A DNA stretch of 64,000 nucleotides from Macrostomum lignano (lineage: Eukaryota): the NCBI GenBank assembly GCA_002269645.1, contig NIVC01003217.1, forward strand, positions 46,559 through 110,558, in the 5' to 3' direction. The notes beneath the pieces are model-generated. The model was given only the letters and a program-made list of their open reading frames with translations. It was not told the DNA's origin and searched no databases. Positions within the stretch are counted from its first letter, which is position 1. Each line of letters starts with the position of its first letter. Shown here in pieces: positions 1-64,000 of the stretch. Both the position numbers and the translations under genes were made by a program.

Positions 1-3000
1 GTTCAACCAGGAGAAGGCTGGAGCTCTGATTCGAGCGCACACGGCTGCCACGGTCACTGATGCGGACGATTGCAAAGTTGATTGCGAGCTGGTTGTTAAA
101 CTCTTGCAGGTTTGTTTTTTTAATGTTTTCTTTGATATTCATTTGAATCTCTTCTTCCGAGGTCCTTTTTGGTTGGAATGCTTCCTTCCGAGGTCCTTTT
201 TCGGAAGGCTTCCTTCCGTGGTCCTTTTTTCGGAAGGCTTCCTTCCGAGGTCCTTTTTCTGAAAACTTTCTTCCTTGGTCCTTTATTCTGAATACTTTCT
301 TCCGAGGTCCTTTTTTCTGAAAACTTTCTTCCGTGGTCATTTTTTCTGAAAACTTTCTTCCGTAGTCCTTTTTGGTTTGAATGGCTCTTCCTTCAGAGGT
401 CATTTTTCTACATAGTTCGGAAACTCGAGGATTCTATCCAGAATCCTTTGCTGTCGTCCTTCCAAATTATTTAGATTCGAAAATCTGCATTGCTTGTTTT
501 TCCATTTGCTCTACTTACAGTAGCAACCAACAAACGCATTTTTTCGTTAAATTTAATCAGGCCATTCACCAGACCTATCCGATGCAACCAGACAAGCGAA
601 GCGGCGCAGTGCTAATCTTTGTGCCCGGATTCGAGGACATCATGTCACTCTATCAGATGATTCGTCAGTCTGCGCTGCCGTTCGCTCGAGTTGCTATGCT
701 ATTCGTGCTGCACTCCCAGCTGCGATTAGACGATCAGAAAGCGGTGCGATTTTGCTGAGTTTGTTGTGCTTTCTATTCGCCGCAACGGTACTTAGTACCA
801 CTATTGAGCAATCCATCACTGCCTGACCTTTGAGCAATCCCCTCATCGCAGGTGTTCCGCCCGACGCCCCCAGATCGCCGCAAAATCATCCTAGCCACAA
901 ACATCGCAGAGACCTCCCTAACAATAGACGATGTCAGCTTTGTAATCGACACCGGCTTAGCTAAAGAGAAATGGCTCGACGCTGGCACCGGCATTGTGAC
1001 CTTCCAATGCGCCTGGATTGCCCAGAGCAGCGCCAATCAACGCCGCGGTCGTTGCGGTCGCTGCGGCCCGGGCATCTGCTTTCGTCTGTACACCAGACAG
1101 CGGTTCGCTTCGCTTCAGCCCTACCCTCTGCCCGAGATTAGTCGCTACCCGTTAGAGGAGCTCTGCTTGCAGAGTCGACTGTTGGTACCTTCACCAGATA
1201 GTGTGCTAACTACTACTGCTGCTTCTGCTGCTACTAACAGTAGCGTAGCCGGCGTTACTATTGCCGATTTTCTCGGAAAAACATTGGAGCCGCCGCCGAT
1301 TGAAAATATTCGCGCGTCCGTGGCCCTGCTGAAAGAGATGGACGCGCTGGATGCGTTTGAGGTCTCTTGTTCTACTCTTGTTCTATTCTCTGCCCTACTC
1401 TTGTTCTATTCTCTGCCCTACTCTTGTTCTATCTTTACTCTACTCTTGTTCTATTTTTACTCTACTCTTGTTCTATCTTTACTCTACTCTTGTTCTATCT
1501 TTACTCTACTCTTGTTCTATCTCTACCCTACTCTTGTTCTATCTTTACTCTACTCTTGTTCTATTTTTACTCTACTCTTGTTCTATCTTTACTCTACTCT
1601 TGTTCTATCTCTACCCTACTCTTGTTCTATCTTTACTCTACTCTTGTTCTATTTTTACTCTACTCTTGTTCTATCTCTTACTCTACTCTTGTTCTATCTT
1701 TACTCTACTCTTGTTCTATCTTTACTCTACTCTTGTTCTATCTCTACCCTACTCTTGTTCTATCTCTACCCTACTCTTGTTCTATCTCTACCCTACTCTT
1801 GTTCTATCTCTACCCTACTCTTGTTCTATCTCTACCCTACTCTTGTTCTATCTCTACCCTACTCTTGTTCTATCTCTACCCTACTCTTGTTCTATCTCTA
1901 CCCTACTCTTGTTCTATCTCTACCCTACTCTTGTTCTATCTCTACCCTACTCTTGTTCTATCTTTACCCTACTCTTGTTCTATCTCTTACTCTACTCTTG
2001 TTCTATCTCTTACTCTACTCTTGTTCTATCTTTACTCTACTCTTGTTCTATCTTTACCCTACTCTTGTTCTATCTTTACTCTACTCTTGTTCTATCTTTA
2101 CTCTACTCTTGTTCTATCTCTTACTCTACTCTTGTTCTATCTCTACCCTACTCTTGTTCTATCTTTACCCTACTGTTCTATTTAGTGTATAAAAGTAGTG
2201 TATACAGCTCCTGAATTAAAAGCAGTCACTCTCACTGCCTCTAATCTCTCCCATCAGGACCTAACCGAACTCGGTTTGCACCTGTGCGACTTGCCAATCG
2301 AGCCTCGTCTAGCTAAAATGGTTCTAGTCAGCGTTATACTCAAATGCATCGATCCCGTGCTCACCATAGCCGCTATATTATCCTACCGCGAGCCATTCGT
2401 GATCCCATCTGAGCCGGGCAAACGCTCGGCCTCTGTGGCAGCCAGACGCAAATTTAGCGTCGATACCTACAGCGATCACATGTCGTTATTAAGAGCGTTT
2501 CAACAATGGCAGCGTGCTAGAAGCGAAGGCTGGGAGTCCAGCTTCTGCGAGCGGAATTACATTTCTGGCGCGGCGTTTGAAATGATTCTGGGCATCCGGA
2601 GTCAACTGTTGGGCCAGTTGAGGGCTAGCGCTTTTGTTAAAACTAAAGGCTCCGGGGATGTGCGAGATTTGAATACTAATTCTGAGAACTGGGCTGTAGT
2701 TAAAGCTGCTCTGGTGGCTGGCAGTTATCCCAATTTGGCTAAGGTAAGGGCTGAGTTTGGGTCATGTTTGCGTCATGGCAGGTTTGGGTCATGTTTGGGT
2801 CATTGTAGGTTCGGGTCATGTTTGGGTCATTGTAGGTTTGGGTCATCTTTGGGTCATTGTAGGTTTGGATCATGTTTAGGTCATTGCAGGTTTGGGTCAT
2901 CTTTGGGTCATTGTAGGTTTGGGTCATGTTTGGGTCATTGTAGGTTTAGGTCATGTTTGGGTCATTGCAGGTTTGGGTCATTGTAGGTTTGGGTCATGTT

Positions 3001-6000
3001 TGGGTCATGTTTGGGTCATTGTAGGTTCGGGTCATGTTTGGGTCATTGTAGGTTTGGATCATGTTTAGGTCATTGCAGGTTTGGGTCATGTTTAGATCAT
3101 TGTAGGTTTGGGTCATGTTTAAATCATTGTAGGTTCGGGTCATGTTTGGGTCATGTTTGGGTCATTGTAGGTTGAGGTCATGTTTGGGTCATTGCAGGTT
3201 TGGGTCATTGTAGATTAGGGTCATTGTAGGTTGGGTCATTGCAGGTTTGGGTCATTGTAAGTTTGGGTCATATTTGTGTCATTGTAGGTTTAGGTCATGT
3301 TTGCATCATATTGTAGGTTGTGTCATGTTTAGGTCATTGTAGGTTTGGGTCATGTTTGGGTCATTGTAGATTAGGGTCATTGTAGGTTTGGGTCATTTTT
3401 GGGTCATTTTAGGTTTAGGTCATGTTTGCATCATTGTAGGTTTGGGTCATGTTTGGGTCATTGTAGGTTTGGGTCATGTTTAGGTCATTGTAGGTTTGGA
3501 TCATGTTTGGGTCATTTTTAGGTTATTGTAGGCTTGGGTCATGTTTAAGTCATTGTAGATTTTGGTCATGTTTAGGTCATTGTAGGTTTGGATCATGTTT
3601 GGGTCATTTTTGGGTTATTGTAGGCTTGGGTCATGTTTGGGTCATTGTAGGTTTGGGTCATTTTTGGGTCATTTTAGGTTTAGGTCATGTTTGCATCATT
3701 GTAGGTTTGGGTCATTTTTGGGTCATTGTAGGTTTGGGTCATGTTTGGGTCATTGTAGATTTGGGTCATGTTTAGGTCATTGTAGGTTTGGATCATGTTT
3801 GGGTCATTTTTGGGTTATTGTAGGCTTGGGTCATGTTTGGGTCATTGTAGATTTTGGTCATGTTTAGGTCATTGTAGGTTTGGATCATGTTTGGGTCATT
3901 TTTGGGTTATTGTAGGCTTGGGTCATGTTTGGGTCATTGTAGGTTTAGGTCATTTTTGGGTCATTTTAGGTTTAGGTCATGTTTGCATCATTGTAGGTTT
4001 GGGTCATTTTTGGGTCATTGTAGGTTTGGGTCATGTTTGGGTCATTGTAGATTTGGGTCATGTTTAGGTCATTGTAGGTTTGGATCATGTTTGGGTCATT
4101 TTTGGGTTATTGTAGGCTTGGGTCATGTTTGGGTCATTGTAGGTTTGGGTCATGTTTGCATCATATTGTAGGTTTGGGTCATGTTTGGGTCATTGTAGAT
4201 TAGGGTCATTGTAGGTTTGGGTCATTTTTGGGTCATTTTAGGTTTAGGTCATGTTTGCATCATTTTAGGTTTGGGTCATGTTTGGGTCATTGTAGGTTTG
4301 GGTCATGTTTGGGTCATTGTAGATTTGGGTCATGTTTAGGTCATTGTAGGTTTGGATCATGTTTGGGTCATTTTTGGGTTATTGTAGGCTTGGGTCATGT
4401 TTGGGTCATTGTAGGTTTGGGTCATGTTTGGCTCATTGTAGGTTTGGGTCATTGTAGGTTTGGGTCATGTTTGGCTCATTGTAGGTTTGGGTCATTGTAG
4501 GTTTGGGTCATGTTTGGGTCATTGTAGGTTTGGGTCATGTTTGGGTCATGTTTAGGTCATTGTAGGTTAGGGTCATGTTTGCGTCATTGTAGGTTTGGGT
4601 CATGTTTGCGTCATTGTAGGTTTGGGTCATTTTTGGGTCATTGTAGGGTTGGTCATGTTTGGGTCATTTTAGGTTTGGGTCATGTTTGGGTCATTGTAGG
4701 TTTGGGTCATGTTTAGGTCATTGTAGGTTTGGATCATTTTTGGGTCATGTTTGGGTCATTGTAGGTTTGGATCATGTTTGGGTCATGTTTGGGTCATTGT
4801 AGATTAGAGTCATTGTAGATTTGGGTCATTGTAGTTTTTGGTCATTATAGATTTGGGTCATTGTAGACTCGGGTCATTGCATATTTGGGTCATTGCAGGT
4901 TTGGGTCATTTATGTACAATTCATATGTAATCAATCAGACTCACTCTACTCTCTCATCTATTTGCTCCCAGGTGGATCGCGAGCACCGCCGGCTCTACTC
5001 TCGCACAGTCCGATGCGTCCGCTTCCATCCGCAGAGCGTGCTCAGCCCCAGCGGACCCCAGGAGACCCACGCCAGCGCTGTGGACCAGCTGCCCAGCGAC
5101 TGGCTGATCTACAATGAAGCCGTGCGCACCGGCGGCGGCCGCATCGCTCACATCCGGTGCGCCACTCTGGTCAGCCCGGCTGCCGTCCTGCTGTTCGCCG
5201 GCTCCTGCCGCCTGCCAGCAGACTATGTTGCCAAGCTGGAGATGGCGCTGTCCACCGATCACCCGGCCGCCGCCGACTCAACTGCCTCCACGGCTGCGGG
5301 AGACTCCAACAGCGACAATGTCGATTTGAACGACGCCGCCGCTGACTCCGAAATCGACATCGGCGCCGACGCCGAACAAGGCCAAGGCGACGGAGATTTC
5401 GACGATGCCGATTTCGACGACGAAGATTTCGACGAATCAGACGACGAGCCTCGGGATCAGCAAAATCCTCAGGCTAAGCAGCGGCAGCGCAGGTCGCTGG
5501 CCATGTCCGTTGATAAGTGGATTCGAGTCCGGTCCGACCGAGAGTCGCTGCGCTGCCTACTGCAGCTGCGTTTGAAGCTCAGCGCCCTGCTGCTCAGGCG
5601 GATCCGGCATCCGGCTAAGCTGCTCAGCTTTCAAGACGAAGCCGTGCTCAAAGCTCTAGTCAATGTGCTCACCTACGAGGAGCAGGCGCTCGGCCTCCGC
5701 CAGCCGGCCGGGGTTGGCGCCAAACCGCGCCAGATTGGCGCCGCCGATTCTTTGTTCCGGCCGCCGCCGGAGCTGGCGCCATCAGAAGAGGAAGACGGAG
5801 GATCCAATATGGCTGCCGCCGCTGCTGCAGTCTGCGTTGATAAACCAGCCAGTCCGCTGCCGCCGCCGCCACCTCAGCAGCAGCTGCAGCCTCGCCTACA
5901 GCAAATGTCGCTGCATCAGCACCAGAAACAGCAGCAGCAGCAGCAGCAGCAGGGCCAGTACCAGCATCAGCAGCAGGTTTGTGTAAACTGCTTATAAATC

Positions 6001-8075
6001 TGCATACACTAAATTAAATTTATATCATAAGCCCTGTAGATTGGTTGACTTAGCTGAGCTATTCTTGACCCACTAGCCTATTATGACCCTAACCCACTGC
6101 TATGGGTAGCTTTCCTTGACCCACACCCTGACCCAGTTGCTTTCCTTGACCCACACCCTGACCCAGCTTTCCTTGACCCACACCCTGACCCAGTTGCTTT
6201 CCTTGACCCACACCCTGACCCAGCTTTCCTTGACTCACCCTGACCCAGCTTTCCTTGACCCACACCCTGACCCAGCTTTCCTTGACCCACACCCTCACCC
6301 AGTTGCTTTTCTTGACCCACACCCTGACCCAGCTTTCCTTGACTCACACCCTGACCCAGCTTTCCTTGACCCACTCCCTGACCCAGTAGCTTTCGATGAC
6401 CCACACCCCGACCCAGTCGTTTTCCTTGACTCATACCCTCACCCAGTCGCTTTCCTTGATCCACACCCTGACCCAGTTGCTTTCCTTAACCCACACCCTC
6501 ACCCAGTAGCTTTCGATGACCCACACCCTGACCCAGTCGCTTTCCTTGACTCATACCCTGACCCAGCAGCTTTCGATGACCCACACCCTCACCCAGTTGC
6601 TTTCCTTGACCCACACCCTCACCCAGTTGCTTTCCTTGACCCACACCCTCACCCAGTTGCTTTCCTAGACCCACACCCTCACCCAGTTGCTTTCCTTGAC
6701 CCACACCCTCACCCAGTTGCTTTCCTTGACCCACACCCTCACCCAGTTGCTTTCCTTGACCCACACCCTCACCCAATTGCTTTCCTTGACCCACACCCTC
6801 ACCCAGTTGCTTTCCTTGACCCACACCCTCACCCAGTTGCTTTCCTTGACCCACACCCTCACCCAGTTGCTTTCCTTGACCCACACCCTCACCCAATTGC
6901 TTTCCTTGACCCACACCCTCACCCAGTTGCTTTCCTTGACCCACACCCTGACTTTTAAGCCTCTAATTGAACTGTTGAATTCACGGCCCCTTCCACTTTC
7001 ACTGCAGGCGCCAAGGAAGCGCTATTTCCTACTGCCAGTAGGCAGTGCCAGCCTGTGGTCGCAGGCTCAAACTCACTGCACTCTTCCTGTACAGCCCGCT
7101 CTCGAGCGTCGCTTATCTGGCGCTCTACGCGATGCCACATCAAACTCCGTCGCCAACGCGTCGTCCTCAATGATGACTGGCGGCGGCGGCAGCGGCGGCG
7201 GCGGCAATGGTGTCTACCTCCTGCTGCTGCACACCAGACCTCGGCCAGCTGTCCCAGACGAGGACGGAGCCGCAGCCGCCAGCAGTTCGGCCTCCTCGTC
7301 TCTCCTAGGCGTGGCTCGACTAAGAAGCGTCCAAGTTGGCCAAGACGGCGGCTGTCGGGTCAGCTTCGACTGGATTCAGCGTCATCAGCAGTATCAGCAT
7401 CACGAGTCCCAGCAGCAGCAGCCGTCGGCTCCTGTCGCTGACTGCGACCTCTCTAGCGAAGCTCGAGGAGCCGAGACTGGTACAGGTATTGAACTGCCAA
7501 TACCCGAGGCTGAACGGCTTCTAACTCTCTTCTGTACTAGTAATAGTAGTACTGCTGCTAATGCTAGTAATATTACTACTAGTAGTACTACTGCTAGCTC
7601 GACCATTGGCTCCGCTTCTACCGGCTCAAGGCAGCAGCAACAGCCTCAACAACAACAATTATCTTCCTCGCGATTTGTTTCTCACCTGTCTCCATCGTTG
7701 CTTAGCAACCTTTATCAACAGCAGCAGCAGCAGCAGCAGCAACAACAACTGAAGCAGCAGCCTGTGTGGCTGCAGACTGCTTCTGGCCAGCCGTTGCTGC
7801 TTACGGCTCCTGCTGCAGCCGCTCTTCTTCAACAGCAACAGCAACAGCAGCAGCAGCAGCATCAGCAGCAGCAATACCACGATGCCAAACTGTTTCTGGC
7901 AGCTGCCGCAGCCAATCTTCAGATGCGGGCTATGCAGCAGCCGCAGCAGCAGCAGCAGCCACTTCTTCCACCTCAGCAGCAACAGCAGCAGCAGAACGCG
8001 TTGACTTCTGCTATCGCGGCGGCTTTGCAGCAGCAGCAGCAGCAACAACAGCAACAGCAGAATCGGTTCTCCTAG
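1..8075 (+). CDS. YTHDC2: YTHDC2-like DExH-box RNA helicase, 3' part (5' end lies outside the window). Exons <1-109, 561-743, 852-1361, 2258-2743, 4972-5976, 7008-8075
   Basis: All introns are GT-AG, phase 0, and keep the frame open. Motifs: KVDCELVVKLL, GAVLIFVPGFEDI, LHSQ, ILATNIAETSLTIDDV, motif VI QRRGRCGR, HA2 (LTELGLHLCDLPIEPRLAKM), YSDH, an OB-fold-like region, and a degenerate C-terminal YTH-like domain followed by polyQ. Confidence 0.92.
150..410. repeat. Degenerate ~30-bp intronic tandem repeat (cttccttccgaggtcctttt...)
   Basis: Direct repeats visible in the first YTHDC2 intron. Confidence 0.8.
1362..2180. repeat. 22-bp intronic minisatellite (ctctactcttgttctatcttta)
   Basis: Starts at the splice donor. 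Explains the repetitive ORFs 1351-2214 and 1367-2185. Confidence 0.95.
2755..4910. repeat. ~27-bp intronic minisatellite (gggtcatgtttgggtcattgtaggttt)
   Basis: About 2.1 kb of direct repeats filling the YTHDC2 intron 2744-4971. Confidence 0.95.
6080..6952. repeat. 30-bp intronic minisatellite (tttccttgacccacaccctcacccagttgc)
   Basis: Direct repeats in the last YTHDC2 intron. Confidence 0.95.
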
Positions 8076-8327
8076 ATTTTGTTAATTAAAACAAAATGCT
8101 ACAAATAATTAAAAAATCTACTCGATTGACAAACTTGAACTATTTGAAATCCCCAGATTATAAAAACAAAATTCCCTTGTTTTTTCTTGTTATTTTCGTT
8201 TAAATTTTCTTGTGTTAAAACCATTGTCAGCAATAATAAGTTTTTTGAGGTTTAAAACGTTTTTGTTTATTTTAACTCATACCGTTTGAGCATCTTAAGT
8301 GATTTTCTGGGCTGGCATACTGATATG

Positions 8328-8717
8328 TCTCCTTGACCTAACGTCTGATCCAGTGGAGTGACTCCTTGACCCAATCTCTGACCCAGCGGAGTGACTCCTT
8401 GACCCAATCTCTGACCCAGCGGAGTGACTCCTTGACCCAATCTCTGACCCAGCGGAGTGACTCCTTGACCCAATCTCTGACCCAATGGAGTGACTCCTTG
8501 ACCCAGCCTCTGACCCAATTGAGTGACTCCTTGACCCAACCTGTGACCCAGCGGAGTGACTCCTTGACCCAATCTCTGACCCAATGGAGTGACTCCTTGA
8601 CCCAACCTCTGACCCAATGGAGTGACTCCTTGACCCAGCCTCTGACCCAATGGAGTGACTCCTTTACCCAGCCTCTGACCCTGCGTAGTGACTCCTTGAC
8701 CCAGTCTCTGACCCAGT
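8328..8717. repeat. 33-bp minisatellite (gagtgactccttgacccaatctctgacccagcg)
   Basis: Direct repeats downstream of the YTHDC2 stop codon. Confidence 0.92.
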
Positions 8718-9246
8718 AAATTTAGGTTCGTTGTCAAATTGTTTTAAAAATAAAATAAAATCCTAAAGTACAAAACGTATTCATTGTTTTTGTTCAGCAG
8801 TCCCCGTTGCACTTTGGCAGCTTCAAGAGCTAAAGAGATCTGCAGAAAATAAAAAAGTTTCGTTTTGCATTTATTTATTTTCCGGTGTTCCTACCATGTT
8901 ATTTTTCTGTAATCTGTTTTTTTATGAAGTTTTTTAGCCATTTTTTGTTTGTCTGCCTTACTGAATTTAGTTAGGGCTCATCTATCCTTTGTTCATGATT
9001 GTTGATGCTCGCTAAGTAGATCCATACATATTTCAGTCAGTGGGCCGTTCTGTGTCATTTGTCTATTTTAGGTTGTTATAATTGTTTTAAAAACATCTAA
9101 AAAAGCTTTAAAAAATACACAGTTCATTTTTTCCATAAATTGTTTTCCACTTGTTGAAAATGTTAAAATTTATCGCAATAATATCCTTCTGTTATACTGT
9201 TTTTTAAGCTTTTTGGACACGGAGATACGAAACAGGACGGAAAAAA

Positions 9247-10127
9247 GGTAGACTCGGACACAGATAGATGAGGTAGACTCGGACACAGATAGATGAGGTA
9301 GACTCGGACACAGATAGATGAGGTAGACTAGGACACAGATAGATGAGGTAGACTAGGACACAAAGATAGATGATGTAGACTAGGACACGGATAGATGAGG
9401 TAGACTAGGACACAAAGATAGATGATGTAGACTAGGACACGGATAGATGAGGTAGACTCGGACACAGATAGATGAGGTAGACTCGGACACAGATAGATGA
9501 GGTAGACTCGGACACAGATAGATAAGGTAGACTAGGACACAGATAGATGAGGTAGACTAGGACACAGATAGATGAGGTAGACTCGGACACAGATAGATGA
9601 GGTAGACTAGGACACAGATAGATGAGGTAGACTAGGACACAGATAGATGAGGTAGACTAGGACACAAAGATAGATGATGTAGACTAGGACACAGATAGAT
9701 GAGGTAGACTCGGACACAGATAGATGAGGTAGACTAGGACACAGATAGATGAGGTAGACTAGGACACAGATAGATGAGGTAGACTCGGACACAGATAGAT
9801 GAGGTAGACTCGGACACAGATAGATGAGGTAGACTCGGACACAGATAGATGAGGTAGACTAGGACACAGGTAGATGAGGTAGACTCGGACACAGATAGAT
9901 GAGGTAGACTCGGACACAGATAGATGAGGTAGACTAGGACACAGGTAGATGAGGTAGACTCGGACACAGATAGATGAGGTAGACTAGGACACAGGTAGAT
10001 GAGGTAGACTAGGACACATATGAGGTAGACTAGGAAACAGATAGATGAGGTAGACTAGGACACATATAAGTTAGACTAAGACACATATGAGGTAGACTAA
10101 GACACATATGAGGTAGACTAGGACACA
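9247..10127. repeat. 25-bp minisatellite (ggtagactcggacacagatagatga)
   Basis: Direct repeats visible in the sequence. Confidence 0.95.
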
Positions 10128-10687
10128 GAAACTAAAGCATTGTCAGCTGCAATAGCGGTGATTTACATTACAGCTACGAGTATACAAGCACCTAATTTGC
10201 ATGCATATTATTAGGCACTTTGAGGCGCATTACCTCTATAGAAATTAATTGCACGTGTCCTCACCTCACAGCACCAACTTTCGCATTTTGTGCCATTCGC
10301 TGTTCCGTTTTTCAGTCTGAACTACATGTTGCCACTTGTAGTGTACAGTCGTGCGCGTTGCAGCTATTTATAGTAGTATGCATGCACACTGAATATATGT
10401 AAATCTCTCTCTACACGGGGCGTCACTCTGCATAGCATGTAGCCATATAATAGGAAAATGCCAGCGAAATGATTAGCTGTACTGTAACATGCGGCTGGTG
10501 TTTTATGCAGATTTCTAAATGAGCATTGGTTAAATATTGCCGCAGGTGATAAGGTGGGGGAGAGAGTCAAGTCTATACAGATAAGGGCGAGTTTTTTGCT
10601 AAGCCAAGCGCTAGTTTTTGGTCGAAAACAGCACGATCCAACCTGAGCAGTGGAGCCATTCTGCAGTACACGTAAGACGCTGCTGAC

Positions 10688-13600
10688 ATGACAGACCCGT
10701 TTCTGCTCGATCAAGCAGCACTGGAGGCCCGACTCACGGCTCTCCAGGAGACATTCGAGCGTTGGAGAGAGATTAGAGATTGTCGAGATGTCGCCGAATT
10801 TGTTGCCAAAGCGGATGAGTTCAATTGGTTGCTGGGTGAGTCACTGATTGTTTAGAATGTTAGCTTCACCACTGCTTAGTGTAGATTCACCACTGCTTAG
10901 TGTAGATTCACCACTGTTTAGTGTAGATTCACCACTGTTTAGTGTAGATTCACCACTGTTTAGTGTAGATTCACCACTGTTTAATGTAGATTCACCACTG
11001 TTTAGTGTAGATTCACCACTGTTTAGTGTAGATTCACCACTGTTTAGTGTAGATTCACCACTGTTTAGTGTAGATTCACCACTGTTTAGTGTAGATTCAC
11101 CACTGTTTAGTGTAGATTCACCACTGTTTAGTGTAGATTCACCACTGTTTAGTGTAGATTCACCACTGTTTAGTGTAGATTCACCACTGTTTAGTGTAGA
11201 TTCACCACTGTTTAGTGTAGATTCACCACTGTTTAGTGTAGATTCACCACTGTTTAGTGTAGATTCACCACTGTTTAGTGTAGATTCACCACTGTTTAGT
11301 GTAGATTCACCACTGTTTAGTGTAGATTCACCACTGTTTAGTGTAGATTCACCACTGTTTAGTGTAGATTCACCACTGTTTAGTGTAGATTCACCACTGT
11401 TTAGTGTAGATTCACCACTGTTTAGTGTAGATTCACCACTGTTTAGTGTAGACTCACCACTGTTTAGTGTAGATTCACCACTGTTTAGTGTAGATTCACA
11501 ATTTTTTAGTGTAGATTTACCACTGCTTGTATACTATACCATCATTCACCAGCAGTTCACCATCATTCACCAGCAATTAACAATCATTCACCAGCCATTC
11601 AACGTCATTCACCAGCCATTCACCATCATTCACCAGCAATTCACCATCATTCACCAGCCATTCACCATCATTCACCAGCAATTCACCATCATTCACCAGC
11701 AATTCACCATCATTCACCAGCAATTAACAATCATTCACCAGCCATTCAACGTCATTCACCAGCCATTCACCATCATTCACCAGCAATTCACCATCATTCA
11801 CCAGCCATTCACCATCATTCACCAGCAATTCACCATCATTCACCAGCAATTCACCATCATTCACCAGCAGTTCACCATCATTCACCAGCAATTCACCATC
11901 ATTCATCAGCCATTCACCGTCATTCACCAGCCATTCACCATCATTCACTAGCCATTCACCATCATTCACCAGCCATTCACCATCATTCACCAGCAGTTCA
12001 CCATCATTCACCAGCAATTCACCATCATTCACCAGCAATTAACAATCATTCACCAGCCATTCACCATCATTCACCAGCCATTCACCATCATTCACCAGCC
12101 ATTCACCATCATTCACTAGCCATTCACCATCATTCACCAGCCATTCACCATCATTCACCAGCCATTCACTGTCATTCACCAGCCATTCACCATCATTCAC
12201 CAGCTATTCACCATCATTCACCAGCAATTCACCATCATTTACCAGCCATTCACCATCATTCACTAGCCATTCACCATCATTCACCAGCTATTCACCATCA
12301 TTCACCAGCAATCCACCATCATTCACCAGCCATTCACCAGCCATTCACCATCATTTACCTGCCATTCACCATCATTCACTAGCCATTCACCATCATTCAC
12401 CAGCCATTCACCATCATTCACCAGCCATTCACCATCATTCACTAGCCATTCACCATCATTTACCAGCCATTCACCATCATTCACCAGCAATTCACCATCA
12501 TTCATCAGCCATTCACCGTCATTCACCAGCCATTCACCATCATTCACCAGCAATTCACCATCATTCACCAGCCATTCACCATCATTCACCAGCAATTCAC
12601 CATCATTCACCAGCAATTAACAATCATTCACCAGCCATTCACCATCATTCACCAGCCATTTACCATCATTCACCAGCAATTCTCCATCATTCACCATCAT
12701 TCACCATCATTCACCAGCCATTCACCATCATTCACCAGCCATTCACCATCATTCACCAGCCATTCACCGTCATTCACCAGCTATTCACCATCATTCACCA
12801 GCAATTCTCCATCATTCACCAGCAATTAACAATCATTCACCAGCCATTCACCATCATTCACCAGCCATTCCCCATCATTCACCAGCCATTCACCATCATT
12901 CACCATCATTCACCATCATTCACCAGCCATTCACCATCATTCACCAGCCATTCACTATCATTCACCAGCCATTCACCGTCATTCACCAGCTATTCACCAT
13001 CATTCACCAGCAATTAACAATCATTCACCAGCAATTAACAATCATTCACCAGCCATTCACCATCATTCACTAGCCATTCACCATTATTCACCAGCCATTC
13101 ACCATCATTCACCAGCCATTCACCATCATTCACCATCATTCACCATCATTCACCAGCCATTCACCATCATTCACCAGCCATTCACTGTCATTCACTAGCC
13201 ATTCACCAGTGATTCACGTCTCCAATCAATCGCCAATTCACCTGTTAACCGTTTCCCCCCCCCAAACGCCGCAGTGGAAATTTCCCAGGGCATTAAGAAC
13301 GCCGGCTGGGATCTGGACGATCTGGAGGAGACGCTCAAAATGATGTCGGAGAGCCGGCAGCTGTCAATCAGCGAAGCCGATCACCGGAACCGGCGCCAGT
13401 TCATCGAGAACGCGCGCCAATTGCTGAGCCAAATCAGCGCCGAGACTTTCCCAGCGCCGCAGGGATCGTTGCCGATCAATTCGACCACTAATCAGTTGCC
13501 GGCCGACGCTGAACTGCTCACTAGCGGCGGTGTGGCCACTGTGGGTCGGCTGCACAGCCATCCGCATCATTACGTCGAGGAGCCGGCTAGCTTGGACCTG

Positions 13601-13867
13601 CTGGATCCCGGAGACGCATCGTACAGTAGCGGCGGCGGCGGCGTTAGTCGATGGAAACGACGCCTTGGACAGCTTGGCGCCGTCAAAGGCTGCTGCTGTT
13701 TCGCAACGCGACTTCGAGCGCGGATCTTCTTGGCGGCGCTGCTGGCGGCGCTGCTGCTGCTGCTGATTGTCGGCATCGCCACGGCTGTCGGCAGGAGCCG
13801 CGGCGGAGATGAAGGCAACAATGGCACAACGCTGGAAGCTTCCAGTCCGACAACGGCCGGTACTTAA
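10688..13867 (+). CDS. Syntaxin-6 N-terminal-domain membrane protein, paralogue 1 (246 aa). Exons 10688-10835, 13275-13867
   Basis: MTDPFLLDQ...FERWREI and IKNAGWDLDDLEETL...NRRQFIENARQ match the Syntaxin-6_N Habc pattern (DPF...WDLEDLDETI...RKAFI). Phase-1 intron gtgagt...cag. Hydrophobic TM segment IFLAALLAALLLLLIVGIATAV. Confidence 0.85.
10862..11530. repeat. 21-bp near-perfect minisatellite (ttcaccactgtttagtgtaga)
   Basis: Direct repeats in the intron of paralogue 1. Confidence 0.97.
11537..13215. repeat. 21-bp minisatellite (accatcattcaccagccattc)
   Basis: Second array in the same intron. Confidence 0.95.
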
Positions 13868-14029
13868 AATTGCATATTGAGTTCGGCTGAGCAAGCGGCT
13901 GGCTACTAATTGCCTTCCTATATATGTACTTTAAGCATGTACTTTAGTGAAGTATTATTAGTTTTTGAAGAGTCTGGACCGTTCGTTTTGGCTCGGCCTC
14001 AGGCAAGCCATTGATTTTAGCGCCTCAAC

Positions 14030-14330
14030 CCCCACTGGAAGGTAATTGGCGTCTCTATTAACCCCTTATCCACAGGCAGGAATTTTGGGCCTCAACCTCT
14101 CACTGCAGGTAATTGGGGCTCAACCCCCCCCCCCTACTGGCAGGTTATTAGAGCCTCAACCCCCCCCCCCACTGGCAGGCAATTGGGGCCTGCCTCAACA
14201 CCTCACTGCAGGCAATTGGGGCCTCAACCCTCCCCCCCCACTAGCAGGTAATTTGGGCTCAACCCCTCACTGCAGGTAATTGGGGCCCCAACCCCCCCCC
14301 CCTACTGGCAGGTAATTGGGGCCTCAACCC
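14030..14330. repeat. ~35-bp degenerate minisatellite (aggtaattggggcctcaacc(c)nactggc)
   Basis: Direct repeats with a variable poly-C run. Confidence 0.8.
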
Positions 14331-14787
14331 ACATTCTCGCGAATTTTGAGCAAAGTATTTATTCTTGTCAAATTTCAATAAGCGAGACTTTCATATTTAT
14401 TGTTAGCTTCCAACCAGCTAAACGAGCATTAGAAATGAAATTATACCTTTCACTTGCTCCTTGCTCTACGCTGCTGAAAAATCATACTTATGATGCCGAT
14501 TTGTTCTGAAATCAGGCTGAGGCTGTCTTCTTTTGCATTCCAAACCAACACTTTTTATTTGTAAACTGAACAGAAAATGTCAATCGCGCCTATTAATGGT
14601 TGAGTGCGCTGCGTTGAAAACATTTTTCCCATTTTTAGTGGAAGATTTGCGGCTTCCTACTCTTAGTAGAACAAATATATTTCGCTATAACAAGTTGTGG
14701 TGCATATTATTATGTAAATCTGCGAAATTCCAGTAAATTCATCTCATTTTCTTTAAACAGTTACTTAGTATATTATCACTGTTGGCC

Positions 14788-15075
14788 ACTCAGTCATTGA
14801 GAATCTGCCTCTCCGCTCACTCAGTCATTGAGAATCTGCCTCTCCGCTCACTCAGTCATTGAGAATCTGCCTCTCCGCTCACTCAATCATTGAGAATCTG
14901 CCTCTCCGCTCACTCAATCATTGAGAATCTGCCTCTCCGCTCACTCAGTCATTGAGAATCTGCCTCTCCGCTCACTCAGTCATTGAGAATCTGCCTCTCC
15001 GCTCACTCAGTCATTGAGAATCTGCCTCTCCGCTCACTCAGTCATTGAGAATCTGCCTCTCCGCTCACTCAGTCA
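14788..15075. repeat. 31-bp minisatellite (cactcagtcattgagaatctgcctctccgct)
   Basis: About 9 near-identical units. Confidence 0.95.
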
Positions 15076-15522
15076 TCTGCATCTTAACTGTTCCAATCGA
15101 TAGCTAGAAGTACATTTATGTGTCAAAAAGTACAGAAGTCATACAGTACCAGGCCGAAAAGCTTGCATACACAGGAAGTGCATTGGTTTACTTAAAATAA
15201 CGCAAATCCAAGTCAATGCTTCACAGTTTAAAGCTTCCTGTGCTTTCAACAACTGTTCTTTTCGATCTAATTGAACAGGAAATTTTATTGACGAGCAACA
15301 CAAATATAAAAATTAATACCCCAATTTCACTATTCGAAACTGGCAAAATGTATTTCATTTATTGTGAGAATGATATTGAGACTTTATGTACGAGTACTTA
15401 ATTATGCAAGCAAATATGGAGATCACACATATTAGCCTTGTTGAACTTCTGACAGATGGGCCAAAATGTGAGTGCCATAGCTGCTATCCAGTGCGATTTT
15501 AACACTCGTAACAGAAAGACCC

Positions 15523-16295
15523 CTGACACCGCATTCACCAACTTCTGACCGCATCATTCACCAACTCATGACACCGCATTCACACACTCATGACACCGCA
15601 TTCACCCAACTTCTGACAGCATCATTCACCAACTCATGACACCGCATTCACACACTCCTGACACCGCATTCACCAACTTCTGACCGCATCATTCACCAAC
15701 TCATGACACCGCATTCACACACTCCTGACACCGCATTCACCAACTTCTGACAGCATCATTCACCAACTCATGACACCGCATTCACCAACTTCTAACAGCA
15801 GCATTCACCAACTCATGACACCGCATTCACCAACTCCTGAGACCGCATTCACCAACTTCTGACAGCATCATTCACCAACTCATGACACCGCATTCACCAA
15901 CTCCTGACACCGCATTCACCAACTTCTGACAGCATCATTCACCAACTCATGACACCGCATTCACCAACTTCTAGCAGCACCATTCACCAACTCATGACAC
16001 CGCATTCACCAACTTCTGACAGCACCATTCACCAACTCATGACACCCTATTCACAAACCCCTCACAGCATCATTCACCAACTCATGACACCCCAGATTTC
16101 ACCAACCTCTGACACCAGCATTCAGCAACCTCTGACAACACCATTCATCAACCTCGGACATCACCATTCACCACCCTTTGACACCGCATTCACCAACTTC
16201 TGACACCCCATTTACCAACCTGTGATACCACTATTCACCAACTTCTGACACCCCATTTACCAACCTGTGAAACCACTATTCACCAACTCCAGACA
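15523..16295. repeat. Degenerate minisatellite (gacaccgcattcaccaacttct / gacagcatcattcaccaactcat)
   Basis: Direct repeats; shares 'cattcacca' with the 11537-13215 array. Confidence 0.88.
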
Positions 16296-16403
16296 CCCTA
16301 AAGCATAATGATATTGACAATGTACATTATAAAGTTAATCAACTATGACGTCATCAGTATATTAGCAACTGATTAATTAATTAATTAATTAGCATCGTCG
16401 CAA

Positions 16404-17997
16404 TCAGCACCACCAATGAGTCCAGTCTGGGGCGCAGGTCGGCCTCTCTGTGGGGGCCTCAGTGGAGGCGGCGGTGTGTTTCGCTGCCAGGACCACCACC
16501 GTGATGAAGACAATCAGGCACACAATGGCCAGCATGCCCAGCAGGTAGCGGTACCGGTACACCCAGCCTGCCCAGTCCCGGTTGTGAAATCGCATGCGTT
16601 CCAAGTCGCGCAGGCTGTCAATCTCGACAGTCGGGAATGTCAGCGAGCCGCTCGAGTTTGAAGAGTTCGAACTCTTGCGCCACGACATCAAAGGAACCGC
16701 AGCTGCTGTTCCGGCTGCTCCATTGCCGTCAGTTCTCGATCGGGTCTTGCCAGACTCCAGGTCGATCTCTTCATCTCCATCCTCGATTCCTTCATCGTCT
16801 GGCTCCGTAGCTTCGTTATTCGACGGCGTAGTGGTTGCCATGGCAACCTCCCTAGCAACCTCGTCAATGAAGCTGCGAACTCTGACTAAGAAAGCCGATC
16901 GATTGTCCCTGCTGGACGCTGATGCCAGGGCTGGCGAATTGGCTTTGAGCATGAGGCTCAGCGTCTCCTGCAGGTCATCGATTTCCCAGCCGATCGAGCG
17001 GACTGAGGTGGACAGCTCATCTGAGTCGATGAGGTGGGGGGAGGTTAGCAGCTAAATTGTTCCCCTTGGCAACCGAATTGGCCCAACATGAATTAACATG
17101 GCGCAATCGGAACTAAATTTGGTTTCCTAGCGACTAACTTTGGGCCCTAGCAACGAAGTTTTCCCCTTAGCAACCAAATTTCCCACCCTAGCAACCAAAT
17201 TTTCTCTGCCCTAGCAACCAAGTCTTTTCTTCCCTAGCAACCGAGATTTCCCCTAAAAACCCTTTTTTTCTGCACTAGTATCCGAGTCTTCTCTGCCCTA
17301 GCAACGAGATTTCCCCTAACAACTAACTTTCCTCTGACCTAGCAACCAAGTTTTTTCTTCCCTAGCAACCGAGATTTCCCCTAACAACTAACTTTCCTCT
17401 TCCCTAGCAACAAAGTTTTCTCTTCCCTAGCAACCGAGATTTCCCCTAACAACTAACTTTCCTCTTCCCTAGCAACAAAGTTTTCTCTTCCCTAGCAACC
17501 GAGATTTCCCCTAACAACTAACTTTCCTCTTCCCTAGCAACAAAGTTTTCTCTTCCCTAGCAACCGAGATCTCCCCTAAAAACAAACTTTTCTCTGCCCT
17601 AGTATCCAAGTCTTCTCTTCCCTAGCAACCGAGATTTCCCCTAACAACTAACTTTCCTCTGCACTAGTATCCAAGTCTTCTCTTCCCTAGCAACTGATTG
17701 CTGCCTGCCCTAGCAACTAAATTTCCCCTTCTCTAGCAACAATATATTCCCCCTAGCAAGCAATTTGGTCGCCTAGACAACCCTTGCTTAGGGCCTAGCA
17801 ACAAAAATGAAGCCATTCGCAGGTGTATTAAACTCACTAGTCAGGTAGCGGTACTCCTCATTCACCTCCTCCCTCTCCTCAGTCCCAGCCGGCGGTCGGT
17901 CTCCATCTCTCAGCTGGCGCCATCGCTCAAACTTCGGTGTCAGCAGCTCAATCTGGCCTTCGATTCTGTTTTGATCTAGCAGAAACGGGTCGTCCAT
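16404..17997 (-). CDS. Syntaxin-6 N-terminal-domain membrane protein, paralogue 2 (258 aa). Exons 17997-17838, 17020-16404
   Basis: MDDPFLLDQ...FERWRQL joins in phase 1 (gtgagt...cag) to ELSTSVRSIGWEIDDLQETL...RSAFLVRVR. TM segment YLLGMLAIVCLIVFITVVVLAA. Intron position and phase match paralogue 1. Confidence 0.85.
17140..17800. repeat. Intronic minisatellite rich in CCTAGCAAC
   Basis: Roughly 20 copies of (c/t)ctagcaac in the intron of paralogue 2. Confidence 0.88.
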
Positions 17998-18319
17998 TAT
18001 TGCACTGGCAATGCTTGTCTCAGTGTGTTTTCAGTTTGAAAATTCTCAGGCATAAAGTCAGCTGACTTGGTGTAGAGTCAAAGGTTTTGAGCTTATCAGC
18101 TAAGAGCAGGGGGGGGGGGGCAAACGACCCCACTTTGCAAGTTGATATCAGCAGCAGCTTTCAGTGCACACAGCCGTATATTTCTTCAGAAATTTTTGTG
18201 AAGAATTTCTACGAACTTAAAACTTGCGCCTCAAGTGGTAGCCGCAAGAAGTTAATTGCTCGTCCTTAGCCCCAACTTTGGCAGTCAGACTGGCTCTAAT
18301 TCGCTCTGAAAATAGACAT

Positions 18320-19170
18320 TACCAATGTACACTCAGTCAGAGACTCAGAGTCCTCACCCCACCAATGTACACTCAGCGGTCTCAGCCAGAGTCTATACCC
18401 TCTCACCCCACCAATGTACACTCAGTCAGAGACTCAGAGTCCTCACCCCACCAATGTACACTCAGCGGTCTCAGCCAGAGTCTATACCCTCTCACCCCAC
18501 CAATGTACACTCAGTCAGAGTCTATATAGCTTCTCACTCCACCAATGTACACTCAGTCAGAGTCTATATAGCTTCTCACCCCACCAATGTACACTCAGTC
18601 AGAGTCTAAAGCTTCTCACCCCACCAATGAACACTCAGTCAGAATCTCTTCTCACCCCACCAATGTACACTCAGTCAGAGTCTATACCCTCTCACCCCAC
18701 CAATGTACACTCAGTCAGACTCTAAAGCTTCTCACCCCACCAATGTACACTCAGTCAGAATCTATACCCTCTCACCCCACCAATGTACACTCAGTCAGAG
18801 TCTATACCCTCTCACCCCACCAATGTACACTCAGTCAGACTCTATACCCTCTCACCCCACCAATGTACACTCAGTCAGACTCTAAAGCTTCTCACCCCAC
18901 CAATGTACACTCAGTCAGAATCTATACCCTCTCACCCCACCAATGTACACTCAGTCAGACTCTATAGCTTCTCACCCCACCAATGTACACTCAGTCAGAG
19001 TCTATAGCTTCTCACCCCACCAATGTACACTCAGTCAGAGTCTATAGCTTCTCACCCCACCAATGTACACTCAGTCAGAGTCTATAGCTTCTCACCCCAC
19101 CAATGTACACTCAGTCAGAGTCTATAGCTTCTCACCCCACCAATGTACACTCAGTCAGAGTCTATATATA
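18320..19170. repeat. ~40-bp minisatellite (ctcaccccaccaatgtacactcagtcagagtctata...)
   Basis: Direct repeats. On the - strand they are bounded by a gtgagt donor near 19178 and a tttcag acceptor near 18308, so probably a 5' UTR intron of paralogue 2. Confidence 0.9.
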
Positions 19171-19667
19171 CTCACTCACCTCGTAAAAAATTAAACAATC
19201 AAGATTTAAACTAATTTAATGAAATAGATAGAAAATAATTCAAAACGCAATGTAAACGCACCGTTTATTAGACACAATGTTTTCTGTTATTAATATTATT
19301 GTATCTACGATTGAAATGAACTATAAAATGGCACAAAATGAAAAAAACACTATAATTATAAAGTTGAGAGTCAAAACTGAAACACGAGCGAAAAACCTGT
19401 AAGTTCACACGGATAATAAAACTGAATAGAACAATTATTAATCGGATCGGAAAAATTACAGCACTAATTTAGAAAAAAATTAAAGCAGATGTTATCAATT
19501 TTTCGATAGCAGAACACACACGAATACCAAAAAAGTGTAAAAAATTACACAAGAAAATTTTTCTGTTTGATTGTGATTTAGGAAGTTTATTTCTCTAAAG
19601 AAAAAATGGAGTCTTCTTAGCAATGCTACCTAGATAAGAGAAAACGTATCAAGGACAATTATATTAG

Positions 19668-20017
19668 CGGGTGTACATTGGAGATAAGGGCTGGTTCTTA
19701 GCGAGTGTACATTGGAGATAAGGGCTGGTTCTTAGCGAGTGTACATTGGAGATAAGGGCTGGTTCTTAGCGAGTGTACATTGGAGATAAGAGCTGATTCT
19801 TAGCGAGTGTACATTGGAGATAAGGGCTGGTTCTTAGCGAGTGTACATTGGAGATAAGGGCTGGTTCTTAGCGAGTGTACATTGGAGATAAGGGCTGGTT
19901 CTTAGCGAGTGTACATTGGAGATAAGAGCTGATTCTTAGCGAGTGTACATTGGAGATAAGGGCTGGTTCTTAGCGAGTGTACATTGGAGATAAGGGCTGA
20001 TTCTTAGCGAGTGTACA
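19668..20017. repeat. 34-bp minisatellite (gcgagtgtacattggagataagggctggttctta)
   Basis: About 10 near-identical units. Confidence 0.95.
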
Positions 20018-20559
20018 CAGAAAAATTTAGAAGACAATAATCTAGGATATTACATACATAAAGCATTCCAGTATTACTGTAAGACAATTCGAAAGATAAC
20101 AAAATGCGTACCATACTACTATAATTGCTACTGAAAACAATCCAAGGCTAACTCTCAGCTACTTTTATTACCGTATTGAAAGAAAGCATAAAAACAAAAA
20201 GCAGCAATCTCCGAGACTAGTTCAAGCGCACCTGTAATTTAGCTGACAAGTTAGTTAGCAAAGAACAATATATAATTCTACTATGCTTATTAAAGTAATC
20301 CACACACACAAAGAAGAGCAGGAATGCAGAGTAAATAATATTAAGAAAAAAACTGACCTTGAATTGATATATAGAGGCTGATTCGTTACTTTTAACATCT
20401 GCTTATGAATTATTACGATAAAACTTAAAATTCCGATTTTCACAATAATATATTTTCGATACATATCGGTAGAAGATAGCAAAGCATTAAGGAAAACGCA
20501 AAGAATGGAATTGGAGTCTTGGACAAATAAATGAATTAATTTTTATATTGAGCTTAATT

Positions 20560-20980
20560 GCTTAGCAACCGTGGCTAGGTTACAGCCGTACTAAAGAAAC
20601 TAATGTTATCATCACCATGGCAACCGTTGCTAAGCTATCGTCATAGCAACAGTCACTGGACTATTTAGTTAAACTAAATATTAGGACCTTAGCAACCGTT
20701 GCTAAGCTACTTTCATAGCAGCCGTTTCCAAGCTACCTTCATAGCAACCGTTGCTAAGCTATCTTCATAGCAACCGTTGCTAAGCTATCTTCATAGCAAC
20801 AGTCGCTGGACCATTTAGTTAAACTAAATATTAGGACCTTAGCAACCGTTGCTAAGCTACTTTCATAGCAGCCGTTTCCAAACTACCTTCATAGCAACCG
20901 TTGCTAAGCTATCTTCATAGCAACAGTCGCTGGAGTATTTAGTTAAACTAAATATTAGGACCTTAGCAACCGTTGCTAAG
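20560..20980. repeat. Tandem repeat containing the palindrome cttagcaaccgttgctaag, overlapping the IPMK stop codon
   Basis: Repeated block ...aaactaaatattaggaccttagcaaccgttgctaagcta... Confidence 0.85.
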
Positions 20981-23900
20981 AGACAGTTTCTTCTCAAAGC
21001 CCCGACACAGACTAATTAGCGTTCTCAAACCGAGCAGGTAACCCTCGTCGGGACTTCCTCTACAGCTATTGGCTGGCTCATTCGAGTCGTCGGCGGCAGG
21101 CACGGCAACTGCGTGCGTGAAGTCCACCATCTTCACCAGAACGTGTCGCCGATCCGCCTGCGCCAGAGCTTGCGGGCAGCACTCGACGCCGAGTAGAATC
21201 GAGCTGGCGTAGAAGTGAAACAGGTCCTGCGCGTCGAACCAGGCTAATATGGCCTCCAGTTGAGCAATGATGAGGCGCAATAAACGCTGTCTGTGCTCGC
21301 GAGGCACACTGTCAATCAGTGGCGGAATCACCCGTTCATGCATGTTGTCGGGCGTGATCTCTTTGCCGTAGCGTTTGTTGAAGCGTTCGTAGTATCCGTC
21401 TGAAATCATATTATTTAGTAGGCGATATGTATTGAAGACAATATTTTTGGTAGGCGATATGTATCGAAAACGATATTTCTGGTAGGCGATATGTATCGAA
21501 AACTATATTTCTAGTAGGCGATAAGTAGGCGATATGTATCGAAAACTATATTTCCAGTAGGCGATAAGTGGACGATATGTATCGAAAATAATATTTCCAG
21601 TAGGCGATATGTATCGAAAACTATATTTCTAGTAGGCGATATGTATAAGAAACAATATTTTTAGTGGGAGATATATATCGAAAACTATATTTCTAGTAGG
21701 CGATATGTATAAGAAACAATATTTCTAGTGGGAGATATGTATCGAAAACAATATTTCTGGTAGGCGATATGTATCGAAAACAATATTTCTAGTGGGCGAT
21801 ATGTATTGAAAAAGATATTCCTGATAAGCGATATGTAAGGAAGTTTTTTAGTTTCCTTTTCAGCATAAATAGCAAATTACAAAAGTTCTCTCACCGGCAG
21901 CTTTCTCGGCTCGATTTCCGCCGTCGACCTCGTCAAACCCGTTAGGCCCGTCTAGCTGGCCGGAACGCCAGACGCGGAGGCCGGTAACAAAAAATCCAAT
22001 CTCGTGCCTGTAGGCATATTTGGCTATTTCAGATTCGCGCTTCTCAGCCGAAGCGGTGGGCTCGTAGCTCCGAGCTCCCATCTTCACGTCCATAACAGAG
22101 GGCCTGGCGAATCCGCTAAGCAAGTCTTCCAATCGCATGTAGCGAGCCCCGGTCTCCGGGTGTCGATAGACGCCATGAAACGCCGGCAGGAAGGGTCGCA
22201 ATCCGTTTAATAAGTTTCTTCGACGCTCTGAACAAGGATCGCTGCCCACCGGGGCATTGGCGAACACGGCTTCGTAGAACTCCGCCTCTCGATTGCCTTT
22301 CGGTGGAGCTTGGATCGGCTTGTAGACGCATTGTTCGTCCTGGCAGTAGAGAACTGGCGAACCGAAAAATGATTGCTTTGTTATGCGTTTTTCGATACAT
22401 ATCGGCTGACATATGCAAACTATAGGATTGCAATTCTTCAAGCTTTTTAAATACTGGATAAGTCGAATTAGTTCTTTTTTGTTACTCATTTAACATAACT
22501 TTTTGTCTTAACTGTCAATATTTTTGTAAACTGTTATAACTTTTTTCGATACATGTCGGCAATGTAACTATTTTTTAGCTCTAGATCAAACAAGAAATAA
22601 TTTCGTGGTATTCGCTTCTGAGTGGCAAACATTGACTGAGCCATTTGACGGACAGAAAGACCTATTTATTATTGCGAGGATAATAATGAACGATTACTGA
22701 TTAACAATTTGTGGGAGTTGCTAATAGTGCACATGATATTAAAAAGTAGTTTTAAATTAGCTTACATATAAGCAAAGTGTGATTTCAATAGCAATAGCTT
22801 GGACACGTGGACAAGTACTAAAACTTGAGTAATTTAATAAAAAAAAGAAAATTAGGAAGTCAGGCACACAAATTTCGAAACCGTTTTTTTGATAAAAACT
22901 AATTCCAACGAAGTAACCCATACATATCGAATACTATTACTAACAGTAGTTTTGCTTTAGACACTAAATAGTCTAAAAATATCTGTCGGAACAGATAGTG
23001 CTCAGGCCACCACAGTTATTATCTTGCTGTATTGAGTAAGCACACGCACACACACGCACTTCACTACAAACCATAAAGTTTACACTGTACTAGGAGATAT
23101 TTTGCCTCATTAGACCAACAAAAGCAAGGCTAAGTGAGAGGCACAGAGAGAGGGACGAGAGATTAGAAGAATGCTGATTAATTCTAAAAATCAGTTTAAA
23201 TGTTATTGTTGATTCAACCTTACGAGCATTTTTGTAACTATTAATAGTGCGCATTAAATACTGCAAATTAAAAGTAGAAATTGAGATATTCGAATGCCAC
23301 ACATAGGCCAAGCCTAGCTTTGTTACACAGCAAAAAATAATTATAACTACCGACAGCAACCGACAGCTCAGCCGCAGCTATTGCTGAAGGCTGCATACGG
23401 CTGTTCAGTCCAAGGACTGGGGGGTCGCCACACACACCCTCAACTACCCCAGCTAATGCTGGCACCCATTTTACAGCTGGGTGAACTGAAGCAATGCAGA
23501 GTTAAGTGTCTTGCTCAAGGACACAAATTATTCCAGTGGGATCGAGAATCGAACCCCCAACCTTTCAGTCGCGAGTCCAACACTCTGACCACTGGGCTAC
23601 ACAGCAATGCTACTTGTATTGCAAACCCACAATGCATTCACAACCTATTTAATGCCTAAAAATATTGTTTTATAATAGGTTATATGTTGTGATGCTTGCC
23701 AACTAATATATTGTAAGACCAGAATTGCGAGAAATAATCAGTACGAGGGCTCAAAGGCCAAGTTAGTCGATATATATATTTGTCATTCATTATGTACGCG
23801 CGTACATTCCGATCGATATAGGTTCAGGTGAATAAAAGCGTGCCCAACCCCCCAGCGCAGGCCAACCCCCAAAACAGCCAACACAACGAACACCAAAACT

Positions 23901-26900
23901 CACACCACTTTCCCCCAAGCAAGAGGAATAAAACTCTATGGCAAAAGTTCAAAAGAAGGTTCACTCAGGGCGATAAACATCAGGAGGCCTCCGCTGTCGT
24001 ACCGAACGTCTTAGCTCTGGTGGGACGACCGGGTCGATTGCTGCTTCGGTGTCGCCGCCGTCATCGTCATTGCCGCCTGACAGCTGAGCCCAAGCGTCAG
24101 GCACACCCAGCTGCTCAGGACTGGTGCTGGTAGCCGGCGCCGGCTGCTGCTCATCGGTCAGCTGCAGAGAGCCGCGGCGCTCCACGAACGGCTTGAGGCG
24201 GTCATGGTGCACCACGAGCTTGCGACGCCGCCGAACCGCTATGCCAGGTGCCAGCCGCACTCGATAGTTGACCTCACCCAGCCGCTTGAGAACGACGTAG
24301 GGCCCCGTCCAGCGGTTGCTGAGGCTCTTGGAGCGACCAGGCTTCACCGTCTTACAGCTTAGCATGACCAGGTCGCCTTGGTTGTAGGGCTGAAACCGCA
24401 CGTCCTTGTTGTATCGTTCGTTTCTCTCAGTCTGCGCGCTCTGAAGCTTCTGGTGGACGAGCCTCCGACTCTGCAAAAGCCGTTTCTGAACATCCTCGAC
24501 GTAGTCCAGAGTATCCGAAGCGCCGCTGTTGGTGTGCGGCAGCTTGAAATCAAGCGGCAGTCTTGGTGGCCAACCGTGTAGCACTTGAAACGGAGACAGG
24601 CCAGTCGTACAGTGCGCAGAGCTGTTGAATGCCCATGTGACAAAAGGCAGCTGTACATCCCAGTCGTCCTGGCTTTCCGCTACGACCGTCGCCAACATGT
24701 TACCGAGAGTGCGGTTTCCGCGCTCCACCAGGCCGTTGCCACTCGGATGAAACGGGGAAGTTCGAGTCTTTCGCATACCGAGCTGCTCGCACAGAGACTG
24801 AAACAGCTGGCTCTCAAATTGCCGGCCCTGGTCACTGTGAATCGTGTCCGGAACTCCGTGACGCAGGGCTACTTGGTGGACCAGAACATCAGCAACTCGC
24901 TCGGCTTCGATACTTGGTAGAGCACAGGTTTCCATCCATTTGGAGAAGCAGTCGCAGATGCTCAGAATGTAGCTGTTGTCTCGAGGCGTCCTTGGCAACG
25001 GCCCCTTAATGTCGATTTGCACGGTCTCCCACGGTCGCGCCGGCTGTGCTGTACTCTGCAATGGAGCTCGCTGAGGGCGATTATTGTTCTTGCGCCGAAG
25101 GCATGCTGCACAGCTGGCGACCCAGTTCTGGACATCCTGCTGCATATTTGGCCACCAGCAGCGCTCCCGTAACTTATGCAGTGTTCTGTCCGCGCCGAGG
25201 TGACCGCTAGCGGCTGCATCGTGGGCGTCGGCCAGGAACTCGGCTCGCAGATGGCTCGGAACGACCGGCTTTCCTTGCCTGACCAGCGCGCCATGCGGTC
25301 CGATCTCAATTCCATCATCGCCCAAGAACACCTCAACCTTCTGCTGATTGCTGTTGGACAGGTGCTCGCGTCCCTCGGTGAGCGCCTTGAAGACACTCTG
25401 CAGAAGCGCATCGCGCTGCTGTTCCTCCAGGAAGTCTTGATCCCTGCTGCTGTTGAGCTGAGTAGTGGCGGTTCGACTCAACATGTCCGGGACGACATTC
25501 TCTAGACCAGGCTCATCTTTTGACTTCACTCGCAGCCAGACCAGCTTCTCACTCCTGGCGGGGACGTTGATTTTGCACTCAATGCGGGCCACCAGGGTCC
25601 CGGTCACCATCCGAATTTTTGAGCTGTTGGTAAAAAACGGCACGGCCTCATCATTAAAGCAGACAGTCTTGTTGTTGATGTTAATCCGTAGCTCGCTGGT
25701 TGCCCGACCGATAAAGTCCATCCCTAGGATAAGGTCTACGCTTATTCCCTCTACGACGTTGAATACATGGTCCAATCGGGTCGTCTCTCCAACTTGAACT
25801 GTTCCCCGGGCTGTTCCGAGGCACTGCAGGCGGCTACCGTCTACTGACGTTGGACAGCAGCTACTCCCGGACTCGAGCTGCAGGCCGCATGACCGCATGA
25901 GGCTGTGGCTGATGAGGGATGTCTGCGCACCAGTGTCGAGCAGGAAGCAGACCGGCTTTTCTTGCAGCAGGGCGCGCACAAAAACTGAATGAGCAGTCTG
26001 GGCACTTACTTGGCGGGTTGGGGCTGGCCCGTCGCCTCCAACCCTCAGAAGTTTCCCGCCGGCCGGGCTTTACTTGGGCAGACAGCTGCATTGTGGCCCC
26101 AACCGGAGCAGTTGAAGCACCGACCTTGCTTGTGGGAGCCTTTAGTTGGACATCTGCGCGCGATGTGGCCGTCTTTGCCGCACTGGTAGCAACCGGATGT
26201 TCTCTGGGCCTGCCGACGGTCGCCTGGTCCAGCGCGGCCTTTTCTAGCGGCGCCGCTTGTCACGGCAGCTGTCAGTGTCTCCAGCTGCTGCTCGAGTCGG
26301 GACAGCCGGTCGTCAACCACGGAGACCATAGACGAACTTGCGGGGGTATTCTTGCTCATCACCTGCTCCAGTCTGGTGGCTCTCTCTACCAGCGTACCCA
26401 GTGTGCATGTATCCGAGTCGCTCTCCTTGAGCAGGGCTTCGCGTATCCCTGCGCTTAATAGCTGGATAATTCTGAACTTGACCTCCCGATCACGGAGCGT
26501 GGATGGGTCATCCGGACGGGCTCCCATGTACAGCAGCCTGAGAGCGAATGAGAGCTCCCTGATTGACTCGCCATTCTTGCGTTGTCGACCTTGGAACTCC
26601 TGCATGGCGCGGTGCTGATTGGCAGAGCCGCCGTACTGCTGGAGAAGAAGTGCCTTGATTTTCTCATAACTCTTTTTCTCGGTATCTGCCATGTCCCAAA
26701 CACAGACTTGGGCCTCCCCTCTCAGCAGGAGCTTCACTTTGGAGGCACGCTTTGCATCGTCCCAATTCTTGTCTTCGGCGAAGTCTTCAAAGATGCTCAG
26801 CCAAAAGTGCACGTTTGATTGGCCGCTGAACTTGGGCGGTAGCAAACTGGCGTCGTTGCTCTTCTCATCTCGCTCTTCCATTCTGATCTGCTAACTTGAG

Positions 26901-27751
26901 TTGGGCCTCGCTGCCACCAGTGTAAGACCAGAATTGCGAGAAATAATCAGTACGAGGGCTCAAAGGCCAAGTTAGTCGATATATATATTTGTCATTCATT
27001 ATGTAAGCGCGTACATTCCGATCGATATAGGTTCAGGTGAATAAAAGCGTGCCCAACCCCCCAGCGCAGGCCAACCCCCAAAACAGCCAACACAACGAAC
27101 ACCAAAACTCACAATATTATTGACAGTCGATTAGCAGTCTTTTTCAAAACAAACATATGTTATGCACCACCATAGTACATCAAGGAAGCGGAGAGTCAGC
27201 AATATTGCAATGCACCTGTAGCTCAAAACCACATTGAAAATGAATCTTAGAAAATGAATAAAAATGTATATATTTACAAATATTAATGCATTCATCAATT
27301 CATTTATTAGTTATTTTGCATTGTAAAACAAAGCAAAGCTTACTCCGAGGTTTCTGTCGATTCAGAATTGGGCCTAGAAAAAGTGATAAAACAATTTTTA
27401 AGAAAACAGTCTTTAAGTGTCAGAAGTAAGTGTCAATATTTCTATAGATTATCATATGTGATTAAACATTTAACATAACTAGCTAACTATTAGCTACCTT
27501 GACCTGCATACTAACCATGGCCAACCTTGCTTAACTTAGCTTGCCTAGCAAGCACAAAGTGCCTTTAAAAAGTAAAATTTCAAACATACACAAGAAGACA
27601 TTTGTGATTTATATTGAAGAGTAAGAATAAAATTAAAATTGTATAAAATTAACTCACCACTTTTAGATGGAGTTGAGCAGCCATGTCCAGCAACCTGATG
27701 CTCATAGCTAACAACATTGGCTGGCAATGGCAATTCAACTCTTTGCTGCAT
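20963..27751 (-). CDS. IPMK: Inositol polyphosphate multikinase (329 aa). Exons 27751-27658, 22353-21895, 21399-20963
   Basis: Inositol-phosphate-kinase motifs HQVAGH, KPIQAPPKGNREAEFY, PSVMDVKMG (PxxxDxKxG), ASSILL and MVDF. Both introns are GT-AG, phase 1; total 990 nt in frame. Confidence 0.92.
21415..21838. repeat. ~32-bp minisatellite (gtaggcgatatgtatcgaaaactatatttcta)
   Basis: Fills IPMK intron 2. Confidence 0.9.
23340..23604 (-). mobile_element. tRNA-derived CORE-SINE
   Basis: On the - strand: A box TAGCCCAGTGG, B box GGTTCGATTCT, then tgtgtccttgagcaagacacttaactctgcattgcttcagttcacccagctgtaaaatggg, which resembles the MIR/CORE domain (tgtgaccttgggcaagtcacttaacc...tcagtttcctcatctgtaaaatggg). 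The 3' boundary is approximate. Confidence 0.75.
23961..26057 (-). CDS. pol: Retrotransposon protease-integrase polyprotein (-1 frame relative to gag; no RT/RNase H)
   Basis: Aspartic protease LLDTGA, then directly ENVVPDMLSR (remnant of the RNase H C-terminal N..ADxLSR motif), integrase HHCC (AHD..GH..C..C), catalytic IDIKGP / SDQGRQF / GLVER, and GPY motif (WTGPY). The frame is open from the GGGAAAC slippery site at 26051-26057. Confidence 0.9.
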   Translation of the reverse strand, partial: GKLLRVGGDGPAPTRQVSAQTAHSVFVRALLQEKPVCFLLDTGAQTSLISHSLMRSCGLQLESGSSCCPTSVDGSRLQCLGTARGTVQVGETTRLDHVFNVVEGISVDLILGMDFIGRATSELRININNKTVCFNDEAVPFFTNSSKIRMVTGTLVARIECKINVPARSEKLVWLRVKSKDEPGLENVVPDMLSRTATTQLNSSRDQDFLEEQQRDALLQSVFKALTEGREHLSNSNQQKVEVFLGDDGIEIGPHGALVRQGKPVVPSHLRAEFLADAHDAAASGHLGADRTLHKLRERCWWPNMQQDVQNWVASCAACLRRKNNNRPQRAPLQSTAQPARPWETVQIDIKGPLPRTPRDNSYILSICDCFSKWMETCALPSIEAERVADVLVHQVALRHGVPDTIHSDQGRQFESQLFQSLCEQLGMRKTRTSPFHPSGNGLVERGNRTLGNMLATVVAESQDDWDVQLPFVTWAFNSSAHCTTGLSPFQVLHGWPPRLPLDFKLPHTNSGASDTLDYVEDVQKRLLQSRRLVHQKLQSAQTERNERYNKDVRFQPYNQGDLVMLSCKTVKPGRSKSLSNRWTGPYVVLKRLGEVNYRVRLAPGIAVRRRRKLVVHHDRLKPFVERRGSLQLTDEQQPAPATSTSPEQLGVPDAWAQLSGGNDDDGGDTEAAIDPVVPPELRRSVRQRRPPDVYRPE
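26045..26881 (-). CDS. gag: Retrotransposon Gag (278 aa)
   Basis: Two CCHC zinc knuckles (CYQCGKDGHIARRC, CFNCSGWGHNAAVC); ends GNF-stop. Confidence 0.92.
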   Translation of the reverse strand: MEERDEKSNDASLLPPKFSGQSNVHFWLSIFEDFAEDKNWDDAKRASKVKLLLRGEAQVCVWDMADTEKKSYEKIKALLLQQYGGSANQHRAMQEFQGRQRKNGESIRELSFALRLLYMGARPDDPSTLRDREVKFRIIQLLSAGIREALLKESDSDTCTLGTLVERATRLEQVMSKNTPASSSMVSVVDDRLSRLEQQLETLTAAVTSGAARKGRAGPGDRRQAQRTSGCYQCGKDGHIARRCPTKGSHKQGRCFNCSGWGHNAAVCPSKARPAGNF

Positions 27752-30261
27752 TAGGGATAAACTTGATTTTAGTATTAGTTATTAGTGAAATTTTTATATA
27801 TACGCTGAAAGCATTAAAATATTAATGAGGATAGAATTTTTTATAAATGTGGGTAGTTTGCATTTTATAGACAGACATTGGCGGCATTGCCAGATAATTT
27901 TTATCAGGCTTAGCCATAATAAAGGTCAAGCTAATTATAAGCAAGGATAAGATAGAATATTGTCTAATGTTGACCCTAATTGATTTTTTATACTCGTAAA
28001 GGCTAAATAGTATTCTAAGAACAATATACTTAGACAAATTCTCAAATATATACTTAGACAACTACTCAGATATATACTCAGACTAATTCTAAGAAACATT
28101 TCTCAGACTTATTCTAAGATTAATAAACTCTTATTAATAGAATAGTCTTGGTGGCAGCTACCAACATTAGAACAATTTATAAAGATGGAAGTCAAACCCT
28201 GTACCAACTTAGTGACAGCTGGGGAATCATTTGTAGGGACAGAACTTATCCCTAGCACAGATATAATTTTGAAAGATTATTTATTTGATGCATTACATAT
28301 CTCAAACTAGTTAAATAAAAAAATAAGATTGCTTATTCTAACTTTTGCCAATATTCATATTCTATTGATTTAAAACTTTAATCTATTTAAATTGCATATT
28401 AATATTGGCATATGCATATAGAGGTTAAAGACATACTAATATCTTTACAAATTAAGCATACTTATTGCTAAATTACTTTGTCTAAAATCACTATCAACTA
28501 AATTAGACCTAAAAAAATCTTTTTTTATTTTAAACTAAAACAAAATGATAAAGTGAAAAAGCCTAATTGATAAATCTTACAAATAGTCCAAAATAGGGAT
28601 GTTTTAAATTAAAATTAAATGTAGGTCAATTAATTAGTTCTAATTTTTTAGTCTTTAATTTACCAAATTTTCTAAATGGCCATAGGCCTAGACTTATAAA
28701 TACCTTATTTGACTCTACTGACCTTGGCATAGACTATTCTAGGCCATAAACTAAGCCTATCTTACTTCTGCAATTATAAAAGCCTTTTTTGTATTGCAAC
28801 ATTTTACAGTTTATATGTATATTATAACAAAATAAATATCATGTTTTTTTACCTTTCAAACAACTTCCAATTACAAAAAATTAATTTTTAATTTCTTTAA
28901 AATAGGCCCTAATACTACCACAATAATAGTATTTTTTGTTGGCACTCTCTTTACCTTTTAACTGCTACCTTTTTTTTAAGATGTATTATCTTTTGTTACA
29001 AAAAGTGGAACATGCCTATATCTATTTTCAAATTGCTTTATATACCACTTTTTGTATAATAAATATTTTTCTCAGATTCAAGCATGTTAAATATATATAT
29101 CACTGAACTATGAAGGGCTAATGCATGACAAAAAATTGTGAAAATTCATTTTCAAGCTCAAAGTATATCACTTTTTCTAATTTTTCATTTTTGGGCCACT
29201 TGTTTACAATCTCATTGAAGTGCCTATATATAGGGGCCTAGTTGTTTTGATAAATAAAATTTTAGCCAATTGGTTTTTATTAACACTAAACCAATGTTAA
29301 AATATACATAGTGGGATTGTGGGAATAGGGTGACTACATACTGGACAAGCAGAATGCTGAATGTGGTATTACTGATAATAAGGAATCTCTAAAGACAGTG
29401 TCCACCAACGAAAACAAGGCAAACTAAGCAAATGGTGTTATTTAGCATGATGACTCACTCATCAGTCATCCTCTCTGTCTGTCTCTGTGCACAACTGTTG
29501 CTATTTAAATATATTGTAATATTGCCAACCAATGTTATGTATTGTTGTATTATATTGCAATATAATAGTGTCATATTAATTGCAATGAACAAAACGTTTT
29601 ATAATAATGGTCATTGATTGTAATAAAAACTCTCTAACACAAACAACAGGTTAAACTGCTCCGGATTGCGAATGCTTCGTTAAAGCGTAAACAAAAAAGA
29701 ACATGACGTCCTATTTTTTTCTTTGAAAGTAATTAACTCGAATACTTACTTTTTTACTTGCAAGCATTCAAACAAATTAAATATAGAATGCTTAAAAAGC
29801 CTTGGTCACATACTTACTTTCTAAGCTGAGACGAACTCTAGTTTAAATTTAGTAAAAAGAGCATATACAGTAAGACTTAAATTTAATCTTCTTGTATTCT
29901 CTTTGTATGTGTAACTATTGCAGAATGTACCCTGTGAAAAATGAGCTGGCGAAGCGAAACACTTACTTTGGTAACAGACATAGCGAAATGGAAAATGTGT
30001 GTAAAATACCTAAAATAACTAGTATAAAATGCGTAAAAAGCAACAAACATAATTGTATGGTACAAAATTATTTCTGTAATCCGCAAATGTCATCAACTGT
30101 CATCAACTCTCATCAACTCAAATACATACACTCAAATACTCTCAAATTCATCAACTCATCAACTCAAATGTCATCAACTCTGAAAATGTCATTATAGCAA
30201 CCATTATAGCAACCGTTATAGCAAACCAGTACTCTTCTTGATGCTCTGCAGGGGGATTCTA

Positions 30262-31930
30262 CCCGGCGGTAAAAATCACGTCGAAATGACGTCGAAAAGC
30301 GACGTCGAAATTTCATGTCGATTTGAACCACGATTTCGACGTCGAAATTTTCGCCATCAGATGTCGAGTATGCGACGTCGTGTTTTCCACTATTGATGGC
30401 GAAAAATCGACGTCGTTTATACTCGTCGATCACAGAAAGTAAATGGCGATTTTCGACAAATTTTCGATTTTAATATTATGGCTATTAATACTAGTACTTA
30501 ATATTATTAATATGCTAGAGCAATGTTTCATACAATTAGCCATAAACTACATGTACGTAACTTACAGCTGACGGAACATAAGTTTTATAACTCATACGCT
30601 GAAATACTCTAAGCAGTAAAAGAAGTGTTAAGGCATAAAAATGCTAAATAGGGCTGACGTTTCATTTGCTATCCGCGCAAATTGCAATAATCTTGCAACC
30701 ATGAAAAAAGTATAGTACCGTGTATTCAATTCCAATTCAGCAGCAATTGGAAACGATCATGGAAATCGGCATCCAGCAATTGCGAACAGAAAGCAACGAT
30801 GAGAAAAAAACGATGAAAAACTGTGAGCAATGATACACGGATACACGCAATGGCAACAGAGTATACATTTAATACAGTAGTTACACTTAATCAATAGCAA
30901 CATCTAAATATAATAAATGCACCTATACTAAATCTCTAATCTCAAAATATATATACTAAAAATGGTCTGCTCTGATATACTAAACTACATACATCTAATA
31001 GCATCATACTAAAGAACGGTAGGGTTTATAAGCAATTATAAAAACTACATACAAAATATATTTATTCTATCAGTCTTTATTTTAATTATTTCTTCTTTTG
31101 CTTAGAGCTCAGCAATTATTTGGCCATTGCAATTTAGTTTTTACTGTAACTATGAGCATATGCTACAAACACAAACTACAACTTCTTTACTTTCTGCAAT
31201 TTTGACTTGATAAAGAACTAGCAAAAGCATGACATAATGGACAAAAGATGATATTGAGTCTAACTAGAACTACACTCAAAAATGTAAAATGTGAAATAAA
31301 AAATGAGAAGTAACAATAACAGCAAAGCAAATAAAAGAGGAAAATGAACAATTATCTTTGTTGTTCCTCTTGACTGGAAAGATAATTAACAGCAATGACA
31401 GCAAAACAAACAATAAAAAATTTATGGCTACTTTATTGATTCGCTTATACATATATAAACGATTAAAACTCTAGGCAGCAATATTATGTTAAACCAAATT
31501 ATACACACAATTTATGACACACAATCACACATTAATACAGCGACAAATATAAAAAATGCATTGAAAGGAAGAAGCTGCCATGCGTAATACAGAAGTATAA
31601 GTTAAACATTTATGTATATAAGTTAGGCATCAAAAATAATAAATCGACATCGCATGGCGATATTTTAAAAAAATGCGCGTATCTAGCGCTGAGTTAAAAC
31701 AAAAAATATAACCTCTGTTGTACTGAATTTTTAGGTCAATTTTGTAAACTCGCAATCACGTTGAAGAAAACATTGTAAAATATCATAAATGATATATTTG
31801 GCAAATGAGAAGATAAAATAATTCATATCGAAATTTCGACGTCGAATGAAGGTTCAACCGACAACTAATTCGGCGATAGTCTTTAAAAGGCGAATATCGA
31901 CGTCATTTCGACGTGATTTTTACCGCCGGG
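30262..31930. mobile_element. Non-autonomous DNA transposon (1669 bp) with 34-bp perfect TIRs and TA flanks
   Basis: cccggcggtaaaaatcacgtcgaaatgacgtcga (30262-30295) is the exact reverse complement of 31897-31930. TA on both sides. Subterminal GACGTCGA repeats; AT-rich interior with no transposase ORF. Confidence 0.88.
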
Positions 31931-33257
31931 TACGGCGATTTTATCGAAAGGTCAGACGCCTGAATGTCGTAAAGGAATTTGAGCAAACGCATCGGCAGGA
32001 TGCATGTTACAGTGCATGTACATCGCAAGTTAATGAGCAATTGAGAATATATACATGCATGTTAGTTACCCCCCCCCCCTATTTTTTACTTGGGCTGGTT
32101 ATGCACTTCTGCATACCAAATTCAACTCTGCTTTTAAAAAAGACTAAAGCCCCAAACTGAGCTTCTGCGCATTCGGCAGATTCTGCGCTGAGTTTTCATG
32201 GGTCTCGAACGCTTTGGCTCGGCTCGAGCACGTACATGTAGGGAGTGTCCTCACCCATGCAGGCTGAACCGCTCCAAGCTGACGTTCTCCGTCTAGGGCC
32301 CTTTCCTTTCTCCCCTCTACTTTTCCTCTCTCTACTCTTAATTGGTAGCAAAATCGTGGCGTAATTTCGCCAAAGGAAAAGGCATAAAAGTTTTGAGATA
32401 AATCCAGGTTTTTAACGTTGAATTTGCTTTGGTCCTTTAATTTGCTCCTTGCTCGTCTTACACGCGCAGTTTTGCTAAAATTGTTGAGTGAACCATCAAT
32501 AGAATAATGTATTTGATCCATAGCCTAAGGTTCATCTCGGTTCGCGACCGTAGTAGCTATTGTTGTATGCATACCGACTTAAAGAAAATAAAGTACCGGT
32601 AGACACGCAGAACTATACCCAATCCAAGGGCCGGGCCCCTATTCGTGTTTTCAATATTAAATTTTGTACCTAAATATCATACAATACATGCATGTATTCA
32701 TGTGCAGTATGTGCATGCAAATGTTAATGCGGGTGCAGAGTTCATAGTACACACACGTACATGTAGGGTACATTTTAACGCTACTATACACAGCATCGCA
32801 TGTACAATGTACAGTATATGTTAACATATACCAACCATACATTTACCACCACCCAATTGTAGCCACAACAGGGCAACACATATATGATTATAAATCCACT
32901 AAAAAGCAGAGAGATCAAGGTTTGACCTAGAGTGTTTTTTAACCCCTTTAATTAGTACGAGTAGGCAGAATTGAATGAACGAATTTATATAGTGCGAACA
33001 CTCAATAAAGACGCATTCAAGAAAAATTTCCACTTGGAATTTTTCCGATAACACACAAATTACACACGTCACGACGTCATGCTCACCCACTGCAATTGCA
33101 ATTACAGTGCGCTTATCATATCGTATTGGCACGTCTTTTCTTATATACTACGTGTTAGTACGGCGTTGTTTAAGGGTTAGAAAACCGCTTATAAAAAAAT
33201 TCAATCGCGTGACCTATAGGGCACTTACTATATAGCTTTATAGCCACTCTAGTACCA

Positions 33258-33263
<6 letters not shown>

Positions 33264-33335
<72 letters not shown>
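33264..33335. repeat. (CT)n microsatellite upstream of cystinosin
   Basis: Direct observation. Confidence 0.97.
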
Positions 33336-33536
33336 ACTTAGCGTAACAGCTCTCTCGCAGTCAATTAAATGTACACCGCATCAACTAGAGATAACCGGTT
33401 TCAATCTTAATAACTGTACGGTGGACTCTCGCAGCACGCGCACTATATAAACAAAGTGCACCGCGAGGGTCTTTGACTATACAGCTCTAAACATTAATTA
33501 ACGGTGAATGTAATTTTACCAACACCGTAGTACGTC

Positions 33537-34874
33537 ATGCTTGCGTCTAAATCAGGCATTATAATTACCTTCTTCCTCGTTATTCTAGCGGCTCAAAGTA
33601 TGATGGTCACGCCAACAACAACTACGGGTGGTACTACAGTCGAAGAGGAGCTGTTCCAGACAATCGACGAGACAGAACCGATCACGGTGACATTCTCGCA
33701 GACTGACGTAGTTATCGAAGTTGGAGAACAGGCCCATCTATTCTTCCAATTATCTGGCCAATTCAGCAACTCAACCAAGGACGACTATCTGTACTTCACC
33801 TATCAGGTGGAGGCCGGCGAAGCGATCACCAGCAAGCAGCGAGTGCCAGTGATTGGCGATCTGGCTCGCGTCTGGCTTCCATCGACCAACGAAACCTATC
33901 ACGCCATGCCATTCGTGATAGTCGGCCTGACGCCAGGTCACCTGATCATCGGTCTGAACTGCACCAATCCCGAGTTCGAGAATCGTCCCGACCGATTCGT
34001 TCGAATCCAAGTTATTCGCAGTCGATGGATCAACGTTATAAACTTCACTGTCGGTCTGTTGTACGTCTTCTGCTGGTCGGCGTCCTACTACCCGCAGACT
34101 TGGCTGAACTACACCAGAAAGTCTGTGGTCGGTTTAAATTTCGACTTTGTCGGCTTCAACATCATGGGCTTTATTGTCTACAGCATCTTCAATGTCGGCC
34201 TGTACTGGGTGCCGCCATTGCAGGTGATGTATCACCAGCAGCATCCCCGAGGCGTCATCCCAGTGCAGCTGGCTGACTGCATCTTCGCCTTGCACTGCTT
34301 CGGCATCACCATATTCCAGGGCATTCAATGCTTTATTTATGAACGCGGCGGACAGAAACTCTCCATAATTGGCAGTCTGTTACTAGGCGGTATGGCGTCA
34401 TTCCTATTAATCTGTCTGATACTAACCGCCGCCTGTGGAGCTACCTGCGGTCTCACCTGGCTACAGTTTATCTATTTTGCGTCCTACCTAAAACTCTTGA
34501 TTACACTGGTTAAATACGTGCCGCAGGCTTATATGAACTACAGTCGAAAGTCCACCTGGGGTTGGTCCATTGGCCAGGTTTACCTGGATTTTTCTGGCGG
34601 CTTTCTCAGCATTGCCCAGATGCTTTTGCTGGCATATAACTATAATGACTGGGACTCGCTGCTAGGCGACCCAACCAAACTCGGTCTCGGCATTGTCTCC
34701 ATTTTCTATAACATTCTGTTCTTCATGCAGCACTACTGCTTTTATGGGCCAAGCACTGGAGGCATTATAGTCATCGATGGCGGCAGCGTGACCCACTCGG
34801 ATGCCCGTGTCAACAGCAACAGCAACGCCTACCAAATGGAAAAATCCACCGACGAGAAGACAAGACTGCTGTGA
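33537..34874 (+). CDS. CTNS: Cystinosin (PQ-loop lysosomal cystine/H+ symporter), intronless, 445 aa
   Basis: Signal peptide, luminal domain with N-glycosylation sequons, two PQ loops (SYYPQTWLNYTRKSVVGLNFDF; KYVPQAYMNYSRKSTWGWSI), LGDPTKLGLG, and seven hydrophobic segments. Confidence 0.95.
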   Translation: MLASKSGIIITFFLVILAAQSMMVTPTTTTGGTTVEEELFQTIDETEPITVTFSQTDVVIEVGEQAHLFFQLSGQFSNSTKDDYLYFTYQVEAGEAITSKQRVPVIGDLARVWLPSTNETYHAMPFVIVGLTPGHLIIGLNCTNPEFENRPDRFVRIQVIRSRWINVINFTVGLLYVFCWSASYYPQTWLNYTRKSVVGLNFDFVGFNIMGFIVYSIFNVGLYWVPPLQVMYHQQHPRGVIPVQLADCIFALHCFGITIFQGIQCFIYERGGQKLSIIGSLLLGGMASFLLICLILTAACGATCGLTWLQFIYFASYLKLLITLVKYVPQAYMNYSRKSTWGWSIGQVYLDFSGGFLSIAQMLLLAYNYNDWDSLLGDPTKLGLGIVSIFYNILFFMQHYCFYGPSTGGIIVIDGGSVTHSDARVNSNSNAYQMEKSTDEKTRLL

Positions 34875-35059
34875 GGGAAAAATAGCAGACCGACTAGTTT
34901 CTAACTTTGTTTCCCCGTCATCTTTTGGAGCATTTTTATACTGTTATTGAGAGAGCAATAAACCCGTAGTAAAAGGCCGTATAGTAGTAGAAATAGTATA
35001 GAAGAAAAGAAATGACTAGTTTTCACAAACCTTAACCGCTAGCATCCTCGACTCCATTC

Positions 35060-35330
35060 AATCCTTCATTGGCTACAGAGAGTTCACCATTCCATCGCGT
35101 ACTCTCTACCCCTTCTCGCTCGTTCATTGGCTACAGAGAGTTCACCATTCCATCGCGTACTCTCTATCCCTTCTTGCTCGTTCATTGGCTACAGAGAGTT
35201 CACCATTCCATCGCGTACTCTCTACCCCTTCTCGCTCATTCATTGGCTACAGAGAGTTCACCATTCCATCGCGTACTCTCTATCCCTTCTTGCTCGTTCA
35301 TTGGCTACAGAGAGTTCATCATTCCATCCA
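35060..35330. repeat. ~58-bp tandem repeat (ttcattggctacagagagttcaccattccatcgcgtactctcta...)
   Basis: About 5 units downstream of CTNS. Confidence 0.9.
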
Positions 35331-35761
35331 TCTTACACTCTCCACTTCAGCTCTCTCTCTGATTGGCTAAAAAGACTCGATCAGTTTTTTTTCTCAAATA
35401 TTTCTGTCCTTACTTGCTCGCTGATTAGCTATTGAAATTTGACCGTTTCTAAACTCGAAAATAATATTTTTACTGCTTAGAAGAAAACAAAAAAATATTT
35501 CGCAGTCTATCAAATTTCATTATTAAAAAAGCATCAATAAAGATGATATTCTACTTTTTTGTTAGTTCGGTTCGTTTAGAAACCAAAATATATAGTATTT
35601 TTTGTTATATTTTTGTCCCAAATTGGCTGGAAATTGTGTTTTACCGTTTTTGTTTACTTGCAAAGAAGATACATGTACTCCTTTTAGTTGTAGCTAGTAA
35701 TTTATATTATCAAGCAGATGTAATAAAATAGTTAGCAGCATCGAACGCTAGCACTAATTAG

Positions 35762-40548
<4,787 letters not shown>

Positions 40549-40639
40549 GGTTTGCTTTTTTGTTTTGATTCAGAAATTTTTTTCTATGAAGCTTTACAAA
40601 CTTGTGACACAAAGTCTGAAGCACCGCAATGTATAAATA

Positions 40640-41205
40640 GGGGTGGATTGGAATGGGGCTCAGTCGGCAGCGAGTGTACATTGGGGTAGATTGGAATGGG
40701 GCTTAGTCGGGAGCGAGTGTACATTGGGGTGGGGTTGGAATGGGGCTCAGTCGGCAGCGAGTGTACATTGGGTGGGGTTGGAATGGGGCTTAGTCGGGAG
40801 CGAGTGTACATTGGGGTGGGGTTGGAATGGGGCTCAGTCGGCAGCGAGTGTACATTGGGTGGGGTTGGAATGGGGCTTAGTCGGGAGCGAGTGTACATTG
40901 GGGTGGGGTTGGAATGGGGCTTAGTCGGGAGCGAGTGTACATTGGGTGGGGTTGGAATGGGGCTTAGTCGGGAGCGAGTGTACATTGGGGTGGGGTTGGA
41001 ATGGGGCTCAGTCGGGAGCGAGTGTACATTGGGGTGGGGTTGGAATGGGGCTCAGTCGGGAGCGAGTGTACATTGGGGTGGGGTTGGAATGGGGCTCAGT
41101 CGGGAGCGAGTGTACATTGGGTGGGGTTGGAATGGGGCTCAGTCGGGAGCGAGTGTACATTGGGTGGGGTTGGAATGGGGCTCAGAAGGGAGCGAGTGTA
41201 CATTA
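40640..41205. repeat. ~44-bp G-rich minisatellite (gcgagtgtacattggggtggggttggaatggggctcagtcggga)
   Basis: Direct repeats upstream of the MYORG ATG. Confidence 0.95.
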
Positions 41206-41649
41206 AAGTGAATCGCCAACACATTTTACCAGTGTTTTTCTATACAAAATAATTTGATTTAATTTCGGAAACGAGTATGATAATTTGCGAAATCATTTAC
41301 AATTTTATCATATCAATCACTTGAGTTCGCCAGGCACCCATTCAATTTTTCAAGAGTGCTTTAATCAAAAATTCAAATTTAATAAAATGATCAAGTCAGA
41401 TAGAAGCAAATTAATCAATTATAAATTAGTTTTAGTCTCTACTGAAAATAAGTTTTTGACGTACAAAAATTAACAATTTTCAACGTTCAGAGGTGTTTTA
41501 AATTGCTTTTCATTAGATTATACATCAATTTTTATTTTTTCACTGAAAAAATGTTTTTTTTCTCTAGGGTGTATTTTTTGTTTTTACAGATCATAAAATA
41601 GGCTGAAGTGAGTTCGAATTTCTTGTGTTGTAGCTTAGCAATGAAAGAG

Positions 41650-42190
41650 AATGAAAAGGAAATGATGGAAGGGAGATAGAGAGAGGGTAAAGAGGGTGAA
41701 ATATGGTAAAGAGAGCGGAGGGGAGGAGGAGAGGAGAGGGTAAAGAGGGGAGAGAAGAGGGTAGAGAGGGGCGAGGAGAGGGTAAAGAGGGGCGAGGAGA
41801 GGGTAAAGAGGGGAGAGAAGAGGTTAGAGAGGGGCGAGGAGAGGGTAAAGAGGGGAGAGAAGAGGGTAGAGAGGGGAGAGAAGAGGGTAGAGAGGGGCGA
41901 GGAGAGGGTAAAGAGGGGCGAGGAGAGGGTAAAGACGGGCGAGGAGAGGGTAAAGAGGGGAGAGAAGAGGTTAGAGAGGGGCGAGGAGAGGGTAAAGAGG
42001 GGAGACAAGAGGGTAGAGAGGGGAGAGAAGAGGGTAGAGAGGGAGAGAAGAGGGTAGAGAGGGGCGAGGAGAGGGTAAAGAGGGGCGAGGAGAGGGTAAA
42101 GAGGGGAGAGAAGAGGGTAGAGAGGGGCGAGGAGAGGGTAAAGAGGGGTGAGGAGAGGGTAGAGAGAGGAAAGAAGAGGGTAAAGGAAGA
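41650..42190. repeat. Purine-rich (GA) minisatellite
   Basis: gagggtaaagaggggcgagga / gagggtagagaggggagagaa units. Confidence 0.92.
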
Positions 42191-42328
42191 TGGAAAGCCT
42201 AACAAGACAACAAGCTAAAAAATGCCAATCAAAACAACACTAGCATAGAACAATATTCAAATACAACGAAGCAAATTTCAGTCATTGAATAATTGTCAGG
42301 AACTAACCAAGGCAAATTCTGCTTAACC

Positions 42329-42934
42329 TCAAGGCTCTTCCCTATACTTAGGGAACACATTATTCCTTCTCTTATTTCTATACTTGAGCGAATTGTAATT
42401 ATTCAGCTGAATAATGGACCGCCTAGTGGGCATAAACTCCTTCATATACTCGTCTTGCACCGATAGGCGCCGGAAATTTCTCAGAAACTCGCTGCCCCGA
42501 CTCAGCCGAGTGTAATTGGGCCCGACGTAGAGATCTTTCGGCGTGACCTCGCCCTCGCCCAGTATGTCAATGTAGTCGTTCTGACCAAACAGAGCCTGCT
42601 TCGGGTGCCAGTCATCAATAGGCTGATACGGCGGCATCACCACCGGCGCCTCGTGTCTGGGATCCTTTAGCCGCGGCAGCAGGCCGCCGTTCTGCATCGG
42701 CCGGGCTTTCCTAGCGAGATCTCTCGACTCAGGCAGCAGGTATGAGTCAGCTGTGGTGGCCTGTTTACCACTAGCTGAAGACTCTGTTGTCAAGGCATTG
42801 GCTTCTGTTGCTAGGCGATCGAGAAATCCGCGCCAATAGCTGTACCGTTCGCTGCTCAGGTGTCTCAGCTGTAGTAGTGGTCTAATACGCTGCATAGTAC
42901 TCATCATACTACTGCTAGTAAGTAGGGTTGGCAT
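42329..42934 (-). CDS. MRPL51: Mitochondrial ribosomal protein L51 (201 aa)
   Basis: DDWHPKQALFGQNDYIDILG...PKDL..GP...RGSEF matches the invertebrate mL51 signature as I recall it. The basic N-terminus resembles a presequence. Confidence 0.82.
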   Translation of the reverse strand: MPTLLTSSSMMSTMQRIRPLLQLRHLSSERYSYWRGFLDRLATEANALTTESSASGKQATTADSYLLPESRDLARKARPMQNGGLLPRLKDPRHEAPVVMPPYQPIDDWHPKQALFGQNDYIDILGEGEVTPKDLYVGPNYTRLSRGSEFLRNFRRLSVQDEYMKEFMPTRRSIIQLNNYNSLKYRNKRRNNVFPKYREEP

Positions 42935-42999
42935 TGCTGCTGAACAGCAATTGGGAACATGGACTTAAGGCTATTGCATTGTATTTGTGATGCAATGGC

Positions 43000-44042
43000 T
43001 CACAATCTCACCTGTAGCTTAATCTCATGTCTGTGCTCATAATCTCACTTGTAGCTTAATCTCATGTCTGTGCTCATAATCTCACCTGTAGCTTAATCTC
43101 ATGTCTGTGCTCATAATCTCACCTGTAGCTTAATCTCATGTCTGTGCTCATAATCTCACCTGTAGCTTAATCTCATGTCTGTGCTAACAATCTCACCTGT
43201 AGTTTAATCTCATGTCTGTGCTCATAATCTCACCTGTAGCTTAATCTCATGTCTGTGCTCATAATCTCACCTTTAGCTTAATCTCATGTCTGTGCTAACA
43301 ATCTCACCTGTAGTTTAACCTCATGTCTGTGCTCACAATTTCACCTGTAGCTTAATCTCATGTCTGTGCTCACAATCTCATCTGTAGCTTAATGTCATGT
43401 CTGTGTTTACAATCCCACCTGTAGCTTAATCTCATGTCTGTGTTTACAATCTCACCTGTAGTTTAATATCATGTCTGTGTTTACAATCCCACCTGTAGCT
43501 TAGTCTCATGACTGTGCTTACAATCTCATCTGTAGCTTAATGTCATGTCTGTGTTTACAATCCCACCTGTAGCTTAATCTCATGTCTGTGTTTACAATCT
43601 CACCTGTAGTTTAATATCATGTCTGTGTTTACAATCCCACCTGTAGCTTAGTCTCATGTCTGTGCTCACAATCTCATCTGTAGCTTAATGTCATGTCTGT
43701 GTTTACAATCCCACCTGTAGCTTAATCTCATGTCTGTGTTTACAATCCCACCTGTAGCTTAATCTCATGTCTGTGTTTACAATCTCACCTGTAGCTTAGT
43801 CTCATGACTGTGCTTACAAACTCACCTGTAGCTTAGTCTCATGTCTGTGCTTACAATCTCATATGTAGGCTAATCTCATCTCTATATACTCACAATCTCA
43901 TATGTAGGCTAATCTCATCTCTATATACTCACAATCTCATATGTAGGCTAATCTCATCTCTATATACTCACAATCTCATATGTAGGCTAATCTCATCTCT
44001 ATATACTCACTATTTCACCTGTAGCCTAACCTCATCTCTATA
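43000..44042. repeat. 37-bp minisatellite (aatctcacctgtagcttaatctcatgtctgtgctcat)
   Basis: Direct repeats upstream of MRPL51. Confidence 0.95.
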
Positions 44043-44314
44043 TCAACTGTATAAAAGTTATGAAATAAAAAAGCATAATGCGCATTTAGCATGAAATTAG
44101 GAAATTCAACGAGTTTTATTTGAGTGAGTTTCGCTTTCTACAAAATGGTAAGATCAACATACTTATGCTCGTACTGTACTTTTCAATTTTCAGCATAAAT
44201 GATCTTACACAGGCTACTAAAAGTAAGTAATTCAAAACTAAGATTATTTTAACTAAAAAACAATGAACTTAACTAACAGTATCATGACGACTTGATTTAA
44301 GATTGTTGTGACGA

Positions 44315-44470
44315 TTCTAAAATTTGGGATTTCTGGGGCGATTTTCGAATTTTGGATTTTGAGGGCGATTTTCGAATTTGGGATCTTTCGGTCTCAAAGT
44401 TGGGATTTTTGGGCGATTCTTGAGGGGCTTCTTGAGAGGGGATTCTTGAGAGGATTTTTGAGGGGCGATA
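44315..44470. repeat. Short degenerate repeat (gggcgattttcgaattt / gggcgattcttgag)
   Basis: Related to the gggcgattctt arrays at 55320-58650. Confidence 0.7.
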
Positions 44471-44554
44471 CTTAATTTCTGTGTCTTCAACCAACCAAAC
44501 ACATCCCCAAAAGCGCAGCACACAACTGTCTGGGTAGCAGTGGGAGCCGGGAGC

Positions 44555-44836
44555 TCACTCAGACTTGTCATCCTCATCAAACAGCCGGCGGTACACAGAC
44601 TCCGGCAGAATCAGTCGCTGTTTATCTTTGAAATTAATAAACCATCTTTCTCTCCAACTTAGCGACTCCATTCTTTGCAATTCGGCTCTAGATTGGGCGG
44701 TTAAAAATCGATAACGGTCCTCTGACAGGTAGATGGCCGACCCACTTAAACCAAGCATTGTGGCGAGCGACAGAAACGGGTGCTGAACTGTGAACACGCG
44801 CGCCTCCCAGAAACATCGACGTAAAAATAGTAGCAT
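44555..44836 (-). CDS. Small single-TM protein (93 aa), family not recognised
   Basis: ATG-initiated, non-repetitive ORF with hydrophobic segment FLSLATMLGLSGSAIYL. Preceded by an acceptor (tactaattacag, exon start 44874) with an in-frame upstream stop. Confidence 0.55.
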   Translation of the reverse strand: MLLFLRRCFWEARVFTVQHPFLSLATMLGLSGSAIYLSEDRYRFLTAQSRAELQRMESLSWRERWFINFKDKQRLILPESVYRRLFDEDDKSE

Positions 44837-45049
44837 AGTAACCGGGGAATCTCAGGATTTGCACCGAGGAATACCTGTAATTAGTAAGGCAGTTTAATAA
44901 TTAATTAGGGATTAAAATCATTTCACGTTGGCTGCCCCGATCCAGTGTTTACGGTCAGTCATTCACCCCAATTATCCAGGGTCCATTTACACAACCACCT
45001 ACTAATCCACGGCCCGACAATCACCCCTAATTATATAGGTTGCGCAAAA

Positions 45050-45378
45050 ACCAACCCTGATTATCCAGGGCCCACCACCACCCCTTGATTATCCAGGGCT
45101 CACCAACCACTCCTGATTATCCAGGGCTCGCCAACCACCCCTAATTATCCAGGGCTCGCCAACCACCCCTAATTATCCAGGGCTCGCCAACCACCCCTAA
45201 TTATCCAGGGCTCGTTAACCACCCCTGATTATCTAGGGCTCGCCAACCACCCCTGATTATCTAGGGCTCGCCAACCACCCCAGATTATCTAGGGCTCACC
45301 AACCACCCCTGACTATCCAAGGCTCGCAAACCACCCCTGATTATCCAGGGCCCACCAACCACCAATAATTATCCAGGG
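45050..45378. repeat. 28-bp minisatellite (ccacccctaattatccagggctcgccaa)
   Basis: Lies inside the predicted intron 45403-44875. Confidence 0.9.
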
Positions 45379-45403
45379 GTCGTCACAAGCTCACGCAACT
45401 AAC

Positions 45404-45634
45404 CTAATCACGCTTAGGCGTTTCAGCAACTGTGCTACTTTTGCTGCTGCTGCTATTGCTCGAATTTCCCGCGAATAATTCAAATCGCTTCGTCAACGAA
45501 CGGTCAAATTCTTCAATCCGTTGCTTGGAAGTCGGATGCACTATTTTGTCGTTGTGCTGCAACAGGTACCAGGAATAAAATGCCAAAGATATCCCACCAA
45601 GCACTGCAACGGATCCAAAGTATGCTGCTTTCAT
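45404..45634 (-). CDS. Small N-terminal-TM protein (76 aa), family not recognised
   Basis: ATG-initiated ORF MKAAYFGSVAVLGGISLAFYSWYLL. The stop codon is followed immediately by the donor-like GTTAGT. Confidence 0.55.
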   Translation of the reverse strand: MKAAYFGSVAVLGGISLAFYSWYLLQHNDKIVHPTSKQRIEEFDRSLTKRFELFAGNSSNSSSSKSSTVAETPKRD

Positions 45635-45709
45635 TTAATGCTTTCTGGTGTGCTATCTTTAATTTATACGCAGAAATGTTTCCACGCAAATATTTTATAA
45701 AACTCTCAA

Positions 45710-46036
45710 CTAAGATAGATGAGAGATCTCAATTGAGATAGATGAGAGATCTCTACTGAGATAGATGAGAGATCTCTACTGAGATAGATGAGAGATCTCT
45801 ACTGAGATAGATGAGAGATCTCAATTGAGATAGATGAGAGATCTCTACTGATATAGATGATAGATCTCTACTGAGATAGATGATAGATCTCTACTGAGAT
45901 AGATGATAGATCTCTACTGAGATAGATGAGAGATCTCAATTGAGATAGATGAGAGATCTCTACTGATATAGATGGGAATCTCTACGGAGATAGATGGGGG
46001 ATCTCTACTGAGATAGATAAGAGATCTCTACTGAGA
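45710..46036. repeat. 23-bp minisatellite (gagatagatgagagatctctact)
   Basis: Direct repeats. Confidence 0.92.
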
Positions 46037-46429
46037 ATTTAGAAATAGAACAGCACAAGAACAGGCATTAATGAACAGGGTAACAAAATATAATCCAACG
46101 GAGCCACCAATACTGGCAGTGTATTTCACTATTTAAAATTGAGTTTCACAACACTGCTCTAAAAGCACGTCTAAGAACTCGTTCTTTTCAAAAAAAACAA
46201 AAATAGTTTAAACATCGTCAGTAAGCGTTGCGGGCACTTTTAAACGGCAAAATTGAAATACAAGTAAGACTTCTGTTTTTTAAAAAATATGCTCAAAACA
46301 GTTCGAGAATCAGCTTGAAAGTTTTACTAATAAGGTCTGAAAATTCTGGCAAACATTTTTGGCATGGCTTGAAGTAACATAATAAGGCAAGAATTATGTG
46401 TAATTGTTACTCAAAGCTGGAATTTGTAG

Positions 46430-47212
46430 GTTTGGGAGTGTACATTGGGGTAAAGGGTTGGGGAGTGTACATTGGGGTAGGGGGTAAGGGTTAGGGAGTG
46501 TGCATTGGGGTAGGGGGTAAGGGTTGGGGAGTGTGCATTGGGGCAGGGGGTAAGGGTTAGGGAGTGTACATTGGGGCAGAGGGTAAGGGTTGGGAGTGTA
46601 CATTGGGGTAGGGGGTAAGGGTTGGGGAGTGTGCATTGGGGCAGGGGGTAAGGGTTGGGGAGTGTACATTGGGATAGGGGGTAAGGGTTGGGGAGTGTGC
46701 ATTGGGGCAGGGGATAAGGGTTGGGGAGTGTACATTGGGATAGGGGGTAAGGGTTGGGGAGTGTACATTGGGGCAGAGGGTAAGGGTTGGGAGTGTACAT
46801 TGGGGTACGGGGTAAGGGTTAGGGAGTGTGCATTGGGGCAGGGGGTAAGGGTTGGGGAGTGTACATTGGGATAGGGGGTAAGGGTTGGGGGGTGTGCATT
46901 GGGGCAGGGGGTAAGGGTTGGGGAGTGTACATTGGGGTAAGGGGTAAGGGTTGGGGAGTGTGCATTGGGGTAAGGGGTAAGGGTTTGGGAGTGTACATTG
47001 GGGTAGGGGGTAAGGGTTGGGGAGTGTACATTGGGGTAGGGGGTAAGGGTTGGGGAGTGTGCATTGGGGCAGGGGGTAAGGGTTGGGGAGTGTGCATTGG
47101 GGCAGGGGGTAAGGGTTAGGGAGTGTACATTGGGGCAGAGGGTAAGGGTTGGGGAGTGTACATTGGGACAGGGGGTAAGGGTTGGGGAGTGAATGGTAAG
47201 GGGGTAAGGGTT
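46430..47212. repeat. G-rich minisatellite (ggagtgtacattggggtagggggtaagggttgg)
   Basis: Direct repeats. Confidence 0.93.
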
Positions 47213-47889
47213 GAGGAGTCTGCAGTAGGCTTAGGTGTCGTAAATTTTCGTTTTTTAATCAGAATCTCTAAACCCGATAAAGGCGATATGAGTAAAAAAA
47301 AATTGTTACTTGCTAATTTTCTTGTAAATAGCAATTCACCAGAGCGTACAATAAACTTTTTTATTAATATCGGTGTTTGCCAGTGGCTTAAAACAATTAA
47401 TTAAATTAATTAAATTAATTAACTTAGTCACAATTTTAGACACCAACAGCTGCAAAAACTTTGTTTACTGAGTTGCATTCAGTGCATAAAACACCGCCTC
47501 GAAAAGTACTTTTATACCAAAGAATGACAGAAAAACTGCCGTTATAATGGGATAGGATAGTCAATAAATATCGCGGCAGAAAGCTGAAAAGTGAGAAAAA
47601 TAACATAAACCACAAATTTATTTAATTTCCTGAGTATCATAGATATTTAGTCAAGTGTTCGGGGTTCGGGCCTATTCATTCTTTTTGGTGTGAAATATTG
47701 TTTTTCCTAAAGTATTTAAAGTATAAAATATAAAGCGGCTGCGCTAGAAGGAAAATCTCATAAACCATAAATCAAGCAAAGCAACCGGTTAATTTTATTA
47801 GCAGGAATTAATTTCTATAATAAAATAAAACAATAAAAATATTTCTATAGTTTTCCAATAGTTGTTAAGAGTTCAATGCGAATATATAA

Positions 47890-48232
47890 TTGTACATTCT
47901 GGCGGGTGAAAAGCGAGGGACGGGGGAGAGAATGTACATTAGTGGGCTAGCTGGCGGACGGGGGAGAGAATGTACATTAGTCGGCTAGCTGGCGGACGGG
48001 GGAGAGAATGTACATTAGTCGGCTAGCTGGCGGACGGGGGAGAGAATGTACATTAGTCGTCTAGCTGGCGGACGGGGGGGAGATGTACATTAGCCGGCTA
48101 GCTGGGGGACGGGGGAGGGATAGTACTTTAGTCGGCTAGCTGGGGGACGGGAGAGAGTGTACATTAGTCAGCTAATTGGGGGACGGGAGAGTGTACATTA
48201 GTCGGCTAGCTGGAGGACGGGGAGCGAGTGTC
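47890..48232. repeat. ~38-bp minisatellite (gagaatgtacattagtcggctagctggcggacggggga)
   Basis: Direct repeats just downstream of the MPV17 stop codon. Confidence 0.88.
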
Positions 48233-48304
48233 CCTGATAGAAACATTTACGCCGTGATAGATAATCTATAAATAAAAAGCCTATTTGACGAATAACTTTG
48301 CCAT

Positions 48305-48671
48305 TTAGTTATCACGCTTCAAAGCCGACTGGTCATGATTAACGGCGGCCAAGCTGACTCCACTGGCTGTGGGCACAGATTTTATTAATTTCTTTTTAGC
48401 TGCTAGGCGCGGCCGGTGAGCCACCCAGGACAGGTAGGTGTTCCACACTATGGTGACGCAGTTCACCACAAGCAGCCTAGGTGGCAGAAATTAATATGCA
48501 TTTATTTAGCCTGGCATTTATTGAACATCATTTTATGTGAAAAGTCAATAAAAATCGTTTTAAAAATTTACCTTAAATGACTCGGTGCAAAGGTGAAGTT
48601 TAACACCTGAACTGCTGGCCACAACTGAAAGAAAGATAAATCAACACCTTGTAAAAAGAGACAGGAAGAAA

Positions 48672-48752
<81 letters not shown>

Positions 48753-48755
48753 TGC

Positions 48756-48792
<37 letters not shown>

Positions 48793-48795
48793 TGC

Positions 48796-48852
<57 letters not shown>

Positions 48853-51800
48853 TGCAGACATACCGCTGTCTGTGTGTTTAGCGGGACCAGAGTTTGGTTA
48901 ATGCATTAGGTGGACCACCTAGTTTCGCTATAAAACCGGTGTCTTTTGTCTCTACACGAAAAGTTAGCGTGGGTTGTCTTTCAGTTTAGCCTGCATATTA
49001 GCCATCTCGTGGAAACTGCATGTCACTTTCAACTGGGATAGCTGGACCAGCCCGGACCTGTTTTAGGTGGACCTTCAAAAAGACACCGTTTAGGTGGACC
49101 ATCATTTATTTAGCAGAGTACTGGGATTATTATCGACCCAGTACTGTTAAGCACGAGAAAAAACACTAAAAAGTCACGTGACGGAAGCCCCAAATACAAA
49201 ATATGTAATAAAGTGCAAATAATGCATTCAGTTCTACTTTGCTCCTCACTCAAGAACCGATCATCCTCATTAAAAACTAATGAATCAAATGCAACTAATT
49301 TTTAGGCCGAGAAAAATAGTTACAAGTGCAAATTAACGGCCAAGCAAAAGTTTAAATAGCAAAAATTCATATTTGTAGTGCACTAGAATAATGATAAATC
49401 TAAAGAAACACACTTAACGTCCCAATTATGTGCCAAAAAAGCAAGTAGATTGACGATGATAATTAATAAATACATTTGCCCAATAAATTTCACGTATTAC
49501 AATAGAACAACTTTCCACTCAATTTTTGAACAATAAAAAAAAATTTAACGGACGGACAAGACATGTTACGAAGGATAGCGGAATCATCTCACAGAAAGCC
49601 ACAAGCTGTCGCAGTCAATATCATCGTAAACAAACTATTGCGGTTGAGCAAAAAAAACTAGTCTTCATTTTGCCAGAGTTGCTTGCGTCACTCGTCTGCA
49701 TCAAAGCTGACTTGCCGTCTCCTGACTGGGCCTGTCAAATTTGACATTTATACGAGAATTCAGGATTGACAGTTTACAGCTGATATTCTACTGAGACTTT
49801 GAAACAGACTGGCATATTGGTGTCAGTATAGTCTGTAGGTCAGCTGGACCTCCTAAACTTGAATTCCACCCCATCTGTGAGGCTCCTAAACAGACTGGCT
49901 CAGTTGCGTCAGTACAGTCTGTAGGTTAGCTGGACCAGTTCAATTAGAATAGGATAAACCAAATCTGAACACTTTTGCAGAAAGCTCACCACAGTAGATT
50001 CAATCTCGTCTAATGACTGAACTGAGATGAGGCAACACGTCGGTCCACCAGACTGAACAGCGTCTCAGGTGCCTCAGCAAACTTTTTTGGGAGGTGTCCA
50101 GATGTGAGGTCTCAGCCTATAGTCGACTCAATGGCTCTTGGCCTTTGAAGTATTGGTCGACATCTTTCCAGAGTTGCTTGCGTCACTCGTCTGCATCAAT
50201 GCTGACTTGCCATCTCCAGACTGGGCCTGTCAAATTTGACATTTATACGAGAATTCAGGATTGAGAATTTACAACTGATATCCTACTGAGACTTTAAAAC
50301 AGACTGGCTCAGTTGCGTCAGTACAGTCTGTAGGTTAGCTGGACCTCCTGGACTTGAATTCTACCTCCTATTGGTGAGGCTCTAAAACAGACTGGCTCAG
50401 TTGCGTCAGTGCAGTCTGTAGGTTAGCTGGACCACCTAAACTTGAATTCCACCTTCCATCTGTGAGGCTCTTCAACAGACTGGCTCAGTTGCGACAGTGC
50501 AGTCTGTAGGTTAGCTGGACCACCTAAACTTGAATTCCACCTCCTATCTGTGAGGCTCTTAAACAGGCTGGATCAGTTGCGTCAGTACAGTCTGTAGGTT
50601 AGCTGGACCACCTAAACTTGAATTCCACCTTCCATCTGTGAGGCTCTTCAACAGACTGGCTTAGTTGCGTCAGTGCAGTCTGTAGGTTAGCTGGACCAGT
50701 TCAATTAGAATAGGATAAACCAAATCTGAACACTTTTGCAGCAAGCTCACCACAGTAGATTCAATCTCGTCCGATGACTGAAATGAGATGAGGCAACACG
50801 TCTGTCCATCAGACTGAACAGCGTCTCAGGTGCCTCAGCAAACTTTTTACAGGTGTCCAGACGTGAAATGTCAGCCTATAATCGATTCAATGGCTCTTGG
50901 CCTTTAAAGTCTTGGTTGATATCTTGCTGGAGTTGCTTGCGTCACTCGTCTGCATCAAAGCTGACTTGCCGTCTCCAAACTGGGCCTGTCAAATTTGGCA
51001 TTTATACGAGAATTCAGGATTGACAGTTTACCTTCTAAACTTGAATTTCACCTCCCATCTGTAAGGCTCTTAAACAGACTGGCTCAGTGGCGTCAGTACA
51101 GTCTGTAGGTTAGCTGGACCTCCTGGACTTGAATTCCACCTCCTATCTGTGAGGCTCTTAAACAGACTGGCTCAGTTGCGTCAGTGCAGTCTGTAGGTTA
51201 GCTGGACCAGTTCAATTACATGTAGAAAAGGATAAGCCAAATCTGAACAATTTTGCAGCAAGCTCACCACATCTGTCCACCGGACTGACCAGCGTCTCAG
51301 GTGCCTCAGCAAACTTTTTTGGGAGGTGTCCAGATGTGAGGTCTCAGCCTATAGTCGACTCAATGGCTCTTGGCCTTTGAAGTATTGGTCGACATCTTTC
51401 CAGAGTTGCTTGCGTCACTCGTCTGCATCAAAGCTGACTTGCCATCTCCAGACTGGGCCTGTCAAATTTGACATTTATACGAGAATTCAGGATTGAGAAT
51501 TTACAACTGATATCCTACTGAGACTTTGAAACAGACATGAACAGTGGCGTCAGTATAGTCTGTAGGTTAGCTGGACCTCCTAAACTTTGAATATCTGTGA
51601 GGCTCCTAAACAGACTGGCTCAGTTGCGTCAGTGCAGTCTGTAGGTTAGCTGGACCACCTAAACTTGAATTCCACCTCCATCTGTGAGGCTCTTAAACAG
51701 ACTGGATCAGTTGCGTCAGTGCAGTCTGTAGTTTAGCTGGACCAGCTAAACTTGAATTCCACCTCCATCTGTGAGGCTCCTAAACAGACTGGCTCAGTTG

Positions 51801-54033
51801 CGTCAGTGCAGTCTGTAGGTTAGCTGGACCAGTTCAATTAGAATAGGATAAGCCAAATCTGAACACTTTTGCAGAAAGCTCACCACAGTAGATTCAATCT
51901 CGTCCGATGACTGAACTGAGATGAGGCAACACGTCTGTCCATCAGACTGAACAGCGTCTCAGGTGCCTCAGCAAACTTTTTACAGGTGTCCAGACGTGAA
52001 ATGTCAGCCTATAATCGATTCAATGGCTCTTGGCCTTTTAAGTCTTGGCCGATATCTTGCTGGAGTTGCTTGCGTCACTCGTCTGCATCAAAGCTGACTT
52101 GCCGTCTCCAGACTGGGCCTGTCAAATTTGACATTTATACGAGAATTCAGGATTGACAGTTTACAACTGATACTTTGATTCGACTGAGACTTTGAAACAG
52201 ACTGGCATATTGGTGTCAGTACAGTCTGTCGGTTAGCTGGACCTCCTGGACTTGAATTCTACCTCCTATTGGTGAGGCTCTTAAACAGACTGGCTCAGTT
52301 GCATCAGTGCAGTCTGTAGGTTAGCTGGACCACCTAAACTTGAATTCCACCTCCCATCTGTGAGGCTCTTCAACAGACTGGCTCAGTTGCGTCAGTGCAG
52401 TCTGTAGGTTAGCTGGACCTCCTAAACTTGAATTCCACCTCCCATCTGTAAGGCTCTTAGACAGACTGGCTCAGTGGCGTCAGTACAGTCTGTAGGTTAG
52501 CTGGACCAGCTTTAGTTGTATGTGCACCGATTTGCTTACCTGGTAGATTTTGCTTTTTGGTCTGGCAGGAAAACATCTTTCTGAAATTTCGATTGAGTAG
52601 GTTCTTATTGAGGCTCTTTACTAACGTTTATCATTTTTTCGTCCTAAATAACACTTCGTTTTGGTACTTACTGCAATTTCAATGCAATTTTTCAAAAACG
52701 TCGTCGAAAACATTTTTCACTGGCTCCGAAGTATTGTTAGATCTAAAAGTCGTGTGTTGTTTTATTAGCTACGTAGTAATCCAAAGGCTTGGTTTTACTA
52801 GAGAATTAGAATGCGAGGAAGTCAATCTTTTAAATTGAATCTTTTCATTTTATGCTTACCTTAGGTATCCAGTCCACTTGATGTAACATCTGTTACTGTT
52901 GCACCTCTCCGGGACTCTGTGTTATTGGGATATCTCCTGCGAGACATTCGTGTCTTCTCGTGTATTGAATATTGACAGTTCAGTTGAATGTTTCAGTCTC
53001 TCCGAGAAATTAGGTGGTCCATGTAAGCCTGTTTTAGCTAGACCAAAGGTTTTCACTTTTATAGCTCTGCCCCTCTCTGACTCGTTTAGTCGACGGACTG
53101 TCTGTCCCTTGGACTGCTCCTATTGGCTGGCATTCCCAGTAGGGGTGGTCCGATTTTTACCACCTCTCCGAAATCAGTCCTTAACCAATGCAGCACTAGT
53201 CTGTGTGACTGTGTTGTGCGCTTCGAGTTTCGTTTACATGGACCTCAACAGACGATTTGATGTGCGTGCAACTGTGTTTAGTGGGACCCAGGCTAAACTA
53301 AAATAAAAAATATCAGACCTTCGCTTTGAGCTTGGTTTGGTGCTTCCCCACCCCTAAACAGGGCTTTGAGAGCAGAACCTTCTTCTCAAGGCCGAAACTC
53401 TCCACCAGGATTATTTCTTATTGTGGTTCGACACTTTTATAAATATCAAATATCAAAAGGAATCTAAAAGAAGGAAAGTCGATAGGCCTATAGGATACAA
53501 TATCCATTTAAACTACTATCAGCAGCTAACGTGATAAAGGAACCGTCATTCGAATATTTTTCGGGCACAAAACCGTGGGAAGGCTTTGAAGAAAGCTCAA
53601 CAAAGCCGTGTGTGCCTAATTTAAGATCACGGAAATTAAATATATTACTTTTTTGGCGTAAAAGATGTTGTAAAAAGGTAAATTGCCAACAGACTGAAAC
53701 AGACTGAAACAGACTGCAACAGACAAATTCAGAAATTTTAATTGACAATTTTTGTTTAGCTGGACCTTTCAGACCCGGTTTAGGTGGACATCGCAAAAAG
53801 TCCATGTAAACTGAAATGCATTTTTTTCTGAACATGAATGCCGATGAATGTTGCGCTTTGCGGCACTCATTCCTGACATCCATTGCTCTGTTTTGTGGTC
53901 CTTATAAACCACTCAACGTTGTCTGGAGCAAAGTTATTCGGTGGTCCACCTACGCTGTCCACCTAAACCGAAAGGTCCAGCTAATGCGGCAACTGAACCG
54001 ACGAAAGGTCCAAGTAAACACACAGACAGTAAC

Positions 54034-54076
<43 letters not shown>

Positions 54077-54107
54077 TGCAGACAGACAGACAGACAGACA
54101 GACACAC

Positions 54108-54200
<93 letters not shown>

Positions 54201-54231
54201 TGCAGACAGACAGACAGACAGACAGACACAC

Positions 54232-54282
<51 letters not shown>

Positions 54283-56780
54283 GCCCCCCCGCCCCGCCAA
54301 CCTTATAATTAGTGGCCATTATCTCGGGAAAGTGGTCAAACTGCCTGGCAACACCGGCAAGGCTGCCCGAGTTGAGAGCGGACACAGCGGACACGTACAG
54401 TGCCACGGACACGGGGGCCATGATTAGCTGATCGGCGGCAACCATCTTCAATACTCGGTGACTTTGATTAGCGAACCTGTGCGACAGGAAATGATACCAC
54501 TTGTTCAGCATGGGGCCCTGCGATTGGTTTAAAAAAATTTAATTTAAACAGTGATTTAAAAATAATGTGAAGAATTTGCATCAATGAGGCTTATAGGTCT
54601 AGTATCTAGATCCGGAATCATTATTTTGAACATTATGCGGCTTATGACCTACGGGTCATAGAGCCAGATAAGTCACGAATACAAGGTGGGTGATGACCTG
54701 TGGGACATAGAAATCAGATAAGTCATAGACACACGGTGGGTCATGACCTGTGGGACATAGAAACCAGACAAGTCATAGACACACGGTGGGTCATGACCTG
54801 TGGATCATAGAAATCAGAAGATAAGTCATGAACAGTAGGTGGGTCATAGAAATCAGATAAGTAATTCTATGACCCACAGGTCATAGAATGACCCACAGGT
54901 CTAATGATGAACATTAGATGGGTCATGACCTGTGGGTCAAAATGTTAATTTATCACTAGACACGAAGTTACTAATGCATTAAAATAAAAAAATTTCTGCT
55001 CATTTTTCAACACTGGAACTTACTATACTACTAACAAATCTATAAAGCGCGCATGTACCTTCAAAAAGAAGCTTCTGTTGATAAGTCAGGAAAACAACTG
55101 TTTACGGAAATGTGCGCCATTAAAAATTATTAAAAGCAATTAAAAGTAGGCAATGTTTCCGTTTTATTAATCGGAAATACTTTCTTTTCAGTAAGCATAG
55201 CACAGAGAGACCGGTATATCTAAATACGATATGAACATTTCATAAATTTTATCTTCTTGCCCTCTGTGTAATTTTTCATACTAACTTGTACAATAAAAGT
55301 GATTCTCGGAGTGGTAATTCGGGGCGATTTTGGGGCGGACTAGGGGCGATTCTTGGGGTGGATTGGGGACGATTCTTGGGGTGGATTAGGGGTGATTCTT
55401 GGGGTGGATTGGGGACGATTCTTGGGGTGGATTAGGGGTGATTCTTGGGGTGGATTGTAGGCGATTCTTCGGGTGGATTAGAGACGATCCTTGGAGTGAA
55501 TTAGGGGCGATTCTTGGGGTGGATTAGCGGCGATTCTTGGGCTGGATTAGGGGCGATTCTTGAGGTAGATTAGGGGCGATTCTTGGGGTGGATTAGGAAG
55601 GATTCTTTGGACGGATTAGGGGCGATTCTTGGGGTGGATTAGGGAGGATTCTTTGGACGGATTAGGGGCGATTCTTGGGGTGGATTAGGGAGGATTCTTT
55701 GGACGGATTAGGGGCGATTCTTGGGGTGGATTAGGGAGGATTCTTTGGACGGATTAGGGGCGATTTTTGGGGTGGATTAGGAAGGATTCTTTGGACGGAT
55801 TAGGGGCGATTTTTGGGGTGGATTAGGAAGGATTCTTTGGACGGATTAGGGGCGATTTTTGGGGTGGATTAGGGAGGATTCTTTGGACGGATTAGGGGCG
55901 ATTTTTGGGGTGGATTAGGAAGGATTCTTTGGACGGATTAGGGGCGATTCTGGGTGGATTAGGAAGGATTCTTTGGACGGATTAGGGGCGATTTTTGGGT
56001 GGATTAGGAAGGATTCTTTGGACGGATTAGGGGCGATTCTGGGGTGGATTAGGAAGGATTCTTTGGACGGATTAGGGGCGATTTTTGGGGTGGATTAGGA
56101 AGGATTCTTTGGACGGATTAGGGGCGATTCTTGGGGTGGATTAGGGAGGATTCTTTGGACGGATTAGGGGCGATTCTTGGGGTGGATTAGGGAGGATTCT
56201 TTGGACGGATTAGGGGCGATTTTTGGGGTGGATTAGGAAGGATTCTTTGGACGGATTAGGGGCGATTTTTGGGGTGGATTAGGAAGGATTCTTTGGACGG
56301 ATTAGGGGCGATTCTTGGGGTGGATTAGGGAGGATTCTTTGGACGGATTAGGGGCGATTTTTGGGGTGGATTAGGAAGGATTCTTTGGACGGATTAGGGG
56401 CGATTTTTGGGGTGGATTAGGAAGGATTCTTTGGACGGATTAGGGGCGATTCTGGGGTGGATTAGGAAGGACTCTTTGGACGGATTAGGGGCGATTCCTT
56501 AAACCGATATATTATCCCATACTGGGTGATAGAACAGATGAAGAACCAATCTTTCAATCTATTGCTAAGCCAAAAGCAAACTCACATAAGCGCAGGCACC
56601 CAACAAGAAAACCTTGGCTGTTCTGCGAAAACTCATTGTCCGATAGCCGTACCCCTCCAGACTCTGGGCAGCCACATCTCCGACGCCCATCAGCACTCCG
56701 GTTGTCAGGGCGGGCGTAACAACAGGATGCGTCCTTAGCAACCGATCGTAACCAATCCATGCTCGTTTCAACAGTGCCAT
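48305..56780 (-). CDS. MPV17: MPV17 mitochondrial inner membrane protein (211 aa). Exons 56780-56586, 54517-54302, 48624-48572, 48476-48305
   Basis: [51 protein letters not shown]|[16 protein letters not shown]|[20 protein letters not shown] match the Mpv17/PMP22 family. Intron phases 0/0/2 give 636 nt in frame. Confidence 0.92.
48673..48860. repeat. (GACA)n microsatellite with gacatgca variants
   Basis: Direct observation in MPV17 intron 2. Confidence 0.97.
48866..54029. mobile_element. Candidate non-autonomous TIR element (~5.2 kb) embedded in (GACA)n
   Basis: ctgtctgtgtgttta-gcg-ggacc (48866-48888) versus ggtcc-aag-taaacacacagacag (54007-54029). Subterminal ggtggacc/gctggacc motifs appear inverted at the right end. 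No clear TSD. Confidence 0.55.
49670..52510. repeat. Higher-order tandem repeat: long units starting agagttgcttgcgtcactcgtctgcatc, interleaved with ~65-bp aaacagactggctcagttgcgtcagt...ttagctggacc subunits
   Basis: The long unit recurs near 49675, 50170, 50930, 51400 and 52063. Confidence 0.9.
54033..54283. repeat. (GACA)n microsatellite
   Basis: Same orientation and same gacatgca variant as 48673-48860. Confidence 0.97.
54645..54940. repeat. Degenerate ~46-bp repeat (tcatgacctgtgggacatagaaatcagataag)
   Basis: Direct and partly inverted copies in MPV17 intron 1. Confidence 0.75.
55318..56497. repeat. 23/46-bp G-rich minisatellite (ggattaggggcgattcttggggt)
   Basis: Direct repeats in MPV17 intron 1. 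Confidence 0.95.
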
Positions 56781-57844
56781 CTTGTTTATGTCATCCAAAG
56801 TCCAGTTGAATTATATCCGCCGTAGAGCCAAATCATTCGCGCTGGGAAAAATCGCAATAAGTGGTGTCTATTATTTTCATTAAAAAAATTGCCACGGCCT
56901 AAACTAACGATATGTATCGTAAAACAGTTTTACAACATGCAACATAAGTGTTACGAGCTAGCAGAAAGTGAATAATGGAATGGGAGACTTTATTGCTTAG
57001 AAACTTTTGAAGGCTGGTTTTGTATCGTTAAATTAAAAGTACAAGCAAAACGCACAAAAGCAATTCTGTAACGCACTGGGCCCAGGCCTAACTGTAATAT
57101 TTTTTAAGTCTAAAATTACACTTGCGCTATCTGCCAACATTATGGTGGTATTTGGTCATTTCTAAAAATACACGACAGCTAATGAGACATAAAGCTATCT
57201 ACTAGCCTTATCAACACAAAAACAAACAAACAGATTAACAAGTTAGTCTATAATTTTGAAATGAAACTTCTTTTAAAAGAGTGGTGCATTGCATTTGCCA
57301 CTTTATGTTATTAATATATTTATATAACTATTTGATGTACAACACCCAAAGCATAGATTGCCGTTTTGATTTCAAATTAAAACGGGCATTAACAAGCTGC
57401 AAAGCAATAACAGAGAGTCTCGGCAGAGCGAAGAGATATATGTAGAATTGTAGATTATAGAAGAAACTGAGGGGTAGAACAGATTGCTAGCATGTCTTTT
57501 TTTCTATAAGTCTTTTCTCTCGCTTTGTTGCCTGGCCTATGCAAAAGCAGACTAAACAAAAAAGAGATAGGTAATAACGGGATCATAAATCAATAAGTTC
57601 TACTATGGTAGATGTCTACTTTTAAGAAATAAAGCACATAGAAGACTTATTTAAAGAAGAAAACAAAATCCGTACAGTACACGCAGTTCATGAGAATTGA
57701 GAACAATCAAAACTGTCCGTACTGTTTGTTAATTTTATTTCATTTTTGCACGGATTAAAGAATTTGAAATAAAAGAACGGCCAATAGAAACGATTTGATC
57801 TGCAAGTCTGAACTCAATATTACAGGTTTTCTCTTTTGATGTAT

Positions 57845-58652
57845 TCAGGGCGATGTTTTAGATGGGTTCGAGGCGATTCGTGGGCTGGATTAGGGGCGAT
57901 TCTTGGGCTGGATTGGGGCGATTCCTGAGGTGGATTGGGGGCGATTCTTGGCTGGATTGGGGGCGATTCTTGAGGTGGATTGGGGCGATTCTTGGGCTGG
58001 ATTAGGGGCGATTCTTGAGGTGGATTGGGGCGATTCCTGAGGTGGATTGGGGGCGATTCTTGGGCTGGATTGGGGGCGATTCTTGAGGTGGATTGGGGCG
58101 ATTCTTGGGCTGGATTAGGGGCGATTCTTGGGGTGGACTAGGGGCGATTCTTGAGGTGGATTAGGGGCGATTCTTGGGTGGACTAGGGGCGATTCTTGGG
58201 TGGATTAGTGACGCTTCTTGGGACGTATTAGGGGTGATTATTGGGTTGGATTAGAGACGCTTCTTGGGACGGATTAGGGGTGATTATTGGGGTGGATTAG
58301 GGGCGATTCTTGGGGTGGACTAGGGGCGATTCTTGGGGTGGACTAGGGGCGATTCTTGAGGTGGATTAGGGGCGATTCTTGGGGTGGACTAGGGGCGATT
58401 CTTGAGGTGGATTAGGGGCGATTTTTGGGGGGGACTAGGGGCGATTCTTGGGCTGGATTAGAAGGCGATTCTTGGGGTGGATTAGAGACGCTTCTTGGGA
58501 CGGATTAGGGGTGATTATTGGGTTGGATTAGAGACGCTTCTTGGGACGGATTAGGGGTGATTATTGGGGTGGATTAGGGACGCTTCTTGAGACGGATTAG
58601 GGGCGATTCTTAGGGTAGATTAGGGGCGATTCTTGAGGTGGATTAGGAGCGA
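57845..58652. repeat. Second array of the ggattaggggcgattcttggggt family
   Basis: Same unit as 55318-56497, upstream of MPV17. Confidence 0.93.
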
Positions 58653-59271
58653 ATTTATCAAAATTAAACATAGGCAATTTAAACAAAACATAAAACTGCT
58701 AATTAAGTGTGCACGGATTAAATTATAGACTCAGAGAAACAGGCAACAGAAGAGGCAAAGCAAGAAAGCAATCGATTCAATGTTTCGGTAGTAAAATCGC
58801 ATAAACCCACCAAGTGCGTGAATCTTCAGTTAGCATACATTAGAAATAAAATGAATAAGTATTGCCAGGTTCAAGCAGCCGGAGCTTGCACTTATGTAAG
58901 TAGGAGCTTAAAAAATGGGAATAAAATACATTAAAAAAGAATCAATCAATAAAACATTATACTACTTATGAAACGATACATACTAGTATTTATATAGGTA
59001 GTAATCTGTGCCAAATAAAAATATAAAGAAGCATTATATATAGACTTCTATTACTCCTAACTACAAAGATTGTACAGGCATAGAAGAATGACAGCATTGA
59101 GAATTCAAAATTATTTTATACTATAGATAAAAACAAACTCAAGAGAAGCGATAGAAATCTGTGTTTTGTTCGATGGCATACATGCGCAACACCCCTCCCC
59201 CCCATTTTACACATTCGACCGGCTTTTTGACCAAAAATGCGACTAACCTAAGAAAGAAAAAACGTAATTTA

Positions 59272-59335
59272 GGGTAAACGGCAGGAGTAACTATGACTGT
59301 ATTTTATAGGCTAAATGCCTCGTCATCTAATTAGT
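59272..59335 (+). pseudogene. Isolated 64-bp 28S rRNA fragment (helix 69-71 region)
   Basis: GGGTAAACGGCAGGAGTAACTATGACT (26/27 match) and AAATGCCTCGTCATCTAATTAGT (23/23) match the conserved eukaryotic LSU sequence as recalled, with correct spacing. The central 14 nt are diverged. Confidence 0.8.
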
Positions 59336-59599
59336 ACTACAGCTGAGTGTTGCGCTTGTATTTATAGTTTTTATAGGCAATTGTTGGAACATTTCCAATT
59401 AATAAAAAATTACTAACAACCCTTAGACCCTTGTAAATTGTTTATATTGCAAGAGCGCTGGGAACTCTTTACTGAAAGTTAAAGAAAAAAGTACCAATGC
59501 TCGCAGTTCTGATATTGGATGTTTTGCAATTTTTTTGCTTAAAAACATTTTTTTACTGATAAAAAGTGCCATTCTGTCTGTCTGTCTGTCTGTCAATTT

Positions 59600-60986
59600 T
59601 CAAGCGCGCAGAAACGATGTCAGTGATGCAATGGCCAGCCCAGCGCCGGCTACTGTCAGTAGTCTAGTTAGCACACCGCTATCGTTGTTATTATTATTTG
59701 GCCCATTGCCAAGGCCACCAGATTCGCCGTCGTTATAGAAGCGGATCAGGCCAAGCTGCAGGAGAATAAAAAATATTTATACTCATTTTGTTTTACTAAA
59801 TAAAGTAATTTCTGTCAGAGAACCCAAGCTGGTTCCACTCAGAGCGCACCCACATTCATTTGGGGTTTGTTCGGAGGCGATTTCATATCTCCGACACTTC
59901 GCATCTCCGACACGTCATATCTACGACATTTCATATCTCCGACACTTCATATCTCCGACACTTCATATCTCCGACACTTCGCATCTCCGACACTTCGCAT
60001 CTCCGACACTTCGCATCTCCGACACTTCATATCTCCGACACTTCATATCTCCGACACTCCATATCTCCGACACTTCGCATCTCCGACACTTCATATCTCC
60101 GACACTTCATATCTCCGACACTCCATATCTCCGACACTTCATATCTCCGACACTCCATATCTCCGACACTTCATATCTCCGACACTTCATATCTCCGACA
60201 CTTCATATCTCCGACACTCCATATCTCCGACACTTCATATCTCCGACACTCCATATCTCCGACACTTCGCATCTCCGACACTTCATATCTCCGACACTTC
60301 ATATCTCCGACACTCCATATCTCCGACATGTCATACCTCCGACAAGCCTAACCCTAAGCCTAATTCTAACGGAGATATAAAGTTCCAAGGATATGAAAGA
60401 CCACTTGTGCACTTCGTGCATCTAAGAAACAATAGGATTGAAGCCACTCACCCAGCCGCCATTCTGATTGATCCACTGCAGCACTCGCTTATCAACGTAC
60501 TCCACTGACCAGTCGCAGACTTCAGCAGCCGTCACCCCGCTGATCCCCTGGCGTTGGCACTGGCTGAGGAACATAGAGCCGAACACAAAGATAGTAACAA
60601 CCCGACCCCAATTGCAATTATCAACGAAGACATTGTCTAGCACTTGTCTGAAACTGTCTCTGGACAATTGGCGTCGATAACCCAATTGGATCTGAGGTCG
60701 TTTAGCTTCTCTCGATATCTCAACTCGTAGTCGCTTGTGAGGCCAATCACTGCGAAGACAACTCTTGCATCAGGGGACTGTTGCTGCTTTTGCCGTTTTG
60801 CTGCTTCTGCTGGGCATGCCGATAATAACTGCCGTTTGAGGCTGCTTGGAATCGAACATTGCTGCTGGCACTTTTCTGCAGGTAGACAGTCATTAATTCG
60901 CGAAAGATTTCCCGATCTCCATCGTTGGAAGCTCCTCCATTGCTGCCGCCGCCGCTGCTACTAGAAGAGGAAGCCTGACCAGCCAT
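59600..60986 (-). pseudogene. BCL-2-family (BCL-xL-like) gene with two apparent -1 frameshifts (pseudogene or assembly error). Exons 60986-60452, 59755-59600
   Basis: BH4-like DREIFRELMTVYLQK in one frame, BH3-like VIGLTSDYELRYREKLNDL in a second, BH1 SFRQVLDNVFVDNCNWGRVVTIF and BH2 WINQNGGW in a third. Phase-0 intron after GGW; final exon LGLIRFY... ends in a tail-anchor TM. Confidence 0.8.
59880..60335. repeat. 16-bp minisatellite (ttcatatctccgacac)
   Basis: Fills the intron of the BCL-2-like gene. Confidence 0.95.
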
Positions 60987-62821
60987 GGGCTGCAAGCGGT
61001 TAGTTGGCCTGCAATGCGAGCGAGTCCGGCAAGATTAATATCAAAATAATGTATAATGATTTATGCATTAAATGAGCAAGGTAAACAGGCTGCAGTGTAC
61101 ACTGCTATCAGCTATGTGGGTTTCTGGTCCACTTACCCAGTCTGACCCAGGGTAGACGACAGAACTACTGTCATAGCTTCAAATCGGCTTAGATAGGTAA
61201 AGATTTGACTCAAAGTTAGGCGAAGAGAAAAAGTAGAACATTACGTAGCAATACTTGGGGCCTTTTATATGCAACAGTGAGGGGTCAGAGTCCAACGGGT
61301 CAATCTCTTTCTAGATCGCTATCTTGCCAGCCAATGACGAGTGATCTAATAATAAAAGAACAAAATTAAATACAAATATTTAATTTAATATTTTACTCTC
61401 AAAAAGCTGCGCTTATCTACTCATTATTTAGTAGCAAAGTTAGCGTTTTTTGCACTTTTGCACTTTACAATCTACAAGAACTAAAGATGGTTGAAAAACT
61501 GGAAAAAGCCTAATATCTTTTGTAAAAGCGCGTTCTGTTACTTTAGCTCGTATAAAGCCAGACCAATAAACAGGTTTCTTCTCACCTGCATATGTTTAAC
61601 ATTGACCTCTTTCCTTACTGCTTTTTTATTAGCTAAGCTAGATTGGCCTGCCGCCTAGGTTGACTTTATCCTTTTTGCATTCACTTGTGTATACCACTCT
61701 CATTATAGAACTTCATTTCTATTAAGTGATTGTAAGCTTATAAGATGAAGTGAGGGGGTGCGTGCATGTTTTGAGCTACCTGAACATATTAACTAAGCCT
61801 TATATTACATAATATATTACATATTACAATACAATATACAATACAAATACAATTACTATATATGACCTTTTTTGAATAAAGTACATTGCCTTTTTCATTT
61901 TCAATGGGGATTGTAAAATGAAACTAAATAAAATTGGGGATTGCAAGATGAAAGAATGCCAGTTCACCTTGCTGAAAAGTGTGGATATTTTTTCAATTAA
62001 GCATAGAGTGCAAGGTTATAAAAGATGCAATCTGTCTTATGTAGATTTTCTTGAATTTAAGGTACACTAGAAACTACATTGACACTATTAATCATGTCCA
62101 TTGCATATATACATAGACAAAGGCTACAGAACCCCTGTCAATAGGCCACTAATATAAATCTAGATTGCATTGCCATTTTCAACCATAGACCTGCCCTTGC
62201 ACCTGACAGACTACTTTTGATAGTTTTTTAATAGCAATATTCAACAAAGGAATATTGTACTGGTCATTCTATGCCAACCTTGATGTCTATTAGTAGGCTA
62301 GCAAGGACATTTGTAACATATGCCCTGCTCAACTTTGTATTGCAGAATTGTAACACTAGTAAATGACCTATCTACTATAGCTTATTAGATTAGATTGTAT
62401 TTATAAAAATTAATATATTCTGTTACTTTATAAAAACTATTGTTGAAAGCTTCTTCTATGTTTCAATGCAAGCACAACAATAAAAAATGGCTAGACAAAT
62501 AAGATTGCAACATTGATCAAAGCTTTGAGCTTTGTTGACTATTGCTACTAATTAGGCCTAGAGACAATGCTCCCAAAGAATTTCTAAATAAAGCAGCCAA
62601 GCTCTTTTGCAAGAGACCTAAGCTGCAGAATTTAGCCAAATTAGAGCCTTTTATTTGCTAATAGTATTAGAAGAAATAGGCCTTTTTGAACTTAGTAAAG
62701 CATACTTAATAAAATACTAGCAAAGTGCACTAAGGTCTCATATCCTATTTTTCGAATACAAGAAATAATTATACAAAAAGTAAATTTAATCTTAGATATA
62801 TAGTTGTAATTTAACTATTAT

Positions 62822-63195
62822 TAAGGGGGGCCGTAGCCCAGCGGTAGCGCAGCTGCTCTGGTGTGCCAGCGACCCAGGCTCGATTCCAAGTGCAGCCACA
62901 TTAATTTGGGGCTGAATTGGAATTTCGGCTTGGCTCTGCTCGTACAATTAACAGCCTTGAGAGCCAACCCCCCCCCCCAAGGCGCAGTGAAGTGTAAATG
63001 CCTAACAATTGATAAAGTTAGGGCCACTGTACACTCCTGTGTGAGTGTGTGCCTGCGTATGTATCCCCGCGCTTGTATGCCTGCTCAGGGGAGTCGGCAG
63101 AATGGGCAGTAATGCCTCTCACCGGTTGTGTGCCTATGTCGCTTAAAGTGCGCCAGGGTGCACACAACCCCCTGCCTCTCATAAAAAATTAAAAA
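62822..63195 (+). mobile_element. tRNA-derived SINE (~370 bp)
   Basis: A box TAGCCCAGCGG (62834-62844), B-box-like GGCTCGATTCC (62877-62887), A-rich tail, and candidate 14-bp TSD aatttaactattat / aatttaaccattat (62808-62821 and 63196-63209). Confidence 0.72.
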
Positions 63196-64000
63196 AATTT
63201 AACCATTATAACTTTTTTCATAAGTAAAAGGAAGTCAATGACCAATATTCAATAATTGACCAATCATAATATGTTTTGCCTTTGCAACAATATATTGGAA
63301 CTGTATCATTGGACAAACTTCTCTGTGGCACACAATGCAGTTGTTCCTCATTATAGTATCCATATAAAACTAGTAAACTTATAACAAAGACCCAGGAATC
63401 ATACAAAAGCCTATATTAGAATAGACAGATAAACTATAATAATGTGGATGTCTATGACTTCCTTTTCTTTCTATATATCCAGCTAAGTGAATTAGTGTAG
63501 ACATATTCCTTTGCAGTGACAAAAGTAATTGAAATGCATAAAAAATTGCATAGAACATACTCAGTCTCCAGTGCCAAAGCTCTATCACCAAGATAATTTT
63601 CAGAGTTTTAAAATAAAAAACAAATTAAAAGTATATACAAATAGATTCTGCTGCCATTTGTATCAGAAGTAAATAATATATTAAATGAATACCCATACTA
63701 GTTAGACAAGACAACTTAAGAGATTTCTATACATGTGCAAACTAAACATTAGCATTTATTGTTCTTATGCACAAGGCCTAATTATATTATATACATGTAA
63801 ATGTAGATTTGTATGATATTGATATTGATCACTATAACTAAGATAAAAACAAAATGATTGCCCCTAAATTGCATACCCAACAATTATTATTAATAGCTAT
63901 TTGTAGTCACTTTGTGCAATTGTGGTAGGGCAATCTACCATTTGGCTTAGATAATGACTCATGCAGTGATGATGCCCTACCAGTGGTTTTCCTCATCCTT

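Follow-up and report, generated by a model that had tools for sequence, protein, structure and literature searches.

Results

Gene order and gene models at the locus

The locus lies on scaffold NIVC01003217.1 of the Macrostomum lignano assembly Mlig_3_7, with which the window agrees without mismatch over 8866 unique nt. Coordinates are those of the window, that is, the whole 64,000-nt stretch of DNA analysed. Three reading frames on the minus strand, smORF1, smORF2, and MRPL51, follow one another head to tail with nothing between them in the gene order. smORF1 (45634..45404) is a 76-aa ORF without a CDS annotation in GenBank, smORF2 (44836..44555) is a 93-aa ORF corresponding to GenBank protein P0001, and MRPL51 (mL51; 42934..42329) is a single exon encoding 201 aa. 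The MRPL51 product matched the Pfam family PF10244 over residues 100 to 188 (67.3 bits, with the cutoff at 25; E = 1.3e-18), and its homologues carry the name 39S ribosomal protein L51. An Mpv17-family gene is found upstream of the cluster, and a gene for a glycoside hydrolase of family 31 (GH31), also on the minus strand, is found downstream.

smORF2 and MRPL51 are two distinct gene models in GenBank. The MRPL51 CDS is annotated as single-exon and 5' partial, with a start at 42943 (model start, 42943 to 42945), and it therefore points to a transcript model starting at most 11 nt before the ATG. The locus was compared with three paralogous copies (four copies in total), which are only 1 to 2% diverged. 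In one of them, L002, an adjacent repeat-derived ORF is an annotated protein, indicating that the GenBank annotation admits spurious ORFs.

Candidate processing signals and minisatellite spacers

In M. lignano, the spliced-leader (SL) acceptor motif is [T/C]TNCAG, which only 44% of the published SL sites carry, and the consensus of cis donors is GT[G/A]AG (PMC8629364). Every sequence feature named in the original prediction was found in place on the minus strand, to which all positions below also refer. Upstream of smORF1, two TATA-like boxes (45663..45699; TATAAAA from 45699 and TATAAAT from 45668) form a candidate promoter and are kept in 4/4 copies. No consensus SL acceptor was found near the smORF1 start, and the sole CAG close to its ATG is lost in paralogue L001. 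Two donor-like sites lie just 3' of the smORF1 stop codon (45390..45403). As predicted, the ORF ends TAG/GTTAGT, with the donor G at 45403 (slashes mark putative junctions), and TGC/GTGAGC follows at 45394. The latter, 9 nt past the stop, fits the cis-donor consensus, whereas GTTAGT departs from it; both sites are kept in all copies.

From the smORF1 donor G, a segment of 529 nt extends through tactaattacag, and the next exon base is 44874, again in agreement with the prediction. The acceptor region tactaatTACAG (44875..44886) contains TTACAG, which fits [T/C]TNCAG, and a branch-point-like TACTAAT. A candidate poly(A) signal for smORF1, ATTAAA (44893..44898), is located 24 nt before the acceptor AG, and both the signal and the acceptor are kept in all copies. 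The acceptor is separated from the smORF2 ATG by a 38-nt leader (44837..44874) with the expected in-frame stop, a TGA. At the other end of smORF2, the donor-like GA/GTGAGC at 44558 (44553..44558) overlaps the stop codon, as had been noted; it fits GT[G/A]AG and is kept in all copies. A candidate poly(A) signal for smORF2, AATAAA (44115..44120), lies 435 nt past the stop; L001 and L002 have AGTAAA in its place.

In front of MRPL51, the tandem acceptor TTCAGCAG (42937..42944) has two AGs ending 5 and 2 nt before the ATG, as proposed for the ttcagcag acceptor. The two acceptors, GTTCAG and CAGCAG, share only the CAG core with [T/C]TNCAG, and the start of the annotated MRPL51 model precedes the first exon start defined by an AG by 4 to 6 nt. 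When checked on the sequence, neither splice joined the ORFs in frame, as originally stated. A join from 44559 to 42939 or 42936 would give smORF2 only the ending ...DSNANPTY or ...DNANPTY before a stop and would run it out of frame across the MRPL51 ATG, so that the MRPL51 start would be buried in a cis-spliced product.

A 28-bp minisatellite of about 12 copies (45049..45382) occupies the smORF1-smORF2 spacer, short tandem arrays with periods of 12 to 27 bp (44321..44473) lie in the putative smORF2 3' untranslated region (UTR), and a 37-bp minisatellite of about 28 copies (42998..44043), each unit with CTACAG/GTGAG, fills the smORF2-MRPL51 spacer. The array lengths vary freely among the copies, and the TATA boxes, donors, ATTAAA, TTACAG acceptor, and tandem acceptor before MRPL51 are kept. 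The first spacer is 567 nt here versus 821 nt in L001, reflecting the number of 28-bp units, and the second is 907, 1620, or 2524 nt across paralogues. Subtraction of the 334-nt array from the 529 nt of spacer 1 left 195 nt, and about 0 to 20 nt when counted from the 3' end defined by ATTAAA; subtraction of about 1170 nt of arrays from the 1620 nt of spacer 2 left about 450 nt from the stop and about 110 nt from AATAAA to the tandem acceptor. Repeats are known to inflate operon spacers in M. lignano, where the commonest repeat-adjusted distance is about 100 bp and a distance of <1 kb serves as the operon criterion (PMC8629364); both adjusted spacers are below 1 kb.

We also estimated how often such signals occur by chance. 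In unique sequence, the densities of GTRAG, YTNCAG, and A[AT]TAAA were 0.0013, 0.0025, and 0.0021 per nt, respectively, giving each single signal a chance of a few percent of lying at its place. Given the stop codon, GTGAG over a TGA is expected in about 1/16 of cases. Combined, the signals exceed chance, though they were picked post hoc.

Conservation and coding potential of the smORFs

Among the four copies, smORF1 showed 100% amino acid identity with one synonymous nucleotide change, and the nucleotide sequence of smORF2 was identical in 4/4 copies. There was 1 substitution in 1026 smORF site-comparisons versus 38 in 2111 in local unique noncoding sequence, so that divergence in the smORFs was about 10-fold below that in the flanking unique sequence, in a test based on few substitutions, many of which adjoin repeats. 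In L001, 3 substitutions fell in the 38-nt leader versus 0/282 in the adjoining smORF2 CDS. The codon score of smORF2 (0.174) was near that of MRPL51 (0.198), and that of smORF1 was at the null median, i.e., the same as for chance ORFs and background. According to a Markov simulation of 896 nt of local unique sequence on one strand, one ATG-initiated ORF of at least 76 aa is expected by chance with P = 0.13 and two such ORFs with P = 0.006.

A search of 1.84 billion representative proteins yielded no true homologue of smORF2, smORF1 had no homologue in the protein search, and neither smORF matched a Pfam family. In a control search with MRPL51, the best match was a Lingula protein with 46% identity; since the database thus lacks close flatworm relatives even for MRPL51, the missing smORF homologues are uninformative. 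We consider smORF2 to be probably a genuine protein that is confined to its lineage.

Predicted nature of the smORF proteins

Both smORF products had been regarded as single-transmembrane (TM) microproteins, a view that fits smORF1 and not smORF2. The AlphaFold2 (AF2) model of smORF1 (pLDDT 72) has helices at residues 3 to 32 and 36 to 54, and hydropathy peaks at 1.44; the predicted protein starts with a TM helix, continues with another helix, and ends in a tail rich in Ser. The model of smORF2 has a pLDDT of 51 and no TM helix, with a hydropathy maximum of 1.27. The probable product of smORF1 is a small membrane protein with a single pass.

The suggested resemblance to SMIM20 and PIGBOS1 did not survive comparison: there was no Pfam match at E ≤ 10, and pairwise scores were at shuffle level. 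Both proteins are like the smORFs in their small size and N-terminal hydrophobic segment, and smORF1 and SMIM20 share a loose pattern, GG.ISL..AFY..Y. For SMIM20 (PF15061, DUF4538), neither smORF matched at E ≤ 10, and smORF1 gave z = 1.1; for PIGBOS1 (PF23670), which likewise gave no match at E ≤ 10, z was -0.5 with smORF1 and 2.9 with smORF2, the latter not significant after 10 tests. The human proteins, used as positive controls for Pfam, scored 97 bits (SMIM20) and 81 bits (PIGBOS1). COX16 (PF14138), NDUFB1 (PF08040), and MIC13/QIL1 (PF15884) were also considered for smORF2 and gave no Pfam match, with pairwise z values of 0.24 and -0.2, 1.9, and 1.8, respectively.

A weak local match was found between smORF1 and PET100, a cytochrome c oxidase assembly factor (W..Q..P..Q.IEEF..L.KR.E; Smith-Waterman score, 47; z = 7.3), with p = 5e-5 under global shuffles and p = 8e-4 under segment-preserving shuffles. 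phmmer with --max gave 8.4 bits (E = 9e-4 for 6 targets). Pfam recognises the human PET100 query at 85 bits. The two proteins are alike in length (73 aa for PET100 and 76 aa for smORF1), and in both a TM helix at the N terminus precedes a charged one; smORF1 lacks the FPV and NQ that human PET100 has in its TM region. BLASTP with composition correction found no match between smORF1 and PET100, and the Pfam Pet100 HMM (PF09803) gave none with smORF1 at E ≤ 10, a search in which HMMER filters hide matches weaker than about E = 0.1 to 0.25. smORF1 is possibly PET100-like and mitochondrial.

Discussion

About 30% of M. lignano genes are SL trans-spliced (70% are not) and about 15% are in operons, and for 18% of the operon-assigned genes the operon begins with a gene that is not trans-spliced (PMC8629364). 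M. lignano has one SL, without SL2 specialisation (PMC12582326). The original prediction had offered two readings of the locus, a cis-spliced polycistronic mRNA and an operon resolved by SL trans-splicing. The latter fits the organism, the TTACAG acceptor, and the poly(A) signal; the former is disfavoured by the separate genes and the off-consensus GTTAGT. On the sequence signals and gene models, we favour the view that smORF1, smORF2, and MRPL51 form an SL-resolved operon or are at least adjacent genes of the SL type (probability of about 0.55).

We infer all steps of this operon model from three kinds of direct observation: signals in the sequence, the comparison of the paralogous copies, and the annotated gene models. 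A TATA-type promoter just 5' of smORF1 would drive transcription through smORF1, smORF2, and MRPL51 and possibly into the GH31 gene. The smORF1 mRNA would be cleaved and polyadenylated past ATTAAA (44898), and the 35-nt SL would be trans-spliced onto the TTACAG acceptor (44875) to give a capped smORF2 mRNA with a 38-nt leader. AATAAA (44120) would place the 3' end of the smORF2 mRNA just past it, the 37-bp minisatellite would be thrown away as spacer or outron, and the SL would again be trans-spliced at TTCAG/CAG, 2 to 5 nt 5' of the MRPL51 ATG. At the two stop codons, the donor-like GT would be fortuitous or minor, and the minisatellites would fill the spacers neutrally, in line with published work on M. 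lignano operons.

The operon model is favoured by the TATA boxes, the 24-nt distance of ATTAAA to TTACAG, AATAAA with its adjusted spacer of about 110 nt, the separate GenBank genes, the MRPL51 model start at most 11 nt before the ATG, and the coding constraint on the smORFs. It is also favoured by the finding in other flatworms that cis-splicing at polycistron-resolving acceptors is very rare and deleterious (PMC12582326). Several observations count against it. The MRPL51 acceptors are off [T/C]TNCAG, and the model start 4 to 6 nt upstream of the AG-defined exon is unlike a clean SL cut. The Conrad rule, cited in PMC8629364, predicts that cis-splicing will be preferred to trans-splicing where a cis donor lies upstream, and GTGAG donors are present at both smORF stops, with 28 more in the spacer array. 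The AGTAAA of two paralogues, the chance-like codon usage and missing annotation of smORF1, and the divergence of only 1 to 2% among the paralogues weigh in the same direction.

Three independent monocistronic genes, or two genes and a noncoding upstream transcript, would have their own promoters in the AT-rich or repeat-rich spacers and leave the splice-like motifs unused. Such an arrangement would account for an MRPL51 model start that does not directly follow an AG and for motifs that singly are at a few-percent chance expectation, and most M. lignano genes lack SL trans-splicing. Housekeeping genes whose start codons lie close to the transcription start site typically have a very short 5' UTR, and that of MRPL51 would fit. 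We nevertheless regard independent genes as unlikely: neither smORF2 nor MRPL51 has a TATA-like element at -30, a poly(A) signal directly adjoins the smORF2 acceptor, both adjusted spacers (about 0 to 20 nt and about 110 nt) are inside the published operon mode, and about 45% of conserved M. lignano genes are SL trans-spliced. Translation of the smORFs may itself be questioned. One or both could be chance frames in a noncoding upstream transcript or outron of MRPL51, with the GenBank smORF2 protein an artefact of ORF calling, as the spurious annotated ORF in L002, the low AF2 confidence for smORF2, the codon score of smORF1, the P of 0.13 for a single ORF, and the lack of homologues or Pfam families would allow. 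This is made rather improbable by the roughly 10-fold lower divergence than in flanking unique sequence, the smORF2 codon score resembling that of a bona fide gene, the P of 0.006 for two tandem ORFs, and the MRPL51 control, which deprives the missing homologues of weight.

Splicing could also run from the donors at 45403 or 45394 and 44558 to the acceptors at 44875 and 42940/42937, removing the spacers and leaving a mature cis-spliced bi- or tricistronic mRNA whose downstream cistrons would be translated via leaky scanning or reinitiation. The GTGAG sites, one 9 nt past the stop of smORF1 and the other overlapping that of smORF2, are kept in all copies and are consistent with this, and the lack of a CDS for smORF1 would fit if it were a 5' exon of the gene modelled for smORF2; cis- and trans-splicing in flatworms frequently use common acceptors (PMC12582326). 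The prospect is very slight, since smORF2 and MRPL51 are annotated as two genes, no exon precedes the single one of the MRPL51 model, the second splice would bury the MRPL51 start out of frame, GTTAGT is off consensus, GTGAG over TGA is a roughly 1-in-16 coincidence, and cis-splicing at polycistron acceptors is reportedly very rare and deleterious (PMC12582326). Equally far-fetched at present would be functional stop-codon donors through which cis-splicing removes the minisatellite spacers and competes with SL trans-splicing for common acceptors, the cis/trans ratio setting the output of two mitochondrial microproteins (one PET100-like) versus MRPL51.

Returning to the SL-resolved operon, the layout probably is an ordinary one, resembling thousands of known M. 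lignano SL operons (Wudarski et al. 2017, PMC5730564; Ustyantsev and Berezikov 2021, PMC8629364). It shares with these operons of the same species the same-strand neighbours, at smORF2 a YTNCAG-type acceptor near the start codon with a poly(A) signal shortly before it, tandem-repeat-inflated spacers with about 100 nt of unique sequence remaining, and a first gene that lacks an acceptor and is preceded by promoter-like sequence. It differs from them in being known from sequence signals rather than SL reads, in that 2/3 cistrons are very short orphan ORFs, and in having consensus cis donors, one at the stop codon of each smORF and one per repeat unit of the spacer array. A likeness also exists to cis-spliced or unspliced dicistronic microprotein mRNAs of animals, with small ORFs 5' of a conserved gene on one strand and a possible mitochondrial theme, but the cistrons here are separate in the annotation and the spliced product would occlude the MRPL51 start. 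In the SL2-type operons of Caenorhabditis elegans, 3'-end formation of the upstream gene on a polycistronic precursor is coupled to trans-splicing about 100 nt downstream, and these operons are enriched in housekeeping and mitochondrial genes. The locus would be similar in its polycistronic precursor, its coupling distance of about 100 nt, and its kind of genes; it is unlike them in the single SL and in kilobase-sized spacers due to minisatellites.

If the operon model holds, the locus would be one more among about ten thousand catalogued M. lignano operon genes and would add little alone. The unannotated smORF1, a candidate 76-aa membrane microprotein, is of modest value. Were smORF1 a divergent PET100, the Mpv17-family gene upstream would be followed by a COX assembly factor, a small orphan protein, and MRPL51, and the cluster would be coherent in function as a mitochondrial operon. 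The locus would also be a clean test case for an SL acceptor winning against consensus cis donors, one at each upstream stop and 28 in the array, and it illustrates how minisatellites may enlarge the spacers of flatworm operons and leave the flanking signals undisturbed.

Arrangement of smORF1, smORF2 and MRPL51

Two small ORFs, smORF1 (76 aa; 45634..45404) and smORF2 (93 aa; 44836..44555), were found on the - strand upstream of MRPL51 (201 aa; 42934..42329, -), whose product matched the Pfam family MRP-L51 with 67 bits, where the cutoff is 25 (E=1.3e-18). The gene order on this strand was an Mpv17/PMP22-family gene, smORF1, smORF2, MRPL51 and a glycoside hydrolase family 31 (GH31) gene, with a PQ-loop gene converging from the opposite strand. 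The Mpv17/PMP22-family gene, of a mitochondrial inner-membrane family, occupies 48305-54836 (-), upstream of the smORFs and MRPL51.

The ORFs and splice-like strings of the original prediction were all present at their positions. On the - strand, a donor-like TAG/GTTAGT lies at the end of smORF1 (45403). An acceptor-like sequence, tactaattacag, which includes TTACAG, ends at 44875 and is followed by a 38-nt leader with an in-frame TGA before the smORF2 ATG. A second donor-like site, GA/GTGAGC, spans the smORF2 stop (44558), and the two AGs of a ttcagcag tandem acceptor end 5 and 2 nt upstream of the MRPL51 ATG. Every combination of these splices was checked and none fused the ORFs, as had been predicted. 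Joining 44559 to either MRPL51 acceptor would add just DSNANPTY* or DNANPTY* to smORF2 and bury the MRPL51 ATG out of frame. A smORF1-smORF2 fusion protein was rejected: the TGA closes the smORF2 frame between acceptor and ATG, and the smORF1 stop precedes the donor.

Most of the two spacers consists of tandem arrays, one of 28 bp x 12 between smORF1 and smORF2 (spacer 1; 45382-45049) and, between smORF2 and MRPL51 (spacer 2), short arrays at 44473-44321 and a 37 bp x 28 minisatellite at 44043-42998 (-). Two TATA-like boxes lie upstream of smORF1 (45699 and 45668, -). No conserved acceptor was found upstream of smORF1, the sole nearby CAG being CAC in L001, another copy of the locus. An ATTAAA (44898, -) precedes the AG of TTACAG (44875) by 24 nt, as expected where an upstream cistron's 3' end forms directly beside the next trans-splice site. 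An AATAAA (44120-44115, -) lies 435 nt past the smORF2 stop and about 1155 nt from the MRPL51 acceptor. The 37-bp array accounts for 1046 nt of this distance, leaving about 110 nt of unique spacer.

An NCBI protein identical to smORF2 is present on three contigs of GCA_002269645.1, the Macrostomum lignano assembly Mlig_3_7. The window and the NIVC01003217.1 locus (L003) had 0 mismatches in 8866 unique nt. In two paralogous or duplicated copies, unique non-coding sequence differed by about 2.2% (L001) and 0.8% (L002). The processing signals were identical across four copies, except that AATAAA (44115-44120) is AGTAAA in L001 and L002, so that the copies differ at the strongest poly(A) signal candidate. 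Spacer length is set by array copy number, and was 567 or 821 nt for spacer 1 and 907, 1620 or 2524 nt for spacer 2 in the copies compared. In L002, the MRPL51 ORF (12807-13412) is intact, with 100% amino-acid identity and no annotation; a repeat-derived 94-aa ORF (PSLPSPRP...; 13825-14109), about 400 nt downstream of MRPL51, is annotated as a protein instead.

Tandem repeats and other features of the window

Tandem repeats detectable by TRF make up 35% of the 64 kb, with arrays in introns and nearly all intergenic spacers; in GH31, the repeat at about 36250-37100 translates to ...CLSV.... A count of the 11-mer core AATGTACAYTC in the window gave 62 occurrences, where 0.13 would be expected. 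The core is part of at least five distinct minisatellite arrays whose units differ in length (about 33-44 bp), at 18324-19152 (+), 19703-19985 (-), 40672-41204 (-), 46436-47164 (-) and 47930-48199 (-), which look like a family built around one common core. ORFs of 672 and 278 aa at 23961-26881 (-), with integrase-like, protease-like and zinc-knuckle gag-like sequence, probably represent an LTR retrotransposon insertion. The left end of the window (381-6000, +) contains a DEAH-type helicase-like gene whose introns are filled with repeats.

Coding evidence for the smORFs

The chance of finding an ORF of 76 aa or longer on one strand of the local unique sequence (896 nt) is P=0.13, and that of finding two is P=0.006; smORF length by itself is weak evidence for genes. 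Between copies, smORF1 and smORF2 together had 1 substitution, a synonymous one, in 1026 site-comparisons, compared with 38/2111 in local unique non-coding sequence and 5/1212 in MRPL51. In L001, there were 3 changes in the 38-nt leader versus 0/282 in the adjoining smORF2 CDS. This comparison supports constraint on the smORFs, although divergence is low and many of the non-coding differences adjoin short arrays. A codon log-likelihood score trained on about 2000 codons from other genes in the window was 0.174 for smORF2 versus 0.198 for the held-out MRPL51, and 1 of 16 control ORFs scored above smORF2. The score of smORF1 (0.016) equalled the control median.

AF2 run on the single smORF1 sequence gave helices at 3-32 and 36-54 and a disordered Ser-rich tail (pLDDT 72). 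The smORF2 model was unreliable (pLDDT 51) and had no TM helix. The Kyte-Doolittle 19-residue maxima were 1.44 for smORF1 and 1.27 for smORF2.

Homology of the smORFs

A word-indexed search returned the self-match alone for smORF2 and no match for smORF1. An exhaustive phmmer search with smORF2 against 1.84 billion representative proteins gave two matches, P0029 and P0030, which we rejected as artefacts because both are tandem-repeat proteins whose scores sum over repeats. Neither smORF had a match below E=0.3 in sequence searches of the PDB, and Pfam at E<=10 gave no family for either smORF or for smORF2 from its internal Met. The closest match of MRPL51, used as a control, was a brachiopod protein with 46% identity. 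The databases thus contain no near flatworm relatives, and the absence of smORF relatives is uninformative.

The proposed resemblances to SMIM20 and PIGBOS1 did not hold up: both families are in Pfam, neither matched the smORFs, and pairwise scores were at the level of shuffles. Likenesses of smORF2 to COX16 (HPFL, RY), NDUFB1 (YL...LTA) and MIC13, noticed by eye, were likewise at shuffle level and were discarded. Each human or yeast sequence used in these pairwise comparisons was strongly recognized by Pfam and is hence near the real one. The sole surviving lead, a tentative and rather doubtful one, is that smORF1 may be PET100-like. A local alignment with human PET100 (W..Q..P..Q.IEEF..L.KR.E) occupies the equivalent position following the TM helix; Pfam recognized the human PET100 sequence used at 85 bits. 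Its Smith-Waterman score of 47 had p=5e-5 with global shuffles and 8e-4 with segment-preserving shuffles, and phmmer --max gave 8.4 bits. Against this, BLASTP of smORF1 with human PET100 gave no alignment, and the Pfam Pet100 HMM did not report smORF1. PET100 has no PDB entry for a comparison of folds.

A candidate SL-type operon

M. lignano has a single 35-nt spliced leader (SL), CGGTCTCTTACTGCGAAGACTCAATTTATTGCATG; its cis-donor consensus is GT[G/A]AG, and its leading SL-acceptor motif is [T/C]TNCAG (PMC8629364). Of its operon-assigned genes, 18% are in operons whose leading gene does not undergo trans-splicing; repeats add substantially to operon intergenic distances, the repeat-subtracted peak is about 100 bp, and the published operon criterion is a repeat-subtracted distance under 1 kb (PMC8629364). 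From sequence signals, annotation and these species-wide statistics, we infer all the RNA-processing steps that follow. The most economical reading, to which we give a probability of about 55%, is that the locus is an SL-type operon of the ordinary M. lignano kind or, at a minimum, a set of SL-type neighboring genes. A promoter would drive smORF1, whose transcript would be polyadenylated at about 44880. The smORF2 mRNA would receive the SL at 44875 and its poly(A) tail at about 44095, and MRPL51 would be trans-spliced at 42940/42937, with the minisatellites serving as neutral spacer. No SL RNA gene or Rfam family was found within the window, and no MRPL51 or operon entry for the locus was found in literature supplements.

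The original prediction also offered a cis-spliced polycistronic mRNA, in keeping with the donor-like and acceptor-like strings between the ORFs. In parasitic flatworms, acceptors are often common to cis- and trans-splicing, and cis-splicing is very rare at polycistron-resolving acceptors (PMC12582326). The M. lignano annotation came from the TBONE pipeline, which cut "transcriptional units" at peaks of SL reads and poly(A) reads (PMC5730564). The GenBank MRPL51 CDS is 5'-partial (SAAM...), starting at 42943 at TCAGCAGCAATG with no in-frame stop directly before it, so the transcript model begins at most 11 nt from the ATG. This start, together with smORF2 and MRPL51 being separate GenBank genes, argues against a mature mRNA joining the two, and makes the cis-spliced mRNA improbable. 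A start this near the ATG would fit an SL-type 5' end. The annotated start (42943-42945) follows no AG and precedes the first AG-defined exon start by 4-6 nt, so neither acceptor matches the annotated 5' boundary exactly. Independent promoters for the genes are the strongest of the rivals and still unlikely. Non-coding smORFs, a reading that overlaps the others, are less likely again, the smORF1 codon score being consistent with them and the copy comparison pointing the other way. For GH31, the annotated CDS begins at 40569, immediately past an in-frame TGA and 21 nt upstream of the ATG; reconstruction of the GH31 exons, meant for local splice-site calibration, had 192 equally valid solutions.

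One oddity under the SL-type operon reading concerns the donors. Within the putative outron, every unit of the 37-bp minisatellite (44043-42998, -) carries CTACAG/GTGAG, about 28 times in all, an SL-acceptor motif directly abutting the cis-donor consensus. Upstream cis-donors are expected to antagonize trans-splicing, according to Conrad et al. (1993) as quoted in PMC8629364, so GTGAG-type donors at both upstream stops and in every 37-bp unit are unusual. GTGAG across a TGA stop is roughly a 1-in-16 coincidence, and the density of GTRAG was 0.0013 per nt.

AUG forms the 3' end of the M. lignano SL. With splicing at 44874, this AUG would open an out-of-frame uORF overlapping the smORF2 start (43 codons), and with splicing at 42939/42936 one overlapping the MRPL51 start (11-12 codons). 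With these overlapping uORFs, smORF2 and MRPL51 would depend on leaky scanning.
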